DNA of 64,000 nt from a bacterium (lineage in GTDB: Bacteria; Electryoneota; JAOADG01), in contig OY820579.1 in NCBI GenBank assembly GCA_963681965.1, positions 2,592,001-2,656,000 of the forward strand, read 5' to 3'. Positions 1 through 64,000 of this stretch are shown piece after piece (positions within the stretch are counted from its first letter, which is position 1; each line of letters begins with the position of its first letter). The notes under the pieces are model-generated. The model was given only the letters and a program-made list of their open reading frames with translations, ran no database searches and had not been told where the DNA came from. A program made the translations under genes and the position numbers.

Positions 1-1
1 G

Positions 2-595
2 TATTTTTTAAGTGATATCCTACCTCCACCATTTCGAATCGGATCAGGTGATATCATCGACAGCAAACAACAACGAAGTGGACAAGTAGATATAGTTATT
101 GAATACCCCTTTCTTCCTAGCTTTCCTTTACCCAATGGTGAGAAAAGATTGTACTTTGCTGAGGGTGTAGCTGCAGTGATTGAAGTAAAATCAGAGATCG
201 CTCAACAATGGCAAGATGTACTCAGAACAAAATCAAGCGTAAAGGCTCTTGAAAGAAAATACGAACGAGTTGTTACTCGCCATCATGGTGAAGAGTATTC
301 ACACGGTGTTGAGTTTTACAACAAAATTCCTGTTTATGGCGTTGGCTATAAGGGCTGGGCTAGGATCGAAACACTTCGAGAAAAAACTTCACCTAATAAT
401 GAAGGTAAAATAGACATTGATGGATTATTGGTATTAGAAAGTAAATTATTTTCATCACAGGAATTTACCTTGCCAAAAGAGTCATTCTCTTGCTTATTGG
501 CATTTGCGAATTCACTCTTGAAAGACCTGAAAATGTTTCGCGAGATTGATGTAAACTTTGGTAACTATGTAAAAGTGCTTGATGGCATTGCCTAA
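2..595 (+). CDS. DUF6602-like PD-(D/E)xK nuclease-fold protein (5' end outside window)
   Basis: Frame is open from base 2: YFLSDILPPPFRIGSGDIIDSKQQRSGQVDIVIEYP...AEGVAAVIEVKS, matching the G-x-IID...Q-x-DIVI...AVIEVKS pattern. Confidence 0.7.
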   Translation, partial: YFLSDILPPPFRIGSGDIIDSKQQRSGQVDIVIEYPFLPSFPLPNGEKRLYFAEGVAAVIEVKSEIAQQWQDVLRTKSSVKALERKYERVVTRHHGEEYSHGVEFYNKIPVYGVGYKGWARIETLREKTSPNNEGKIDIDGLLVLESKLFSSQEFTLPKESFSCLLAFANSLLKDLKMFREIDVNFGNYVKVLDGIA

Positions 596-650
596 TGGAG
601 ATTAACCTCGAATATTCAGCAGACTGCGTTTGCGAAATTGTGGAGTTAGA

Positions 651-713
651 GATATCCAAGACTCTGTCTCGGAAATTCGATTTTGATGAAAGTGACAATT
701 GTCGATGATTGAC
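651..713 (+). repeat. 63-bp imperfect direct repeat, copy 1
   Basis: Ungapped alignment to 1769-1831 with 11 mismatches by hand count; both copies end in ATGATTGAC. Confidence 0.8.
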
Positions 714-797
714 TATTGTCCGAGTACCGAAATCCGAACAGAACTCGTAAACCTTTTCCGGAGCCTTCTGTTTAAGGCATTTCAGGGGGAGTTGTGA
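705..797 (+). pseudogene. 30-codon ORF ending in a type I R-M HsdS-like C-terminus
   Basis: MIDYCPSTEIRTELVNLFRSLLFKAFQGEL*; the SLL-x-KAF-x-GEL* ending is typical of HsdS; its TGA overlaps the GTG of the next gene. Confidence 0.6.
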
Positions 798-1714
798 ACG
801 ATAAAGAAATCGAAGAGTTAAAAGATAAGTACAAAGGAACATGGAACAGAGTTGTCGATAATCTTGATAACGAAAAATCAATTTCTAAACGTCAAGCGAG
901 TCGAATCCTTTTAGCAATCAATTTCTATTTTTGGTTATACCGAATAAAAACAAAAATCAAAATTGAAGATTTGACCTTTGGCTTAGGTAACGTTTCAGAT
1001 TTGAAGAGTGGCGATGGAAAGTTATCACAAACACTTATCGATCACATTTGGAAGCCACTCGATGACACAGAGGTTTTCCATTATACTGAGTTGAGTATAG
1101 CAAATTCTATCAGCTCATCAGGCAAATTGCGGTTTTACTCCCTCAAAAAAAATTATGGTTTTAATGAAGTAGAGACACTCTGCAAGAAACTAGGCTTTAC
1201 AGGGTATCTATCCCCATCTCCAAGTGGGGAACCGAAATGGAAGGAAATGCATGAAAGAACTTTTATATTTTGCTGTTCACCTAATACCAATTCCTTAACT
1301 ATTCACCCATTTGTCAAATATGGGAAAGATGCTCGGTTAAGATTAAAGATTTCGCGACATTCCACATTTAAGCGAATGATTTACAAAAAGTTTTTCTTCG
1401 ATAGAACATCGATTATTAAACGACTGGATTTGTTACTGCACTTATTTTTTCAACGAAGATTGACATTAAAGGGGTATTCCACAATTATTGCATTCTATTT
1501 GCCAAGCAAGTTTAAAACTGAAGATGAATTTCGAATTGCACTCAGATTCTTCGATACTCACCCGAATTATCCTGAAACAGAAGAATTCAATGTTACCCTT
1601 AATGATAAAATTAAGTACATCGAAATCCCACTTTATAGTTCATCAGCGAGTAGTTGCCCAGTGCGCATAGAACTTCTAGGTGTAGAGAAGTGGAACGGAT
1701 CAGCTTGGGTGTAA
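794..1714 (+). CDS. AT-rich hypothetical protein, C-terminal part DUF2971-like
   Basis: 306-aa ORF; VFHYT...I...GKLRF and late EDEFRI motifs. Confidence 0.5.
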   Translation: MNDKEIEELKDKYKGTWNRVVDNLDNEKSISKRQASRILLAINFYFWLYRIKTKIKIEDLTFGLGNVSDLKSGDGKLSQTLIDHIWKPLDDTEVFHYTELSIANSISSSGKLRFYSLKKNYGFNEVETLCKKLGFTGYLSPSPSGEPKWKEMHERTFIFCCSPNTNSLTIHPFVKYGKDARLRLKISRHSTFKRMIYKKFFFDRTSIIKRLDLLLHLFFQRRLTLKGYSTIIAFYLPSKFKTEDEFRIALRFFDTHPNYPETEEFNVTLNDKIKYIEIPLYSSSASSCPVRIELLGVEKWNGSAWV

Positions 1715-1768
1715 TTTTGATGAGTTACTTCTGAAATCGCCAGATATTGTCTGGCAATTTTTTGTGTG

Positions 1769-1831
1769 AATATCCGAGACTCTATCTCGGAAATTCGGTT
1801 TTACAGAAAGCGACGATAATCGATGATTGAC
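1769..1831 (+). repeat. 63-bp imperfect direct repeat, copy 2, containing the rhuM start
   Basis: Aligns to 651-713; contains the hairpin CCGAGA-ctcta-TCTCGG. Confidence 0.8.
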
Positions 1832-2878
1832 GAAGGTTTCAGTAGCTTTGCTCCCAAAGAATCCGAACTGCTGTTCTACCAGTTGGAAGATGGTCGCTCG
1901 CGCATTGAGGTGCGTTTAGAAGGCAACACGGTCTGGTTGACGCAGGCGTTGCTAGCCCAGTTGTTCCAGACGACTAAGCAGAACATTAGCCTGCATTTAC
2001 AGTCGATCTTCACTGAGGGGGAACTGGAACCCGATTCAGTTGTAAAGGAATACTTGACAACTGCCGTTGATGGAAAGAACTATAAAACAAAGTATTATAA
2101 TTTAGATGCGATCATTGCTATTGGCTACCGGGTACGTTCTCCCCGTGGCACCCAGTTCCGCCGTTGGGCAACCGAGCGGCTACGCGAGTACATCGTCAAA
2201 GGGTTCACGATGGACGACGAGCGGCTCAAGGAAGGCAAGACGCTCGGTGTCGATTACTTCGACGAGCTGCTGGAACGCATTCGCGACATTCGCGCCAGTG
2301 AAAAGCGATTCTACCAGAAAATCCGCGAGCTGTTCACCCTTGCCATCGATTACGATCCGAAGTCGCTTTCCACACAGGAGTTCTTCCAAATCGTCCAGAA
2401 CAAGCTGCATTGGGCGGTCACTCGGATGACGGCACCTGAATTGATCGCCAGTCGCTCCGATGCTTCCAAGCCGAACATGGGGCTTACCAGTTGGAAGGGG
2501 GCGAAAGTCCGCAAGGGAGATGTCACCGTTGCGAAAAATTACCTCAATGCTGACGAAATCACCGAGTTAAATCGCATCGTTGTAATGTACCTCGATTACG
2601 CGGAAGACCAGACCAAGCGTCGACAACCGCTTTACATCAAGGATTGGCGAGCAAAGCTCGATGCCTTCCTAAAGTTCAACGAGCGGGAGGTTCTCGACGA
2701 CCCCGGGCACGTTTCAATGGAAGTAGCACACGCGCTGGCATTCGAGCGGTATGAGCAATTCCAGCAGCGTCGCCTGACCGAGGAAGCATCGACAGCCTTT
2801 GCCGATGACAACGAACTTGAGCGAACACAGAAATTGCTGGAATCCGGTAGGGCAAGCAAGCCACGAAGGAAGAAGTAA
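1823..2878 (+). CDS. rhuM: RhuM family DNA-binding protein
   Basis: TVWLTQ...LFQTTKQNISLH...YNLDAIIAIGYRVRS.RGTQFRRWAT..L.EYIVKGF.MDDERLK...YFDELLERIRDIRASEKRFYQK. Confidence 0.93.
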   Translation: MIDEGFSSFAPKESELLFYQLEDGRSRIEVRLEGNTVWLTQALLAQLFQTTKQNISLHLQSIFTEGELEPDSVVKEYLTTAVDGKNYKTKYYNLDAIIAIGYRVRSPRGTQFRRWATERLREYIVKGFTMDDERLKEGKTLGVDYFDELLERIRDIRASEKRFYQKIRELFTLAIDYDPKSLSTQEFFQIVQNKLHWAVTRMTAPELIASRSDASKPNMGLTSWKGAKVRKGDVTVAKNYLNADEITELNRIVVMYLDYAEDQTKRRQPLYIKDWRAKLDAFLKFNEREVLDDPGHVSMEVAHALAFERYEQFQQRRLTEEASTAFADDNELERTQKLLESGRASKPRRKK

Positions 2879-3005
2879 GTACCGTTATATCTTAGAGATC
2901 GATTCGCTTTGTTCGTCTCATTCATCTCCTTGAGTCTGTGAATTCTCTTTTCCCTTGATTACTCTTCGTTTGTTTCCTTTTACCCGAGTCATTATTGCCT
3001 CCGAG

Positions 3006-3035
3006 TTGTATAGGTTAATGCGTTCTAACCATATT
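3006..3035 (+). promoter_or_regulatory. Putative lexA promoter with palindromic operator GGTTA-N8-TAACC (3013-3030)
   Basis: TTGTAT-18 bp-CATATT; the same palindrome and layout occur before the second lexA. Confidence 0.65.
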
Positions 3036-3057
3036 GTACGTATTGGAGGATAATGGT

Positions 3058-3678
3058 ATGGAACGACCAGCACTGAGTCCAGTCCAGCAGAAGTATCTCA
3101 AGTGGATTGCCAGGAGGATCGAGAAAATCGGAAAATCACCGACATTAGCTGAGATCGGTGAGTACTTCGACACGAGTGGTGTGAATGCCTACAAAATCGT
3201 TGAGATTCTGGTGCGAAAGGGATATCTGCGAAAGACCACTATCGGTCCATACCGGGCATTGGAACTCGTGGATGAAGATGGAATTACAGTACATCCGGGT
3301 AAGTTGCCTGTTGTAGGACAAGTCGCGGCAGGTTTGCCAGTGCTGGCGGTTGAGAACCGAATCGGGTATGTCTCGCTGGACGAGGCTGTTACGCGACGTG
3401 GGGCAACGTATGCGCTTCGGGTAAAAGGCGAGTCCATGATCGGAGCGGGGATCATGCCCGGTGATACGGTGTTCGTTCGGCAGCAACCAACTGCAACAAA
3501 CGGGAAAATTGTCGTAGCAATGGTCAATGATGAAGCAACCGTGAAGCGGTATTTTCCAAATCGGAACGGCATAGTACGACTGAAGGCCGAGAACCCACGA
3601 TTCAAAGATATCCATGTGCCTGCAGATCAATGTTCAATTCTCGGAGTTGTTGTCGGTTGTTACCGGAATGTGGAGTAA
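3058..3678 (+). CDS. lexA: LexA-family repressor/S24 autopeptidase (copy 1)
   Basis: N-terminal wHTH (SPTLAEIG), cleavage site VAAG, catalytic Ser in GESM and Lys in ATVKR; GGAGGA RBS before ATG 3058. Confidence 0.92.
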   Translation: MERPALSPVQQKYLKWIARRIEKIGKSPTLAEIGEYFDTSGVNAYKIVEILVRKGYLRKTTIGPYRALELVDEDGITVHPGKLPVVGQVAAGLPVLAVENRIGYVSLDEAVTRRGATYALRVKGESMIGAGIMPGDTVFVRQQPTATNGKIVVAMVNDEATVKRYFPNRNGIVRLKAENPRFKDIHVPADQCSILGVVVGCYRNVE

Positions 3679-3707
3679 GTGATGACAATTAATGTGTCCC
3701 TGCGCTC

Positions 3708-5156
3708 TTGCTTGGTTTCAGATACGAGGTATGTGTGAATTTGTGGCTGAATCCGCTTGATACACCACTGGAAAAAATCAATCGACAGCTAGAAATGCTG
3801 ACTCGACCGTTCGGAATGTTCCATCAGTTCGATGCGTTTTATCGAGTCCTGCAGTCGATTCATAAGATCCAAGATAGTCTGCTTCCGTTATCCGCAAATC
3901 TTGGCATTTCCACATTCCCATCTGACAACCAGCAGGTGAATTCAGAAACATCCATCGCTTTGCTCGATGAAACGATCGTGAAGAGTGGTTTACCTGCCGA
4001 TAGCATTCTTGAACTGCAATATGTGTTCAATAACCCCGCACTAGTGACAGATGAAACGAATGGTGATGTTTTTAAGGTATGTGACTCCATATTTAGGCAT
4101 GGTCGCGCAGAGAATCAATCTACGAGCTTGATGAATAAACTACATCACCGAGTTGATGCTCTGGAGTCATTCATTACCCAGCAGATAAGGGAGCAGTCAG
4201 CATTACAACGAGAGCGACCGCTAGTTTCACAACTTCACATCCAAGGGAACAACAACGTTGTAAATGTAACCGGTGCTGGTTCGATTCAATTTCATCAAAA
4301 TAGCGATGTGACAAGACCCTTAGAATCCCAATTCGAGGATGTATCCTCACTATCATCATCAGATTGGAAATTCCGCGTTTCCGCTCAACTGGAAGAGTTA
4401 TCACCAGATCGGCTCAAAATACTGCATGATGAAACTAGAGCGCTACGGCATGACCGACTCCAAACGATGGCGCTTGAGCTATCTAAGCCATTGGACGCTT
4501 CTGCACTCAAGATCTTGGCAAAGCGCTTACAAGCAGAGTATTCAGTTTACACTCGGTCATTGAATGAGTCACTGGGGTTGATTGTGCTGGCATCGTTCCA
4601 AGCTGAATTTGAAAAAGTAAATATGAGTACTTCGGACGAAGAGTCATTACGAAAAGACCTGCAGACGATCTGCAGCAATCTTACGAGTCTCACCAACCGA
4701 TTCTTTAACTTACTTGAAGTGTATCAAACCACGATTGAACAGCTGTTGATGGATTCAATCGAAGAGTGTAGCATAATGATTGGCGATACCATAATCGATT
4801 CAAGAGCGCTGTTGGAACCATTGGAGCGATACAAGTGTTTCTACGCTCGTAAACCAATCGTCGCAGTGTTTTCCAATCTACTCAGGAATGCGTTTGCCAG
4901 CGTCGCTACAGTCAAGGAACCACTCATTACGCTTAGTTCCAACTTTGATCAAAAGTGTATCGTAACAATTCGCGATAACGGGGTTGGCATTCCCCATAAA
5001 GATCACCAGCGCATATTTGAAGACGGATTCTCTACAAAGGGAACAGAAGGATTTGGACTCGCACACTCACGCAAATTGATGGATTCGCTGGGAGGAACAT
5101 TGCGTTTGATTCAAAGTAAACCGAAGCAGGGATCCATATTTGAGGTGACACTGTGA
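3708..5156 (+). CDS. Soluble histidine-kinase-like protein (C-terminal HATPase_c); start uncertain
   Basis: N box NLLRNA, G1 DNGVGI, F/G2 FSTKGTEGFGL; no TM segment; stop overlaps the next start (GTGA). Confidence 0.8.
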   Translation: MLGFRYEVCVNLWLNPLDTPLEKINRQLEMLTRPFGMFHQFDAFYRVLQSIHKIQDSLLPLSANLGISTFPSDNQQVNSETSIALLDETIVKSGLPADSILELQYVFNNPALVTDETNGDVFKVCDSIFRHGRAENQSTSLMNKLHHRVDALESFITQQIREQSALQRERPLVSQLHIQGNNNVVNVTGAGSIQFHQNSDVTRPLESQFEDVSSLSSSDWKFRVSAQLEELSPDRLKILHDETRALRHDRLQTMALELSKPLDASALKILAKRLQAEYSVYTRSLNESLGLIVLASFQAEFEKVNMSTSDEESLRKDLQTICSNLTSLTNRFFNLLEVYQTTIEQLLMDSIEECSIMIGDTIIDSRALLEPLERYKCFYARKPIVAVFSNLLRNAFASVATVKEPLITLSSNFDQKCIVTIRDNGVGIPHKDHQRIFEDGFSTKGTEGFGLAHSRKLMDSLGGTLRLIQSKPKQGSIFEVTL

Positions 5157-6376
5157 AGCTGAGCAAACACAATCAGAAAATGAAAATTCTCTTAGTGGAG
5201 GATGATCCAGCTCATCGGAAGGTGATACTGGATGTTTTGCGCGATCAGTTTGATGTCTCATCTGCCGCTTGTTATGATTTGGCAGTAACGAATTTAAAGC
5301 AAACGAAATTCGACCTTGTATTCTTGGATTTAATGCTCCCAGAATCGAATAGCAGCGAAGTTGTTAAGGATGGCTCACTCGGATACAAGTTATTGAAATT
5401 GATCCGCCAAGTTGAACCCCTTTGTCCGGTGGTAATCGTTTCCGGTCTCCAATCCATCCGCACTGCTGTTGACCTAATGCTGCTTGGCATTGCCGACTAT
5501 GTAGTGAAAGATCAAATTGAGGAACAACTCCCACTTATTTTATTGCGAGCGGAACAGGCACGGCAAGGTCAAATTGACCAGTTACTATTACGCCGATTCC
5601 AAAGTGATCGAACCAGTGGAAAATTTGTTTATGCTGACAAGTCGATGAGATTGATTGATGAGAAGATCGACATGTTAGCTCGAAATGACTCGACAGCACT
5701 ATTGCTTGGTGAAACTGGAACTGGCAAGGATGTTATCGCCAAGGAGATTCACCGCAGATCATCCCGGTGCAAGGGTCCTTTCATCGCCATAAATTGTGCC
5801 AGTATTCCAGAAAAGCTGTTTGAGTCTGAGATGTTCGGAAGTGAAAAGGGGGCATTTTCAGGAGCGGAAACTACTAAAGTTGGCTATCTGGAGATTGCCA
5901 ATCACGGAACACTGTTTCTGGACGAGATTGCTGATTTATCTGAGGAAAATCAGAAGAAATTTCTGCGATTCTTGAACAGTAAAGAGCTTCAGCGGTTGGG
6001 AAGTACGAAAGTAATTCGAGTTGATGTGCGAGTCATTTCCGCTACGAACAAGGATTTCTCTTATGAGATCTCGGAACGTCATTTTCGTCGTGATCTATAC
6101 GAGCGACTTGTCCGTCATATCATACGAATTCCACCTTTGCGAACCCGGCTCGCTGACATTCCGGTACTAGTATCACACATACTTTCGCAAAGCCTTACCG
6201 GAAGTACTCTAAAATTCACTCCCAAAGCGATGAAGGAACTTCGTCGTTACGATTGGCAGGGAAATGTCAGAGAGCTCGATAATGTCTTATACCGGATCAT
6301 CGATGACGCTACGTCCGATGTCGTTGTGACCAATAGTACAACTGCGAGTACGATTGCAACTGCCCCTGCAGCATAA
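5153..6376 (+). pseudogene. NtrC-family sigma-54 response regulator, truncated near 6325 (no Fis HTH)
   Basis: Receiver ILLVEDD...FLDLMLP; GETGTGKD, GAFSGA, LFLDEI, WQGNVREL; then runs into antisense yeeE sequence. Confidence 0.85.
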
Positions 6377-6987
6377 TGGAGCTTTTTGGGATAGTTGAAT
6401 GCAGGTGACGAAGCATTGACTTTCTTCTCGATCATCGTAGTAGCTGCAAATGCTCCAACTGCCATGATGATCAGCAGAAATGCAAACAGTCCCTGAGAGA
6501 TTCCTATCGAATTGAAGACTTTGATTGCTCCCAACGAACTGGATTCGTAGAAGGTGTGATACAACGGATATAGTTCTCCAAATACGAACACACCCAATAC
6601 GCCTCCACCCACGAAGAACATTGCATCCACTTTACCAATCGACATCGCACAGATACTGGTTCCGGGACAATACCCCCCCAACAAGAAACCGATTCCCATA
6701 AACACACCACCGACAATTGCCGGAGCTAACCAAGTAGGATTGACATAAATGGCTTCGAGATCCAAGAGACCAAAGTATCCAAGCAGGATCGTGCCTGTCA
6801 TTGCGGTGATCGCGGCAGTAAAGAAGACGCGCAAGACAGTAAAGTCATAGCCATAAAAGAGACCGGCGAGTCTTCGCGATGACGAGAAACCTGCTTGTTC
6901 GAGGACGATGCCAAATACGAGACCAAGGATCAGCGCCACTACCAGATTGAATTGGTCAGAAATGATGTCAGGTACAAAGGGACCCAT
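6247..6987 (-). CDS. YeeE/YedE sulfur-compound transporter, 3'-truncated near 6325
   Basis: FGIVLEQAGFSSSRRLAGLFYGYDFTVLRVFF...GGYCPGTS; the tail is antisense of the NtrC gene. Confidence 0.85.
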   Translation of the reverse strand: MGPFVPDIISDQFNLVVALILGLVFGIVLEQAGFSSSRRLAGLFYGYDFTVLRVFFTAAITAMTGTILLGYFGLLDLEAIYVNPTWLAPAIVGGVFMGIGFLLGGYCPGTSICAMSIGKVDAMFFVGGGVLGVFVFGELYPLYHTFYESSSLGAIKVFNSIGISQGLFAFLLIIMAVGAFAATTMIEKKVNASSPAFNYPKKLHYAAGAVAIVLAVVLLVTTTSDVASSMIRYKTLSSSLTFPCQS

Positions 6988-7003
6988 AATGTTCTCTTCC
7001 TCT

Positions 7004-7516
7004 CTACAACCAGAGTTTTCTAACGAAATAAGCAACGGCAAATCCAGTTCCAAAAATTGCCATCATGGTCACAAATCCTGCAGTGGAAAGCACTGCCATA
7101 CCGCTTAACGCTGCACCACTCGTGCAACCTCTTGCAAACTGAGCACCGATTCCAAACAGCGCACCACCAATTACGGCGAAGATCCACCGAGTGAGATTGG
7201 CGATTCTTGGACCTTTTTCAGTAACGACTTTTAATCGATTACTTACCAATCCCGACAGAAATCCACCAATGAGCACCCCGGCGATTTCAAAGACCAACCA
7301 TGATTTCATGGGCGACTCTTTTCCCAGACCCACATAATTTCCATAGAAGGCAGACGATTCGGCATGAGTTGGTGCAACCGCATCGACAGCGGTGACAACC
7401 ACACTTTTTATAGCGCCACTCGCACCTAGTCCTCGTCCGGTGAGAAAGATCGTTGCAAGTAGCACCAATCCCAGATAAAAACCGGCAAGGTAGGGATTCA
7501 TATACTTCGTGTTCAT
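7004..7516 (-). CDS. YeeE/YedE thiosulfate transporter family protein
   Basis: YMNPYLAG...GRGLGASG...GAQFARGCTSGAALSG. Confidence 0.9.
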   Translation of the reverse strand: MNTKYMNPYLAGFYLGLVLLATIFLTGRGLGASGAIKSVVVTAVDAVAPTHAESSAFYGNYVGLGKESPMKSWLVFEIAGVLIGGFLSGLVSNRLKVVTEKGPRIANLTRWIFAVIGGALFGIGAQFARGCTSGAALSGMAVLSTAGFVTMMAIFGTGFAVAYFVRKLWL

Positions 7517-7523
7517 TTCTTCC

Positions 7524-8180
7524 TCACTTCGACACTAGCGGGTTGGCAGATAACTTAACTGATTCGGTAGTTTTGTCCTGCGGTAATTCTTCGAATCCGG
7601 TAATCATCGCACGTAGGTTTGATGTCACAGTCTCTCCGGTGGTGATTAAATAAAGGTGAGCGATAAAGAATGCAACCAGAAAGAATGCGCCTATTACATG
7701 AAACATCGCTACCACCGATAAACTGTGAATACTAATTGACATGACTTCATGCTGCTGAGGATAGCGGTAGAACATGTACAACAATCCCGAGATCACCATG
7801 ATTGGAATAACCAGTACCTTCAACCCTAGATAGACGAGTTTCTGCAATGGATTCAGTTTCCGCAATACGGTCTTACGAGTCGGGTGAGGTGCATTACGAA
7901 AGATTCCAAAGATATAGTATTCGGCTTGCGCGCGAAGGTTCTTCCGGGTCGGGAGATACTGTCTCCATTCACCGGTTGTCACATGCCAGAAGATGGTAAA
8001 GACAATCAGGATGATAAATAAAATTGCTGCGATGTTGTGGTAATGAACCGCTTGGTCAAACCCAAAAAATCGTAAGGAGCCATGAATCTCAAAGCCGGTA
8101 ATTCCGAGAAAGATGATAAGGATTGCTTGCATCCAGTGCCAGAACCGTTCGTAACTACGGTATACATATTCCATTTTCAT
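7524..8180 (-). CDS. Cytochrome b subunit (PhsC/Ni-hydrogenase cyt b-like)
   Basis: ERFWHW.QA...TGFEIH...HYHN...KLNPLQKL.Y...FH...AHLYL; ATG overlaps the otr stop (TAATG). Confidence 0.88.
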   Translation of the reverse strand: MKMEYVYRSYERFWHWMQAILIIFLGITGFEIHGSLRFFGFDQAVHYHNIAAILFIILIVFTIFWHVTTGEWRQYLPTRKNLRAQAEYYIFGIFRNAPHPTRKTVLRKLNPLQKLVYLGLKVLVIPIMVISGLLYMFYRYPQQHEVMSISIHSLSVVAMFHVIGAFFLVAFFIAHLYLITTGETVTSNLRAMITGFEELPQDKTTESVKLSANPLVSK

Positions 8181-9748
8181 TACTTGCCTCCCTTCGCATC
8201 TTTGTGCAGATACCACCGGACGGTACCATGTACGATCACACCAATCAGTGTAAACAGAATGGATAGTTTTCCAATCCACTCAACCCATGGATTGACATCT
8301 CTGCCTGGAAGATAAAAGTCCGTCAATCCAGCCAATCGACCGTTATCACGAGTGTGACATTCGATACATGCTACCGTCTGTTTTGCCGGGGAAACCATGT
8401 GGTTGATCGGCCAGTACATTTCAGTGTTGATAAATCCGTACTGTCCACTATACGGTAGATCAATCTCTTTCATCCCAGCAGTAATCGCCTTCGGCCAGTC
8501 GAATTCTTTCCAGTAACCACTGTCACCGGGTGTAGACGAATAAGTCTTAGGCTGTATCAAATAGTTGTTTCGGGTATCATAGAGCTGCTTGGCGCGATGG
8601 ACTTTCACCGGATAAATCTTGGCATCGGGATCGTCGTAGTTACCAAGAAGTTCATTCATCTTCACCGGTTTGGAGCTGTCAACGATGTCACCTACTAAGT
8701 AATGGGATGCTGTACCATTGAACCAGTAATACTCTGGTTTGACATTCTTGCCCCATTTAAACGAACCTTTGATCGACATGTAGACATCGGTTCCAGTCGA
8801 GTCAGCTTCTTCGAATGGCTTTCCATCCTTCAATTTTCCAGCAGTCGACCAATCCCAAAAGAGTTTCGTCGGATTCACTTTGGCATAGACCGGGATGTGA
8901 CACGTCTGACAGGCGACTTTAAGCGTATGCTGATTGAGTACTTTATCGGTGTGTGGCATGGTAGTATGACACTGTTCGCATGCAACCCGGTTTCGATTCA
9001 TGGAAGAGACAGAGTACATTTTCCCGAGCATCTGGTGTTGTTCAGCAGTATGACAAGTGACACACTGCATATCTGAGTTTTCCGATGCCATGTGGACATC
9101 GACGGATCGATCGGGATCGAACATCGATTTTTCGAGATCACCATGCTTCACATTGTTTCCACCACCACCGAAGAAATGGCAGGTTCCACAATTTGTCCGC
9201 AACGGTTTTCCAACGTGCTGAGCAACTTTATTCAAATCCACCGTGGGATCTGGCATGCCCGCGCCACCGGATTTCTTGACGTAGGTATTCGAGTTGTCGT
9301 GACAACTGATGCAATCGACATTGAGTGAATCGCTGAAATCGAAGGAACTGTTCGCATAGCCATAACCGATGTGGCATTTGTTGCAACTTTGCTGATTTCC
9401 CGAAATACCAATGCAAAAATTGTTCAGAATGTTCTTCTTGCCAACCGATCGAATCCCTTTGTTGGGGATATACTCCAGACGTTCCCAATTCCAGTGCGAC
9501 GATTTCATCACTTCGGCTGCTCTGCCATCATGACAGGAGATACAAGCTGCCGTCACGTCTTGTGGTCGTTTGAACTCTTTTTTCAGTACGTCAAACTTGG
9601 TGTGATCTACCGACGATTTACTCTTCTTGTGGAACTTTTCACGTAACAGAGCAAGCGGAGTACTTTCTTCGCTTTTCTTGGGAAGCGTTGTTACAACCAG
9701 TCCCGCAAGAATGGCTAACGCGATTACAACTAAAAATATCCGCTTCAT
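8180..9748 (-). CDS. otr: Octaheme c-type cytochrome, tetrathionate reductase family
   Basis: Eight CxxCH motifs (CISCH, CNKCH, CISCH, CGTCH, CVTCH, CEQCH, CQTCH, CIECH); GKKNILNNFCI, GGGGNNVKHGDL, WDWSTAG. Confidence 0.93.
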   Translation of the reverse strand: MKRIFLVVIALAILAGLVVTTLPKKSEESTPLALLREKFHKKSKSSVDHTKFDVLKKEFKRPQDVTAACISCHDGRAAEVMKSSHWNWERLEYIPNKGIRSVGKKNILNNFCIGISGNQQSCNKCHIGYGYANSSFDFSDSLNVDCISCHDNSNTYVKKSGGAGMPDPTVDLNKVAQHVGKPLRTNCGTCHFFGGGGNNVKHGDLEKSMFDPDRSVDVHMASENSDMQCVTCHTAEQHQMLGKMYSVSSMNRNRVACEQCHTTMPHTDKVLNQHTLKVACQTCHIPVYAKVNPTKLFWDWSTAGKLKDGKPFEEADSTGTDVYMSIKGSFKWGKNVKPEYYWFNGTASHYLVGDIVDSSKPVKMNELLGNYDDPDAKIYPVKVHRAKQLYDTRNNYLIQPKTYSSTPGDSGYWKEFDWPKAITAGMKEIDLPYSGQYGFINTEMYWPINHMVSPAKQTVACIECHTRDNGRLAGLTDFYLPGRDVNPWVEWIGKLSILFTLIGVIVHGTVRWYLHKDAKGGK

Positions 9749-10248
9749 ACAGCAGTGTCCTTCACTTGGTTTTCAAGTGGCATTTGGGGTGTAATTCCAG
9801 CGTTCAGTCGGTCTCGAATCAGCTGTTTGATCTGGCTGCAATTGCTCGACATCAGATAAATCTCACAGGATTGACAATCACGGTCAGCACATACATTGGA
9901 TTGGTGCTTGTAGGTCCAGCATCCAGCATCGCTTCGTTCATAAGAGGGGCATTTTACTCGTTGATCCATTGGACAATTCACGTGAATCCAACAAGGAATC
10001 ATTGCATGGATTTTGCGAATTCCTTCAATGGATACTTTTTCCACCGAGATTGCATGCCGAATACACTTAAGACGCTCGACATCGGCGACTGAGTACAAAC
10101 GCTGATTGCCAGAACTCTTTACCGTTAGAACCAAACCGCGATGTTCATAAAGTCGGAGAGTTTGCACGGAGACTTTTAACATCCGCGCAACGGTTCCTAC
10201 CGTAAACACAGGAAGTAATGGATCATCTGTAGGGAGTGGTTTTGGCAT
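9745..10248 (-). CDS. MerR-family regulator with Cys-rich two-CW-type C-terminal domain
   Basis: FTVGTVARML.VSVQTLRLYE..GL...GNQRLYS..D; tail CW....C.......C.........CW.......C....C..C. Confidence 0.85.
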   Translation of the reverse strand: MPKPLPTDDPLLPVFTVGTVARMLKVSVQTLRLYEHRGLVLTVKSSGNQRLYSVADVERLKCIRHAISVEKVSIEGIRKIHAMIPCWIHVNCPMDQRVKCPSYERSDAGCWTYKHQSNVCADRDCQSCEIYLMSSNCSQIKQLIRDRLNAGITPQMPLENQVKDTAV

Positions 10249-10264
10249 TGCAGTACCCGAGCGG

Positions 10265-10480
10265 TTAGTGATGATTGATTGAAGCAAGTTGATTTAAATC
10301 GATAACAAACTGCTCGATTTCTTGCTTGTGAAAGCCTTTCTGTCGAGCAGCTTCTCCCAGTGTACCCCAGATTGGATCACCACAAGCGAGGCACTTAATG
10401 TGGTGTTTCATCAAATAGGTCACAGCTTCGGGAAGTTCTGTCACCAGCTCTTCTATAGAAGTGTTTTCTGTTACAACCAT
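10265..10480 (-). CDS. DUF1858-like small protein
   Basis: IEELV...PEAV.YL....IKCLACG...WGTL.EAA..KG. Confidence 0.75.
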   Translation of the reverse strand: MVVTENTSIEELVTELPEAVTYLMKHHIKCLACGDPIWGTLGEAARQKGFHKQEIEQFVIDLNQLASINHH

Positions 10481-10487
10481 GAAATTC

Positions 10488-10694
10488 TCACTTCACTTGC
10501 GGTTTACTGCTATCTACCTGGCAGGTGCTCATATTACAGACGCCGTAGAGTCCACAGAATCCAACAGCGGCAGTCGCCAGCGGAATCAGACCAACCAATC
10601 CCCACCAACTTTGGTTAAATACGCCAAAAGCAATGATGGCCAATCCAACGATGACCCGAATAATTCGATCTACGTTCCCGATATTTTTTTTCAT
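10488..10694 (-). CDS. DUF2892 (YgaP-like) membrane protein
   Basis: MKKNIG.VDRIIR...G...GLIPLATA..GFCGLY...STC. Confidence 0.88.
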   Translation of the reverse strand: MKKNIGNVDRIIRVIVGLAIIAFGVFNQSWWGLVGLIPLATAAVGFCGLYGVCNMSTCQVDSSKPQVK

Positions 10695-10918
10695 TTCACC
10701 CTCACGTAAAAAATGACATCATCTCAACACGCCAAACTCTACAGTAAAAATAATCAACATACATGTTAATTACAAATATAGATATTGATGGCAATCTCTC
10801 ATTCACAATTAGCATTGATAATATTAGTCTTAGTGAAATCAAGACGTGTCGCTCAGCGATTCATCGTCCAGAAATTTGTTCTTTATGGGTATATGCTTAT
10901 ATTGTGTCGAGGAGAAAA

Positions 10919-11422
10919 ATGCCACCAGGTCGTCCACATCAATGCCGTTGGGTTGGTTCGATGCCAACTGTTACCCGCTACAAGGCTTGCGGTGTTCCGT
11001 TGAATTTGTCAACAGAGATTGTCCTCTCGATTGATGAATTTGAGGCACTTCGTCTTGCCGACCAGAATGGTCTCCACCACGCCAAAGCCGGTGAGATGAT
11101 GGGAATCTCGCGTGCCACCTTTGGAAGAATAATCGAATCAGCTCGCCGAAAAACGATTCTAGCGTTAAGTAATGGATATTCGCTTCGAATCGAGGGGGGA
11201 GCATACGAGGTTGTAATGAAACGAAATTTTATTTGTGCTGACTGTGGACATCGGTGGGAATCGAACCAAGGGCGTTGCCACACTCCCGGTTGTCCGAAAT
11301 GTGGCAGCAAACAGTTCGGCTGTGACCATCGACCGGAACCCGTATCGGAATTCAATCTCGATGGCTGTTGTGGTGGCAAAGGTGAACATGGCAGCGAAGG
11401 TGATAATTGTGGCTGCCATTAA
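10919..11422 (+). CDS. DUF134 HTH protein with C-terminal zinc ribbon
   Basis: GRP..CR.V...LSIDEFEALRLAD..GL....AG..MGISR.TF.RI..SAR.K...LRIEGG; CADCGH.W...CPKCGS; GAGGAG RBS. Confidence 0.9.
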   Translation: MPPGRPHQCRWVGSMPTVTRYKACGVPLNLSTEIVLSIDEFEALRLADQNGLHHAKAGEMMGISRATFGRIIESARRKTILALSNGYSLRIEGGAYEVVMKRNFICADCGHRWESNQGRCHTPGCPKCGSKQFGCDHRPEPVSEFNLDGCCGGKGEHGSEGDNCGCH

Positions 11423-11437
11423 CTGAGGATTCAATGA

Positions 11438-11644
11438 ATGTCTGAGAACCATACACATGGTCATACCGGTGCGGGTAGCAGTTGTATTTGTCCAAAGTGC
11501 GGCGAGAAGATACTTCATCGTGCTGGCAATCCATGCCGAGAAGAGTGCTGTCCAAAATGTGGCGCTAAGATGTTACGAGAGGGTTCTGAGCATCACAAGC
11601 TACTGCTGGAAAAGCGTGCAAAGGGATCAATTGAATCCAAGTAG
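11438..11644 (+). CDS. Small Cys-rich (double CxxC) metal-binding protein
   Basis: CICPKCG..I.H..G.PC....CPKCGAKM.R. Confidence 0.75.
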
Positions 11645-11741
11645 GTTACTTTGGTCTTGGATAATGGTATGAGTAAGCAGCAAGAAGCATTAAAAAGTAC
11701 AATTGCTCCGATTCGCCTTTTGAAATTTTTCAGGAACAGAG

Positions 11742-13091
11742 ATGGATGTTGAACTAGTATCCAGACTGCAATTTGCTTTAACAATTGGCTTTCATTACCT
11801 CTTCCCACCCCTAAGTATTGGTTTGGGACTAATGCTGGTTGTTATGGAAGGGTTGTATTTAAAGACCAAGGATATCGCTTATCACCACATGACTCGTTTC
11901 TGGGTGCGAGTATTTGGACTCATTTTTGCCATCGGTGTTGCAACCGGAATTGTAATGGAGTTCCAGTTTGGCACGAATTGGTCAAATTATTCTCGGTACG
12001 TAGGTGACGTCTTTGGAAGTGCACTCGCTGCAGAAGGAGTGTTTGCATTCTTCCTCGAATCAGGATTCCTCGCAGTACTTCTGTTCGGTTGGGACAAAGT
12101 GAGTCCCAGGATGCACTTCTTTGCGACAATAATGGTCGCCTTGGGTTCGCATTTCAGCGCGATTTGGATTATTGTCGCGAACTCATGGATGCACACACCT
12201 GCCGGTTTTCACATTGTGCAAACTACTAGTGGATTTCGAGCTGAGATCGTGGATTTCTGGGCAGTTGTTTTCAATCCATCGATGATTGACCGACTCACGC
12301 ATACCCTTGCGGCAGCTTGGCAAACCGGTGCCTGGTTAGTGCTTAGTGTAAGTGCATACTACCTACTGAAGAACCGACATCATGAATTTGCCATGAGAAG
12401 TGTAAAGATTGGCTTGATCGTTTCACTAATTGGATCGCTCGGTCAGTTAGTTACCGGTCATGGCAGTGCACAAACTGCTGCCCAATACCAACCAACAAAG
12501 TTAGCTGCTTTTGAAGGACATTATCCCGCGAACGAACCCGCACCATTGTACTTGTTCGGCTGGGTGGATGAAACCCACCACCAAGTGTACGGCGTAAAAA
12601 TCCCCGGGATGCTTAGTTTTCTTGTACATGGTAACACCCAAGCACCAGTGAAAGGACTGGATGCATTTCCAGAAGCGGATCGCCCGCCGGTGAACATGGT
12701 TTTCCAATCCTATCACGCAATGGTAGCAATCGGAATGTTTCTCATCGGATTAAGTCTCGTGACGGCATTCGGGGTCTGGAAACAGAAACTTACACACTGG
12801 CGACCGATACTTTGGGTCCTTGTGTTTTCGGTACTTTTACCGCAAGCGGGGAATCTGCTTGGTTGGATGTCGGCTGAAATCGGGCGCCAACCTTGGATTG
12901 TCTATGGATTGCTTCGCACCAAAGACGGGTTGTCACCGAATGTTGTGGCGGGTCAAGTTTGGACATCCATCATCATCTTTGGATTGATTTACTCCTTGCT
13001 CTTGGCCGTATTCCTATACCTCCTCAACGACAAAATCCAACATGGTCCTGAGATCGATGATCAACTCGACAGTGGGAGACACCGCGCATGA
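11742..13091 (+). CDS. cydA: Cytochrome bd oxidase subunit I
   Basis: SRLQFA...[46 protein letters not shown]. Confidence 0.96.
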
Positions 13092-14116
13092 TTGAATCGT
13101 TGAATTTGAATCTGATCTGGTATCTCTTAATCGGAATATTGCTCACAGGGTATGCAATTCTCGATGGATTTGATTTTGGGGTCGGAATGCTGCACCTATT
13201 CATCAAGAATGACAATGGTCGTCGGGTGTTCCTGAATGCAATTGGTCCGGTATGGGACGGAAATGAAGTTTGGCTGGTAACTGCTGGTGGTGCTCTCTTT
13301 GCTGCTTTTCCTGAAGTTTATGCGTCTGCCTTTTCCGGCTTCTACCTACCTTTCATGTTACTGTTGTTTGCGCTAATCTTTCGTGCGGTCTCCATCGAAT
13401 TTCGCAGCAAACGTCCCGAACTTAATTGGCGGAGATCGTGGGACTACAGTTTTGCCCTTGGCAGTTTTCTCGCTTCGTTACTAATCGGAGTTACGCTTGG
13501 AAACATTGTCTGGGGCATACCGCTCGATTCTGCGCACAACTACACCGGATCTGTTTTTGATCTATTACATCCATACCCTCTACTGATAGGGATCACGACT
13601 GTTGCGTTATTTTTAATGCATGGTGCGATCTACTTGGTTTTAAAGACGGAAGGTGATGTTCAGGGAGAGGTTAGAAAATGGGTCAACAATACGATCATCT
13701 TTTTCATTATCTGTTACGCGACAGCAACAATGGCAACCTTGCTGTACGTTCCTAGAATGACAGTAGCCATTCAAGAGCACCCATTTTTGTTTGCTGTCGC
13801 AGTCATTAACATGCTGGCGATTGCCAACATTCCTCGAGAGATTCACCACGGGCGCGAGTTTCGAGCATTTCTATCATCAAGTGCAGCAATCGTCGCTTTA
13901 ATGGCACTATTTGGAATCGGGATGTTTCCAGTCATGCTTTTCTCGACAGCTGTTGAAGGTAGTAGTCTAACGATATTGAATGCTGCATCATCCTCACAGA
14001 CACTATCGATCATGTTGATTATCGCCCTGATCGGGATGCCTTTGGTGATCGCTTATACGGTAAGCATCTATTGGATTTTCCGCGGTAAAGTGAAGATCGA
14101 CAAAATGAGTTATTGA
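13088..14116 (+). CDS. cydB: Cytochrome bd oxidase subunit II
   Basis: LDGFDFGVG, IGPVWDGNEVWL, FAAFP..YA, Y.IFRGKV. Confidence 0.96.
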   Translation: MIESLNLNLIWYLLIGILLTGYAILDGFDFGVGMLHLFIKNDNGRRVFLNAIGPVWDGNEVWLVTAGGALFAAFPEVYASAFSGFYLPFMLLLFALIFRAVSIEFRSKRPELNWRRSWDYSFALGSFLASLLIGVTLGNIVWGIPLDSAHNYTGSVFDLLHPYPLLIGITTVALFLMHGAIYLVLKTEGDVQGEVRKWVNNTIIFFIICYATATMATLLYVPRMTVAIQEHPFLFAVAVINMLAIANIPREIHHGREFRAFLSSSAAIVALMALFGIGMFPVMLFSTAVEGSSLTILNAASSSQTLSIMLIIALIGMPLVIAYTVSIYWIFRGKVKIDKMSY

Positions 14117-14202
14117 TGATTCTGTTCGCAAGGCACTGATCGGGAATTAATATTGATTAGAATACTGAGGTTAGAAGTGATTGCCATTCATCAGGAACAA
14201 CT

Positions 14203-14865
14203 TTGAAAGCGACTCAAGCTGTATTGAGTTATTTTGGTAAGAGAGTTCTGCTTGCAATGATTCTCTTGCTCCTGGTCGGTTGCGCTGAACAATTTTCAAA
14301 ATATAAGACCAGTGACACAACGCGGAATCAGATCACTTCTAAGACTCGACACGAACGGCAAACGGAATGGCGTGCAATATCACAGGCTCAAAGAAACGAA
14401 TTACTCTTGACATGGTTTCGTAGACATCTCGGCACTGTTTACGATGGTCCCGGTGATGCTTACGAATGCTTCGGCTTTATCAATGATGGTATCAACTATA
14501 TGTCGGGAGGGTTGAAACGACTTCCACCGCCAGATCTGGACACTTGTTCGCTCAAGCAATATGGCAACTATTCTACCAAGAAATACCGTTTAAGACAAGT
14601 CGTTAGTAAGCAACCAACTACCGAGATTCATCCGGGAATGATCATACAGTTTAAGTACACTGTACAAGCAACAGAGTGGTATGCTGGATACATCGGACCT
14701 CATACTGCTTGCATCGATTCTGTCGATTTATCACACGATGGTGGTATCTGGGTAATTGATGCTAACTATGGATTACCCCACAACAATGTTCAGCGTCATC
14801 AATATCAATGGGAGTTTCTCATGCATCCTGAAAATTGCTGGACGGTTTATGAGGTTATCGAGTGA
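14203..14865 (+). CDS. Lipoprotein with CHAP/NlpC-P60-like Cys-His domain
   Basis: Lipobox LLVGC; ECFGFI ... PHTACI ... VIDANY. Confidence 0.55.
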   Translation: MKATQAVLSYFGKRVLLAMILLLLVGCAEQFSKYKTSDTTRNQITSKTRHERQTEWRAISQAQRNELLLTWFRRHLGTVYDGPGDAYECFGFINDGINYMSGGLKRLPPPDLDTCSLKQYGNYSTKKYRLRQVVSKQPTTEIHPGMIIQFKYTVQATEWYAGYIGPHTACIDSVDLSHDGGIWVIDANYGLPHNNVQRHQYQWEFLMHPENCWTVYEVIE

Positions 14866-14937
14866 TTCATCAAATTCCGCGTGCAGGCGTACTGCATTCT
14901 CGTTGTAACGATTGAGATATGCACATCGAGATAGGAG

Positions 14938-15312
14938 TTGATTTTGGTTGTCATCGGACTTCTAGTTCTTGGACTAATTGCTGGAATGGCAAGTGGTGTT
15001 ATCGGAATCGGTGGTGGGATATTGATCATCCCTGCCCTCGTTTATTTTTTCAAATTCTCTCAACATCAAGCCCAGGGTACGACATTGGCGCTTATGATTC
15101 CACCAATTGGAATCTTAGCCGCAATCAACTACTACAATCAGGGTTACGTTAACACGAAAGCGGTTATCTTAATCGCCCTTGGTTTTACTGTTGGTGGTTA
15201 CCTTGGCTCAAAATTCTCGGTTGGAATTTCAGATGGTGTCTTACAACGCATCTTTGGAGTGGCATTGATCGCGATCGGTGCGTTCATCATTTTCAAAGCC
15301 CCCAAGGGGTAA
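14938..15312 (+). CDS. TauE/SafE (TSUP) sulfite exporter, half-size
   Basis: GLIAG..SG..GIGGGILIIPAL......QHQAQGTTLA. Confidence 0.88.
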   Translation: MILVVIGLLVLGLIAGMASGVIGIGGGILIIPALVYFFKFSQHQAQGTTLALMIPPIGILAAINYYNQGYVNTKAVILIALGFTVGGYLGSKFSVGISDGVLQRIFGVALIAIGAFIIFKAPKG

Positions 15313-15386
15313 TCTGTTAAACCTTTTTGTAACTGGCACTGTCTACACCGCACAGCAGTTACTTAAAATTACACTAGGAAACAACG

Positions 15387-16568
15387 ATGGATACGAAAGA
15401 TCTAGGCTTTAATACCAAGTTAGTACATGCTGGCTTTCATGGCGATCCAACGGGAGCAGTCAACATCCCAATCTACCAATCATCAACATTTGCGTTCGAG
15501 AGTGCTGCCCATGGTGCTGCACTTTTTGCTGGTAAAGAAGAAGGATACATCTACACTCGTCTGGGTAATCCGACGATCCACGCATTGGAAGAAAATATTG
15601 CGGAGCTGGAGCGTGGCTTCGGAGCAATTGCAACCAGCTCAGGTATGGGTGCAGTTAGTACAGTGTACTTGGCGCTGCTTTCTCAGGGCGACCATCTCGT
15701 CAGCACTGCGTCGGTGTATGGGCCTTCACGGGGATTAGTCGAGAAACACCTTTCCCGCTTCGGCGTTAGTTCGACTTACTTAGATACCTCCGATCTAGAA
15801 CAGGTCGAAGCTTCGATTCAGCCAAACACCAAGCTCATTTATGTAGAAACCCCTTCCAATCCAGCAATGTTAGTAACTGATCTCGAGGGTATCTCAAAGA
15901 TTGCAAAGGCACACGATTGCTTGTTAGTCGTCGACAATACCTTCGCAAGTCCATTTCTGCAAAAACCTCTCGAACTAGGTGCAGATGTAGTACTTCATTC
16001 CGTAACTAAATTCTTGAATGGTCACGCCGATATCGTCGGTGGAATCGTTATCGCAAAAACGGAAGAGCTATTTTCGAAGATCCGAACGATGATGATTAAT
16101 CTTGGTTGCAACATGGACCCTCATCAAGCATTCATGGTTTTACGTGGAGTTAAAACGCTATCGATTCGAATGCGTGAATCAGAAAAGAATGCAATGATCA
16201 TCGCAAAATGGTTGGAATCACACCCGAAAGTGGAATGGGTTAGATACATCGGATTACCATCGCATCCACAACATGATCTTGCCAAACGTCAGATGAGCGG
16301 CTTCGGATCGATGATCGGTTTCGAACTAAAGGGTGGTGTTGAAGCAGGTAGGAAGTTAATGGATCATGTCAAACTTGCCATCCTCGCAGTCTCACTCGGT
16401 GGTGTCGAAACATTAATCGAGCATCCAGCATCGATGACCCACGCTGGGATGTCTCACGAAGATCGCTTAGAGGCAGGTATCAGCGATGGATTGGTTCGGT
16501 ATTCTGTCGGGATTGAAGATGTCGAGGATCTGATTGCCGATCTTGAACAAGCGTTGGAAACTGTATAA
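15387..16568 (+). CDS. megL: Methionine gamma-lyase / Cys-Met PLP enzyme
   Basis: PIYQSSTF, YIYTRLGNPT, ETPSNP, DNTF, HSVTKFLNGH (PLP Lys), AVSLGGVETLIEHPASMTH. Confidence 0.85.
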   Translation: MDTKDLGFNTKLVHAGFHGDPTGAVNIPIYQSSTFAFESAAHGAALFAGKEEGYIYTRLGNPTIHALEENIAELERGFGAIATSSGMGAVSTVYLALLSQGDHLVSTASVYGPSRGLVEKHLSRFGVSSTYLDTSDLEQVEASIQPNTKLIYVETPSNPAMLVTDLEGISKIAKAHDCLLVVDNTFASPFLQKPLELGADVVLHSVTKFLNGHADIVGGIVIAKTEELFSKIRTMMINLGCNMDPHQAFMVLRGVKTLSIRMRESEKNAMIIAKWLESHPKVEWVRYIGLPSHPQHDLAKRQMSGFGSMIGFELKGGVEAGRKLMDHVKLAILAVSLGGVETLIEHPASMTHAGMSHEDRLEAGISDGLVRYSVGIEDVEDLIADLEQALETV

Positions 16569-16643
16569 AAGCTAGCTTCGAAAAGGACGAGTCATCCAGC
16601 TCATAAACTCGATCTATTGGGCAGCTGTAGCAAGTAAGGAATT

Positions 16644-17477
16644 TTGATGAAAGCACGTTTAAAAGTACTAACCAGTTTCACCCTGACATTTACATTTATT
16701 GTAACCTCACTGTCGGGAATCGCAATGTTCCTTTCACCAAAGGGTCGGATTGCAAACTGGATGAATTGGCAGTGGTTAGGATTATCGAAGGAGCAGTGGA
16801 CTGATCTGCACATCGTATTCGTAACTGTGATGCTCATTACTGGGGTTCTTCACCTGCTAGTCTTCAACTGGGGTCCATTCCTCTCTTATTTCAAGCGCTC
16901 TGCGCAGGCAGGAATGCGGTTCAAATGGGAGCTTGTAATTTCTGTAGTCCTCATACCGGTACTTTGGTTTGGCACAACGTATCGAATCCAACCGATTATC
17001 AGTGTCGTTCAACTGAACAACTGGATCGATCAAACGTATGAAACAAAGATGAATGAACCTCCAGTACCGCATGCAGAAACGTTTACAATCGTAGAGTTTG
17101 CCGATAAAGTTCTACGTGTTTCTACGTCTGAAGCAATGGACAAATTCAAAACGAGTGGGTTCCCGGCGAATGATTCACTTGAAACCATCAGCAATATTGC
17201 GGCAAGAATGAATGTGCCTCCAAGTGACATTTTTAAGAAGCTATCAATCGCTAAATCTACAACCAAGAGTAAGATCGTTGAATTCTCTGGATATGGGAAC
17301 AAAACGTTGCAAGAGGTTTGTTCAGAGCTTGGAATCTCACCAGTGGAAGGCAGAAAACTACTGGAAAAAGCTGGGGTGAAAGAGTTCAGTGAAGAAATGA
17401 ATCTTAGAGCGTATGCAAATCAGATCGGAAAAAAACCGATCAACATTGCAAGAATTTTGGCTGGAGAAGAAATGTAG
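16644..17477 (+). CDS. DUF4405 membrane protein with C-terminal helical repeats
   Basis: SGI.MFLSPKGRIANW..W.WLGLSKEQW.DLH...LHL..NW; PPVPHAE. Confidence 0.8.
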   Translation: MMKARLKVLTSFTLTFTFIVTSLSGIAMFLSPKGRIANWMNWQWLGLSKEQWTDLHIVFVTVMLITGVLHLLVFNWGPFLSYFKRSAQAGMRFKWELVISVVLIPVLWFGTTYRIQPIISVVQLNNWIDQTYETKMNEPPVPHAETFTIVEFADKVLRVSTSEAMDKFKTSGFPANDSLETISNIAARMNVPPSDIFKKLSIAKSTTKSKIVEFSGYGNKTLQEVCSELGISPVEGRKLLEKAGVKEFSEEMNLRAYANQIGKKPINIARILAGEEM

Positions 17478-17491
17478 TTAGAAGCTGTACA

Positions 17492-17836
17492 TCACACGAA
17501 GTGGAACATTGCCATCAATTTCCCAACTGTGTACATCACTGCAGCGATTCCAACAAGCTTGATCGAGTAACTCTTCCAGTCCTTGAGTGTAGCTGGCTCA
17601 TTTTCGCCGGTGAGACCATGGAATTTTGTGATATCGATGTATCGTATCGCTATAAGGGCGGGAACAATCAGCCAGAAAATGATGTCAGCGATGACGCCTG
17701 CTTCATTTTTTCCGATAAAAAAAGTGGCAGCAAGTAGAGCAACGTTCCCAAAAAAGAACCAGAGTAAACGAATGAATGCTGGAAGACAACCGGAGGGTTT
17801 GTTAGAAGAATCTGTCGAATTGGGTTGAGTTGCCAT
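17492..17836 (-). CDS. Small hypothetical membrane protein (about 3 TM)
   Basis: GGAGG RBS before ATG 17836; hydrophobic segments; IRYIDI..F.G.T....PAT...W..Y. Confidence 0.7.
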   Translation of the reverse strand: MATQPNSTDSSNKPSGCLPAFIRLLWFFFGNVALLAATFFIGKNEAGVIADIIFWLIVPALIAIRYIDITKFHGLTGENEPATLKDWKSYSIKLVGIAAVMYTVGKLMAMFHFV

Positions 17837-17876
17837 GGTGGCCTCCAAAACTGTGGAACTTTACAGATTGTTCCTG

Positions 17877-17943
17877 TTTTGAATGGCGGCCCGACCACTC
17901 TAAATCCTGCAGCACCAATGGAGGTGCTACACCCTAATCAAAA
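17877..17943 (-). ncRNA. Candidate cation-sensing riboswitch (nhaA-I / Li+ or Na+ class-like)
   Basis: Minus strand UUUUGAUUAGGG-UGUAGCACC-uccauu-GGUGCUGCA-GGAUUUAGAGU-GGUCGGGCCGCC-AUUCAAAA: outer stem UUUUGA/UCAAAA plus a 9-bp inner hairpin, 40 nt before an ATG, downstream of nhaA/mscS; class assignment is from memory of the consensus. Confidence 0.6.
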
Positions 17944-18006
17944 TGTATTAATCAAAAATAAGTAGGGCAAAGTTCCTGCGCAAGCGAATCGTCACTTTTC
18001 AACGGA

Positions 18007-19935
18007 TTATTTTTCTGGAATTGTGCTTGCGTCACCATCTCTCAGTGCCCGGTAATGCGGGGACATGATCTCGACTCCGGCCTTAATGAAACAGTCTTGT
18101 ATGTTCTGATGCAGATCGGAATAGATCACTGCCATTTTGGTTGGAGCATTCGTGTAAGCATTCAACTCGTATTCGACGTAGAAGTCATTCAAAGCGATCT
18201 GGAGGACAAATGGTTTCGGATCACTTGAAACATCAGTTGTCATTCCGGCAGCATCTATTAGTAGTTGGTGCACGATCCGCCATGGGGCATCGTATCCAAT
18301 CGTGACAGAAGTTTGCAGAATCAGTTCGCGGTTATCGCTTAACGTGCTGTAGTTAACGATGTGACTGCTAAGGACGATAGAGTTAGGAATGGTTACTTCT
18401 ACGTTTTTAATGGTTCGGATTCGAGTGATCAATAGTGTCTTCTCGACAATGTCTCCCACTGTATCAGTAATTTTTACGCGATCGCCAACCTGAAAGGGTC
18501 GCATGTAAGTTAGAATAATCCCAGCAATGATATTCGATATCGCCGAAGAAGAACCAAACGACAACATAACACCAATAAAAACGGTGATTCCTTGAAAGAA
18601 CTTCGAGTCAGCACCCGGGAGATAAGGAAAGATGACGATAACTGCACAAACAATGATCACAAGCCTGACTATTTTGTAGGTCGGGTTGATCAGATCAAGG
18701 TGAAATCCACTAAACTTGAAGGCTCCACTTGCCAGTTCGTCGAACAGGAATCTGACTCCTTTGATGAAGTAGTAGGTGACAACAATGATTACAGCTATTG
18801 TAAATAATGAAGGAAGATAAGCAACAAATGCGACAACAGTAGCGTGAAGAGGATGGACAATTAGATCTAGCAGTTTTTTAGACCAAGTTTGGGTGTAATC
18901 GAATTGTCGGAATAGAATAGTCAAGTAGAAATATATTACTGCAGCGATTGCCACCAGTTTAGTATTGCGAACTAGACCAGTGATGACTCCTTGGATGCGA
19001 GTCTTAGAAAGTAACTCCCAATCTCTAATTTTTACACCATCAAAGTGCTTATCGATCCACTGTGATAGAACTGTTTGCAATCCGTTCACAAATGCTTTTC
19101 CTACTTTGAATGCCACTACTAGCGCAACCGTAAGTAGAATCGCAACACCGATATCACTCAGCAATGGAGTAACGTCCCACTGGCGTGTATACGGAAACAG
19201 TTCCCAGATATGCAAGAATAGGTAGTAAAAAGCAACGAGAGAGATTGCAGTACGAATGACTCCAAGTAATATCGTAGTTATTTGTAAAAATGTGGACAAA
19301 TGCATCAATTCGAATCCACGGAACGAAAATCCACCTTGACGCCTGTTTGCCAATCGTGTCAGCGATACCACCATCCATTTGTACATCTTAGCGAGTATAA
19401 ATAGAAGTATGATAAAGCTTAGCAAATACAGGGAGGATTCGCCGATGTTACTCCAAACTGCCTGAGGTGATGTATTTGCGCGGTAGGAAAAAATCTTTTG
19501 CTTGATAATGTCCAAGAATTGCAGGGCGGTTTGGTGCCGGGAAACAGTGGAGTCAATCAGATCGGTTGTGAGAACGACACAAAGCAACTGTGTACCGTAA
19601 CTGATGTCGCTAGAATATTCACTCTCTGAAACTCGAAATGAGTCCCATTCTAATTTTCTAAGTGTGGTAAGTATTAGCAATTGTTCGCTGATGCGTTCTG
19701 CCCGTTCTGCCCCGGTGAATGTCCCTGTATTTGAGATTACCGAAAAGAGTGTGTCACGCTGGAAGACAACTGGATATCCTATATTGTTTGGAGAAGACAA
19801 AATCTTAGTCGAGTCAGAATTCAATAGTCTTATGGTGTCAACTTCCTTCGCACCGGATGGCAATGAGATGGATAACAGTGTGACAACCACTGTAATTGCA
19901 GCAGTCGTAAGTGTTCTTCTCAATTTCTCAAACAT
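18007..19935 (-). CDS. mscS: MscS-family mechanosensitive channel with extended N-terminus
   Basis: SFGSSSAISNIIAG...RPFQVGDRVKI...GDIVEKTLL.TRIRT.KN..VTIPN...IGYDAPW...GVEIMSPHY. Confidence 0.92.
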   Translation of the reverse strand: MFEKLRRTLTTAAITVVVTLLSISLPSGAKEVDTIRLLNSDSTKILSSPNNIGYPVVFQRDTLFSVISNTGTFTGAERAERISEQLLILTTLRKLEWDSFRVSESEYSSDISYGTQLLCVVLTTDLIDSTVSRHQTALQFLDIIKQKIFSYRANTSPQAVWSNIGESSLYLLSFIILLFILAKMYKWMVVSLTRLANRRQGGFSFRGFELMHLSTFLQITTILLGVIRTAISLVAFYYLFLHIWELFPYTRQWDVTPLLSDIGVAILLTVALVVAFKVGKAFVNGLQTVLSQWIDKHFDGVKIRDWELLSKTRIQGVITGLVRNTKLVAIAAVIYFYLTILFRQFDYTQTWSKKLLDLIVHPLHATVVAFVAYLPSLFTIAVIIVVTYYFIKGVRFLFDELASGAFKFSGFHLDLINPTYKIVRLVIIVCAVIVIFPYLPGADSKFFQGITVFIGVMLSFGSSSAISNIIAGIILTYMRPFQVGDRVKITDTVGDIVEKTLLITRIRTIKNVEVTIPNSIVLSSHIVNYSTLSDNRELILQTSVTIGYDAPWRIVHQLLIDAAGMTTDVSSDPKPFVLQIALNDFYVEYELNAYTNAPTKMAVIYSDLHQNIQDCFIKAGVEIMSPHYRALRDGDASTIPEK

Positions 19936-19989
19936 TCATCCTCCGGTTCCAGAGCGATAGGCGCGCCAGATACATACTAAGTTCTACGT

Positions 19990-21357
19990 TCATTTAGTAG
20001 ATATTGAACGACGGGTGGAGCTAACAAGCATCAATACAATCCAACCAAGAATGGCAGAAACTAATGAGCCGCCGATAATGCCGATCTTAGCTGCATCCAA
20101 ATGTGAACCGGATGGGAATGCAAGATTTGCGATGAAGAGTGACATGGTAAAGCCGATGCCACCAAGCAATCCGATACCTAGAACATGCATCCATCTTACT
20201 GATGATGGCAACACTGCCAATTTTAACTTAACTGCGAGAAAAGAGAACAAGAAGATACCAATGGCTTTTCCAAACACAAGACCAAATGCGGTTCCGGTTG
20301 CGACAGTATCGCTCAGTAATGACCCAAATTGATCTCCGATTACGACTCCTGCATTGGCGAGAGCAAACACCGGCATAATCAGAAACGTGACAACCTTATG
20401 AAGTCCAGTATCCAGAAATTGTAGCGGTGATTGAACACTTTTCGTAAGCTTCATTAAGGAATAAATGGCGTTTATTTGCTTATGGTTGAGGAAAGCGTGA
20501 GCTTGGACATTACTACCATTGGAAAAATCATCGAGTGAGCGATGCCCTTCAAAAATGAACTCTTTCTGATTAACCCGAGTCGTGGCTGGAATACACATCG
20601 CCAGTATCACTCCAGCAATTGTCGAATGGATGCCTGACTGCAAGACGAGATACCAAAGGATCACTCCAAACACCAGATAAACAGGTACCGATCGTACATT
20701 ACTCCAGTTTAAGATTGCGAGTATAACCACAGTAATACCAGCCAGTCCCAAAAACATCAGCGATATCTCATTCGTATAAAACACCGCTATCACCAGGACA
20801 GCCCCAATGTCATCGATAATTGCCAATGCCGTCAACATCACCTTCAATCCGAGTGGCACTTTGTTTCCCAAGATTGCGAGCATTCCAATCGCGAACGCAA
20901 TGTCGGTTGCCATCGGAATCCCCCAACCTCGAACGCCTTCCGTTCCGGAAGTCATCAGCCAGTAAATAGTAGCCGGAAACAACATACCTCCCAACGCAGC
21001 GAAGATTGGGAGTAACGCTTTCTTCGGTGATGCCAGTTCACCGACCAGCATCTCGCGTTTAATTTCTAAACCCACTACTAAAAAGAATATTGCCATTAAC
21101 CCATCGTTGATCAGATGCATAACCGAAGTCGATACCTGATATTGTCCGATTCCAACATTCAACGAAGAATGAAAAATGTTCTGGTAGAGGGTAGCCCAAA
21201 TTGAGTTCGCCCAAATCACAGCAATGACTGCACTGATGAATAACAGGATGCCTGATGCTGATTCCAATTTGAAGAATTCTTGGAACGGAGTCAGTATTCT
21301 GTTTTTAAGTAGATGGTTCACTTTGTGTGTCTCTCGATTCATTCTTTTCTCTTTCAA
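19990..21357 (-). CDS. nhaA: Na+/H+ antiporter NhaA
   Basis: INDGLMAIFF..VGLEIKRE, GWGIPMATDIAF, LAIIDD, GIGFTMSLFI. Confidence 0.96.
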   Translation of the reverse strand: MKEKRMNRETHKVNHLLKNRILTPFQEFFKLESASGILLFISAVIAVIWANSIWATLYQNIFHSSLNVGIGQYQVSTSVMHLINDGLMAIFFLVVGLEIKREMLVGELASPKKALLPIFAALGGMLFPATIYWLMTSGTEGVRGWGIPMATDIAFAIGMLAILGNKVPLGLKVMLTALAIIDDIGAVLVIAVFYTNEISLMFLGLAGITVVILAILNWSNVRSVPVYLVFGVILWYLVLQSGIHSTIAGVILAMCIPATTRVNQKEFIFEGHRSLDDFSNGSNVQAHAFLNHKQINAIYSLMKLTKSVQSPLQFLDTGLHKVVTFLIMPVFALANAGVVIGDQFGSLLSDTVATGTAFGLVFGKAIGIFLFSFLAVKLKLAVLPSSVRWMHVLGIGLLGGIGFTMSLFIANLAFPSGSHLDAAKIGIIGGSLVSAILGWIVLMLVSSTRRSISTK

Positions 21358-22724
21358 GTAATGGTCTCAAGCTTGGACTCTGACGGTACAGTTGTTTTGG
21401 ATCTGATTTCGAGTAATGCATCGTAGATGGGTAGTGATCCAAGCAGCGTGGCAGTCAGGTAAGAAATCAGACACGCAATCGATAACGGAAAAAGTTGTGA
21501 GTAGTTACCTGTCATCTCTAGTATAAGTACGATACCAGTTAGAGGTGCGCGAACACTTGCAACAAAAACCGCAGCCATACCGATTACGGCGAATGCGGCC
21601 GGGGTCGGTGCCAATGCGGGAAACATCAAGTGATCGAACTGCCCAACAATTGCGCCCAGGAGTGCACCAATCAGTAACATGGGTGCAAAGATTCCGCCGG
21701 GAACCCCTGCAGCAAAAGAAAGACTCGTCAACAGGATTTTACCTACTAAAAGGAGTAGTAGAAAGATGATCGTACCATCTCTCGGGATCACTCCTTTCAA
21801 TATCATCTCTGCAGTTGCATGTCCACCACCGGTAATTTCTGGCAGAATCCATACCGAGGCTGCAATTACTACTGCGACAACTCCACCTCTTACCCATGGA
21901 TTCTTGAGATACAAATCGGCATAACGAATGCTGTTCAGTAACGACTTGTTAAAAACAACTCCAATCAGCCCTGCCGCTACTCCCAAGATGGCAAATAGTG
22001 GAAGTGCCTCTAATGACGGTACCGGAAATGAGGTCACATGAAATGAAGGGATTTGACCGACGGAAATCTGAGTGACGAGTGCAGCAGTAAGCGAGGAGAT
22101 GAATGCGGTGCCATACGTCATCGGTGACAAACCGCGACGTAACTCCTCAATGACAAAAATGAACCCAGCAAGTGGTGCATTAAACGCACCTGCCAACCCG
22201 GCTCCAGCACCACAAGCGATCAGGTGACTACGTTCACTGGCTGTACTGCGAAGGAATTTCGATACAACCATTCCAACCGCAGAACCCATTTGAACTGTTG
22301 GACCTTCACGACCAAGTGAAAATCCTGCACCGATTGCGAGTACACCTCCAATGAACTTAACAAGCAAGACTCGAATCCAACGAATTTCAATTTTACGCTC
22401 GAGAACAAGCTTGACATGGGGAATTCCACTACCAGCAGCTTCTGGTGCAAACTTATTCGTCATCCAACTGACTAATGCTCCTATTCCAATGATCACAATA
22501 GAGAACGGTAGCACCCACCAATATGAACTTTCCGAGATCGATGCCATTATCGATTTACGTATCACTTCTGCAAACCAGAGGAAGTATTGAAATGTAAGAG
22601 CAATTGAACCAGTAGCTAATCCGATGGTTATAGCACGTACAAACTGATACCGTCGACTCATCTGAATCAGGCGCACCATTCGCTCTCGATTACTTGTTCC
22701 ACTAGCAGTGGCGCTTACACTCAC
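21354..22724 (-). CDS. clcA: H+/Cl- exchange transporter, ClC family
   Basis: GSGIP, GREGPTVQMG, AFNAPLAG..F..EE, GGIFAP, PIY. Confidence 0.93.
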   Translation of the reverse strand: MSVSATASGTSNRERMVRLIQMSRRYQFVRAITIGLATGSIALTFQYFLWFAEVIRKSIMASISESSYWWVLPFSIVIIGIGALVSWMTNKFAPEAAGSGIPHVKLVLERKIEIRWIRVLLVKFIGGVLAIGAGFSLGREGPTVQMGSAVGMVVSKFLRSTASERSHLIACGAGAGLAGAFNAPLAGFIFVIEELRRGLSPMTYGTAFISSLTAALVTQISVGQIPSFHVTSFPVPSLEALPLFAILGVAAGLIGVVFNKSLLNSIRYADLYLKNPWVRGGVVAVVIAASVWILPEITGGGHATAEMILKGVIPRDGTIIFLLLLLVGKILLTSLSFAAGVPGGIFAPMLLIGALLGAIVGQFDHLMFPALAPTPAAFAVIGMAAVFVASVRAPLTGIVLILEMTGNYSQLFPLSIACLISYLTATLLGSLPIYDALLEIRSKTTVPSESKLETIT

Positions 22725-22821
22725 GATAGAAATCCCTTATCTCTTCAAGATCGGCTGACTCAGTTGTCTGGCAAACCGGTGAATGGTACTTTATTCATAC
22801 ATCCCATTAAAGACGAGCGGT

Positions 22822-23997
22822 ATGGATCTTCAGAACATCATGTTAAATGTTTTAAGTACACCGGAAGTACAGTATATCCTTCTGCTATTCGCTTTGTTCG
22901 TGTTTCCGAAGTGGTTGCAAAGATTCCGTATTCCCGGTGCCATAACCAGCCTTTTGTTGGGCATGGTTGCCAGCATGTTTCTCCACCTCTTTGATCAAGA
23001 TGCAACAATTCAATTACTTGCTACTTTCGGGATCGTCTCAATGTTCCTCTTTGCCGGACTTGAGATGGATTTTGTTCTGTTGCGCAAACACTTCTCAGTT
23101 CTGATACAACATATTGCAATTCAATTGGTTACTCTACTACTCATTGCATGGATAGCATCGTTCGTTTTTGATTTATCCAGCCGAGCTGCCATCGTATTGG
23201 CAATGGCGCTGCTTACTCCTTCCGCAGGTTTCATACTTGATTCCTTACTCACGTTGAAGGTGTCTAATCTTGAGAAAGAATGGATCAAATCGAAAGTACT
23301 GGCTACTGAGCTAGTCACTTTAAGTGTTTTGTTCTTTGTACTCCAGTCAACCAGTGCAGTAAAAATGTCAGTCTCGCTGGGAGTGTTGATTGCTCTAGTC
23401 GTCATTCTTCCGATTCTGTTCAAACTCTTTGCCTCCTGGATCATTCCATTTGCCCCTAAATCCGAATTTGCGTTCCTACTGATGGTTGCAGTAGTAAGTT
23501 CGCTGGTTACCCGCAGACTCGGAGTATACTACCTGGTCGGGGCCTTTATCGTCGGAATCACAGCGCAGAATTTTCAAAAGCATTTGCCAGCCATTGCATC
23601 GGAAAAAATGCTCCACGCTGTCGAAGTTTTTGCTTCGTTCTTTATCCCTTTTTACTTTTTTAACGCCGGAATGCACCTACACAAAGAAGATTTCAATTGG
23701 TATGTGCTTCTCGCTGGGATCTCTTTTGCATTTGTGTTAATTCCAACAAGGATCTTTCAGGTCGCCTTACATCGACGGTTTGCCCTTCACGAAACGCTAA
23801 TTTCCAGTAGACGTATCGGTATCGCATTGCTTCCATCACTTGTGTTCACCATCGTACTAGCCGAGATTCTCCGCGAACGGTTTGAAGCACCCCCCATCAT
23901 CTTTGGGGGGCTGATAGTTTACACTATTGTAACTACAGTACTTCCCAGTATTCTTTTGAGATCGGAACCACCTCAAGGGTTATCGCATAAAGTCTAG
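22822..23997 (+). CDS. Cation:proton antiporter (CPA2 family)
   Basis: FGIVSMFLFAGLE, many TM helices, LG.Y.LVGAFIVG, FFIPFYFF.AG. Confidence 0.85.
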   Translation: MDLQNIMLNVLSTPEVQYILLLFALFVFPKWLQRFRIPGAITSLLLGMVASMFLHLFDQDATIQLLATFGIVSMFLFAGLEMDFVLLRKHFSVLIQHIAIQLVTLLLIAWIASFVFDLSSRAAIVLAMALLTPSAGFILDSLLTLKVSNLEKEWIKSKVLATELVTLSVLFFVLQSTSAVKMSVSLGVLIALVVILPILFKLFASWIIPFAPKSEFAFLLMVAVVSSLVTRRLGVYYLVGAFIVGITAQNFQKHLPAIASEKMLHAVEVFASFFIPFYFFNAGMHLHKEDFNWYVLLAGISFAFVLIPTRIFQVALHRRFALHETLISSRRIGIALLPSLVFTIVLAEILRERFEAPPIIFGGLIVYTIVTTVLPSILLRSEPPQGLSHKV

Positions 23998-24026
23998 GCA
24001 CTTTACATGATCATAATCTAACCAAA

Positions 24027-24632
24027 CTATTCAAAGGTCCGCTTACTTATCACGTTCGATGTTAGCCTTGAAAGGATTGTACGTCTAAACCATGTTACTA
24101 AGTTTGTTGCTAATGACGTGTCAGAAAGAAGATGCAAATCGCCCGTGTTTTTAGCTGACAGATCTATCGTAACCCGACAATCGGAGGATGGGTTTAAGTC
24201 ATACATCGCCGTGACGATAGATCCCTCAATTGATGTTCCAACTATTAGTATATTACTAACTCTTTTCCGGATGAGTCTATCTGGTAGATTTCTGAACTGC
24301 CCAAACCACTTGTTTTTTCCACTACCTATTAAGGTTAATTGTGGCTTCAGTTGATTGATGGCCTTGCGAATTCCTTTGAGGGGTGAACCTTTAACGATAT
24401 GGATCGTTATCCCGAAAGATGGAGTGGGAAGTTGCTCTCGTATGATCTTCATGATTTGCATTTGAAACCAGCGAAGTTGTTCACGTTCCCGGTCTTTTTC
24501 TGGGATTACGTGTACTACATGGAGAGGAACATGACGCACCTGAGAAATTCGATACGCCTCTCTCAGAACAGGAAAATCAATCGACTTGAGTTGAATGGCA
24601 ACTACGATCCCTGATTCTTCTACGAAAATGTT
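24027..24632 (-). pseudogene. Degenerate universal stress protein
   Basis: Frame open upstream of the ORF call (GIVVAIQ...REAYRISQVRHVPLHVVHVIP...IVKGSP..GI...LIGSG) but no canonical start before an in-frame TGA; second USP domain looks eroded. Confidence 0.5.
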
Positions 24633-24706
24633 ACACCTTCACTTCCTGCAGCAAATCATACTTCAGCAAACTTGTCTAATCATTCGTTCGACGATTTGTC
24701 TAATAC

Positions 24707-25600
24707 CTATTGATGCGAATCGCTATTAACTCGAACCACCAGCAAGGAACACTTGGCCCGACGAATAAGTCCTTCCGACACACTGCCGAGAGTTAGTCGT
24801 TTCAAACCCGATTTACCATGAGATCCAATAACGAGCAGCTCAGCCCGAGATGCAATCACTGCATGGAGAATTGCATCGATTGGATTTCCTTCCTTGAGAA
24901 TCGATTTTGCGGAAAATTCTTCTGCGACTATCCGAAGCTTTTCTTTTGATTCATGAAGAAATGTGGAATGCATATCGCTGGTAGTAAATGGTGAAACCAT
25001 TGGATCAGGAGCGAAAAATAGAAATGGCGATGTCTCAACAACATGAATGATGATTAACTGATTCGATCGGTAACTGGCTGCAACACTTGCTCGATGAACT
25101 GCAGGCAGGCTTAGATCGGAAAAATCGGTTGCAGCCAGCACGCATCCTTGTTTACGCTTTCGAGCTATTAACACTGGACAGGTTGCGTGTCTTACAACAC
25201 GTTCGGCGATCCCAGAAAAAATCTTTGGTCGTGTCTTCTTTGTTCCCGCACCTATTACAATCATTGAGGCATCAACTTCGTCGGCGATTTGAAGAATACC
25301 GGCATCGGCAGAGCCCTGCACGACATGGAGTGTGACTGGTAACCTGACATCAGGATAGGTGTCAGTGATCAAGTACTCTAAACGAGATTTAGCAGCTGCG
25401 ATCTGTTCTTCAGCCACAAACGGTGAATCACCGATTAGAGATAGTCCAGTCATGGGTAAAAATCTGGTGTCAGGAATAACGTGAACAACATGAGCTGGTA
25501 TACTCTCGCGAAGCGCGAGGTCGATGCCATGACGGAAAGCCACCATACTATCTCTGTCGTTTTTTACTGCGATTAGTACGGGACCGCGGTGCTCATTCAT
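24707..25600 (-). CDS. Tandem-domain universal stress protein
   Basis: AERVVRHATCPVLIAR, VLAATDFS, G.P...I...LLVIGSHG.SG.....LGSVSE.LIR.A.CS.LVV. Confidence 0.92.
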   Translation of the reverse strand: MNEHRGPVLIAVKNDRDSMVAFRHGIDLALRESIPAHVVHVIPDTRFLPMTGLSLIGDSPFVAEEQIAAAKSRLEYLITDTYPDVRLPVTLHVVQGSADAGILQIADEVDASMIVIGAGTKKTRPKIFSGIAERVVRHATCPVLIARKRKQGCVLAATDFSDLSLPAVHRASVAASYRSNQLIIIHVVETSPFLFFAPDPMVSPFTTSDMHSTFLHESKEKLRIVAEEFSAKSILKEGNPIDAILHAVIASRAELLVIGSHGKSGLKRLTLGSVSEGLIRRAKCSLLVVRVNSDSHQ

Positions 25601-25661
25601 TTCATACTCCTGCTTGATGTAGTGATTTCGATTGGCGAGCTAGTGTGTCCAAATCATTGTT

Positions 25662-25970
25662 CTAGCCATCCTCAGGAGCGTCACGTCCAGATATGATCTG
25701 CTCTTTCCTGCGTCGGCGTTGCTTCTCAAGTTTTGTAACAACTTCACGCGCAGCATCGGAAGCATCGCTCGATTTAGCGGAGGCACGGTAAAATCCGCTC
25801 TGGGAATGGATACGGCATAAAACCTCTTTCTCAGGGCCTTCCTCAGTAACATCCCACTCGACCGTCTGGATGTTATGGAACAGCTTTTCAAACCGCTCAG
25901 TAAGCTCTTCAATAAGAGGTTTAAGACCAGCAAACGAATCATGGATTCGAATGGAGAACGTCAAAGTCAT
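25662..25970 (-). CDS. HPF/RaiA-like ribosome-associated protein
   Basis: About 100 aa; L...IEE...R.EK....I...A...D...A.....KLEKQ.RR.K. Confidence 0.65.
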   Translation of the reverse strand: MTLTFSIRIHDSFAGLKPLIEELTERFEKLFHNIQTVEWDVTEEGPEKEVLCRIHSQSGFYRASAKSSDASDAAREVVTKLEKQRRRRKEQIISGRDAPEDG

Positions 25971-26172
25971 GGTGTATTCCTTTCAATCAGTACCGCAACA
26001 CGACACAAACTTGAATATGCTTCATATATGAATAAGATACAGAAAAGACATTACTTTGTCAATTGCGCGATGGATGGCTAGTAAAATCGATGCTTGTTCT
26101 GGATTAGTACGAGTGTGTTTGCGTTTGAAGTTAACAAATTGTACCTTATTCATAATTGAAAGGAATTCAATA

Positions 26173-26814
26173 ATGAACGGAAGAAGAGACCGACGCAAAC
26201 AGGAAACCAGAGCCGCATTTCTAAAAGCTGGGTTAGAGATGTTTCATGAGAAGGGGATCGTAGCTACCAGAATCGAAGATATCACCGATCTAGCGGATGT
26301 CGCACGCGGCGGTTTCTACAATTACTTCGAATCTAAGGACGACTTGGTCTACGCATTGCTCATTGAGGGGATCGAACAGCTCCGGTCACTTCTGGCAGCC
26401 GGAGTAAATGTAAAGTACTCAACTCGAAAACGGATCGAAGTCGTCGTTCAAGTTCACGAAAACTTTTTTACGACTCACCCCGAATATGCTCTGCTCTTTC
26501 ATCAAGCTAGAGGGTTACTTGAAACGAAATCTTTCGATGTGACACTGCTAAGGAAAGGATTTAAACAATACTTGAACATTGTTGGAGATTCCCTTTTTCC
26601 ACCAAAAGCGCTTTCACAAATGAGTGAAGAGGCGAAACTCGGGTTTGCGCGAATGGTCGCAGGTACAATCGCGGGCTATCGATCCTATAGCCTTGCGACT
26701 GGGTTGACCCCCGACTATAAAGATGTAACGAACATACTTTTAAACGGTTTGACCATTCCCGGCGAAAAAATTGAATCTCAGATCGATAATTGTCAGGTTA
26801 CCGAGCAAACCTGA
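26173..26814 (+). CDS. TetR/AcrR family regulator
   Basis: RRDRRKQETR..FL.AG..MF.EKG...T.IEDIT..ADVARG.FYNYF.SK.DL. Confidence 0.93.
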   Translation: MNGRRDRRKQETRAAFLKAGLEMFHEKGIVATRIEDITDLADVARGGFYNYFESKDDLVYALLIEGIEQLRSLLAAGVNVKYSTRKRIEVVVQVHENFFTTHPEYALLFHQARGLLETKSFDVTLLRKGFKQYLNIVGDSLFPPKALSQMSEEAKLGFARMVAGTIAGYRSYSLATGLTPDYKDVTNILLNGLTIPGEKIESQIDNCQVTEQT

Positions 26815-26820
26815 GAAAGG

Positions 26821-27981
26821 ATGGTGAACATGGATACGACCGAAGCATTCAAAACAAAACCGAAGATTGCAGTTCTTGGAGCTGGACACGGTGGTTTGGC
26901 AATGGCAGGTCACCTAGCCATCAAAGGGTTTGAAATCAAGCTGTTCAATCGAAGTGAGGAGCGACTCTGGGGTGTTAAATCAACTGGTGGCATTGAAGTA
27001 GAAGGAGAAATAGAAGGGTTTGGCAAGATCGATGTCGTATCGACAAACATCAGAGAAGTAATTGACGATGCCGACTTGATTATGGTAGTAGCTCCCGCCA
27101 CCGCTCACCGTTACATGGCAGAACAATGTGCCCCATACTTACACGATGGCCAAATCGTCATACTTCATCCGGGCCGAACGTTTGGTGCATTGGAATTCCG
27201 TCAGGTGTTAAGTCAGCACAACGTCACCGCCGATGCTGCAATCGCCGAAACTCAGACATTTATCTATGCTTCACGTGCAATCGGACCCGGTCATGTGAAG
27301 ATATTTGGAATCAAGAATTCAATACCAGTCGCCTCAATCCGTGCCCATCTCATCCCCAGCGTCCTCAAACAATTACGAGTTGTTTATCCGCAGTTCGTTC
27401 CAGGCGACAATATCTTCAAGACCAGTTTCGATAACATTGGTGCCGTGTTTCACCCAACGCTCTGTGTATTGAACGCGGGATGGATTGAAGATGATGCAGA
27501 GTTCCAATTCTACATCAATGGTGTAACGGAATCAGTTGCAAAAGTACTCGAGCAAGTTGACATCGAGCGCGTAAATGTTGCCGAGGCGCTTGGTATTCGG
27601 GCTTTAACCGCCCGTCAGTGGCTCTACATGGCTTACAACACTGCTGGTGATGATCTCCACACTGCGATGAAAAAGAACCCGGGGTACCGAGGAATCATGG
27701 CACCTACTACTCTTCGAGTTCGATACATCAGCGAAGATGTTCCTTCGAGCTTAGTCCCAATCGCATCAGTAGGGAAGAAGTTTGGTGTTGAGACTCCAAC
27801 CATCAACACAATCATTCAACTCGCATCAGTATTAAACCAAACAGACTACAAAGCGATTGGTAGAACAGTTGAGAGGTTGGGGATCGCGGACATGACCTTA
27901 AAGGAACTTCGGTTATTGGCGATCGGCGAACCGCATCAGCCAATCGCTAACCTTAGTAAATCAGAGGAGGGCAAATCATGA
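26821..27981 (+). CDS. NAD(P)-dependent opine (octopine/nopaline) dehydrogenase family
   Basis: IAVLGAGHGG.A.A, LHPGRTFGALEF, ETQT..YA.R, N.GAVFHP...LNAG.IE, FY..GVT, RYISEDVP..LVP. Confidence 0.92.
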   Translation: MVNMDTTEAFKTKPKIAVLGAGHGGLAMAGHLAIKGFEIKLFNRSEERLWGVKSTGGIEVEGEIEGFGKIDVVSTNIREVIDDADLIMVVAPATAHRYMAEQCAPYLHDGQIVILHPGRTFGALEFRQVLSQHNVTADAAIAETQTFIYASRAIGPGHVKIFGIKNSIPVASIRAHLIPSVLKQLRVVYPQFVPGDNIFKTSFDNIGAVFHPTLCVLNAGWIEDDAEFQFYINGVTESVAKVLEQVDIERVNVAEALGIRALTARQWLYMAYNTAGDDLHTAMKKNPGYRGIMAPTTLRVRYISEDVPSSLVPIASVGKKFGVETPTINTIIQLASVLNQTDYKAIGRTVERLGIADMTLKELRLLAIGEPHQPIANLSKSEEGKS

Positions 27982-29651
27982 AAAAAAGCATTTTAGGCGC
28001 TGCCCTCGGTAATTGTGTACATGTTGCAGGTTTGCATCACTTTTTGATGATTGCGGAATCCGAAGGTTATCAGACCAGTTCGCTGGGACCAGCAGTTTCC
28101 ATCGAGCGGTTGGTAAAAGCAATTCAGGATGTTCACCCAACCATCATCGCAGTCAGTTACCGTTTAACTCCCGAAGTCGCGGCGGAACTGTTCGAAACTT
28201 TACGTTCACGGCTAGAGAATCTAGGAATGCAATCGACACGAATGGTATTCGGTGGAACCGTACCGGTGTGCCTAATTGCTCAAAAGTCCGGGTTATTCGA
28301 ACGGGTTTTTGATGGCCATGATTCAGTAGAAAATATCAAAGCGTTTCTGCGTGGTGAAGTTGACAGGAGCGCAATTCAAAAACCAATGACAGATTTAATC
28401 GGTCGTATCGAGCAGAAATACCCGTATCCACTTTTGCGACACCACTACGGACGTCCGACCCTTGAAGAAACCATTGAAGGGGTCAAAACGATTGCTGAGG
28501 CCGGAGTACTGGACGTGATTTCGCTCGGCACCGATCAGAATGCACAGGAACATTTCTTTCGTTCGGAAGAGATGGATCATGCGCAGGATGGTGCGGGTGG
28601 CGTTCCGGTTCGGACATCCGAACAATTGAGAGAAATTTTCGTCGCTTCCCGATGTGGTAACTTTCCACTGATTCGTTGTTACAGCGGGACTCGAGATCTG
28701 ATTCCTTGGGCAGAGATGAGTGTGGATACAATCCATAACGCATGGGGTGCAATTCCGCTCTGCTGGTACTGTGTGATCGATGGCCGTTCTCAATTATCGC
28801 TCTACGATTCGATTCGCGAAAAGCAAGCAGCGATGCATTGGTACGCTGAGCGAAATATCCCGGTAGAAGTGAATGAATCACACCAGTGGAGTCTACGCGA
28901 TGCGCACGATTCGTTGGGGGTCGCAATGGCCTTTCTTGCGGCCTACAATGCGAAGAAAGCAGGCGTCAAGAACTATGTATCGCAATTTATGTTCAACACT
29001 CCACCCGGAACTTCGCCGGTCAATGATCTTGCCAAAATGCTCGCGAAAAAGGAGCTGATTGAGTCGCTTCACGATGATACATTTACTTCATATCGAGAAG
29101 TTCGAGCTGGTATTGCGCACTTTTCATCCAACCCATTTACAGCATCTGGTCAACTCGCTGCCTCGGCTGTGATCAGTCTAGCTTTGAAACCCCACATCCT
29201 GCACGTTGTTGGACATAGCGAAGGGCATCACGCCACAACCGCATCTGAACTGATTCAGAGTTGCAACATAATTCATGGTGTGTTGCAAAACTGTTTGCAT
29301 GGTTTGCCTGATATGACTTTTGACAAAGATGTCATCGCGAGACAGTATGAGTTAATATCAGAAGCGAAAACTTTATTATCAGCTATTAAGATGTTTGGGG
29401 CAGCAGTCAGTGATGATCCTTGGAGCGATGCGTGGGTGTTATCGAATGCTATCAAGAATGGTATTCTCGATGCGCCGCATTTTCGCGGGAATCCCGCACT
29501 CTGTGGTAAAATCATAACTAGGTGTATCAATGGCGGATGGTATGCCATCGACGAGAGTTCTGGAAATCCCATAACCGAGCAAAATAGACTAAAGTTAGTG
29601 CTTGATTCTACACTTGTGTTAAGTGCTAATCAGAATAATTCATCAATCTAA
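27978..29651 (+). CDS. Cobalamin-binding protein: N-terminal B12 Rossmann domain plus large putative TIM-barrel (mutase-like)
   Basis: GNCVHVAG (variant of DxHxxG), SYRL and FGG motifs of a base-off/His-on B12 domain; no CxxxCxxC motif. Confidence 0.8.
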   Translation: MKKSILGAALGNCVHVAGLHHFLMIAESEGYQTSSLGPAVSIERLVKAIQDVHPTIIAVSYRLTPEVAAELFETLRSRLENLGMQSTRMVFGGTVPVCLIAQKSGLFERVFDGHDSVENIKAFLRGEVDRSAIQKPMTDLIGRIEQKYPYPLLRHHYGRPTLEETIEGVKTIAEAGVLDVISLGTDQNAQEHFFRSEEMDHAQDGAGGVPVRTSEQLREIFVASRCGNFPLIRCYSGTRDLIPWAEMSVDTIHNAWGAIPLCWYCVIDGRSQLSLYDSIREKQAAMHWYAERNIPVEVNESHQWSLRDAHDSLGVAMAFLAAYNAKKAGVKNYVSQFMFNTPPGTSPVNDLAKMLAKKELIESLHDDTFTSYREVRAGIAHFSSNPFTASGQLAASAVISLALKPHILHVVGHSEGHHATTASELIQSCNIIHGVLQNCLHGLPDMTFDKDVIARQYELISEAKTLLSAIKMFGAAVSDDPWSDAWVLSNAIKNGILDAPHFRGNPALCGKIITRCINGGWYAIDESSGNPITEQNRLKLVLDSTLVLSANQNNSSI

Positions 29652-29666
29652 GTCAGGAGGACAATC

Positions 29667-31013
29667 GTGGCAGGCATCGCAGGAACATCCAAACCAAATG
29701 CCAACGACCTTGTCGGTAAAATGTTGCAACTGATGCATCATCGCGGTAGTGCTGGTAAGGAAGTAGTCGACGTGCAAAACTGTACGTTCGGAATCTGTTG
29801 GCCAAAATCGCAAATAAAGTTGGCACAAAAGTTACTGGACACCCATGTGCTTAGTGATGAGACTGCAAACGGGCACTCTGTTTCCGCAAACATTGTCGAC
29901 GGAAGGTTGATTCTAAAGAGAGACAAATTAGGTGTCGTTCCTTTATATTATGCCCATACTTCAGATGGATCACTTTGTTTTGCCTCTGAAGCGAAAGCGC
30001 TCTTTCCTTTCGCAAGAAACATAACTGAGTTACTTCCAGGAACGGAAACAGATGGCGATAAGGTCACTGAGTACTTCAGATTGACTCAATCACCGATTTT
30101 ACTGCACTCCGACATAGAGATCGCCCGTCTACTACGTACACGATTGGATCTGTCAGTCGTGCGGCGTATTCGCGGGTATGCAATGGGGTCATGGCTATCG
30201 GGTGGATTAGATTCCAGTGTGCTGGCGGCCTTGGCTAAGCAACATCTTCCCATATTGCATACCTTTGCTGCTGGAACCAAAGAAGCGTCCGATCTTTTGT
30301 TTGCCCGTGAGATGGCAAACCATATCGGGTCCATTCACCATGAACTAATTGTCGATCTAGATCAGATGACAAGTATTCTACCGAAAGTGATCTATCATCT
30401 AGAATCTTTCGATGCACTATTGGTGCGTTCCAGCATAATGAATTTTCTCGTTGCTCAACTTGCGTCCGAATATGTCGAAGAGGTGTTCTCTGGTGAAGGA
30501 GGTGACGAACTCTTTGGTGGATACGAGTATTTAAAAGAACTCCCACTTGATCAATTGCCAGCTGAACTTATCGACATCACTAGTCGTTTACATAATACTG
30601 CACTTCAACGAGTGGATCGCTCTGCATCAGCTCATGGAACCATCGCTCATACCGCTTTTCTTGATCCTGATGTAGTCGATTTTGCACTTCGAATTCCACC
30701 GGAGTTAAAAATACGCGATGGAATTGAAAAATGGATTCTGAGAGAGTCCATGAAAGACCTGCTACCTGAAAGCATTTACCGACGAAAGAAAGCGAAGTTC
30801 TGGGAAGGAGCAGGTGTCTCAGACATGATTGCAATGCATGTTGATTCAAACATCTCGAATCAAGATTTTCAACGGGAACGTACCTTACCAAATGGATGGT
30901 TACTCAACAGCAAAGAAGAGCTGATGTACTACCGGATTTTTGTTAGTCACTTTGGAGAACTGGAAGATCTTAATTGGATGGGAAGGACCAAAGGGGTTAA
31001 AGCAGATGTTTAA
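29667..31013 (+). CDS. Asparagine-synthetase-like ATP-dependent amide/lactam ligase with degenerate glutaminase domain
   Basis: MAGIAG instead of MCGI; HRG, RDKLGVVPLYY, FASEAK, LSGGLDSS, SGEGGDELFGGY, EKWILRE. Confidence 0.88.
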   Translation: MAGIAGTSKPNANDLVGKMLQLMHHRGSAGKEVVDVQNCTFGICWPKSQIKLAQKLLDTHVLSDETANGHSVSANIVDGRLILKRDKLGVVPLYYAHTSDGSLCFASEAKALFPFARNITELLPGTETDGDKVTEYFRLTQSPILLHSDIEIARLLRTRLDLSVVRRIRGYAMGSWLSGGLDSSVLAALAKQHLPILHTFAAGTKEASDLLFAREMANHIGSIHHELIVDLDQMTSILPKVIYHLESFDALLVRSSIMNFLVAQLASEYVEEVFSGEGGDELFGGYEYLKELPLDQLPAELIDITSRLHNTALQRVDRSASAHGTIAHTAFLDPDVVDFALRIPPELKIRDGIEKWILRESMKDLLPESIYRRKKAKFWEGAGVSDMIAMHVDSNISNQDFQRERTLPNGWLLNSKEELMYYRIFVSHFGELEDLNWMGRTKGVKADV

Positions 31014-31032
31014 CCATTTGGTGGAGTAAGCG

Positions 31033-31623
31033 ATGAATTTTCTGAGCCACGTAATCCATGATTTTCTTGTGCTCTTTGCAATGGTGAATGCTGTGGGAAA
31101 TCTTCCCATATTTGCGTTCCACACATCCGGAATGACCTCTTTCGAGCGGAACAAGGTGTTCCGGTTGGCAGTGATAACCGCCGGATCAATTGTGATTTCA
31201 TTTGCTCTCTTTGGTGACTGGATGTTAAGGAATGTCTTTGAAGTAAGCACCGCATCATTCAAGATTGCAGGTGGAATTCTTGTCTTCGCTGTTGCTGCAA
31301 AAGGAGTTATATCGCAAACAAGTAATGTTCCGCAGGATTCTGGTAAGTTCGAAAACGTAGCAGTGTTTCCATTGGCTTTTCCGTTTCTGGCAGGTCCCGG
31401 CACGATTGTCACGACCATACTTTTGTTTCAGACTGGTGGCTCACTTGTAACTGTTGGTGTTGCCGTACTGGTTTATTTATCAGTGATCCCTTTACTTCGC
31501 TTAGCACCATTGGTCGAAAAAGCAATCGGACAAGTTGGTGTAATGATTGTAGCTCGAATACTCTACATTTTCATCTGCGCGAAAGCAGTGAGTTTTGTGA
31601 TTACCGGAATCAAAGCAAGCTGA
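31033..31623 (+). CDS. MarC family membrane protein
   Basis: LFAMVNAVGNLPIF...G...L..F.VS..SFKIAGGILVF...AVFPLAFP.LAGPGTI.T. Confidence 0.92.
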   Translation: MNFLSHVIHDFLVLFAMVNAVGNLPIFAFHTSGMTSFERNKVFRLAVITAGSIVISFALFGDWMLRNVFEVSTASFKIAGGILVFAVAAKGVISQTSNVPQDSGKFENVAVFPLAFPFLAGPGTIVTTILLFQTGGSLVTVGVAVLVYLSVIPLLRLAPLVEKAIGQVGVMIVARILYIFICAKAVSFVITGIKAS

Positions 31624-31904
31624 CCTTGTTCTTTTACTGTTATGCACAACTGATAAACTGATGTACAAATCAAAAGTAGCAGGAAAGAACTCCGCATCCT
31701 TTGAATTGCTGATGGCAAAGTGAATTCTGAAAATGAAACTCTAGTTTAGTTCGTATCACATAGTTAGTAGGTGCGGTTTTGAACTTTTCGAGTGACAGCG
31801 ATCGGTCAATATCGTTTTAATTAAGAAATCCAGCGGCTTTTTATAATAAATGTCAATTGACTAAGTCGTATGATAAATACATTTATTGCACGGAAAGCGA
31901 AATC

Positions 31905-32011
31905 ATGAATAAGAAGCCATCGATGAATGAGAAAGTAAGATCGCTAATGGAATCATTAGCAAGCACTGAAGGCATGGTACGCGAGACAGCTAGGATATCG
32001 TTAGTAGCTCT
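31905..32011 (+). pseudogene. 5' fragment of a HEAT-repeat-like protein cut by IS3
   Basis: MNKKPSMNEKVRSLMESLASTEGMVRETARISLVAL then IS sequence. Confidence 0.5.
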
Positions 32012-32045
32012 TGATCTGCCCCCATTATTTGTACCAGTGTCTATG

Positions 32046-32921
32046 TCACACTGGTCTCATTCCTGCGTAGCGTAGCGGAGCAGGAATGAGTGGTAACTCT
32101 GTTTCCGGTGCCGGCGGCAGATAGCCCAAAGAGCTGTGCGGTCGAATCGTATTGTAATGGTGCCGCCATTGTTCGATAATCACCTTTGCTTCCAATATGG
32201 TATCAAAGATTTCACCCTTCAGCAACAGTTTCAACCGACAGTTAAAACTTTCGATGTATCCGTTTTCCCACGGGCTGCCAGGCGTAATAAACAAGGGTTG
32301 CACATCAACCCGGGGCAGCCACGCTAGTACCTCATTCGCCGTAAACTCAGGGCCATTGTCACTACGAACATGAATCGGTGTACCTCGTACTACAAACAGT
32401 TCTTCCAGTACGCAAAGAACATCATCCGCCTTGATCTTCCGGGCTACCAGGATCGCAAGGCATTCCCGGGTGTATTCGTCCATGATCGCAAAGATCTTGA
32501 ACGAACGACCATTCGACGTATGCCACGTGACAAAGTCGAAGCTCCAGACATGATCCGGATGTTCCGGACGTAGACGGATGCAGGAACCATCATTCAGCCA
32601 CAGTCTTCGACGCTTCTTCTGCTTCTTCGGGACCTTCAGTCCGGACTGTCGCCAGATCCGTTCCACCCGTTTGTGGTTTACCCGCCAGCCGATGTTACGG
32701 ATCATCGCCGTTACGATCCGGTAGCCATACCCGCCATACTGGCAAGCCAGAAATACCACCAGCGAGACCAACGGGCCTTCGTCGGCACGACGAAGCGGTG
32801 CATACCGGTGACTCGTTCGTGGTTCGCAAAGAACCGTACAGACCCGTCGTTCCGAGACCCGATCAATGCCCAGCGAATGGCGAACAGTAAGCGCAGTCTC
32901 GCGACGCTTCGCCGGGCACAC
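32046..32921 (-). CDS. IS3 transposase OrfB (DDE integrase core)
   Basis: YGYR, WSFDF, DEYTRE, SDNGPEF, PGSPWENGYIESFN, RPHSSLGY. Confidence 0.95.
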   Translation of the reverse strand: MCPAKRRETALTVRHSLGIDRVSERRVCTVLCEPRTSHRYAPLRRADEGPLVSLVVFLACQYGGYGYRIVTAMIRNIGWRVNHKRVERIWRQSGLKVPKKQKKRRRLWLNDGSCIRLRPEHPDHVWSFDFVTWHTSNGRSFKIFAIMDEYTRECLAILVARKIKADDVLCVLEELFVVRGTPIHVRSDNGPEFTANEVLAWLPRVDVQPLFITPGSPWENGYIESFNCRLKLLLKGEIFDTILEAKVIIEQWRHHYNTIRPHSSLGYLPPAPETELPLIPAPLRYAGMRPV

Positions 32922-33196
32922 TATTTTCCCTTGAGAGCCTCCTGCAGGATCTCTTTGTCCAAGGTCAGATCAGATACGACCTTCCGAAGACGGCCATTCT
33001 CGCGTTCCAGTTCCTTCAAACGCTTCGCCTGATCCAGCTTCAAACCACCGTATTCCTTGCGCCAGTGGTAGTAAGTATGTTCCTGGATGCCCAACTTCCG
33101 GCAAACTTCACGGACGCTCATCCCCTTCCCAATCTCAACTTCCGCTTCACGAAGCATCGGGATAATCTGCTCCGCAGTTCGCTTCACTCCACGCAT
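32921..33196 (-). CDS. IS3 transposase OrfA
   Basis: EQII.MLREAE...VCRKLGI...TYY.WRKEYGG...AKRLKELE.EN.RL. Confidence 0.95.
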   Translation of the reverse strand: MRGVKRTAEQIIPMLREAEVEIGKGMSVREVCRKLGIQEHTYYHWRKEYGGLKLDQAKRLKELERENGRLRKVVSDLTLDKEILQEALKGK

Positions 33197-33261
33197 GAAA
33201 ACCTCCCATAAAAGGTACTACTCTGACATAGAGAGTGGTACTACTTTCGGGGGCTAGATCA

Positions 33262-33612
33262 AGTCAAAGACCTTCCGAAATTGATCCGACAATATTATCT
33301 CAATGTGGAACAATTTTTGCGTTACGTTTGGCGAACGCTTCTGACCGCTCACATGTGACTGGAACCGTAAGTGACAATCTTGAAGGATTATTTAACATGT
33401 TACCAGCATTACGAACTGGTGAAGCAATTATTGTAGGGGAGTCAGTACATTTACCCTTACGTGCGTTAGTTGATGCACCAATTGAAAACCGCTTTCCAGA
33501 CAGTCACGATCCGCATGTCTACGATCCTAGTTCACGGAGTGGATGGAATCGACCCATGCAGGTGGAAGATTATGCGCGAGTTTTGAAGAATTGGAGAAAC
33601 GAGAAGCCGTAA
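33262..33612 (+). pseudogene. C-terminal fragment of a HerA/FtsK-like ATPase; 5' part lost at the IS boundary
   Basis: SQRPSEIDPTILSQCGTIFALRLAN.SDR..V...LP.LRTGEAIIVGE.V.LP. Confidence 0.85.
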
Positions 33613-33639
33613 AGTACATGCATTATAAGGAGGTCGTTG

Positions 33640-33849
33640 ATGGAAAGAATTCCGGTAAATTCGTCAATCATAGTAGACATTGGTTACGATCCAAACACTA
33701 TGACACTCGAGTTGAGTTTCACACAAGGTACTGTTTACCAATATTTCGATGTTCCGGAAGCACTCTACTCAGAATTACTGCGAGCAGACTCGAAGGGAAA
33801 ATATTTTCATGCAAATATAAAAGATGCCTATCGGTATGCAAAGTTATAA
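33640..33849 (+). CDS. KTSC domain protein
   Basis: MERIPVNSS.I..IGYD.....LE..F..G..YQYFDVP...Y..L..A.SKG.YF...IK. Confidence 0.92.
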   Translation: MERIPVNSSIIVDIGYDPNTMTLELSFTQGTVYQYFDVPEALYSELLRADSKGKYFHANIKDAYRYAKL

Positions 33850-33902
33850 AGGTCGCATCAGATGGAATACCACAAAACGTTTGTAGCTGAGGAGGAACTT
33901 CC

Positions 33903-35033
33903 GTGATCCGCTTCCTCCATACGAGTGACTGGCAGTTGGGGATGACCCGCCATTTTCTGTCCGAAGGTGCTCAGGAAAGATATACCCAAGCACGCTTTGA
34001 CGCTATTCGGACTATGGGGCGAATAGCTAAAAGTGAGGATTGCCAGTTTATGCTGGTATGTGGCGATGCATTCGAGTCGAACCAGGTGGACAGAAAAACG
34101 GTAGCCCGGGCTATGGAAGCAATTAAGGAAGTTTCAGTTCCTGTTTTCATCTTGCCGGGTAATCACGACCCGTTGAATGCTGCTTCTGTTTATCGTTCGA
34201 GCACCTTCATTGAGCGTAAGCCAGCAAATGTACAGATCATCGAGACCGCCTCACCAATCAAAATATCAGAAGATGTGGAGCTGGTGGGTGCACCTTGGAT
34301 GTCAAAGCGTCCGGTATTCAATCCCATCGAGGACGCGATCAACGCCCTTGAACCTACCAACAAAATCATTCGAATTTGCTTGGGTCACGGAGCAGTAGAC
34401 ACGCTATCACCAGATAGTGAATCCACAGCAATCATTTCGGTTACCATGCTCGAACGAGCCATCGGTGATGGGAAGATACACTTTGTAGCACTTGGCGACA
34501 GACACTCTTTGACTAACGTCGGCAGTGGCAACCGTATCTGGTATTCCGGGACACCCGAGTCTACAGATTTTCGTGAGATACAATCTGGTTACGCCAACAT
34601 AGTTGAGATAGACAACCATAGTGTGACCGCTAAGAGCGTCCAGATCGGTCAATGGCGGTTCATCGAACATGAACGGGTTGATCTTAATACAGCAGAGGAT
34701 GTAGAATCGATACGGAAGAAATTGGAGGAAATCGAGAAAAAGGAGCGCACTGTCGTTCGGTTGAACCTCGTCGGCTCGCTTTCGTTAACCGCAAATACAA
34801 TACTTCAGAATCACATATTCGCTGCAAAGGATATATTCGGTGCCTTCGATGTAAGCGATGAAACACTTTTAGTGCTACCGGACGACGCAGACTTTGCAAA
34901 CCTTGGATTTTCGGGCTTTGCTGATGAAACCGTAAAACGTCTTCGAAGCACGATTGCAGAAGGTGGAGATGAAAGTATTGTGGCGCGCGATGCCCTGATG
35001 CTTATGCTTAGGTTGGCAAGGGGGGCAGCATGA
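33903..35033 (+). CDS. SbcD/Mre11-like metallophosphoesterase nuclease
   Basis: FLHTSDWQLG, CGDAFE, LPGNHD, GHG, ALGDRH, YSGTPE. Confidence 0.92.
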   Translation: MIRFLHTSDWQLGMTRHFLSEGAQERYTQARFDAIRTMGRIAKSEDCQFMLVCGDAFESNQVDRKTVARAMEAIKEVSVPVFILPGNHDPLNAASVYRSSTFIERKPANVQIIETASPIKISEDVELVGAPWMSKRPVFNPIEDAINALEPTNKIIRICLGHGAVDTLSPDSESTAIISVTMLERAIGDGKIHFVALGDRHSLTNVGSGNRIWYSGTPESTDFREIQSGYANIVEIDNHSVTAKSVQIGQWRFIEHERVDLNTAEDVESIRKKLEEIEKKERTVVRLNLVGSLSLTANTILQNHIFAAKDIFGAFDVSDETLLVLPDDADFANLGFSGFADETVKRLRSTIAEGGDESIVARDALMLMLRLARGAA

Positions 35034-36302
35034 AATTCGTTCGCCTTCGAGTCTCCAATTACCGAGGTATAGATGCCGCTGAAGTAATGTTCGGACCGAA
35101 TGGTATTACTCTGATTCAGGGACCTAATGAAACTGGTAAAACCAGTCTGGGCGAGTCCATTGGGATTCTCTTCGAATATTTAGATTCAAGCAAGCATCGA
35201 AATATCGAAGCTATCAAACCGGTTCATCGAGATGAAGGTCCAGAGATTGAGTTACAGGCAGAGAGCGGCCCTTACAGCTTCACATTTACAAAGCGGTTCC
35301 TCAAACGACCAGAAACCAAACTCACTGTTACTAGCCCAAAACCAGAAAACTACACTGGACGCGAAGCGCACGAGCGCGCAGAATCTATCCTTCGCGAAAC
35401 CCTCGACATTGATCTCTGGAGAGCATTGACCATTCAACAGGGTGATGCAATCCATCAACCAGACCTCACGAAGCAGACATCTCTTTCGGTCGCACTCGAT
35501 AAAGCAGCCGGTGGGAATCCCGTCGATCCTCGGGATGAAGGACTATTCGACATAGTACATGAGGAGTACCTCCGATACTTTACTGAAAAGGGGAGCGAAC
35601 GGAAGGAACTAGCGGATTCCCGCAAGGCGCAGAAAGATTGCGAAGCAGAAGTTGTCCGTATCGTGCAGGCAATCCGATCCCTCGACCAAGACATTGACCG
35701 TGCGGCAGCTCTTCAGCGAGAATTGGATCAGCTAAAAAAACAAGAAGATGAATTTACAAAGGTGGTAGCAGCCCATTCAATTTCTCTTGAGGAAATTGCT
35801 GCGTTAGAGATTGCCCTTTCGACAGCTCGTTTGAAGCTTGAATCAGCACAAAAATCCGAGCAAGTCGCTCGCGGTGATAAGGATGTACGGCAAGGTCTCA
35901 TTAATTCGGTTTCAATTGGTGCAAAGGAGCATGGCGAGATCGTTGATTCCTGTGCTATGTCACTCACAGCATTGAACCAAGCCGATGGCAAACTCAAAGC
36001 AGCACAAAAGGCTTTCGACGAAAGTGACATTGCAAGAAAGGCTGCCGTTTGACTCATTAAGCGGTGGCACCAAAGAACAGCTTTCACTGATCTTCCGATC
36101 CGCCTGCTCGATGATCGTTGCCAACGATGGAGGAATGCCGCTCATTCTTGACGATGCTTTGGGTTATACTGACCCAGAACGGCTGCGTCTCATGGGTGCA
36201 GTTCTTGCTAAAGCAGCCAAGGAATGCCAGATTGTTATATTCACTTGCGTTCCAGACCGGTATAGCTATGTTGGAGAGGCTAAGGTCGTCTCAATAAGTT
36301 GA
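35030..36302 (+). pseudogene. SbcC/Rad50-like ATPase split by internal deletion/frameshift near 36040-36050
   Basis: N-part has Walker A GPNETGKTS and coiled coil and stops at 36052; C-part in another frame has LSGGTKEQL, ILDDALG and FTC. Confidence 0.85.
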
Positions 36303-36394
36303 AAACGCGTACTTACGAGTTCAGTGGTACGAATAGATGAAAAACTCAAAACTCAAAGTTCAACTAACTTTATGGGAATGAGTGGAAGGTACTC

Positions 36395-36580
36395 ATGAAG
36401 AATGTAAAACTGACATTGTCGCCAGACAAGAAATCGGTATCCATCGAAGTCGATTTGACCCAAGATTTTGGCAAATCTGCAAGTGGCAAAACCATCATTA
36501 TTGCCAGCACAGAGGGCAATGTAGTGATCGAGGGAACCAATCCTCCTGTAACTGTCGGGTTGAACATTTACAAGAAGTAA
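36395..36580 (+). CDS. Small conserved-looking hypothetical protein (61 aa)
   Basis: MKNV...IEVDL.QDFG.SASGKTIIIAST.GN.....VGLN.YKK; GGAAGG RBS. Confidence 0.7.
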   Translation: MKNVKLTLSPDKKSVSIEVDLTQDFGKSASGKTIIIASTEGNVVIEGTNPPVTVGLNIYKK

Positions 36581-36685
36581 TGGTCTTCACTTTAGATTCA
36601 GTCGTACTCATAACGTCGGAATTTGGTCAAAATGTTGTCCTTTATAATGTTCAGGAAACTAGTGCTGCCTATTGTATAAGAAGTA

Positions 36686-36702
36686 TTTGACACATTGTCA
36701 AA
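36686..36702 (+). promoter_or_regulatory. Perfect palindrome TTTGACA-cat-TGTCAAA upstream of old
   Basis: Intergenic; contains a consensus -35 TTGACA. Confidence 0.4.
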
Positions 36703-38761
36703 ATCGGATAACTCTTGAGCAAATGTTACAAGCGATTGTTGATCTTTCTTGACCGAGTAAAGTTGATTGATTCGGTTGAGCAATAACATTCGAACAACGA
36801 GGCGAGTAATGAAAATCAGTTCGATACACATAGAAAACTTTCGTTCATTTAAAGATGAGACTATTACCTTCAGCGACTATACTTGCTTGGTTGGCGCTAA
36901 CGGCTCGGGAAAGTCGAATGTAATTTGTGCGTTAAACGTCGTATTTGGTGAAACCGAAGGAGTTTCTACTGACCTTCGCACACTTACGGTTGAGGATTTT
37001 CACAATAAAGACACTAAGAACCCTATAGTGATAACAGTGATCTTTACAGATTTAAGCGAGGCGGCAAAAGATGACTTTGCGGATTATTTTCGTCAAGAGG
37101 CACTCATTCTTTCGGCTGTTGCCGAGTTCGATCAAAACACTGGTACTGCGGTTGTAAAGCAATTTGGGCAAAGGAAAGGTATGGATGAATTTAAAGAGTA
37201 TTTCAAAGCAAAAGGAGATAAAAAAACTACAGGTGAGTTGAAACCAATTTTTGCAAACATTAAGACAAACTTCTCTGATTTACCAAATGCGACCACTGAA
37301 CCTGCAATGACCGCTGCGTTACGTGATTACGAAAGTAATCATCCTGAATTATGTGTACTGATTCCAAGTGAAGATCAATTCTACGGTATATCGAAAGGCA
37401 AAAATCTATTGGCTAAGTACCTTCAATGGGTTTATATACCGGCTGTAAAAGACGTAATAGTTGAACAAAGGGAAGCAAAATCAACAGCATTAGGTAAGCT
37501 ACTGGCACGAACCGTACGAGCAAGAGTAAGTTTCGGCGATAAGATAAAAGAAATCCGTGAAACAGCTCAAAGAGATTATCAAATTCTTATTGATAGTAAC
37601 CAAAGTGTATTGGATGAAATTTCCGGCGCACTTCAAAAACGCCTTACGGAATGGTCACATCCAGACGCAGCACTTAAATTACTTTGGAGTAAGGACGATA
37701 AAGCCATAAAAGTAGATGAACCGTTCGCGCAAATATTAGCAGGTGAAGGAGCTTTTGAAGGTGATCTTGCACGTTTTGGACATGGTTTTCAACGCTCTTA
37801 TTTCTTAGCTTTGTTACAAGTTTTATCCGCATCCGGTGATGATCCATCTGCCCCTAAACTTATTCTTGCTTGTGAAGAACCAGAATTATTTCAGCACCCT
37901 CCACAAGCTCGGCACCTTTATAATGTTTTCCAAAATTTAATTGCGGAATACTCACAAGTAATTATCTGCACACATAGCCCGTATTTCGTTTCTGGGGATA
38001 AGTTCGAAGATATAAGAATCGTTCGCAAATGTAGTTCGGTGTCAAATGTAAAGCGCGTTACGTACGATCAGATAGGTAATTTAATTGCAAGTGCTGGCGG
38101 CAAATCAATCAAACCCGAAGGCACTCTTGCAAAACTTCATCAAGCGTTGCAACCGTCTTTGAGCGAAATGTTCTTCACCTCTCATTTGATTCTGGTTGAA
38201 GGTCTTGAAGATTTTGCTTACGTCACTACTTATTTAACACTTATGGATTTATGGAACGACTTTAGACGTTTCGGTTGTCATATTGTACCTGTTAATGGTA
38301 AGAGTAACTTTCCACAACCTATGGCATTAGCGAAGCTGCTGGACATTCCTACCTATATAATATTCGATGCAGATACTGATAAAATTCCTGATCCCTCTAG
38401 TGAAAAATATAAATCGATCAAAGGATATCACGAAAAAGATAATTTAACGATTTTGAAATTATGGGGAATTTCAAACCCTGATCCATTCCCAACTAGTACT
38501 TTTTGGAGTAATCGTATTACTATGTGGTCTTCTGACATTGGGAAAACCATAGAAGCTGACATAGGGCAAAGCACTTTATCAACATATTCTACCAAAGCCG
38601 ACGCTATTTATGGTAGTCCTGGTGGATTAGAAAAGAACAATCTTCACATCGCAGCTTATTTGAAATTTGCGTGGGATGACAGTGTGAGGTGGTACCCTCC
38701 GTTTGGACAGTTTTGTGCGAATCTTAGTTAGATTGCACTGCCCACTGTCTGCTGTTTCTTG

Positions 38762-39571
38762 TCAGGCAGCTGCCTGACAAGAAAGATTTCTTAGACTATC
38801 GGTGTAGACTTCATCTGGGGTTTGATAGCCCAAGCCTTGGTGCGAACGTTCGCTGTTGTAGAACGAAAAATATTCACCGATACTGCGCTCTGCAATGCGA
38901 ACTGAATCGTACCCTTTCAAGTATACTTCCTCGTACTTCAACGACTTCCACAATCGTTCGACAAAACGGTTATCCATCCACCGACCTTTACCATCCATAC
39001 TGATCCGAACGCCTGCCTCTTTCAAAACATCCGTAAATGCGACGCTGGTAAACTGACACCCTTGATCGCTGTTGAAGATCTCAGGCTTCCCATACTTCGA
39101 CAACGCATCCTTCAATGCTTCCACACAGGAATGCGTATCCAGCGTATTCGACAACCGCCACGACAACACCTTGCGACTGAACCAGTCGATCACCGCCACC
39201 AGGTACATAAAACCCTTTGCCAGTGGGATGTACGTGATGTCGGTCGCCCATACTTGATTCGCGCGATCAACCGTCAAGTCGCGAAGCAAGTACGGATAAA
39301 TCTTGTGTTCCTTGTCAGGAACCGTCGTACGCGGCTTGCGGTACAATGCTTCCAGACCCAGGATGCGTAGCAAGGAACGAACCTTTTTCCGACCAACATC
39401 GATACCCTGCTTCGATAACTCCACCACCAGTTTACGGGCACCGTAGAACGGAACCTTCAGGTGAAGCTCATCCAGCGTTCGCAACAGCATCAAATTGTTC
39501 GAATCAAGCGGAACAGGGCGATAGTAGTAACTGCTGCGTGGAACCTTGATCAAAGAACACTGCTGAACCAA
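38762..39571 (-). CDS. IS3 transposase OrfB
   Basis: [51 protein letters not shown]. Confidence 0.95.
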
Positions 39572-39594
39572 CGGTAAACGGGCACCCGGATCGA

Positions 39595-39897
39595 TCAGCG
39601 CTTCACGCTCAGAACGCCCAAGCGACTGAGCCCCTTTGCTAAAAAATCGTTTTCCATCGTTAACTGGCCGATCTTGGCGCGCAGCTCCTTAAGATCTACT
39701 TCTTCACTTCCTGACGATTCAGTTTTGCCAAATACCGATGCAGCATGATCCAAAAGCTGCTTCTTCCACTGACTGATCTGGTTCGGATGAACTTGATATA
39801 GACTTGATAGTTCAGATACTGTCTTATCACCCTTGAGTGCGGCTAATGCTACCGTCGCCTTGAAATCAGGCGATAATGTCCGTCGTAAACCCGACAT
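39595..39897 (-). CDS. IS3 transposase OrfA
   Basis: RR..SPDFKA.VALAALKGDKT..ELS..Y.VHPNQI.QWK...KIGQLTMENDFL. Confidence 0.93.
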   Translation of the reverse strand: MSGLRRTLSPDFKATVALAALKGDKTVSELSSLYQVHPNQISQWKKQLLDHAASVFGKTESSGSEEVDLKELRAKIGQLTMENDFLAKGLSRLGVLSVKR

Positions 39898-40127
39898 TGT
39901 AAACTCCCTGCTTGCTGTCAAAATATCGGGCAAAGCAATCTAACTAACAAACTGTCCAGGAAAACGGGACCACTTCAGTGTAAAATCTGTATCATTAGAA
40001 AAGCTTTGCAATAAACTGATCGAATTCGCTAAGGAACCTTAACCAGATTAATATCATTATTGTGTTGGCTAAATGGTAAAGCGCTAGATCCTCTTTGTTT
40101 CCCATACTCCTTCAACCTATAACTAAT

Positions 40128-40181
40128 TTGCTTGTTGCGAAACGTCGGATTATATTCCTACCGTTAGATGAAACGCAACAA
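40128..40181 (+). promoter_or_regulatory. abiE promoter with inverted repeat
   Basis: TTGCTT-17 bp-TATATT (40128-40156); IR arms TTGTTGCG (40132-39) and CGCAACAA (40174-81). Confidence 0.6.
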
Positions 40182-40185
40182 ATCA

Positions 40186-40782
40186 ATGCCAACAGCAACT
40201 GACATTCTTCAACTCATCCATGACCGTGGTGTAATCCGAGCAAGGGATCTGTCGCGTCTGGGGATTGGTACGATTTATCTGACGCGGCTAGTCGAGGATG
40301 GGCAGATACGACGCATCGGTCGCGGTCTCTATGCATCGAATTCGTATGACCAATCCGACCGGCATTCATTTATCGAAATTGCACTAAAAGCACCCCACGC
40401 AATTATTTCACTACTGTCGGCTCTGCAGTATCATGGTCTGACGACTCAAGCTCCATTCGAGGTCTGGATTACCATTGCGGCTCATGCGAGAAAACCGTCA
40501 CTCGAGTATCCGCCACTGCGCGTATTCCGGACATCGGAGCAGACGCTCCCGATAGGCTGCGAACAACACACCATTGATAGTGTCACAGTCAATATCTATT
40601 CTCCGGCACGCACTGTCGTCGATTGCTTCCGATACCGCAACAAAATCGGGATAGATGTTGCCAAAGAGGCACTGCGCGATGGTATTCGAATGAAGAAATG
40701 CACCATTGACGACCTCTGGCGGATCGCAACCCAATGCAGAATTGCCAATGTGATCCGTCCCTACCTCGAGACAATCGAATGA
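40186..40782 (+). CDS. abiEi: Type IV TA antitoxin AbiEi
   Basis: GVIR..DL...GI....L.RL...G.I.RIGRGLY, SLLSAL.YHGLTTQ.P..VW, YSPART.VDCFRYRNKIG.DVA.EAL. Confidence 0.92.
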   Translation: MPTATDILQLIHDRGVIRARDLSRLGIGTIYLTRLVEDGQIRRIGRGLYASNSYDQSDRHSFIEIALKAPHAIISLLSALQYHGLTTQAPFEVWITIAAHARKPSLEYPPLRVFRTSEQTLPIGCEQHTIDSVTVNIYSPARTVVDCFRYRNKIGIDVAKEALRDGIRMKKCTIDDLWRIATQCRIANVIRPYLETIE

Positions 40783-41687
40783 GTCCGAACCTCGTCGCAT
40801 CAATCCAAGCTCGTCTACTGGCGATAGCCAAACGACAAGGTGAGGATTTTACAATTTTACTTTCCCGCTTTGCCGGAGAGCGGTTTCTGTATCGACTCAG
40901 TCAATCGGAATACAAAGATCGCTTCATATTGAAAGGTGCAACTCTCTTTTTGATCAGTGACGGTATTCTGCATCGTCCGACTCGCGATATCGATCTGCTC
41001 GGTTTTTTCCCGAACGACCAAGCTGCACTCGAAGATGTATTCCGCTCGCTGTGCCGAATGAGTTTTCCCGCCGATGGATTGACTTTTCTTGCCAACACGA
41101 TTGCCAGTGCACCGATCCGTGAAGAACAAGAATATCAAGGGATTCGTGTTACAATGACGGCAATGCTCGGGAAAATGAGATGCCCGCTTCAAGTGGACAT
41201 CGGCTTTGGCGATTCGATTATTCCGGCACCCACCGAAGTCAAGGTTCCAGTGTTGCTCGATCTTCCGGCACCGATACTTCGCGCCTATGCGCCGGAAACA
41301 TCGGTCGCTGAGAAACTGCATGCGATCGTCATTCGCGGTATTGCTAACAGCCGAATGAAGGATTATTTCGATCTCTGGTACTGGGCATCCAACCGAAGCT
41401 TTGATGGCGACCGATTGACCCAGGCGATTCACGCCACGCTCGAACGGCGACAAACGGCGATTCCCGAAGAATTGCCATTTGGGCTTTCCGATGACTTTGC
41501 AAGAGATACTATCAAGCGACAACAGTGGGATGCTTTTCTGAATCGAAACCGATTGCAGACGAGCGACTCCAGTTTTCAAGAGGTTGTTCGCTTGGTGCAA
41601 CAATTTGCATGGGAACCACTCACGGCAGTTCGAACCGGAATTGATTTCAAGAAAACGTGGCAACCAGCAACGGGCTGGTCAAAGTAA
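40779..41687 (+). CDS. abiEii: Type IV TA toxin AbiEii nucleotidyltransferase
   Basis: ERFLYRLS.S.Y...FILKG, RPTRDIDLL, QVDIGFGD, AEKLHA, NSRMKDYFD; ATGA overlap with abiEi. Confidence 0.93.
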   Translation: MSPNLVASIQARLLAIAKRQGEDFTILLSRFAGERFLYRLSQSEYKDRFILKGATLFLISDGILHRPTRDIDLLGFFPNDQAALEDVFRSLCRMSFPADGLTFLANTIASAPIREEQEYQGIRVTMTAMLGKMRCPLQVDIGFGDSIIPAPTEVKVPVLLDLPAPILRAYAPETSVAEKLHAIVIRGIANSRMKDYFDLWYWASNRSFDGDRLTQAIHATLERRQTAIPEELPFGLSDDFARDTIKRQQWDAFLNRNRLQTSDSSFQEVVRLVQQFAWEPLTAVRTGIDFKKTWQPATGWSK

Positions 41688-41795
41688 ATTGAACTAAAGA
41701 CCATTCTCTAACCTCTCTGAGAACCTCCTCCGATTCCTAACTCTTGAATTTTCCTTACTCGCTTTCTCAAACGAGTCAATTTCTTTGCCTTGGAG

Positions 41796-41824
41796 TTGAT
41801 TGGTTAATTTATTTTAACCATATT
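41796..41824 (+). promoter_or_regulatory. Putative lexA promoter with operator GGTTA-N8-TAACC (41802-41819)
   Basis: TTGATT-17 bp-CATATT; same motif as 3013-3030. Confidence 0.65.
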
Positions 41825-41846
41825 GGATTTACGAAAGGAGTTCGGA

Positions 41847-42467
41847 ATGACTCGACCGAAATTGAGTACCTCGCAGCAAAAGTATCTGAAATGGATTGCA
41901 GAAGTTATTGCCAAAACCGGCAAGTCGCCGACGCTTGAAGAGATTGGCGATCACTTCAAATCGACGGCGGTGAATGCTTACAAGATCGTCCAGATACTTG
42001 TTCGTAAAGGATATGTCAAGAAAACGGGCAACGGGCCGGTACGAACGCTCGTTGTGCTCGACGATGAGGGTAACGGAATTGTTCCGAACCAACTCCCACT
42101 GATCGGCAGGGTCGCGGCAGGTTTGCCGGTGTTGGCAGTAGAGAACCGGATTGGCATGGTTACGCTAGACGAAGCTTTCCTGCGACGTGGGGCATCCTTC
42201 GTACTTGTGGTTCAAGGGGAATCGATGCTCGATGCCGGTATCCTTCCGGGAGACAAGGTCATCATCAAACAGCAACCGACCGCAGAAACCGGACAGATTG
42301 TGCTGGCATTACTTGGCGAAGAGGCAACCATCAAACGATTCTACCCTCAGACGAATGGTTCGGTGATATTGAAACCGGAGAATCGCAGCTTTTCTGACAT
42401 TGTTGTCGCCACAGGTAATTGTTCGATTCAGGGTGTGGTTATCGGCTGTTACCGAGAGATTGAGTAA
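41847..42467 (+). CDS. lexA: LexA-family repressor (copy 2)
   Basis: SPTLEEIG, GRVAAGLP, GESM, ATIKR; clearly paralogous to 3058-3678. Confidence 0.92.
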   Translation: MTRPKLSTSQQKYLKWIAEVIAKTGKSPTLEEIGDHFKSTAVNAYKIVQILVRKGYVKKTGNGPVRTLVVLDDEGNGIVPNQLPLIGRVAAGLPVLAVENRIGMVTLDEAFLRRGASFVLVVQGESMLDAGILPGDKVIIKQQPTAETGQIVLALLGEEATIKRFYPQTNGSVILKPENRSFSDIVVATGNCSIQGVVIGCYREIE

Positions 42468-42488
42468 GATAGTAAAGGCGGAAGTAAG

Positions 42489-43112
42489 ATGCAGATCGAA
42501 CGATTAGGTAACTACGATTTCCCGGAAGACATGATCGCCACCTGGAAACAAATGGGAATCGCGGTATTGCAACCGATTCAAGAGCAAGCGGTCCAACGCT
42601 ATAAGCTGTTCGAAGGCAATAGCATGATCGTTTCCGCGCCGACTTCTTCCGGCAAGACCTTTGTCGGAGAATTGGCAGCAGTGTACCAAGCGATCCATGA
42701 ACGGAAAACCGCATTCCTTGTACCATTGAAAGCGATTGCAGAAGAAAAGTTCAAGACCTTCAGGCAGATGTACGAACCGTCGGGGATTCGGGTCGTAGTA
42801 TCGAACCGCGATCACAAGGAATACGATACCGACATCGAAACGGGAAATTTCGATATCGCCATTATCGTATTCGAAAAATTCTTCCAACTTTTGAACAGTA
42901 ACAAGAACTTCCTCGGTTCGCTGGGACTGGTTGTCATCGATGAATTACAGATGCTTGCCGACCATACTCGCGGCACCAATCTGGAACTAATACTGACCCA
43001 TTTACGGATGCAGCATAAAGGATCGTTCCAAATTGTCGGTCTGTCGGCGGTGCTGGGTAATCATGGGTTAGTCAACCAATGGCTGGGCATCGTGCTTATG
43101 GTGAACACTTAG
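42489..43112 (+). pseudogene. N-terminal fragment of a Ski2/Hel308-like SF2 helicase
   Basis: LQPIQ, APTSSGKT, VPLKAIAEEK, VVIDELQM, GLSAV; ends after the first RecA domain. Confidence 0.85.
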
Positions 43113-43297
43113 CGATCTCTTCGCAGGAGAATTTTCTTGACACATCTTCAGAATCGCAACCCTACTTTCCAGTTCCAACCGATCTCGCCACAGTTTTAAG
43201 AAACAGTTCGCTACCACTTTGGGTGATTTCAGAATGCTTCGATTCACAGGATATTGGAGCATTAGCCATGAAACAGACGTACTTCAACGAGTTATGA
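43090..43297 (+). pseudogene. 3' fragment of an unrelated gene (possibly endonuclease IV/TIM-barrel C-terminus)
   Basis: GEHL...P...LA..L......VISEC..SQD.GAL.MK..Y; TGA overlaps the next ATG. Confidence 0.35.
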
Positions 43298-43899
43298 AAG
43301 AGTTTCCATCAAAACTGTATGGTTTAAAGATGCTCGGCAAGTTCGCGCTTCCACACCCAGATTGGCGATTCGTTCTCTCTAATCAAATTGTTCAACTGAC
43401 TCCTTGGACAGAAGCCGAATATGGTTGGACAGTTAGAACCGCGATAAATAGTGTTGCTTCAGCAATTGGAGCAGAAAGACATTTGCCTTTCATTAACAAA
43501 GCCAGTTGGCAAGATGTTAAGCACTTTGTAAAGAGCTCAAAGCAGAATTCCAATTTGAATTTGATTTATATCATCTATCCTTCATGGCAATTCGTGTCAT
43601 CGGGGTGTATTCTGTCTGTGGATAATTTCATTCGAATTGAGGCCGTACAAGGTAGTATCGCAAAACTGACTGAAGGCAAAACCAATCCAGATGCTTCGAT
43701 AACGTTTCAAAGATTTCCTCCATTTCTCCGCACGGATGAAACAGGTGCCCTAACTATCATTAACCAAAGATTGCTACGGTCTTTTGTCAGAGCGTTTCCA
43801 CTCATCTCGATGTATGATGGCAATCTCGAGTGGGCATTGACATCTAAAGATCAATTATTCTTTTTTCAATGGGATTTGCTTCGAAATAGTCCTTTATAG
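43294..43899 (+). CDS. Hypothetical protein resembling a minimal PEP-synthase/PPDK ATP-grasp domain
   Basis: K..GL..L....LP.P, VRT, SG, IEAV.G....L..G...PD, EWA......F.Q. Confidence 0.5.
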   Translation: MKEFPSKLYGLKMLGKFALPHPDWRFVLSNQIVQLTPWTEAEYGWTVRTAINSVASAIGAERHLPFINKASWQDVKHFVKSSKQNSNLNLIYIIYPSWQFVSSGCILSVDNFIRIEAVQGSIAKLTEGKTNPDASITFQRFPPFLRTDETGALTIINQRLLRSFVRAFPLISMYDGNLEWALTSKDQLFFFQWDLLRNSPL

Positions 43900-44077
43900 A
43901 ATCACCCTGTAGACGACAAGAAATCCAACTCTTACATTACTAGCATATACAAATATTTCAGAAACACTTCGAACACTTTTCCTTTTTTTCCGGTATGTAA
44001 CAAGTAGGGGGAATCAGTTTTAGGGCTCTGGTGAGTCAGGTGGTTTCCGATTTACTTGGTTACGTACTGGAACTTCG

Positions 44078-44150
44078 ATGGATTACTCTGTACATCCTGA
44101 TGACATGACTCCAACAGAGCGATTTGGTGAGATCGCATCCATTTTAGCAT
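44078..44150 (+). pseudogene. Relic of a small ORF like those preceding DUF2924/serine-recombinase modules
   Basis: MDYSVHPDDMTPTERFGEIASILA then apparent loss of coding character. Confidence 0.4.
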
Positions 44151-44336
44151 CTACTTCTCGCGTTTTCACCACTAACTCCCGACTAGACGTTCGCAACACT
44201 TCTCGCATTGCATCAAGAAATGACTCACGAGTATCGTTGGCTCTTCACCAATTCAATTACAGATTATTTAGTCCACTGTTAATGCTTTAATTATTCTTAA
44301 CTTATGATAGTATTGGAACAAACCACAAATCTATGA

Positions 44337-44365
44337 TTGACAATTAGTCCAGACTGAAGTATATT
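44337..44365 (+). promoter_or_regulatory. Sigma-70 promoter of the AAA-S8 operon
   Basis: TTGACA-17 bp-TATATT; spacer contains the palindrome AGTC-ca-GACT. Confidence 0.75.
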
Positions 44366-44389
44366 ACATCATTAACTAGGAGCTTGGCA

Positions 44390-45514
44390 ATGTCAGCAGG
44401 GAAAGAATCTGTAGATAGCGTTTTACAATTAGCACGTCTTGCTCTAAGTGGCAAGCGAGAAGATCTTGTTTTGTACGTGAAACGATTGTCCAGAAACTTC
44501 CGTTTGTCGAATCCATTATTGGCAGAATCGCTATCTGAACTATTGGAGGACGCGCAAGCGAATCATGAAAGTTTCAAGAGAGAAAACGAAAGCTTCCTTC
44601 CGTATGATAGTGATTCAAAGTTGAGTTTGATTAGGATGGAGTTTCCAGTCAAGTTAGAAACAGATCCTATATGGAGTGATTCGGTAAGAAGTGCTATTAC
44701 TCAGATTGTGGATGAAAGAAAACAAGGAAGTTTACTACGTGACTCACGTGTTCCTCCTACACGAACTGCTTTGTTCGTCGGTCCGCCAGGTGTAGGAAAA
44801 ACAATGTCAGCTAAGTGGTTAGCTCGTGAGCTGAATGTCAAGTTACTAACCCTAGATCTTTCAGCCGTCATGAGTAGTTTTCTTGGGAAAACAGGTGTAA
44901 ATCTGAGGCAAGTTTTAGATTATTCGAAGTCGGAACGATGCATCCTCTTGTTAGATGAACTTGATTCAATTGCTAAAAAACGAGACGACTCATTAGAGGT
45001 TGGCGAGCTTAAAAGGCTAGTTACAGTTCTATTGCAAGAGATTGATGAGTGGCCAGAAAACAACTTGTTGATAGCCGCGACGAATCATGCAGATTTGCTT
45101 GATCCAGCTGTTTGGAGGCGGTTTGAATTTATTGTCGAATTCGATATGCCTGAGAGTGATCAAGTCGAGGTAGCTGTTCGAAAGTACTTTGGTGAAAGAT
45201 TTCAAGAACTTGGAGACTGGCTTAGCATTTATGCTACTACATTTCAACATTCATCATTCAGCGATATAGAGAGAGATGTTAAGAAAGTAATCAGAGCCTC
45301 AATCATTCAAAGCACATCGTTAATCGACATTGTTGAGCAACGCTTTGAAGCTAGTATGAAGACAATCTCACATGAAAAAAAACGTGAAATCGCTCTTCGC
45401 TTATCTGAAATGGGTTATCCGACAAGACGTGTTCAAGAATTGACTGGAATAAGTAGAGCAACAACCCTGAAAGATCGTAATGCTGCTCCAAAGAAGAAAG
45501 GAGTTTCGAGATGA
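44390..45514 (+). CDS. ietA: AAA+ ATPase (IetA-like) with C-terminal HTH
   Basis: GPPGVGKT, SSFLGKTG.NL, LLLDELDSIAK.R...EVGELKR.V..LLQ, AATNH..LLDPAVWRRF. Confidence 0.85.
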   Translation: MSAGKESVDSVLQLARLALSGKREDLVLYVKRLSRNFRLSNPLLAESLSELLEDAQANHESFKRENESFLPYDSDSKLSLIRMEFPVKLETDPIWSDSVRSAITQIVDERKQGSLLRDSRVPPTRTALFVGPPGVGKTMSAKWLARELNVKLLTLDLSAVMSSFLGKTGVNLRQVLDYSKSERCILLLDELDSIAKKRDDSLEVGELKRLVTVLLQEIDEWPENNLLIAATNHADLLDPAVWRRFEFIVEFDMPESDQVEVAVRKYFGERFQELGDWLSIYATTFQHSSFSDIERDVKKVIRASIIQSTSLIDIVEQRFEASMKTISHEKKREIALRLSEMGYPTRRVQELTGISRATTLKDRNAAPKKKGVSR

Positions 45515-47718
45515 ACAATAAGTCGAACAAAAGGCTCCTCATCGGTAGAGGTGAAAGGCTAACCGAAGAGATCAAATCACCAGTTCGAGGATTTGATAAA
45601 ACTCCTCTATACTCAATCGAAGAGTCGCTTAATCGACTTACACCGATGTTGGAGAAGGCTACCTCTGAAATTACCAAATTACCGGCTCTAGCTTGCCCGA
45701 AAAACCAATCGGTGTTTTCTTTCGTGCTTAACCCAAGTTTTATTGCAAAATCATATTTTCCAAACGCTCTTTTTGCGAAGTACAATATGCGACCGATTGG
45801 CAGCAGGATGATTCCGATCACACCCATCAAATGGACTAGGAAGCGAGAACCTGAACGAACACCAACACTTGAGATATTTGTTTCAAGCGATATCGATCAG
45901 TTTAGAACTTTTTCCAGTTCAATAATCTCAAACACATTTATTCCGGAGATCGAGGGAGATTTAAACAAAATTGAGCAGATTTTCCTTCCAACTCCACATC
46001 AAAAGTTAAAGTATATCCCAGAAGGATCAAGATTGTTTGAGATAGTGCTGCACTATTCCGAGCAGAACTCACCTTCATTCATTCTTAGTGGTTTTAAGGA
46101 CTACTTGGAATCTATTAATGTAAAGGCAAGCCTTCAGGATAGAATTGAAGCGGGTGGTCTATGTTTTGTCCCAATCAGAACGGTTCCAGAGAGAGTTGAA
46201 ACTATTGCGTTGTTCTCGTTCTTACGGCTTGCACGAGTTGCACCTAAACTACGACCAATCGAACCGAACTACTCAACATTAAAGAGGTCTGTATTTCAAG
46301 TAAAGCTGCCAAAGACTACCACAATTGATGATAAAGTCAAAGTAGCCATTTTCGACGGGGGTTTGCCTGACAAGCATCCATTAGGCCCCTGGGTCAAAGA
46401 ATTAGAACCAGCTGGAATAGGTGCAAAAGAGCTCAGTGCAACTTCACACGGACTTTCAGTTACTTCTGCTTTGTTGTTTGGACCTTTGCAAGATGGAATC
46501 GAACCACTATCTCCTACTTTCCATGTTGATCACTGGCGGGTACTTGATAAGAAAAGCGACGGTGATGATGCTGGGTTAAAAATAATTGAGCGTATCAAGT
46601 CCGTACTTGACGACAATGAATATCACTTTATCAACTTAAGCCTCGGACCGGACTTACCAATCGAGGACAACGATGTTAACCCTTGGACTGCTGTGCTAGA
46701 TCAATATTTAGCAGACGGTACAACCCTGGCATGTTTTGCTGTTGGTAATGGTGGTGAACGAGATCACACTAGTGGAAACAATAGAATACAACCGCCAGCA
46801 GATTGTGTTAATGGAGTTGGAGTCGGTGCGTGCGATAGTAGATTTGAGACGTGGGACAAAGCGCTTTATAGTAGTGTAGGACCAGGTAGGAGTCCAGGTC
46901 TGATAAAACCAGATATTGTAGCTTTTGGTGGCTCAAATCATGAAGTGTTTTGGACATGCACATCGGGAGAAAGTGGTCGCTCTACTCAAGGAACCAGTTT
47001 TTCTGCTCCTAACGCATTACGTACAGCAATTGGAATCAGAACTTTTTACGGAGATGCTGTAAAGCCACTTACTTCAAGAGCCTTACTTATCCACAAATCT
47101 GAGGCTAGAGCTACTCAACCAGATGATGAAGTTGGGTTTGGAAGGGTATCTGAAAATGTGGGAGATTACATTTACTGTACCGACACAGAAGTTACGATTT
47201 TATATCAAGGGAAACTTGATCCCGGTAAGTATAGACAGTTCCAAATTCCGGTCCCAGAAAATGAAATGGTTGGAATGGTTTCAATTTCAGCTACGATATG
47301 TTACACAACTGATACTGACGTTGAAGATCCTTTCAATTACACTCGATCGGGTCTTGAGGTTGTATTCCGCCCTGATAGTAGAGAATCAAAGAAGACAAAG
47401 ACATTCTTTGGGGAATTTGATTTTGCTGACGAACTAGATCTTAGAATTCAGGCTCATAAATGGGAGACTGTCAGGAAAAATACTATCAAGATGAGAGGTT
47501 CCTCTCTCCATGACCCAGTGTTTGATGTACACTACATGGCACGCCAACATGGTCGAAATGCATCGCGTGCCTTGCGAATACCTTACTCTTGTGTCATCAC
47601 GATTTCGGCTCCGAAAATGCCGAGATTATACGATGAAATTTTAAATCGGTACAGTGATCTGCCCCCATTATTTGTACCAGTGTCTATGTCACACTGGTCT
47701 CATTCCTGCGTAGCGTAG
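45511..47718 (+). CDS. ietS: S8 subtilisin-like peptidase (IetS-like); native end replaced by IS sequence from 47655
   Basis: Catalytic triad AIFDGG, SHGLSV, GTSFSAP; NLSLG, GN.G, KPDIVAFGG; ATGA overlap with the ATPase. Confidence 0.85.
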   Translation: MNNKSNKRLLIGRGERLTEEIKSPVRGFDKTPLYSIEESLNRLTPMLEKATSEITKLPALACPKNQSVFSFVLNPSFIAKSYFPNALFAKYNMRPIGSRMIPITPIKWTRKREPERTPTLEIFVSSDIDQFRTFSSSIISNTFIPEIEGDLNKIEQIFLPTPHQKLKYIPEGSRLFEIVLHYSEQNSPSFILSGFKDYLESINVKASLQDRIEAGGLCFVPIRTVPERVETIALFSFLRLARVAPKLRPIEPNYSTLKRSVFQVKLPKTTTIDDKVKVAIFDGGLPDKHPLGPWVKELEPAGIGAKELSATSHGLSVTSALLFGPLQDGIEPLSPTFHVDHWRVLDKKSDGDDAGLKIIERIKSVLDDNEYHFINLSLGPDLPIEDNDVNPWTAVLDQYLADGTTLACFAVGNGGERDHTSGNNRIQPPADCVNGVGVGACDSRFETWDKALYSSVGPGRSPGLIKPDIVAFGGSNHEVFWTCTSGESGRSTQGTSFSAPNALRTAIGIRTFYGDAVKPLTSRALLIHKSEARATQPDDEVGFGRVSENVGDYIYCTDTEVTILYQGKLDPGKYRQFQIPVPENEMVGMVSISATICYTTDTDVEDPFNYTRSGLEVVFRPDSRESKKTKTFFGEFDFADELDLRIQAHKWETVRKNTIKMRGSSLHDPVFDVHYMARQHGRNASRALRIPYSCVITISAPKMPRLYDEILNRYSDLPPLFVPVSMSHWSHSCVA

Positions 47719-48564
47719 CGGAGCAGGAATGAGTGGTAACTCTGTTTCCGGTGCCGGCGGCAGATAGCCCAAAGAGCTGTGCGGTCGAATCGTATTGTAA
47801 TGGTGCCGCCATTGTTCGATAATCACCTTTGCTTCCAATATGGTATCAAAGATTTCACCCTTCAGCAACAGTTTCAACCGACAGTTAAAACTTTCGATGT
47901 ATCCGTTTTCCCACGGGCTGCCAGGCGTAATAAACAAGGGTTGCACATCAACCCGGGGCAGCCACGCTAGTACCTCATTCGCCGTAAACTCAGGGCCATT
48001 GTCACTACGAACATGAATCGGTGTACCTCGTACTACAAACAGTTCTTCCAGTACGCAAAGAACATCATCCGCCTTGATCTTCCGGGCTACCAGGATCGCA
48101 AGGCATTCCCGGGTGTATTCGTCCATGATCGCAAAGATCTTGAACGAACGACCATTCGACGTATGCCACGTGACAAAGTCGAAGCTCCAGACATGATCCG
48201 GATGTTCCGGACGTAGACGGATGCAGGAACCATCATTCAGCCACAGTCTTCGACGCTTCTTCTGCTTCTTCGGGACCTTCAGTCCGGACTGTCGCCAGAT
48301 CCGTTCCACCCGTTTGTGGTTTACCCGCCAGCCGATGTTACGGATCATCGCCGTTACGATCCGGTAGCCATACCCGCCATACTGGCAAGCCAGAAATACC
48401 ACCAGCGAGACCAACGGGCCTTCGTCGGCACGACGAAGCGGTGCATACCGGTGACTCGTTCGTGGTTCGCAAAGAACCGTACAGACCCGTCGTTCCGAGA
48501 CCCGATCAATGCCCAGCGAATGGCGAACAGTAAGCGCAGTCTCGCGACGCTTCGCCGGGCACAC
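47689..48564 (-). CDS. IS3 transposase OrfB
   Basis: Identical translation to 32046-32921. Confidence 0.95.
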   Translation of the reverse strand: MCPAKRRETALTVRHSLGIDRVSERRVCTVLCEPRTSHRYAPLRRADEGPLVSLVVFLACQYGGYGYRIVTAMIRNIGWRVNHKRVERIWRQSGLKVPKKQKKRRRLWLNDGSCIRLRPEHPDHVWSFDFVTWHTSNGRSFKIFAIMDEYTRECLAILVARKIKADDVLCVLEELFVVRGTPIHVRSDNGPEFTANEVLAWLPRVDVQPLFITPGSPWENGYIESFNCRLKLLLKGEIFDTILEAKVIIEQWRHHYNTIRPHSSLGYLPPAPETELPLIPAPLRYAGMRPV

Positions 48565-48839
48565 TATTTTCCCTTGAGAGCCTCCTGCAGGATCTCTTTG
48601 TCCAAGGTCAGATCAGATACGACCTTCCGAAGACGGCCATTCTCGCGTTCCAGTTCCTTCAAACGCTTCGCCTGATCCAGCTTCAAACCACCGTATTCCT
48701 TGCGCCAGTGGTAGTAAGTATGTTCCTGGATGCCCAACTTCCGGCAAACTTCACGGACGCTCATCCCCTTCCCAATCTCAACTTCCGCTTCACGAAGCAT
48801 CGGGATAATCTGCTCCGCAGTTCGCTTCACTCCACGCAT
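48564..48839 (-). CDS. IS3 transposase OrfA
   Basis: Identical translation to 32921-33196. Confidence 0.95.
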   Translation of the reverse strand: MRGVKRTAEQIIPMLREAEVEIGKGMSVREVCRKLGIQEHTYYHWRKEYGGLKLDQAKRLKELERENGRLRKVVSDLTLDKEILQEALKGK

Positions 48840-49174
48840 GAAAACCTCCCATAAAAGGTACTACTCTGACATAGAGAGTGGTACTACTTTCGGGGGCTAG
48901 ATCAATTTTTGATGATTGAATTTAATTGTGTATACGATCTTAGAATAACAGTATTATCAATATGATCAGAGAAGTGAGACTCTATTAAGACAGAATATCA
49001 TATTGCTAAACTAAAAACGCATTTTTTAATTTTCAATCTTGCGACAGACCTACCGATAAATTATCTCTACTTTTGACATTTCTCGGTTTACTCTTCGATT
49101 ACGACGGATTATCTTTACAAAACTAAACAAGTCGTTGCGACGTACTTCTATCGTAGTCGCTCACAGGAGGTATC

Positions 49175-52100
49175 TTGATCCGTCGATCCACACTGCTATT
49201 TCTGATGGTCATCTTAGCGATCTGTTCAACTCAACGAGCATTTGCCGTACCTGCGGATCCAACAACTTGTATTCCTACCTCAGGGTCAGTGAACCAATCC
49301 ATTACGCCTAATCTTGTTTGGTCGACATCGGCCGGTGCGACCGGTTATGACGTCTATTTCGGCACCATGAATCCCCCCACGACAAGGGTTTCGTACAATC
49401 AGTCCGGGAACAATTACAACCCGGGAACCTTGGTGAGCTACACAGTCTATTACTGGAAAGTGATCGCTCGAAATTCCACCGGAACTTCACCCGGAACCAT
49501 GAATTGGTACTTCCGAACAATTCGCACTGTGCCTAATGACCCGACAAATCCCAATCCTACAAACAATGCGACCGGGATAGCGACCAACCAAGTTCTTAGT
49601 TGGACAGCGTCATATGATGCGGACATGTATGACGTTTATTTTGGCACAACTAACCCACCAACGACACGTGTTTCCCAAAACCAGACTGGCACAACATATA
49701 CTCCCACATTGTCGATTTCCACGACTTACTATTGGAAAGTACTTGCCCGAAATGCGGTTGGATACTCACCCGGAACGATCTGGCGGTTTACTACCGGAAG
49801 CCAACCGAATTATCAGTGGAATGTGTCCACACTCGATTTCGGCAATAGAGGATACCGTCCAACTTTTTCGGTCGATGATACCGTTTATGTAGAGAACAAT
49901 GGGGCGACAAATGGAACGTTATCGATCACGCCGTTGAGTTCAACGAATTTTCTTGTGGTTTCTCCGACCACCTCATTTTCGCTGGCACCCGGTGACAGTC
50001 AGGCTGTCATCCTCCGATTTGATCCCACGACGCCAGGCACCCTTTCCAGTACGTTTACTGCCAATGGCACTAATTCTCCGACGATCAGTGTATCTGGTAC
50101 AACTTCCTTCCATTCACCGCCAGTCCAAGCAAGCGATAGCACAAATCTTTATTGTGTTCATCTGACCTGGCCGATTGAGAGTTTTACCGTGTATTATCGT
50201 GTATTCCGCAGTACCACAAACGACACTGCTACAGCCATAGCGATGGGGACTTGGACAACTCTAAGTACTTATGACGATTCTTCTGCGGTTGCGGGCACGG
50301 TATACTACTACTGGGTGAAGATGGCATTTAACAGCTCGGGCGCGTATGCTTCGGATCTCTACATAGCCGAGCCGGGATCAAAACTGCGACCGACAACCTT
50401 GGTCGTGACTCCTGATCCGATGACGCCGTTTTTGGTAGCGGGGGGGCAGCAGTTCTTAACCATCACAATTAGTGGTGGTCGCCCCACTTCCGCATGGCGA
50501 ATCGATACGCTGCCCTCGTGGATATCCCTTTCTTCCAACAATAGTTTCGGGACTCGCACGATCATTGTAACAGCTCCTGCGAATACCGGTATCGGACGAT
50601 CTGATAGTCTCCGGGTATTTCTGGTCGAATACCCTACGACGTATCAGTGGGTGTCTGTGAGTCAAGAGACCAACATCACAACACTCACTGCCACTCCCAA
50701 TCCGATTCAAGTCGGGAGCGCCGAATCAGCCGTTACCCTTACGGCTTCTGTCACCGGACATGACCCATCGGCTTACTGGCATGCCGGGACAGTTCCCAGT
50801 TGGATTCAGGTTATCCCCTCGGGTCAATACGGCTCGGGAACGACCGGTGTGTATATCGATGCCAACACAGGGATCACACGCACAGATAGTATCGGACTCA
50901 ATTGTTACGATGATCCCAACGTGACAACGACCTGGGTACGAGTGATTCAACATGCAGGACCCCCAATTCTATCTGTTTCCCCAACCACGATTTCGCAATT
51001 TGTTTATGGTGGTGGATCGCAGAATACAACTGTAACGATCGGTGGAGGTAATCCTTCGGCTACTTGGACAACGAGTAATGTTCCGAGTTGGATCACGCTG
51101 AATCCGACCACTTCGACGGGAACGCGCACGGTAAGTGTCACCGCTTCCGCGAACACTGGTCTCGCCCGCTCTGACAGCTTTCAGGTCGCTTCCAGCGGGG
51201 CAACTGGCAGTCCGGTTTGGGTCAAAGTGAGTCAAGCGACGTTGCCGACAACACTATCCGTATCTCCGACTACGATCACGCAATTTGCCTATGGCGGCGG
51301 ATCTCAAACAACTACTATCACGATTGGTGGCGGTAATCCTTCAGCCACTTGGATAACGGGTAATATTCCCAGTTGGATTACGCTGAATCCCGCTACCAGT
51401 ACGGGGACACGAACGGTAACAATCACTGCTGCAATGAACAGCAGTACCGCCCGCTCCGACAGCTTCCAAGTCACTTCAACCGGAGCTACTGGCAGCCCGG
51501 TTTGGGTCAAAGTGAGTCAGGTTGCATCGACAACGATTTCGGTTTCAGCGAATCCGATGTCGCAGTTCGTCTACACCGGTGGAACACAAAACTTAACGGT
51601 CACGGTAGCAGGAAGTAGCCCAACCGCTACTTGGTCAACGAGCAATGTTCCCAGTTGGATTACGCTCAATCCGACGACCTACGCCGGCACGCGCACGATC
51701 ACTGTTACTGCCGCAGCTAATGCAGGTACAACCCGTTCGGATAGTTTTCAGGTAGTCTCGACGGGAGCCGTAGGGAGTCCGACCTGGGTAAAGGTCTCAC
51801 AGGCATACGCAGGCACCTTACTGACTGTCACCCCGACGACAATGCCGCAGTTCAATGGCACACTACGATCGCAATCTATTGCTTTGTCTATTTCGGGAAC
51901 CAATCCGACTGCCGCATGGACGATCAGTAATTTGCCGAGCTGGATCAGCGTTAACTCATCTTCCGGATCGGGATCGGCAAGTGTGACCGTTTCTGCGGTA
52001 ACGAATACCGGTGCTGCTCGCGCCGATAGTTTTCGAGTGAATTGTACCGCCTCAATCGTCAATCCGATCTGGGTGAAAGTGAGTCAGGATCACGCCCCGG

Positions 52101-55100
52101 TCACTGTTTCTATTGTTGTGTTTGAGGGGGATCTACGAAATCTCGCTTATAATGGTCAGGACATTCAGTTCTTTGTCTCGGTGCAGGGCTACGATCCCAC
52201 CGAAAGCAGGACTGCAGACCAGTTTCCGAGCTGGGCGCCCGGTACGCCCTATGGTGACGGGTTCACCCTGCATATCGCGGCTAATCCCGGTTTTGAACGT
52301 ACTGATTCAATTCGTGTTACCTGTATCAACTCTATTGCAAGCCCATATTACGTTGTACTTCGTCAGAATCCAGCGTTGACTTCAATGTCGGTGACTCCGA
52401 CGACCCTTTCGCAATTCGCGAAAACGGGGGGAACTCAAACTACCGCAGTTAGTTTCATTGGTCGCTTGTTGAGCTCTCCGTGGACGGCAAGCAACATTCC
52501 CAGTTGGATTAGTCTGAGTCCATCATCCGGTGCGGGTGGCTCTTCAATCTCGGTTACTGCTCAAGCAAATAGCGGCATAGCTCGTGCCGACAGCTTCCAA
52601 GTTAGTAGTACGGGAATTATTGGCAGCCCGATATGGGTAAAAGTTTCTCAAGCTGCAGGATCACTCTTAAGCACCAGCCTTACGACAATTCCTCAATTTA
52701 CCGATGCTGGAGGAGCGCAGTCTTTCTCGGTCAATGTTACTGGTGGCATCTCGAACGCGACATGGACGGCGAGCAACATTCCGAGTTGGATCACATTGAA
52801 TCCCACAACTTTTGCCGGTACGCGAACAGTTGTTGCGACCGCTTCGGCAAACACAGGAATTGCACGAGCGGATAGTTTCCAGGTCGCATCGACTGGAGCT
52901 GTCGGTAGTCCGCTTTGGGTACGAGTCAGCCAAGCTGTAGGAGCGACAACCCTTTCCGTATTGCCGACGATTGTTACGCAGTTTGCCAATAGTGGCGGAT
53001 CGCAGAATGTGACAGTTTCGGTCGGTGGCGGAAACCCAACCGCAACGTGGACGACCAGCAATGTGCCGAGTTGGATCACATTAAATCCCACCTCATACGC
53101 AGGCTCACGGGCAGTATCAGTAACTGCACAGGCAAGTTTCATTAGCGCTCGTTCCGATAGTTTCCGAATCGCTTGCACAGGTGCCACTGGCAGTCCGGTT
53201 TGGGTGAAAGTGTCTCAAGCAGTAGGAGCAACAACATTAGCGGTGAATCCAACTACGCTGTCTCTGTTCAATGCTACTGTTACCTCACAACCGATGGCAA
53301 TCACAATTGGTGGTTACAATCTCAGCGCACCCTGGACAATCAACAGTGTTCCGAGTTGGGTCAACGTCAGCTCGGTTAGCGGTTCAGGGTCAGCCAATCT
53401 TACCGTTTCCACTGTAACCAATACCGGTGCGGCTCGTGTTGATAGTTTCCGAGTAAACTGCCCGGGAACATTGGGAAGTCCGATTTGGGTGAAAGTGAGT
53501 CAAGATCACGCTCCGGTCAGCCTAAACATCTATCCAAATAGTGACGCCAATGATCAAATGCGTTATGAAGGATATGGTTATAATGGTACAGATTATTTTC
53601 TAGTGTATGTTGAATCCACTGGGTATGATACCCACGAACCATGGACTGTGGATCATATCCCCAGTTGGTGTAACGACCTTTATACATCTCAAGTAGACGG
53701 TACTATCCTTTTCCGAGTAACTCCTAACACCGGGTTTGAACGCTCCGACACTTTACGCGTCTTATGCGCAAATGCCATTGGAAGTCCATACAATATCATA
53801 TTACGGCAGAATCCGTTTTTGACATCCATGGTTGTTTCTCCGACTACGATTACACAATTTCCTGCAATCGGCAACTCGCAAATCATATCGTTGAGCTTTA
53901 CCGGGCGCTTGCTCACTTCTGCCTGGTCGACGAGCAATGTACCGAGTTGGATATCATTGAATCCGAGTTCCGGTAATGGTGGTAGGTCGATTGCAGTTGT
54001 TGCATCAGCGAATGGTGGAGTTGCCAGAGCTGATAGTTTTCAGATCAGCAGCACAGGTATTATTGGAAGTCCAGTATGGGTTAAAGTATCTCAAACGGCA
54101 GGTACGACATTAAGTACAAGTCTGACTACGCTCCCGCAATTCAGTAATTCCGGTGGTTCGCAATCTGTGACTGTGAATGTCACTGGAGGCATAACAAATG
54201 CAACTTGGACGACCAGCAATGTACCTAGTTGGATTTCGTTAATTCCCACTACGTATGCCGGAACGCGAACTGTGACCGTTACAGCGCTTGCCAATGCCGG
54301 AGGCGCTCGATCCGACAGTTTCCAAGTCAATTCGACCGGGGCGGTTGGAAGTCCGATCTGGGTCAAAGTGAGTCAAGCGGCTGGAGCTACTATATTTTCA
54401 GTCTCACCCAATCCACTCGCGCAGTTTGATCCACAGGGTATGGCTCAGAATCTCTCGATCTCGATCAGTGGTGGCAATCCCACTGCTGCATGGTCGGTAG
54501 CCAATCTTCCCTCGTGGATCAGTTTGAACTCTAGTTCCGGAGCGGGTTCCGCGACAGTTACTGTTACTGCTTCCGCCAATAGTGGAGTTGCTCGCAGCGA
54601 CAGTTTTCAGGTATCAAGCACAGGTGCAACTGGAAGTCCCATTTGGGTACGAGTCTCTCAGGCTGCAGCTCCACCAACGATCTCTATCTCTCCCACCACG
54701 ATTCCGCAGTACAGCTCTACTGGCGGGTCACAGGATGTAACTGTCACCATAGGTGGCGGTGATACGACTGCTGCCTGGACATTTGGTTTATTACCCGAAT
54801 GGTTGGTATTGAGTATCGAAGGGGAAATGAGAGGCTCCCAGTTGCTTCACGTTATTCTACAGTATAATGAGGGAGTCGCTCGCGCCGATAGTTTCCCGAT
54901 TATTTGTTCAGGTGCTGTAGGGAGCCCGGTTTGGATCAAGGTGTCGCAGGCAGCGGGTCCAACCACGTTCGCAGTAACACCAACCACCATTCCACAATTC
55001 AGCAGTAGTGGTGGAACATATGATGTTGCAGCGACGATAGGTGGCGGCGATACAACGGCAGCCTGGACATTCGGCACTTTCCCGTATTGGCTGATTCTGG

Positions 55101-56629
55101 TTGTCGATACTGAGATGCGAGGTTCTCAGACGATTCATGTTATGGCAGAGTATAACGACGGAATCGCTCGTTCCGATAGTTTCCAAATAGTATGTGCTGG
55201 TGCTGTGGGTAGTCCCATTTGGGTACGAGTCTCTCAGGCAGCAGCTCCACCAACGATCTCTATCTCTCCCACCACGATTCCGCAGTACAGCTCTACTGGC
55301 GGGTCACAGGATGTAACTGTCACCATAGGTGGCGGTGATACGACTGCTGCCTGGACATTTGGTTTATTACCCGAATGGTTGGTATTGAGTATCGAAGGGG
55401 AAATGAGAGGCTCCAAGTTGCTTCACGTTATTCTACAGTATAATGAGGGAGTCGCTCGCGTCGATAGTTTCCCGATTATTTGTTCAGGTGCTGTAGGGAG
55501 CCCGGTTTGGATCAAGGTGTCGCAGGCAGCCGGTCCAACCACGTTCGCAGTAACACCAACCACCATTCCACAATTCAGCAGTAGTGGTGGAACATATGAT
55601 GTTGCAGCGACGATAGGTGGCGGCGATACGACGGCAGCCTGGACATTCGGCACTTTCCCGTATTGGCTGATTCTGGTTGTCGATACTGAAATGCGAGGTT
55701 CACAGACGATTCATGTTATGGCAGAGTATAACGACGGAATCGCTCGTTCCGATAGTTTCCAAATAGTATGTGCTGGTGCTGTGGGTAGTCCCATTTGGGT
55801 ACGAGTCTCTCAGGCAGCAGCTCCACCAACGATCTCTATCTCTCCCACCACGATTCCGCAGTACAGCTCTACTGGCGGGTCACAGGATGTAACTGTCACC
55901 ATAGGTGGCGGTGATACGACTGCTGCTTGGACATTTGGTTTATTACCCGAATGGTTAGTATTGAGTATCGAAGGGGAAATGAGAGGCTCCCAGTTGCTTC
56001 ACGTTATTCTACAGTATAATGAAGGAGCTGCTCGTGCCGATAGTTTCCCGATTATTTGTTCAGGTGCTGTAGGGAGCCCGGTTTGGATCAAGGTGTCGCA
56101 AGCTGCGGGAACGCTTCCCCTTGTCGCGGCAATCTCCCCTATTCCATCGAGTGGTTCTGTGCTCATGTTGCTCCCGCCAGAGTTATCGTGGAATGGGGAT
56201 CCAAGTAATCCACAGTATGATATCTATCTGGGTACGAGTAATCCGCCATTGACATGTGTAGCCACCAATTTGGCAACATCTTCGTTTACACCAAGCACTC
56301 TAGTTGGCGATGGAATCTACTACTGGTATGTTGTTTCGCACAATGCGACAGATAGTATCCCGAGTGTAGTCTGGTCGTTCATGATTGATTCATCTGTGCC
56401 AACGCTGTCGATCACATATTCGAGCAATGAGGCACATTTAACTTGGAATGCAACAGCATTTCCACAGGTGAAGATCTACCGAAGTACAAGCTCGGCGTAC
56501 TTCACACCGTCGATTGCAACATTGTTGATGACGGTTCCAAGTTCGCCAAATTCGTATGTCGACTCGCCCGTGACTGGGCAATATTACTACAAGGTTACTT
56601 ATGTCAGCGAGGGAGCTTCTGCAAAATGA
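49175..56629 (+). CDS. Giant secreted surface protein/adhesin: Fn3-like units, one ASH/Ig unit, about 20 BACON-like repeats, C-terminal Fn3-like domains
   Basis: AGGAGG RBS, signal peptide ending AFA, repeats PSWI.L.P....G...V.V.A..N.G.AR.DSF...SP.WV.VSQ of about 96 aa. Confidence 0.9.
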   Translation: MIRRSTLLFLMVILAICSTQRAFAVPADPTTCIPTSGSVNQSITPNLVWSTSAGATGYDVYFGTMNPPTTRVSYNQSGNNYNPGTLVSYTVYYWKVIARNSTGTSPGTMNWYFRTIRTVPNDPTNPNPTNNATGIATNQVLSWTASYDADMYDVYFGTTNPPTTRVSQNQTGTTYTPTLSISTTYYWKVLARNAVGYSPGTIWRFTTGSQPNYQWNVSTLDFGNRGYRPTFSVDDTVYVENNGATNGTLSITPLSSTNFLVVSPTTSFSLAPGDSQAVILRFDPTTPGTLSSTFTANGTNSPTISVSGTTSFHSPPVQASDSTNLYCVHLTWPIESFTVYYRVFRSTTNDTATAIAMGTWTTLSTYDDSSAVAGTVYYYWVKMAFNSSGAYASDLYIAEPGSKLRPTTLVVTPDPMTPFLVAGGQQFLTITISGGRPTSAWRIDTLPSWISLSSNNSFGTRTIIVTAPANTGIGRSDSLRVFLVEYPTTYQWVSVSQETNITTLTATPNPIQVGSAESAVTLTASVTGHDPSAYWHAGTVPSWIQVIPSGQYGSGTTGVYIDANTGITRTDSIGLNCYDDPNVTTTWVRVIQHAGPPILSVSPTTISQFVYGGGSQNTTVTIGGGNPSATWTTSNVPSWITLNPTTSTGTRTVSVTASANTGLARSDSFQVASSGATGSPVWVKVSQATLPTTLSVSPTTITQFAYGGGSQTTTITIGGGNPSATWITGNIPSWITLNPATSTGTRTVTITAAMNSSTARSDSFQVTSTGATGSPVWVKVSQVASTTISVSANPMSQFVYTGGTQNLTVTVAGSSPTATWSTSNVPSWITLNPTTYAGTRTITVTAAANAGTTRSDSFQVVSTGAVGSPTWVKVSQAYAGTLLTVTPTTMPQFNGTLRSQSIALSISGTNPTAAWTISNLPSWISVNSSSGSGSASVTVSAVTNTGAARADSFRVNCTASIVNPIWVKVSQDHAPVTVSIVVFEGDLRNLAYNGQDIQFFVSVQGYDPTESRTADQFPSWAPGTPYGDGFTLHIAANPGFERTDSIRVTCINSIASPYYVVLRQNPALTSMSVTPTTLSQFAKTGGTQTTAVSFIGRLLSSPWTASNIPSWISLSPSSGAGGSSISVTAQANSGIARADSFQVSSTGIIGSPIWVKVSQAAGSLLSTSLTTIPQFTDAGGAQSFSVNVTGGISNATWTASNIPSWITLNPTTFAGTRTVVATASANTGIARADSFQVASTGAVGSPLWVRVSQAVGATTLSVLPTIVTQFANSGGSQNVTVSVGGGNPTATWTTSNVPSWITLNPTSYAGSRAVSVTAQASFISARSDSFRIACTGATGSPVWVKVSQAVGATTLAVNPTTLSLFNATVTSQPMAITIGGYNLSAPWTINSVPSWVNVSSVSGSGSANLTVSTVTNTGAARVDSFRVNCPGTLGSPIWVKVSQDHAPVSLNIYPNSDANDQMRYEGYGYNGTDYFLVYVESTGYDTHEPWTVDHIPSWCNDLYTSQVDGTILFRVTPNTGFERSDTLRVLCANAIGSPYNIILRQNPFLTSMVVSPTTITQFPAIGNSQIISLSFTGRLLTSAWSTSNVPSWISLNPSSGNGGRSIAVVASANGGVARADSFQISSTGIIGSPVWVKVSQTAGTTLSTSLTTLPQFSNSGGSQSVTVNVTGGITNATWTTSNVPSWISLIPTTYAGTRTVTVTALANAGGARSDSFQVNSTGAVGSPIWVKVSQAAGATIFSVSPNPLAQFDPQGMAQNLSISISGGNPTAAWSVANLPSWISLNSSSGAGSATVTVTASANSGVARSDSFQVSSTGATGSPIWVRVSQAAAPPTISISPTTIPQYSSTGGSQDVTVTIGGGDTTAAWTFGLLPEWLVLSIEGEMRGSQLLHVILQYNEGVARADSFPIICSGAVGSPVWIKVSQAAGPTTFAVTPTTIPQFSSSGGTYDVAATIGGGDTTAAWTFGTFPYWLILVVDTEMRGSQTIHVMAEYNDGIARSDSFQIVCAGAVGSPIWVRVSQAAAPPTISISPTTIPQYSSTGGSQDVTVTIGGGDTTAAWTFGLLPEWLVLSIEGEMRGSKLLHVILQYNEGVARVDSFPIICSGAVGSPVWIKVSQAAGPTTFAVTPTTIPQFSSSGGTYDVAATIGGGDTTAAWTFGTFPYWLILVVDTEMRGSQTIHVMAEYNDGIARSDSFQIVCAGAVGSPIWVRVSQAAAPPTISISPTTIPQYSSTGGSQDVTVTIGGGDTTAAWTFGLLPEWLVLSIEGEMRGSQLLHVILQYNEGAARADSFPIICSGAVGSPVWIKVSQAAGTLPLVAAISPIPSSGSVLMLLPPELSWNGDPSNPQYDIYLGTSNPPLTCVATNLATSSFTPSTLVGDGIYYWYVVSHNATDSIPSVVWSFMIDSSVPTLSITYSSNEAHLTWNATAFPQVKIYRSTSSAYFTPSIATLLMTVPSSPNSYVDSPVTGQYYYKVTYVSEGASAK
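54638..56105 (+). repeat. Near-identical intragenic tandem repeat, 576-bp period, about 2.5 copies
   Basis: CCCATTTGGGTACGAGTCTCTCAGGC recurs at 54638, 55214 and 55790. Confidence 0.92.
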
Positions 56630-56829
56630 GGGTCAATCCGAGTTGAGTCACTAATGAAATGGGTAATGATGATGGAGTGATCACCCAAATCGAAATTGGT
56701 GCAATTACTCGTCCACAAATTGATGTCAAGCCAGTCTGTCTTGAGAGAAATGTCAAGATGACCACTTAGCGAGGTGAAGTTCTAAGTATCAGATCACACT
56801 GAAAGTCGTTATATGTCTTTCGCAATTTG

Positions 56830-56861
56830 CCCCCTATTTACTACCGTAGATAGGGGGTTTT
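56830..56861 (+). terminator. Putative intrinsic terminator
   Basis: CCCCCTATTTAC-tacc-GTAGATAGGGGG followed by TTTT. Confidence 0.6.
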
Positions 56862-57194
56862 AGCATCTAGTTAAAAAAACTAGTTCCGTTCTCATTACGT
56901 AAGATCGAAGGGTAATTAATCAAGAGACAACTCATACAAGATCCGCCCAAACGCATTATTGTTTAGTTAGCGTCGAATGTGATCCAAGTGATAAATTGAG
57001 ACAATGAAATTTATCACATGGATAGTCCGACTTATCAGCGAAGCACAATTCGATAAGAAAGCGTATCACTTACATAATCTCTAAATACGGAAACTTTTCA
57101 ATAAATCGATTACAGACATTTACGATGAGTTCTAGTTCGATATTGAATGATCCAATTAATGTTCGGGGGCAGTACGAATAAGTCAATCACTAAC

Positions 57195-59792
57195 ATGAAC
57201 GATTCACCAATCAAGAAGATAAAAAAAACTACTTCAGTGTTGGATCTCGACGGACTTACAGGTCTAAGTGAAGTTGAAGCTAAAGCGCGATTGCAACTGG
57301 AAGGATTTAACGAACTACCCGCTCAGAAAAACCGTAGCTTATTCAAAATTATTTTCGAAGTTGCTCGCGAACCGATGTTTATCATGTTACTAGCTGCTGG
57401 ATCCCTTTACTTCTTAATGGGTGAACCGGTGGATGCATTGATGCTACTCGGCTTTGTGCTCGTTGTAATGGCAATTACGATTATTCAGGAACGGCGCACA
57501 GAGCATGCGCTTGAAGCTTTAAGAGATTTATCAAGTCCAAGAACTCTCGTTATTCGTGATGGGTCTCATCAAAGGATCGCCGGACGTGAAGTCGCTAGGG
57601 GCGATTTTGTTGTCTTATCCGAAGGTGATCGCGTGCCCGCAGATGGCTTGTTGCGGCGAGGAATCAACCTATCAGCCGATGAGTCTCTGTTATCAGGTGA
57701 ATCGAATCCGGTCAGAAAAACCGCATCGTCGGATATCATTACTCTCGATACACCGGGTGGCGACGATCTGCCCTCTCTGTTTTCAGGAACATTGGTTACA
57801 ACTGGTCAAGGTATCATCGAAGTCACCGCAACAGGTTTTCGCTCTGAGTTGGGTAAGATTGGAAAAGCATTAGATCAAATAAGTCCTGAACCTACTCCTC
57901 TTCAAAAAGAGATGGGACGACTCGTTCGAACTTTTGCTATCGTAGGCATGGTTGCATGTTCAATTGTGGTTGTAGCTTTTGCCCTAACTCGTGGGGGAGG
58001 TGCCAATGTATGGAAAGAGGGAATCCTTGCAGGAATCGCAATGGCAATGGCAGTTTTACCGGAAGAGTTTCCCGTAATACTAACAATCTTTCTCGCACTT
58101 GGAGCTTGGCGAATCTCGCGAATTAAGGTTTTGACGAGGAGAATGCCGGTTATTGAGACTTTAGGATCTGCGACAGTGCTTTGTGTCGATAAGACTGGTA
58201 CTCTAACTCAAAATCAAATGACTTTACAACAGCTAATGGTTGATTCTGAGTTAATAGAACTCTCTTCTACTTCCACCGAACTGTCAGAAAGCGCTCACAA
58301 CCTGCTGGAATGTGCAATTCTTGCCAGTAATCGAGATCCATTTGATCCGATGGAACGCGCGTTGCATGAAGCAGGTAAAAAGTTGATCGCCGATACAGAG
58401 CACCTGCATCCGGATTGGTCGCTGGAGTGTGATTACCCATTAACACCTAGTCTACTGGCAATGAGTCTTGCTTGGCGAAAAGGGAATACCGATGAGATTG
58501 TAGTTTCGGCTAAAGGTGCACCGGAGGCTATTGCGGAATTGTGTCATATGACAATCGAACAGCGATCGAAATTGGTTAAAGATGTAGAATCTTTAGCGAG
58601 TATTGGTTCTCGCGTGTTGGGTGTAGCACGCTGTGAGATGAAACAAATCAGCCTTCCTGATCAACAGCACGATTTAGCACTCAAATTCGTAGGGTTGATC
58701 GGTTTTCAAGATCCACTTCGATCAACAGTTCCTGCAGCAATTGGAGAATGCCAGACCGCTGGTATACGGGTCGTAATGATCACCGGCGATTATCCTGCTA
58801 CCGCTCAGAGCATTGCGCGTCAGGCTGGACTAACAAACTGCGATAATGTAATCACAGGTACCGAGCTGAACAGTATGACCGATGAGACTCTTGCACAACG
58901 GATAAAGGATGTGCAAGTATTTGCCCGTGTAATTCCCGAACAAAAACTCCGTATTGTAAATGCACTAAAGGAAAACAAAGAGATTGTTGCGATGACCGGT
59001 GATGGAGTTAATGATGCTCCAGCGCTGAAAGCTGCTCATATCGGTATTGCGATGGGGGGGAGGGGAACGGATGTGGCACGTGAATCTGCCTCATTAGTAC
59101 TTCTAAATGATGACTTCTCTTCAATTGTATTAGCCGTAAAGCTTGGCAGGCGTATCTTCGACAACATTAAGAAAGCAATTGCATTCACTTTGGCAGTTCA
59201 TGTTCCTATTGCAGGATTATCGATGATTCCGGTTTTTATCTCTGACTGGCCTCTGCTACTGTTACCAATACACATTGTATTTTTGGAACTGATCATCGAT
59301 CCATCTTGTTCGCTAATCTTCGAAGCAGAGGATGCGGAATCCAATGTGATGAAGCGTCCTCCTCGCAAACCTGAAGAACATCTCTTTTCACTGCGAACGG
59401 TTGGAATGGCAATATTTCAGGGTGTATGCGTTCTCGCTATTTGTATCGGTGTATTTCTATATGCGCGAGTCGATCATTCGCCGGAAGTCGCAAGTGCAAT
59501 GATGTTCGCTACTTTGGTTGTTTCATTCATCGTGATCATTCTCGTGAATCGATCTTGGACAAGATCTGTCTTTGCGATGTTCCGAGTTCCGAACGAAGCG
59601 CTTAAGTGGGTTGTTCTTGGCACATTAGTTATTCTCAGTGGCGTTCTATTTATTCCATTCGCCCAACGACTATTTCACTTTGCACCACTTGATGTAGTTG
59701 ACATTGTAATATGTTTAGGAACCACAGCAGTATGTTTTTTAATTTTTGAGTTGGTAAAACGGATAGGTAGGAAATATTGGGTGTTAGTATAA
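57195..59792 (+). CDS. Cation-transporting P-type ATPase (P2, Ca2+-like)
   Basis: DESLLSGES, PEEFP, DKTGT, KGAPE, DPLR, MITGD, MTGDGVNDAPALK. Confidence 0.95.
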   Translation: MNDSPIKKIKKTTSVLDLDGLTGLSEVEAKARLQLEGFNELPAQKNRSLFKIIFEVAREPMFIMLLAAGSLYFLMGEPVDALMLLGFVLVVMAITIIQERRTEHALEALRDLSSPRTLVIRDGSHQRIAGREVARGDFVVLSEGDRVPADGLLRRGINLSADESLLSGESNPVRKTASSDIITLDTPGGDDLPSLFSGTLVTTGQGIIEVTATGFRSELGKIGKALDQISPEPTPLQKEMGRLVRTFAIVGMVACSIVVVAFALTRGGGANVWKEGILAGIAMAMAVLPEEFPVILTIFLALGAWRISRIKVLTRRMPVIETLGSATVLCVDKTGTLTQNQMTLQQLMVDSELIELSSTSTELSESAHNLLECAILASNRDPFDPMERALHEAGKKLIADTEHLHPDWSLECDYPLTPSLLAMSLAWRKGNTDEIVVSAKGAPEAIAELCHMTIEQRSKLVKDVESLASIGSRVLGVARCEMKQISLPDQQHDLALKFVGLIGFQDPLRSTVPAAIGECQTAGIRVVMITGDYPATAQSIARQAGLTNCDNVITGTELNSMTDETLAQRIKDVQVFARVIPEQKLRIVNALKENKEIVAMTGDGVNDAPALKAAHIGIAMGGRGTDVARESASLVLLNDDFSSIVLAVKLGRRIFDNIKKAIAFTLAVHVPIAGLSMIPVFISDWPLLLLPIHIVFLELIIDPSCSLIFEAEDAESNVMKRPPRKPEEHLFSLRTVGMAIFQGVCVLAICIGVFLYARVDHSPEVASAMMFATLVVSFIVIILVNRSWTRSVFAMFRVPNEALKWVVLGTLVILSGVLFIPFAQRLFHFAPLDVVDIVICLGTTAVCFLIFELVKRIGRKYWVLV

Positions 59793-60006
59793 ATCCATTC
59801 CGACTAAGCGAGTTATTCATTCAGTATTAATCGGACTCGTCGCGATGAAATAGTTACATTATTATACTGGAAGACACCTAGTTTTTACCTACCAGTGTAT
59901 GATTATTCGAATATGTAAGTAGTCAATGAGAGAGGGTTGCTCCGATAAGCACAATGGTGCACCTCTAGACCATTTCGAATGCAGATAAATTGACTTAGGG
60001 TGAACA

Positions 60007-60447
60007 ATGGCAAATAGAATAATTAATGAATCGGTAGAAACGTATCTCGATAACCTGCCTCAAGATCGTAAGGAAATTGTTACTTCAGTACGTGAAGTGA
60101 TTATAGCGAATCTACCAGCGGGGTATGAAGAAGGGATCCTCTATGGAATGATATGCTACTTTGTACCACTGGATCGTTATCCCGATACCTACAATAAACA
60201 ACCGCTAATGCTTGCAGGAATTGCTTCCAGAAAAAGTTACCTGTCGCTTCATTTAGTAGCTGTTTACGGAAAAAAAGAGTTGAACGAATGGCTTGTGGAA
60301 GAATGGAGCAAGACCGGAAAAAAACTGAATATGGGTAAAGGGTGTATTCATTTTAAAAAAATCGATGATCTACCACTTGAGCTGATCGCTAAAACTATCG
60401 CTAAAGTTCCCGTATCGGAATTCATCACGTTATTCGAAAAAAAGTAA
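60007..60447 (+). CDS. DUF1801 domain protein
   Basis: R.VI..NLP.GYEE...YGMI.Y.VPL..YPDTYN.QPL....IAS.K.Y.SLHL...MGK.CI.FKK..DLP. Confidence 0.88.
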   Translation: MANRIINESVETYLDNLPQDRKEIVTSVREVIIANLPAGYEEGILYGMICYFVPLDRYPDTYNKQPLMLAGIASRKSYLSLHLVAVYGKKELNEWLVEEWSKTGKKLNMGKGCIHFKKIDDLPLELIAKTIAKVPVSEFITLFEKK

Positions 60448-60563
60448 AACGATTTCGATTTTCTCCGAGCCAGATCGGGTAAGAATTTACCATTGGAACT
60501 TACTGACTCGCGAAAAAGATCGCAGGTTACAAGTTAGTAGAGACAATTTGTTCTATAGTAGTT

Positions 60564-60651
60564 CTTGAAAATAAGTTGTCATGATTCGGTGTCAGGCTTT
60601 ACCTGAACTGCTATTAGTCGCTCCTGCTATCGATGACAACTTATTTTCAAG
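60564..60651. repeat. 88-bp element bounded by a perfect 19-bp inverted repeat
   Basis: CTTGAAAATAAGTTGTCAT ... ATGACAACTTATTTTCAAG between convergent genes. Confidence 0.8.
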
Positions 60652-60733
60652 CGATACATTAGTTAAGCGGATTATTATCCCCTGTTTTAGCCTGTCCAAT
60701 AACCTTTCTCGATAGAATTAGCTTCTCTAACAA

Positions 60734-63700
60734 TTACTTCGAATCGGTAGAACCGACCGGTGAGTAAAATGAATTAACGCGATAGTAATATTGCATACCG
60801 ATTCCCGCCGTACTGTCTTGATACACTGTCGAGGGAGATAGCACCGATCCAATCAGCGTGCCGATACCCGGAGGAGTGAAGTACCCATTGTTGCCATACC
60901 GGTATACATTATATCCGCTAACAGTTCCCGACGCTGTCAACCAATTCAAGGTGGCAATACTGGTATTGCGATCGAACAAAATTGATAGATTAGCTGGAAT
61001 TCCCGGTATGATATACGCACTTCCCGTTAAAGGAATCGACAAGATAGGGTGTCTACTGGCATTTGAAGTAATCCTTAAAGAATCGGACAAAGTGCCTGTA
61101 GACAAAGGTGTCCAAGTGATCAGCAGTGCCGACGAATCGTTTACCGCAATTGTCCGAGATGTCCAACTCTTCGTGACGTTAGCAGGAGCAGTTATATTCG
61201 TAATCGTTAACGGAAGATATCCGGTACTCCGAATATAAATCGTTTGACTTCCCGAAGACCCCACCGCTACGGCACCTAAACCAATCGAGGTGCTACGTAC
61301 GGTAATCTCAGGATGCCCGATTGCCACTCCATTAATCGTAACCGCCCACCGCTTGATATTGAAAGCATCGGAAACGACAATCAGAGAATCCGAAAGATTG
61401 CCCGAAGTTACTGGATGCCAGGTGAGGGACAATTGAGCCGAATCACCAGGTAATATTGTCCGAGTCGTCCAATTGGTTGTGATTGTCGCAGGCGATCTTG
61501 CAATCGAAGTATTGGTAATATGCAAAGTATCGGTACCGGGATTGCGTAAATACAACGATCGCACCTGAGATCCTCCCGTTTCGACAGTGTCGAATGCAAT
61601 ATTCGAAACACCCGGCATACACATCTGACCACGTGCTGTTCCAGTCAATCTAATAACCATCCTAGATCTATTGATTGCATTCGTAGTCACCACAACAGAA
61701 TCGTTGATTGGATTATTCCAGTGCGGTGTCCAAGCCAATGTGAATGTGCCAGTGGTTCCACCTGCCACTGCAAACGAGGAAGTCGCGAAACCGACATCGG
61801 GAGGGCTGGATGTCAACGAATAAAACAGCGAATCATTCCCGGAATTCACAAGATGGATAGTTATCGTTCGGGTACTATCGACATGCACGGATCCAAAGCT
61901 CATAACAGTGTCCGGTGAACTGACTACGGCACCTCGCCCATATCCCGATAGCGGAACAGCATAACGAGAAGAATTCGTCGCATTTGATCGCACATAAAGG
62001 GTATCGTGCCACGTTCCCAAGGTAGTCGCAACCCAGGTAAGAATATTCACGATTGAATCACCCGGTGCGATATTGCGAGTCGACCAAGTGGTGGATACGG
62101 TTGTCGGCAAATCGATACCAGTGATTCGGAGGGTATCGGTTCCACTATTGCGGATATACAGATTACTTAATTTTCCACTACCAACATGTCCATCGGCAAA
62201 ATCGAGTGGTCTTGGAGAAGTCGAAATGATGGCTGTCAGTGGCAAAATGGTAAATATTCGATCACTAACATCGTATAATGTCGCATTATTCGATACCACC
62301 GCTTTGTAGAGCGCATTGGTCGTTCCAACATTGGGTACAGTGTGATTGTAGGTAACATTTCCCGGTGGCTGATTGCGAATTTGACACAAAGCAATCCAAC
62401 TGACTCCATTGTTCGTCGAATAAAACATATCGGTACCAGTTGCGGTATCGCCGACCGTTGTGAAAAATCGAATAGCCTGTGTCGATCCAGCTTGCCAGCT
62501 TTCACCACCATTAGGAGACAACACCCGAATTCCGGTAGTAACAATCGAAAACATCTGATTGCTGACATCGAAAATGGTCGGATTGTTTACTGAACTGACC
62601 CGAATTAAACAGGAATCCGACGCATTATTCGGAACCAACCAATTCAAACAGGTATCCAGATAGGGTGCGATACCAAGTTGCGACCAAATAAAACCGTTGT
62701 TAAACGAAACCTCAACTTTAACTGAATCCGGTATTCTAGGGACAAACCGAATATTCACTAGTTGATTGGGAGCGTAATATTCCCCTCCATTTGGAGAAGT
62801 CAAACTAATTGAAGGGATGATGATAGAAAAAGCAGCATCGGAAACGTCGGAATATGTCCGACTTTGATTCGAGATTCGGATCAATCCGCCAGTCGTTGCT
62901 GTCGCCGGAATCGACCAGATATAGGGTTGAATTAGACCCGCTGAACTGGAATCGATTCTGATCCAACTTGTCCCCGAATTGGTGGAATATTCGAGACGAT
63001 AGACAGACGCACCATTCACTGCTGTCCACGTGATAAATCGATTCTGATTCGAATATAAGAGTTCTCCTCCATTAGGCGACAGTACTTGGAGTTGCGGATT
63101 CGATGTTATTGTGAACATCGCATGACTGCTGTCTGCGATCGATCCATCTTCGTTGACAATCTTGATACGACAACGTGTCGATGCTAATGACGGAACCGTC
63201 CATGGATAAGGTGAAACTGCCAAACCGGAATTGATCATCGTCCAGCTTGTGCCGTTATCGGTCGTCAAGAATATTTGATACACCGAGGTGTTGGAAGTTG
63301 CCCAAGTAAGATTGTGGCTGAATCCGGCATTCCACGTTTCACCGCCAACCGGCGATAATAGTTGCATGGTTGGGGGAGTCATAATTGTGAAAATATTACT
63401 CGAGAATCCACTCACTTCCGGGGTCATTGCGAGTGATCGGACACGTATGCTGGAATTATTTGTTACTGCTCCTGCAACAGTCCACAAGTAACTTCCGGAA
63501 TTCGATGTATTGGCAGCAATCGTTTCCCATGATCCGTTTGGATAGTTGCGATTAAGTTCAATTGCCACATTACCGGTGATGCTCTGGAATGACCATTGAA
63601 TGGATCGCGAACTTCCCAAAGTCCAGCGTTCACCGCCATTGGGTGCGGTAACTGAAATCGTATGGGGTTGAACAACAACCAAAGGTGTGTCGGAATAAGC

Positions 63701-64000
63701 TACAACCGCTGGCCACATCGACAGCGTGGTGATTTTGAATAGACCATGTGTCGTTTCGGGTCCAGTGACCAACCAATCAACCGCTCCAGTATTAGCAACA
63801 TTACTGAGAATTGTATCCCAGGTACCGAAATATGAATTTCGATTAAACAAGATTGCTAGATTTCCCTCAATATTTTGTGCCGACCATCCAATGCTCCGCA
63901 TTGTTCCGATATTGCACGTAGTATTTGCGGGTGGCGAAGTAAAACTTAGCGAAGGCGGTGCCACAATCGAAAAATCGCTTATGGAAGTATCACAAATCTG
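60734..64000 (-). CDS. Large surface protein (5' end outside window): SPNGGE-type Ig repeats, four ASH/choice-of-anchor-D-like domains, C-terminal Fn3-like domain
   Basis: Repeated (S/A)P(N/V)GGE....G....I.W...YST..G.SW units; F..V..G......IRN.G...L.IT units. Confidence 0.88.
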   Translation of the reverse strand, partial: QICDTSISDFSIVAPPSLSFTSPPANTTCNIGTMRSIGWSAQNIEGNLAILFNRNSYFGTWDTILSNVANTGAVDWLVTGPETTHGLFKITTLSMWPAVVAYSDTPLVVVQPHTISVTAPNGGERWTLGSSRSIQWSFQSITGNVAIELNRNYPNGSWETIAANTSNSGSYLWTVAGAVTNNSSIRVRSLAMTPEVSGFSSNIFTIMTPPTMQLLSPVGGETWNAGFSHNLTWATSNTSVYQIFLTTDNGTSWTMINSGLAVSPYPWTVPSLASTRCRIKIVNEDGSIADSSHAMFTITSNPQLQVLSPNGGELLYSNQNRFITWTAVNGASVYRLEYSTNSGTSWIRIDSSSAGLIQPYIWSIPATATTGGLIRISNQSRTYSDVSDAAFSIIIPSISLTSPNGGEYYAPNQLVNIRFVPRIPDSVKVEVSFNNGFIWSQLGIAPYLDTCLNWLVPNNASDSCLIRVSSVNNPTIFDVSNQMFSIVTTGIRVLSPNGGESWQAGSTQAIRFFTTVGDTATGTDMFYSTNNGVSWIALCQIRNQPPGNVTYNHTVPNVGTTNALYKAVVSNNATLYDVSDRIFTILPLTAIISTSPRPLDFADGHVGSGKLSNLYIRNSGTDTLRITGIDLPTTVSTTWSTRNIAPGDSIVNILTWVATTLGTWHDTLYVRSNATNSSRYAVPLSGYGRGAVVSSPDTVMSFGSVHVDSTRTITIHLVNSGNDSLFYSLTSSPPDVGFATSSFAVAGGTTGTFTLAWTPHWNNPINDSVVVTTNAINRSRMVIRLTGTARGQMCMPGVSNIAFDTVETGGSQVRSLYLRNPGTDTLHITNTSIARSPATITTNWTTRTILPGDSAQLSLTWHPVTSGNLSDSLIVVSDAFNIKRWAVTINGVAIGHPEITVRSTSIGLGAVAVGSSGSQTIYIRSTGYLPLTITNITAPANVTKSWTSRTIAVNDSSALLITWTPLSTGTLSDSLRITSNASRHPILSIPLTGSAYIIPGIPANLSILFDRNTSIATLNWLTASGTVSGYNVYRYGNNGYFTPPGIGTLIGSVLSPSTVYQDSTAGIGMQYYYRVNSFYSPVGSTDSK

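Follow-up and report, generated by a model that had tools for sequence, protein, structure and literature searches.

Gene organization of the locus

What might an opine dehydrogenase, a B12-dependent enzyme and an AsnB-like ligase make when they are encoded side by side? This question is raised by a bacterial locus within a 64,000-nucleotide stretch of DNA (hereafter the window). A preliminary description of the locus proposed that five co-directional genes, separated by 6, −4, 15 and 19 bp, form one operon for a pathway with no characterised counterpart. Our literature search found no assigned function for the B12 enzyme family and its neighbours, so the latter claim holds for characterised pathways, whereas the gene combination itself was printed in 2009. 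Zhang, Rodionov, Gelfand and Gladyshev (BMC Genomics 2009, PMC2667541) predicted a new family of B12-dependent proteins with an N-terminal distant B12-binding domain, always adjoining a pfam02317 octopine/nopaline dehydrogenase and with an asparagine synthase or D-Ala-D-Ala ligase nearby. Matched by description, the window B12 enzyme has the same domain and gene neighbours. The passages of that paper dealing with the family cover 11 genomes from four phyla, and give neither a glutamate mutase fold assignment nor a function. New here are a glutaminase Cys (MCGI) in some operon-linked ligases, the absence of an invariant Lys from the B12 domain, and recurrent ion-stress neighbours.

The ORF list of the window matched the proposed arrangement exactly, with + strand ORFs at 26056/26173-26814, 26821-27981, 27978-29651, 29667-31013 and 31033-31623, spaced by 6 nt, a 4-nt overlap, 15 nt and 19 nt. 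The five genes at 26173-31623 are thus one operon, and all five proposed family assignments held in Pfam and NCBIfam searches. The features are as follows.

17492..25600, no strand: flanking ion-/osmotic-stress island (family matches and nhaA-I riboswitch)
26149..26177, no strand: inverted repeat, candidate operator (repeat search; predicted function)
26173..26814, + strand: TetR-family regulator, 213 aa (PF00440, 45.9 bits)
26821..27981, + strand: CENDH-type opine dehydrogenase, 386 aa (PF02317, 156.8 bits)
27978..29651, + strand: single-chain B12 enzyme, 557 aa (AlphaFold model, Foldseek, invariant residues)
29667..31013, + strand: predicted AsnB-like ATP-dependent amide ligase, 448 aa (PF00733, 205.1 bits)
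31033..31623, + strand: MarC/NAAT-family small membrane transporter, 196 aa (PF01914, TIGR00427)
32046..33196, − strand: IS element, integrase-core transposase with a small upstream ORF (rve and rve_3 domains)

The TetR_N domain (PF00440, cut-off 24) occupies residues 17-61 of the regulator, which reached no NCBIfam equivalog at its cut-off. Similarity to a same-genus homologue begins at ATG 26173, and stop codons lie upstream in the homologue, supporting this start. The inverted repeat, with 12-nt arms 5 nt apart that are 92% complementary, spans the translation start of TetR, covering both its start codon and its ribosome-binding site. At the other end of the operon, MarC scored 124.8 bits with both PF01914 (cut-off 23.9) and TIGR00427 (cut-off 99.2).

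Conservation of the three enzymes

Synteny was analysed in the best 80 of 522 related loci from other genomes, that is, those closest to the query. In 78 of the 80 the B12 gene is immediately preceded by the dehydrogenase gene, the other two being contigs that start at the B12 gene, and in 65 an AsnB-like gene lies downstream. Among 908 neighbouring ORFs, only the dehydrogenase, the B12 enzyme and the ligase are widely conserved. This gene arrangement is far beyond chance. Co-inheritance of the three enzymes extends over at least six phylum-level labels, as expected from the proposal that they belong together. Rare co-occurrence, named in the preliminary description as a refutation, is decisively contradicted by the 78/80 and 65/80 loci. 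The core trio is kept in hundreds of mostly uncultured bacteria as a widespread, uncharacterised and probably biosynthetic module.

The two outer genes, also counted as pathway parts in the preliminary description, do not share this conservation. MarC is adjacent in the same position in 15 of the best 80 of 522 loci and is an accessory part of the module. No TetR homologue is adjacent in any of these 80 loci, and although a same-genus genome (G001) has a 57%-identical TetR homologue, the cassette does not follow it there. TetR is therefore a peculiarity of the operon in this genome. The module copy in the window was probably acquired horizontally and put behind a local TetR repressor.

Because the 80 loci are those closest to the query, the share with a ligase may be lower across the whole family than 65/80; in another class, a ligase is present in 3 of 14 loci. 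Its absence from many loci means that the ligase may be a tailoring step instead of part of the core. Two sub-families of the B12 enzyme can be distinguished, of roughly 545 aa and roughly 620 aa. In a distant sister family (locus L145), a D-Ala-D-Ala-ligase-like ATP-grasp enzyme takes the position of the ligase. A predicted third step of amide formation thus comes back with non-homologous enzymes, which the 2009 paper also remarked. Neighbours in the other class are TldD/PmbA peptidases and housekeeping genes, with TldD/PmbA pairs 3' of the mutase in 8 of the 14 loci.

The opine dehydrogenase

The Octopine_DH domain of the dehydrogenase scored above the Pfam gathering score (156.8 versus 30 bits), and Rossmann families match residues 15-117, where G20, G22 and G25 of the GxGxxG motif are invariant. 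The enzyme is similar over its full length to N-(1-D-carboxyethyl)-L-norvaline dehydrogenase (CENDH) of Arthrobacter sp. (PDB 1bg6; E 5.9e-73 over residues 16-364). H211, R301 and D306, invariant in 24/24 sequences, align with the catalytic residues of 1bg6 (H202, R292 and D297). Unlike CENDH, the window enzyme is coupled through the 4-nt gene overlap to a B12 enzyme, and carries N43-R44 where the second Rossmann strand of CENDH ends in Asp. Asp at this position is typical of NAD-dependent enzymes. Under the textbook rule for Rossmann domains, the replacement suggests that the dehydrogenase probably prefers NADPH, and so that it runs in the reductive, biosynthetic direction.

The B12 enzyme

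The 557-aa B12 enzyme scored 28.3 bits with the Pfam B12-binding family, under the cut-off of 32.1. Its AlphaFold model (pLDDT 85.4) has two parts, an N-terminal Rossmann domain predicted to bind cobalamin (residues 1 to ~130) and a TIM barrel (~136-540). The best Foldseek matches were 6h9e_B and 1cb7_B (E 3e-15), the latter superposing on the barrel with Z 31.4 and an rmsd of 3.1 Å over 367 residues. Fold similarity of the model ranks GlmE first (Z 31.4), ahead of lysine aminomutase (28.2), ornithine aminomutase (25.4) and methylmalonyl-CoA mutase (20.5). The N-terminal 128 residues resemble corrinoid-binding domains (Z 15), with a Foldseek TM of 0.76, normalised to target, against 1cb7_A. 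The predicted structure thus shows the protein to be a cobalamin domain fused to a glutamate-mutase-E-like barrel, bearing out the earlier assignment as a B12 mutase-like enzyme.

Met_asp_mut_E (PF06368) did not match the B12 enzyme at E 0.01; in five family-carrying genomes it matched no family member and only one unrelated true GlmE, and a PDB profile search with the B12 enzyme does not reach GlmE. In one Atlas cluster of B12-enzyme look-alikes, 18% of members carry PF06368.

C13, H15, G18 and G92-G93 are invariant in 26/26 B12-enzyme sequences. The cofactor loop accordingly reads C13-V-H15-V-A-G18, that is, CxHxxG and not DxHxxG, and its Cys, invariant in 26/26, stands where all classical mutases carry Asp. 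Because the His and Gly of the motif are kept, His-on cobalamin binding is plausible. In the barrel, E415 aligns with an invariant GlmE Glu (E329 in the GlmE alignment) that contacts the adenosyl ribose, with an hhalign probability of only 1.2%. At the same 1.2% probability, the three-arginine claw and the catalytic Glu with which GlmE holds glutamate (R65, R99, R148 and E170 in alignment A2) pair with H156, Q190, Y235 and G257. R154 and R233 lie two residues from aligned claw positions.

The known B12 aminomutases (lysine 5,6- and ornithine 4,5-) carry their PLP-binding Lys in the Rossmann B12 domain. In the conservation alignment, no Lys is invariant in residues 1-130, and the only invariant ones, K353 and K357, are both in the barrel. 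An aminomutase identity is disfavoured because the cobalamin domain has no invariant Lys, although the folds are similar (Z 25-28).

The nearest characterised system to the B12 enzyme is glutamate (methylaspartate) mutase of Clostridium cochlearium (GlmS/GlmE or MutS/MutE, EC 5.4.99.1; 1cb7, 6h9e), which has the same barrel fold and a small Rossmann cobalamin domain. The window enzyme differs in being one polypeptide with the B12 domain N-terminal, in its CxHxxG loop, in having no adjoining GlmL gene, and in its partner, which is always an opine dehydrogenase and not methylaspartase. As to cofactor supply, the genome has a single cobalamin riboswitch as well as a PduO-type adenosyltransferase, and gives seven further hits to B12 domains.

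The AsnB-like ligase

The ligase has a GTG start that gives M-A-G-I-A-G, as in homologue N-termini, confirming the earlier observation that the glutaminase Cys is missing. Its Asn_synthase domain (PF00733, cut-off 21) scored 205.1 bits, whereas the glutaminase domain is shortened by deletion of the RLSIID, NGEIYN and SDTEV segments, leaving a GATase_7 remnant only at residues 79-113. The PP-loop LSGGLDSS (SGGLDSS) and the SGEGxDE motif are invariant in 32/32 ligase sequences. The adenylating PP-loop synthetase domain is common to asparagine synthetase B, and the ligase is AsnB-like throughout residues 82-427 (E 3.6e-46 to E. coli AsnB, 1ct9). It nonetheless missed both NCBIfam AsnB cut-offs (NF006949, 303.9 versus 499; TIGR01536, 212.9 versus 267.1), and TTIRAS of AsnB reads LLVRSS, with two Thr replaced by Leu. 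The genome has a separate full-length AsnB of 649 aa with an MCGI start.

Two further groups of AsnB relatives are relevant. AsnO, the N-acetylglutaminylglutamine amide amidotransferase, is an AsnB-type amidotransferase that finishes a neutral osmolyte. The window ligase scored 110.8 with its model (TIGR03104, cut-off 570.1), and differs from both AsnB and AsnO in lacking the Cys and in the three deletions. Beta-lactam synthetase and the carbapenam synthetase CarA are, like the window ligase, AsnB paralogues without the catalytic Cys, but the ligase is nearer to AsnB than to either (E about 4e-46 versus 1e-19; 1jgt, 2.9e-19; 1q15, 1.2e-19).

Orthologues at the same gene position helped to place the Cys-less form. 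Nine operon-linked ligases keep the MCGI start and HRGPD, RLSIID, NGEIYN and SDTEV-type motifs, two are full length but Cys-less, and the remainder are Cys-less with the three deletions. In a quick tree, all 35 operon-linked ligases stand apart from two other AsnB paralogues (support 85), with the Cys clade sister to the Cys-less clade (support 100). Because these sister-clade orthologues keep the Cys and all glutaminase motifs, the sequences point to an ancestral amidation, in which ammonia is transferred onto a carboxylate. The Cys-bearing and Cys-less ligases may do different reactions, since Cys loss is also seen in beta-lactam synthetase and one locus (L075) encodes both forms in tandem.

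Ion-stress neighbourhood and a proposed pathway

The preliminary description had suggested a compatible solute as one possible product. Within 9 kb of the operon, in a lineage independent of the other loci, lies the stress island. There a small membrane ORF accompanies an nhaA-I riboswitch, and an MscS-type channel, NhaA, a CLC channel, a cation/proton exchanger and a tandem Usp are also encoded. Among the best 80 of 522 loci, 30 carry one or more of MscS, CLC, a 741-aa amino-acid/cation-type permease, a CitMHS transporter and DUF389, and 50 have no ion-type neighbour; of the recurrent neighbours, ion channels and transporters are the most frequent kind. The suggestion gains support from this context. 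An osmotic-signal riboswitch adjoining the module was found in 0 of 69 loci scanned. Many of the 30 loci come from related Bacteroidota or Ignavibacteriota and are not independent.

Mechanosensitive channels, chloride channels and cation transporters are repeatedly encoded next to the module, and on this gene-neighbourhood evidence its product most likely acts as a compatible solute, or as a counter-ion, when the cell is under salt or ionic stress. Our favoured, though tentative, reading is that the operon makes a solute of the amidated opine type that serves under osmotic or ionic stress; we give it somewhat less than an even chance. The dehydrogenase would reductively join an amino acid to a 2-oxo acid with NADPH, yielding an N-(carboxyalkyl) amino acid. 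The adenosylcobalamin enzyme would rearrange the carbon skeleton of this compound, or of a precursor, by a radical 1,2 shift like that of glutamate mutase, in either step order; its substrate is predicted to be something other than free glutamate, as the claw arginines appear to be replaced in the 1.2%-probability alignment. The ligase would adenylate one carboxylate and convert it into a carboxamide, with nitrogen presumably from free ammonia in the Cys-less ligase and from glutamine in the Cys-bearing orthologues. MarC may carry the product or a precursor across the membrane. The product itself would be a derivative of an amino acid, small in size, of high solubility and partly neutralised.

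Alternative explanations

The same three enzymes could instead supply the cell envelope or a small peptide with an unusual amino acid, branched or of D configuration, or could make an opine-type metal chelator or a signal molecule. Opine dehydrogenases make opine-type metallophores in other bacteria, and the D-Ala-D-Ala-ligase-like enzyme of the sister family, the TldD/PmbA pairs of the other class (8/14 loci) and the 50/80 loci without an ion-type neighbour all fit such a product. However, the recurrent neighbour clusters of the 80 loci include no nicotianamine-synthase-like, metal importer, peptide synthetase or cell-wall gene and are most commonly ion channels and transporters, and we put the probability of a non-osmolyte product at about one in four.

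A catabolic route appears improbable. In it, the B12 enzyme would rearrange an imported N-(carboxyalkyl) or branched acidic amino acid and the dehydrogenase would cleave it by oxidation, with MarC as importer and TetR as substrate sensor. Opine dehydrogenases are reversible, glutamate mutase is catabolic in clostridia, and a substrate-sensing TetR with a small transporter would suit an inducible utilisation operon. Yet an ATP-consuming amide ligase, predicted to be glutamine-dependent in nine orthologues, has no place in breakdown, and the dehydrogenase is without the Asp typical of NAD-dependent enzymes. Moreover, TetR and MarC accompany the trio in 0 and 15 of the 80 loci, and no conserved lyase, aminotransferase or uptake ABC system lies nearby in the best 80 of 522 loci.

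The route originally envisaged, namely condensation, a B12-dependent alpha-to-beta shift of the amino linkage and lactam closure by a beta-lactam-synthetase-like enzyme, is now very improbable. It accounts for the missing Cys, which beta-lactam synthetase and CarA (detectable relatives, 1jgt and 1q15) also lack, and the tandem of a Cys-bearing and a Cys-less ligase at L075 would fit two different reactions. The amino shift is disfavoured by the lack of an invariant Lys in the B12 domain and by a barrel closest to a carbon-skeleton enzyme, glutamate mutase (1cb7_B). The lactam closure is disfavoured by the far greater similarity to E. coli AsnB and by the nine operon-linked orthologues of the sister clade, whose glutaminase domain looks functional.

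Finally, plain asparagine synthesis from aspartate and ammonia among unrelated neighbours can be practically dismissed: AsnB is the best solved relative, and the PP-loop and conserved Glu of SGEGxDE are kept, but the gene order is conserved across phyla, both NCBIfam AsnB cut-offs are missed, two AsnB Thr are Leu, and the genome has its own full-length AsnB.

Our preferred reading of the module thus remains the amidated opine-type solute. As for the immediate surroundings of the operon, the IS element directly 3' of it has a G+C content of 0.52-0.53, compared with about 0.44-0.49 for the operon.

Architecture and conservation of the module

The ORF listing bore out the preliminary description of five co-directional genes, with spacings of 6, −4, 15 and 19 nt:

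26173–26814, + strand: TetR regulator (alternative TTG start at 26056)
26821–27981, + strand: opine dehydrogenase
27978–29651, + strand: B12 protein, 557 aa
29667–31013, + strand: AsnB-like ligase
31033–31623, + strand: MarC

Pfam and NCBIfam searches matched TetR_N (45.9 bits), Octopine_DH (156.8 bits), Asn_synthase (205.1 bits) and MarC/NAAT (124.8 bits) to the first, second, fourth and fifth products, respectively. The ligase retained its glutaminase domain as a tail remnant only, and the sole domain matched in the 557-aa protein was a sub-threshold B12-binding domain at residues 4–102. A TetR homologue in a same-genus genome identifies the ATG at 26173 as the true start, since the two are similar from that Met onward and stop codons lie upstream of it in the homologue. 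An inverted repeat at 26149–26177 (12-nt arms, 92% complementary, 5-nt spacer) spans the TetR ribosome-binding site and ATG, and may be an autoregulatory operator. Predicted promoters and terminators in 25600–32100 were no more numerous than in shuffled sequence.

A pattern search of 185,579 species genomes gave 571 matches, 522 of which encode a relative of the B12 protein. The best 80 of these 522 loci were analysed; their labels were Bacteroidota, Ignavibacteriota, 'Deltaproteobacteria', Aminicenantes, Gemmatimonadota, 'Clostridia' and Alphaproteobacteria. By tblastn, the dehydrogenase was present in 78 of the 80 loci (both misses at contig edges) and the ligase in 65, together with MarC in 15 and TetR in none. 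Clustering of 908 neighbouring ORFs yielded no other widely shared gene beside the module. The dehydrogenase and ligase counts support the earlier proposal that the three enzyme genes belong together, in what is a genuine and broadly conserved module.

Among 339 separately examined genomes of another class, 67 matched the B12 protein at an E-value of 1e-20 or better, roughly 35 with an orthologue-level match and roughly 30 with no more than a 31–38%-identical paralogue of ~630 aa. The dehydrogenase adjoined the B12 gene in all 14 extended orthologue loci of this class and the ligase in 3. Members of the distant paralogue family are 620–650 aa long and 31–38% identical to the barrel of the B12 protein (loci L145 and L146–L160). 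In L145 (3371–7382), an opine dehydrogenase is followed by a 621-aa paralogue with a canonical DxHxxG motif and by a D-Ala-D-Ala-ligase-like ATP-grasp protein; the other 15 paralogue loci contained no dehydrogenase. Several of these 15 adjoin an amidohydrolase pair and HslVU, and one adjoins a sodium:dicarboxylate (SDF) symporter, neighbours that gave no clear functional hint.

Rfam scans at gathering score gave no support for riboswitch control of the module, returning only tRNAs (no riboswitch in 69 locus scans). The scans were confined to 19 of the 80 loci, picked for long upstream gaps, 20 loci of the other class with 1.5-kb flanks, 14 of which were scanned again at 10.5 kb, and 16 loci of the distant paralogue; owing to this overlap, they represent fewer than 69 distinct loci.

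The B12 protein is predicted to share the fold of glutamate mutase E

A homologue search with the 557-aa protein matched 7,831 of 8,000 scored candidates. The best 120 homologues are 540–575 aa long and 63–70% identical, and identity across phyla is unusually high (60–70%). Source names, where given, are generic: 'cobalamin B12-binding domain-containing protein', 'methylmalonyl-CoA mutase cobalamin-binding subunit', 'methionine synthase' or 'hypothetical protein'.

The structure of the protein was predicted with a pLDDT of 85.4 and a pTM of 0.76. Foldseek placed glutamate mutase E (GlmE) chains 6h9e_B and 1cb7_B at the top (E 3e-15), followed by ornithine and lysine aminomutases and methylmalonyl-CoA mutase, and the N-terminal domain of the model resembled MutS and corrinoid proteins. 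A second aligner superposed model residues 136–540 on 1cb7_B (Z 31.4, rmsd 3.1 Å, 367 residues), with lower scores for lysine 5,6-aminomutase (Z 28.2), ornithine aminomutase (25.4) and methylmalonyl-CoA mutase (20.5).

In sequence searches, PF06368 did not match the 557-aa protein, and PDB sequence and profile searches reached B12 domains alone, never GlmE. A PF06368 search of five carrier genomes found one true GlmE and nothing else; the family was annotated on 18% of members in one Atlas cluster of B12-protein look-alikes. A GlmE alignment was then built from 13 loci, 12 of which have a downstream gene of 415–418 aa, probably methylaspartase. Profile alignment of the B12 protein with GlmE was colinear over 348 columns at a probability of just 1.2%. 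In this 1.2%-probability alignment, the GlmE-invariant residues R65, R99, R148 and E170 stand opposite H156, Q190, Y235 and G257, and GlmE E329 stands opposite an invariant E415. The kinship with GlmE is thus invisible by sequence and, in the predicted model, is seen through the fold.

The cofactor loop reads C13-x-H15-x-x-G18, and its Cys is invariant in all 26 sequences of an alignment of the window's protein with 25 homologues hand-picked from the best 120. The same 26 sequences have no invariant Lys in the B12 domain, and a PLP aminomutase identity was rejected on this ground. From model and alignment, we read the 557-aa protein as a putative adenosylcobalamin carbon-skeleton mutase of the glutamate-mutase lineage that would act on another substrate.

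The window's genome also encodes an orphan 652-aa MutL/GlmL-family protein (L143 7383–9341, − strand; G000:C1, ~97.4–99.3 kb; PF13941, E 6e-126) with no adjoining mutase. As an operon-linked reactivase of the mutase it was rejected, since 8 of 20 operon-free relatives also carry one.

The dehydrogenase resembles an N-(1-D-carboxyethyl)-L-norvaline dehydrogenase

The dehydrogenase matched N-(1-D-carboxyethyl)-L-norvaline dehydrogenase (CENDH, PDB 1bg6) over its whole length (E 5.9e-73). Residues H211, R301 and D306 were invariant in 24 of 24 sequences, comprising the window's protein and 23 others, every third ORF of 360–400 aa from a 75-member dehydrogenase cluster; they align with 1bg6 residues that we take to be catalytic. 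The family carries N43-R44 in place of the Asp that ends the second Rossmann strand of 1bg6, a difference that suggests NADPH use and hence a reductive role. To our knowledge, no physiological role is established for CENDH itself.

The ligases form a series of glutaminase-domain decay

The closest solved relative of the ligase is E. coli AsnB (E 3.6e-46), whereas β-lactam synthetase and CarA matched far more weakly (E ~1e-19); its score lies under both NCBIfam AsnB cut-offs. Alignment divided the operon-linked ligases into three forms. The first (9 proteins, ~493 aa) starts with MCGI and retains HRGPD, RLSIID, NGEIYN and SDTEV-type motifs. The second comprises two 487-aa proteins (L130 7767–9230 and L138 1358–2821) with a MAGIAG start, a retained HRGPDG and a glutaminase domain of full length (GATase_7, E 4e-21). 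All others, including the window's, start with M-[A/S/G]-G-I and carry three deletions in the glutaminase domain. The L130 and L138 proteins are intermediate forms, and the module therefore offers a natural series of AsnB glutaminase-domain decay, from Cys-bearing and full-length through Cys-less and full-length to Cys-less and deleted.

A quick maximum-likelihood tree was computed from 37 rows: the window's ligase, 22 short forms (every second short-class ORF of 440–456 aa), the 9 Cys forms, 3 ligases from the other class and, as outgroup, 2 long-branched AsnB paralogues. All 35 operon-linked ligases grouped together (support 85). They split into Cys and Cys-less sister clades (support 100), and in the second of these the full-length pair and the short forms are in turn sisters (support 98). 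On the simplest reading of these sequences, the ancestral ligase would have amidated the pathway's carboxylate as a glutamine-dependent amidotransferase, and the window's form would use free ammonia. Since two ligases, one of 491 aa with the Cys and one of 447 aa without it, stand in tandem between mutase and MarC in L075 (Gemmatimonadota label, 9810–12897), the two forms possibly catalyse distinct reactions. A separate 649-aa AsnB with an MCGI start is encoded elsewhere in the window's genome.

The AsnB-like ligase with its Cys-bearing sister clade, together with a B12 domain without invariant Lys, makes the lactam or β-amino-acid mechanism of the preliminary description unlikely.

Genomic neighbourhood and candidate function

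Recurrent neighbours in the 80 loci were an MscS channel (16), a 741-aa AA_permease protein (12), a CLC channel (9), DUF389 (9), a CitMHS transporter (7) and a two-component pair. At least one of MscS, AA_permease, CLC, DUF389 and CitMHS occurs in 30 of the 80, many of which are related lineages. The window represents a different lineage from those carriers, and its operon is preceded by ion and stress genes in this order:

17492–17848, − strand: 118-aa hydrophobic ORF, no Pfam family, downstream of the riboswitch
17881–17934, − strand: nhaA-I riboswitch (RF03057; 53.7 bits, gathering score 37)
18007–19935, − strand: MscS-type channel
19990–21357, − strand: NhaA
21354–22724, − strand: CLC
22783–23997, + strand: cation/proton exchanger
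24707–25600, − strand: tandem Usp

The riboswitch does not precede the gene for NhaA, which is on the − strand as well but 2 kb further upstream. In the other class, the module is flanked by TldD/PmbA and housekeeping genes; in 8 of 14 loci (L132, L134–L136 and L139–L142), the mutase has a co-directional pair of TldD/PmbA-family peptidase genes behind it.

The recurrence of ion and stress genes beside the module is circumstantial evidence for a solute hypothesis. The best-supported reading, which we hold tentatively, combines amidation of a rearranged opine-type acid as the chemistry with a stress-solute role as the physiology. More doubtful is the broader proposal that the 557-aa protein is the founding member of a new class of adenosylcobalamin carbon-skeleton mutases, characterised by a Cys-His cofactor loop, that its substrate is an opine or other acidic amino-acid derivative, and that with the dehydrogenase and amide ligase it makes a new family of compatible solutes against salt or ionic stress in many anaerobic Bacteroidota, Ignavibacteriota and others.

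The B12 family and its gene neighbours were already described in a paper of 2009 (PMC2667541). A search of full-text literature, a body that leaves out most subscription journals, returned this one relevant paper and no later functional assignment. We know of only a handful of adenosylcobalamin mutase reactions. Solving the reaction of this family would mean new B12 chemistry and a physiological role for bacterial CENDH-type opine dehydrogenases, and could show how many uncultured anaerobes cope with salt.

Origin of the operon and cofactor supply

The B12 protein was absent from 40 same-phylum relatives, in which the one match (E 8.7e-4) covered the B12 domain only; its nearest homologues, ~70% identical, come from other phyla. 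Directly downstream of the operon lies an IS element:

32046–33196, − strand: rve/rve_3 transposase of the element and, overlapping it upstream, a small ORF

The IS element has a G+C content of 0.52–0.53, against ~0.44 around it. The 57%-identical TetR homologue of the same-genus genome (G001) has no cassette behind it. From these observations, we infer that the four-gene cassette was gained horizontally and came under a local TetR. DNA-level comparison with three relatives was too diverged to locate insertion borders.

The window's genome holds one cobalamin riboswitch, a PduO-type adenosyltransferase and seven other B12-domain matches; CobA and CobS were not found in it. This gene set makes it probable that the organism imports corrinoids and is able to produce the adenosyl form. 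A cytochrome bd oxidase (subunits I and II) is encoded at 11742–14116 (+ strand), so that the host is no strict anaerobe like those that predominate among the other module carriers. At 33903–36052 (+ strand), overlapping Metallophos-domain and AAA_23-domain genes resemble an SbcCD-type nuclease.
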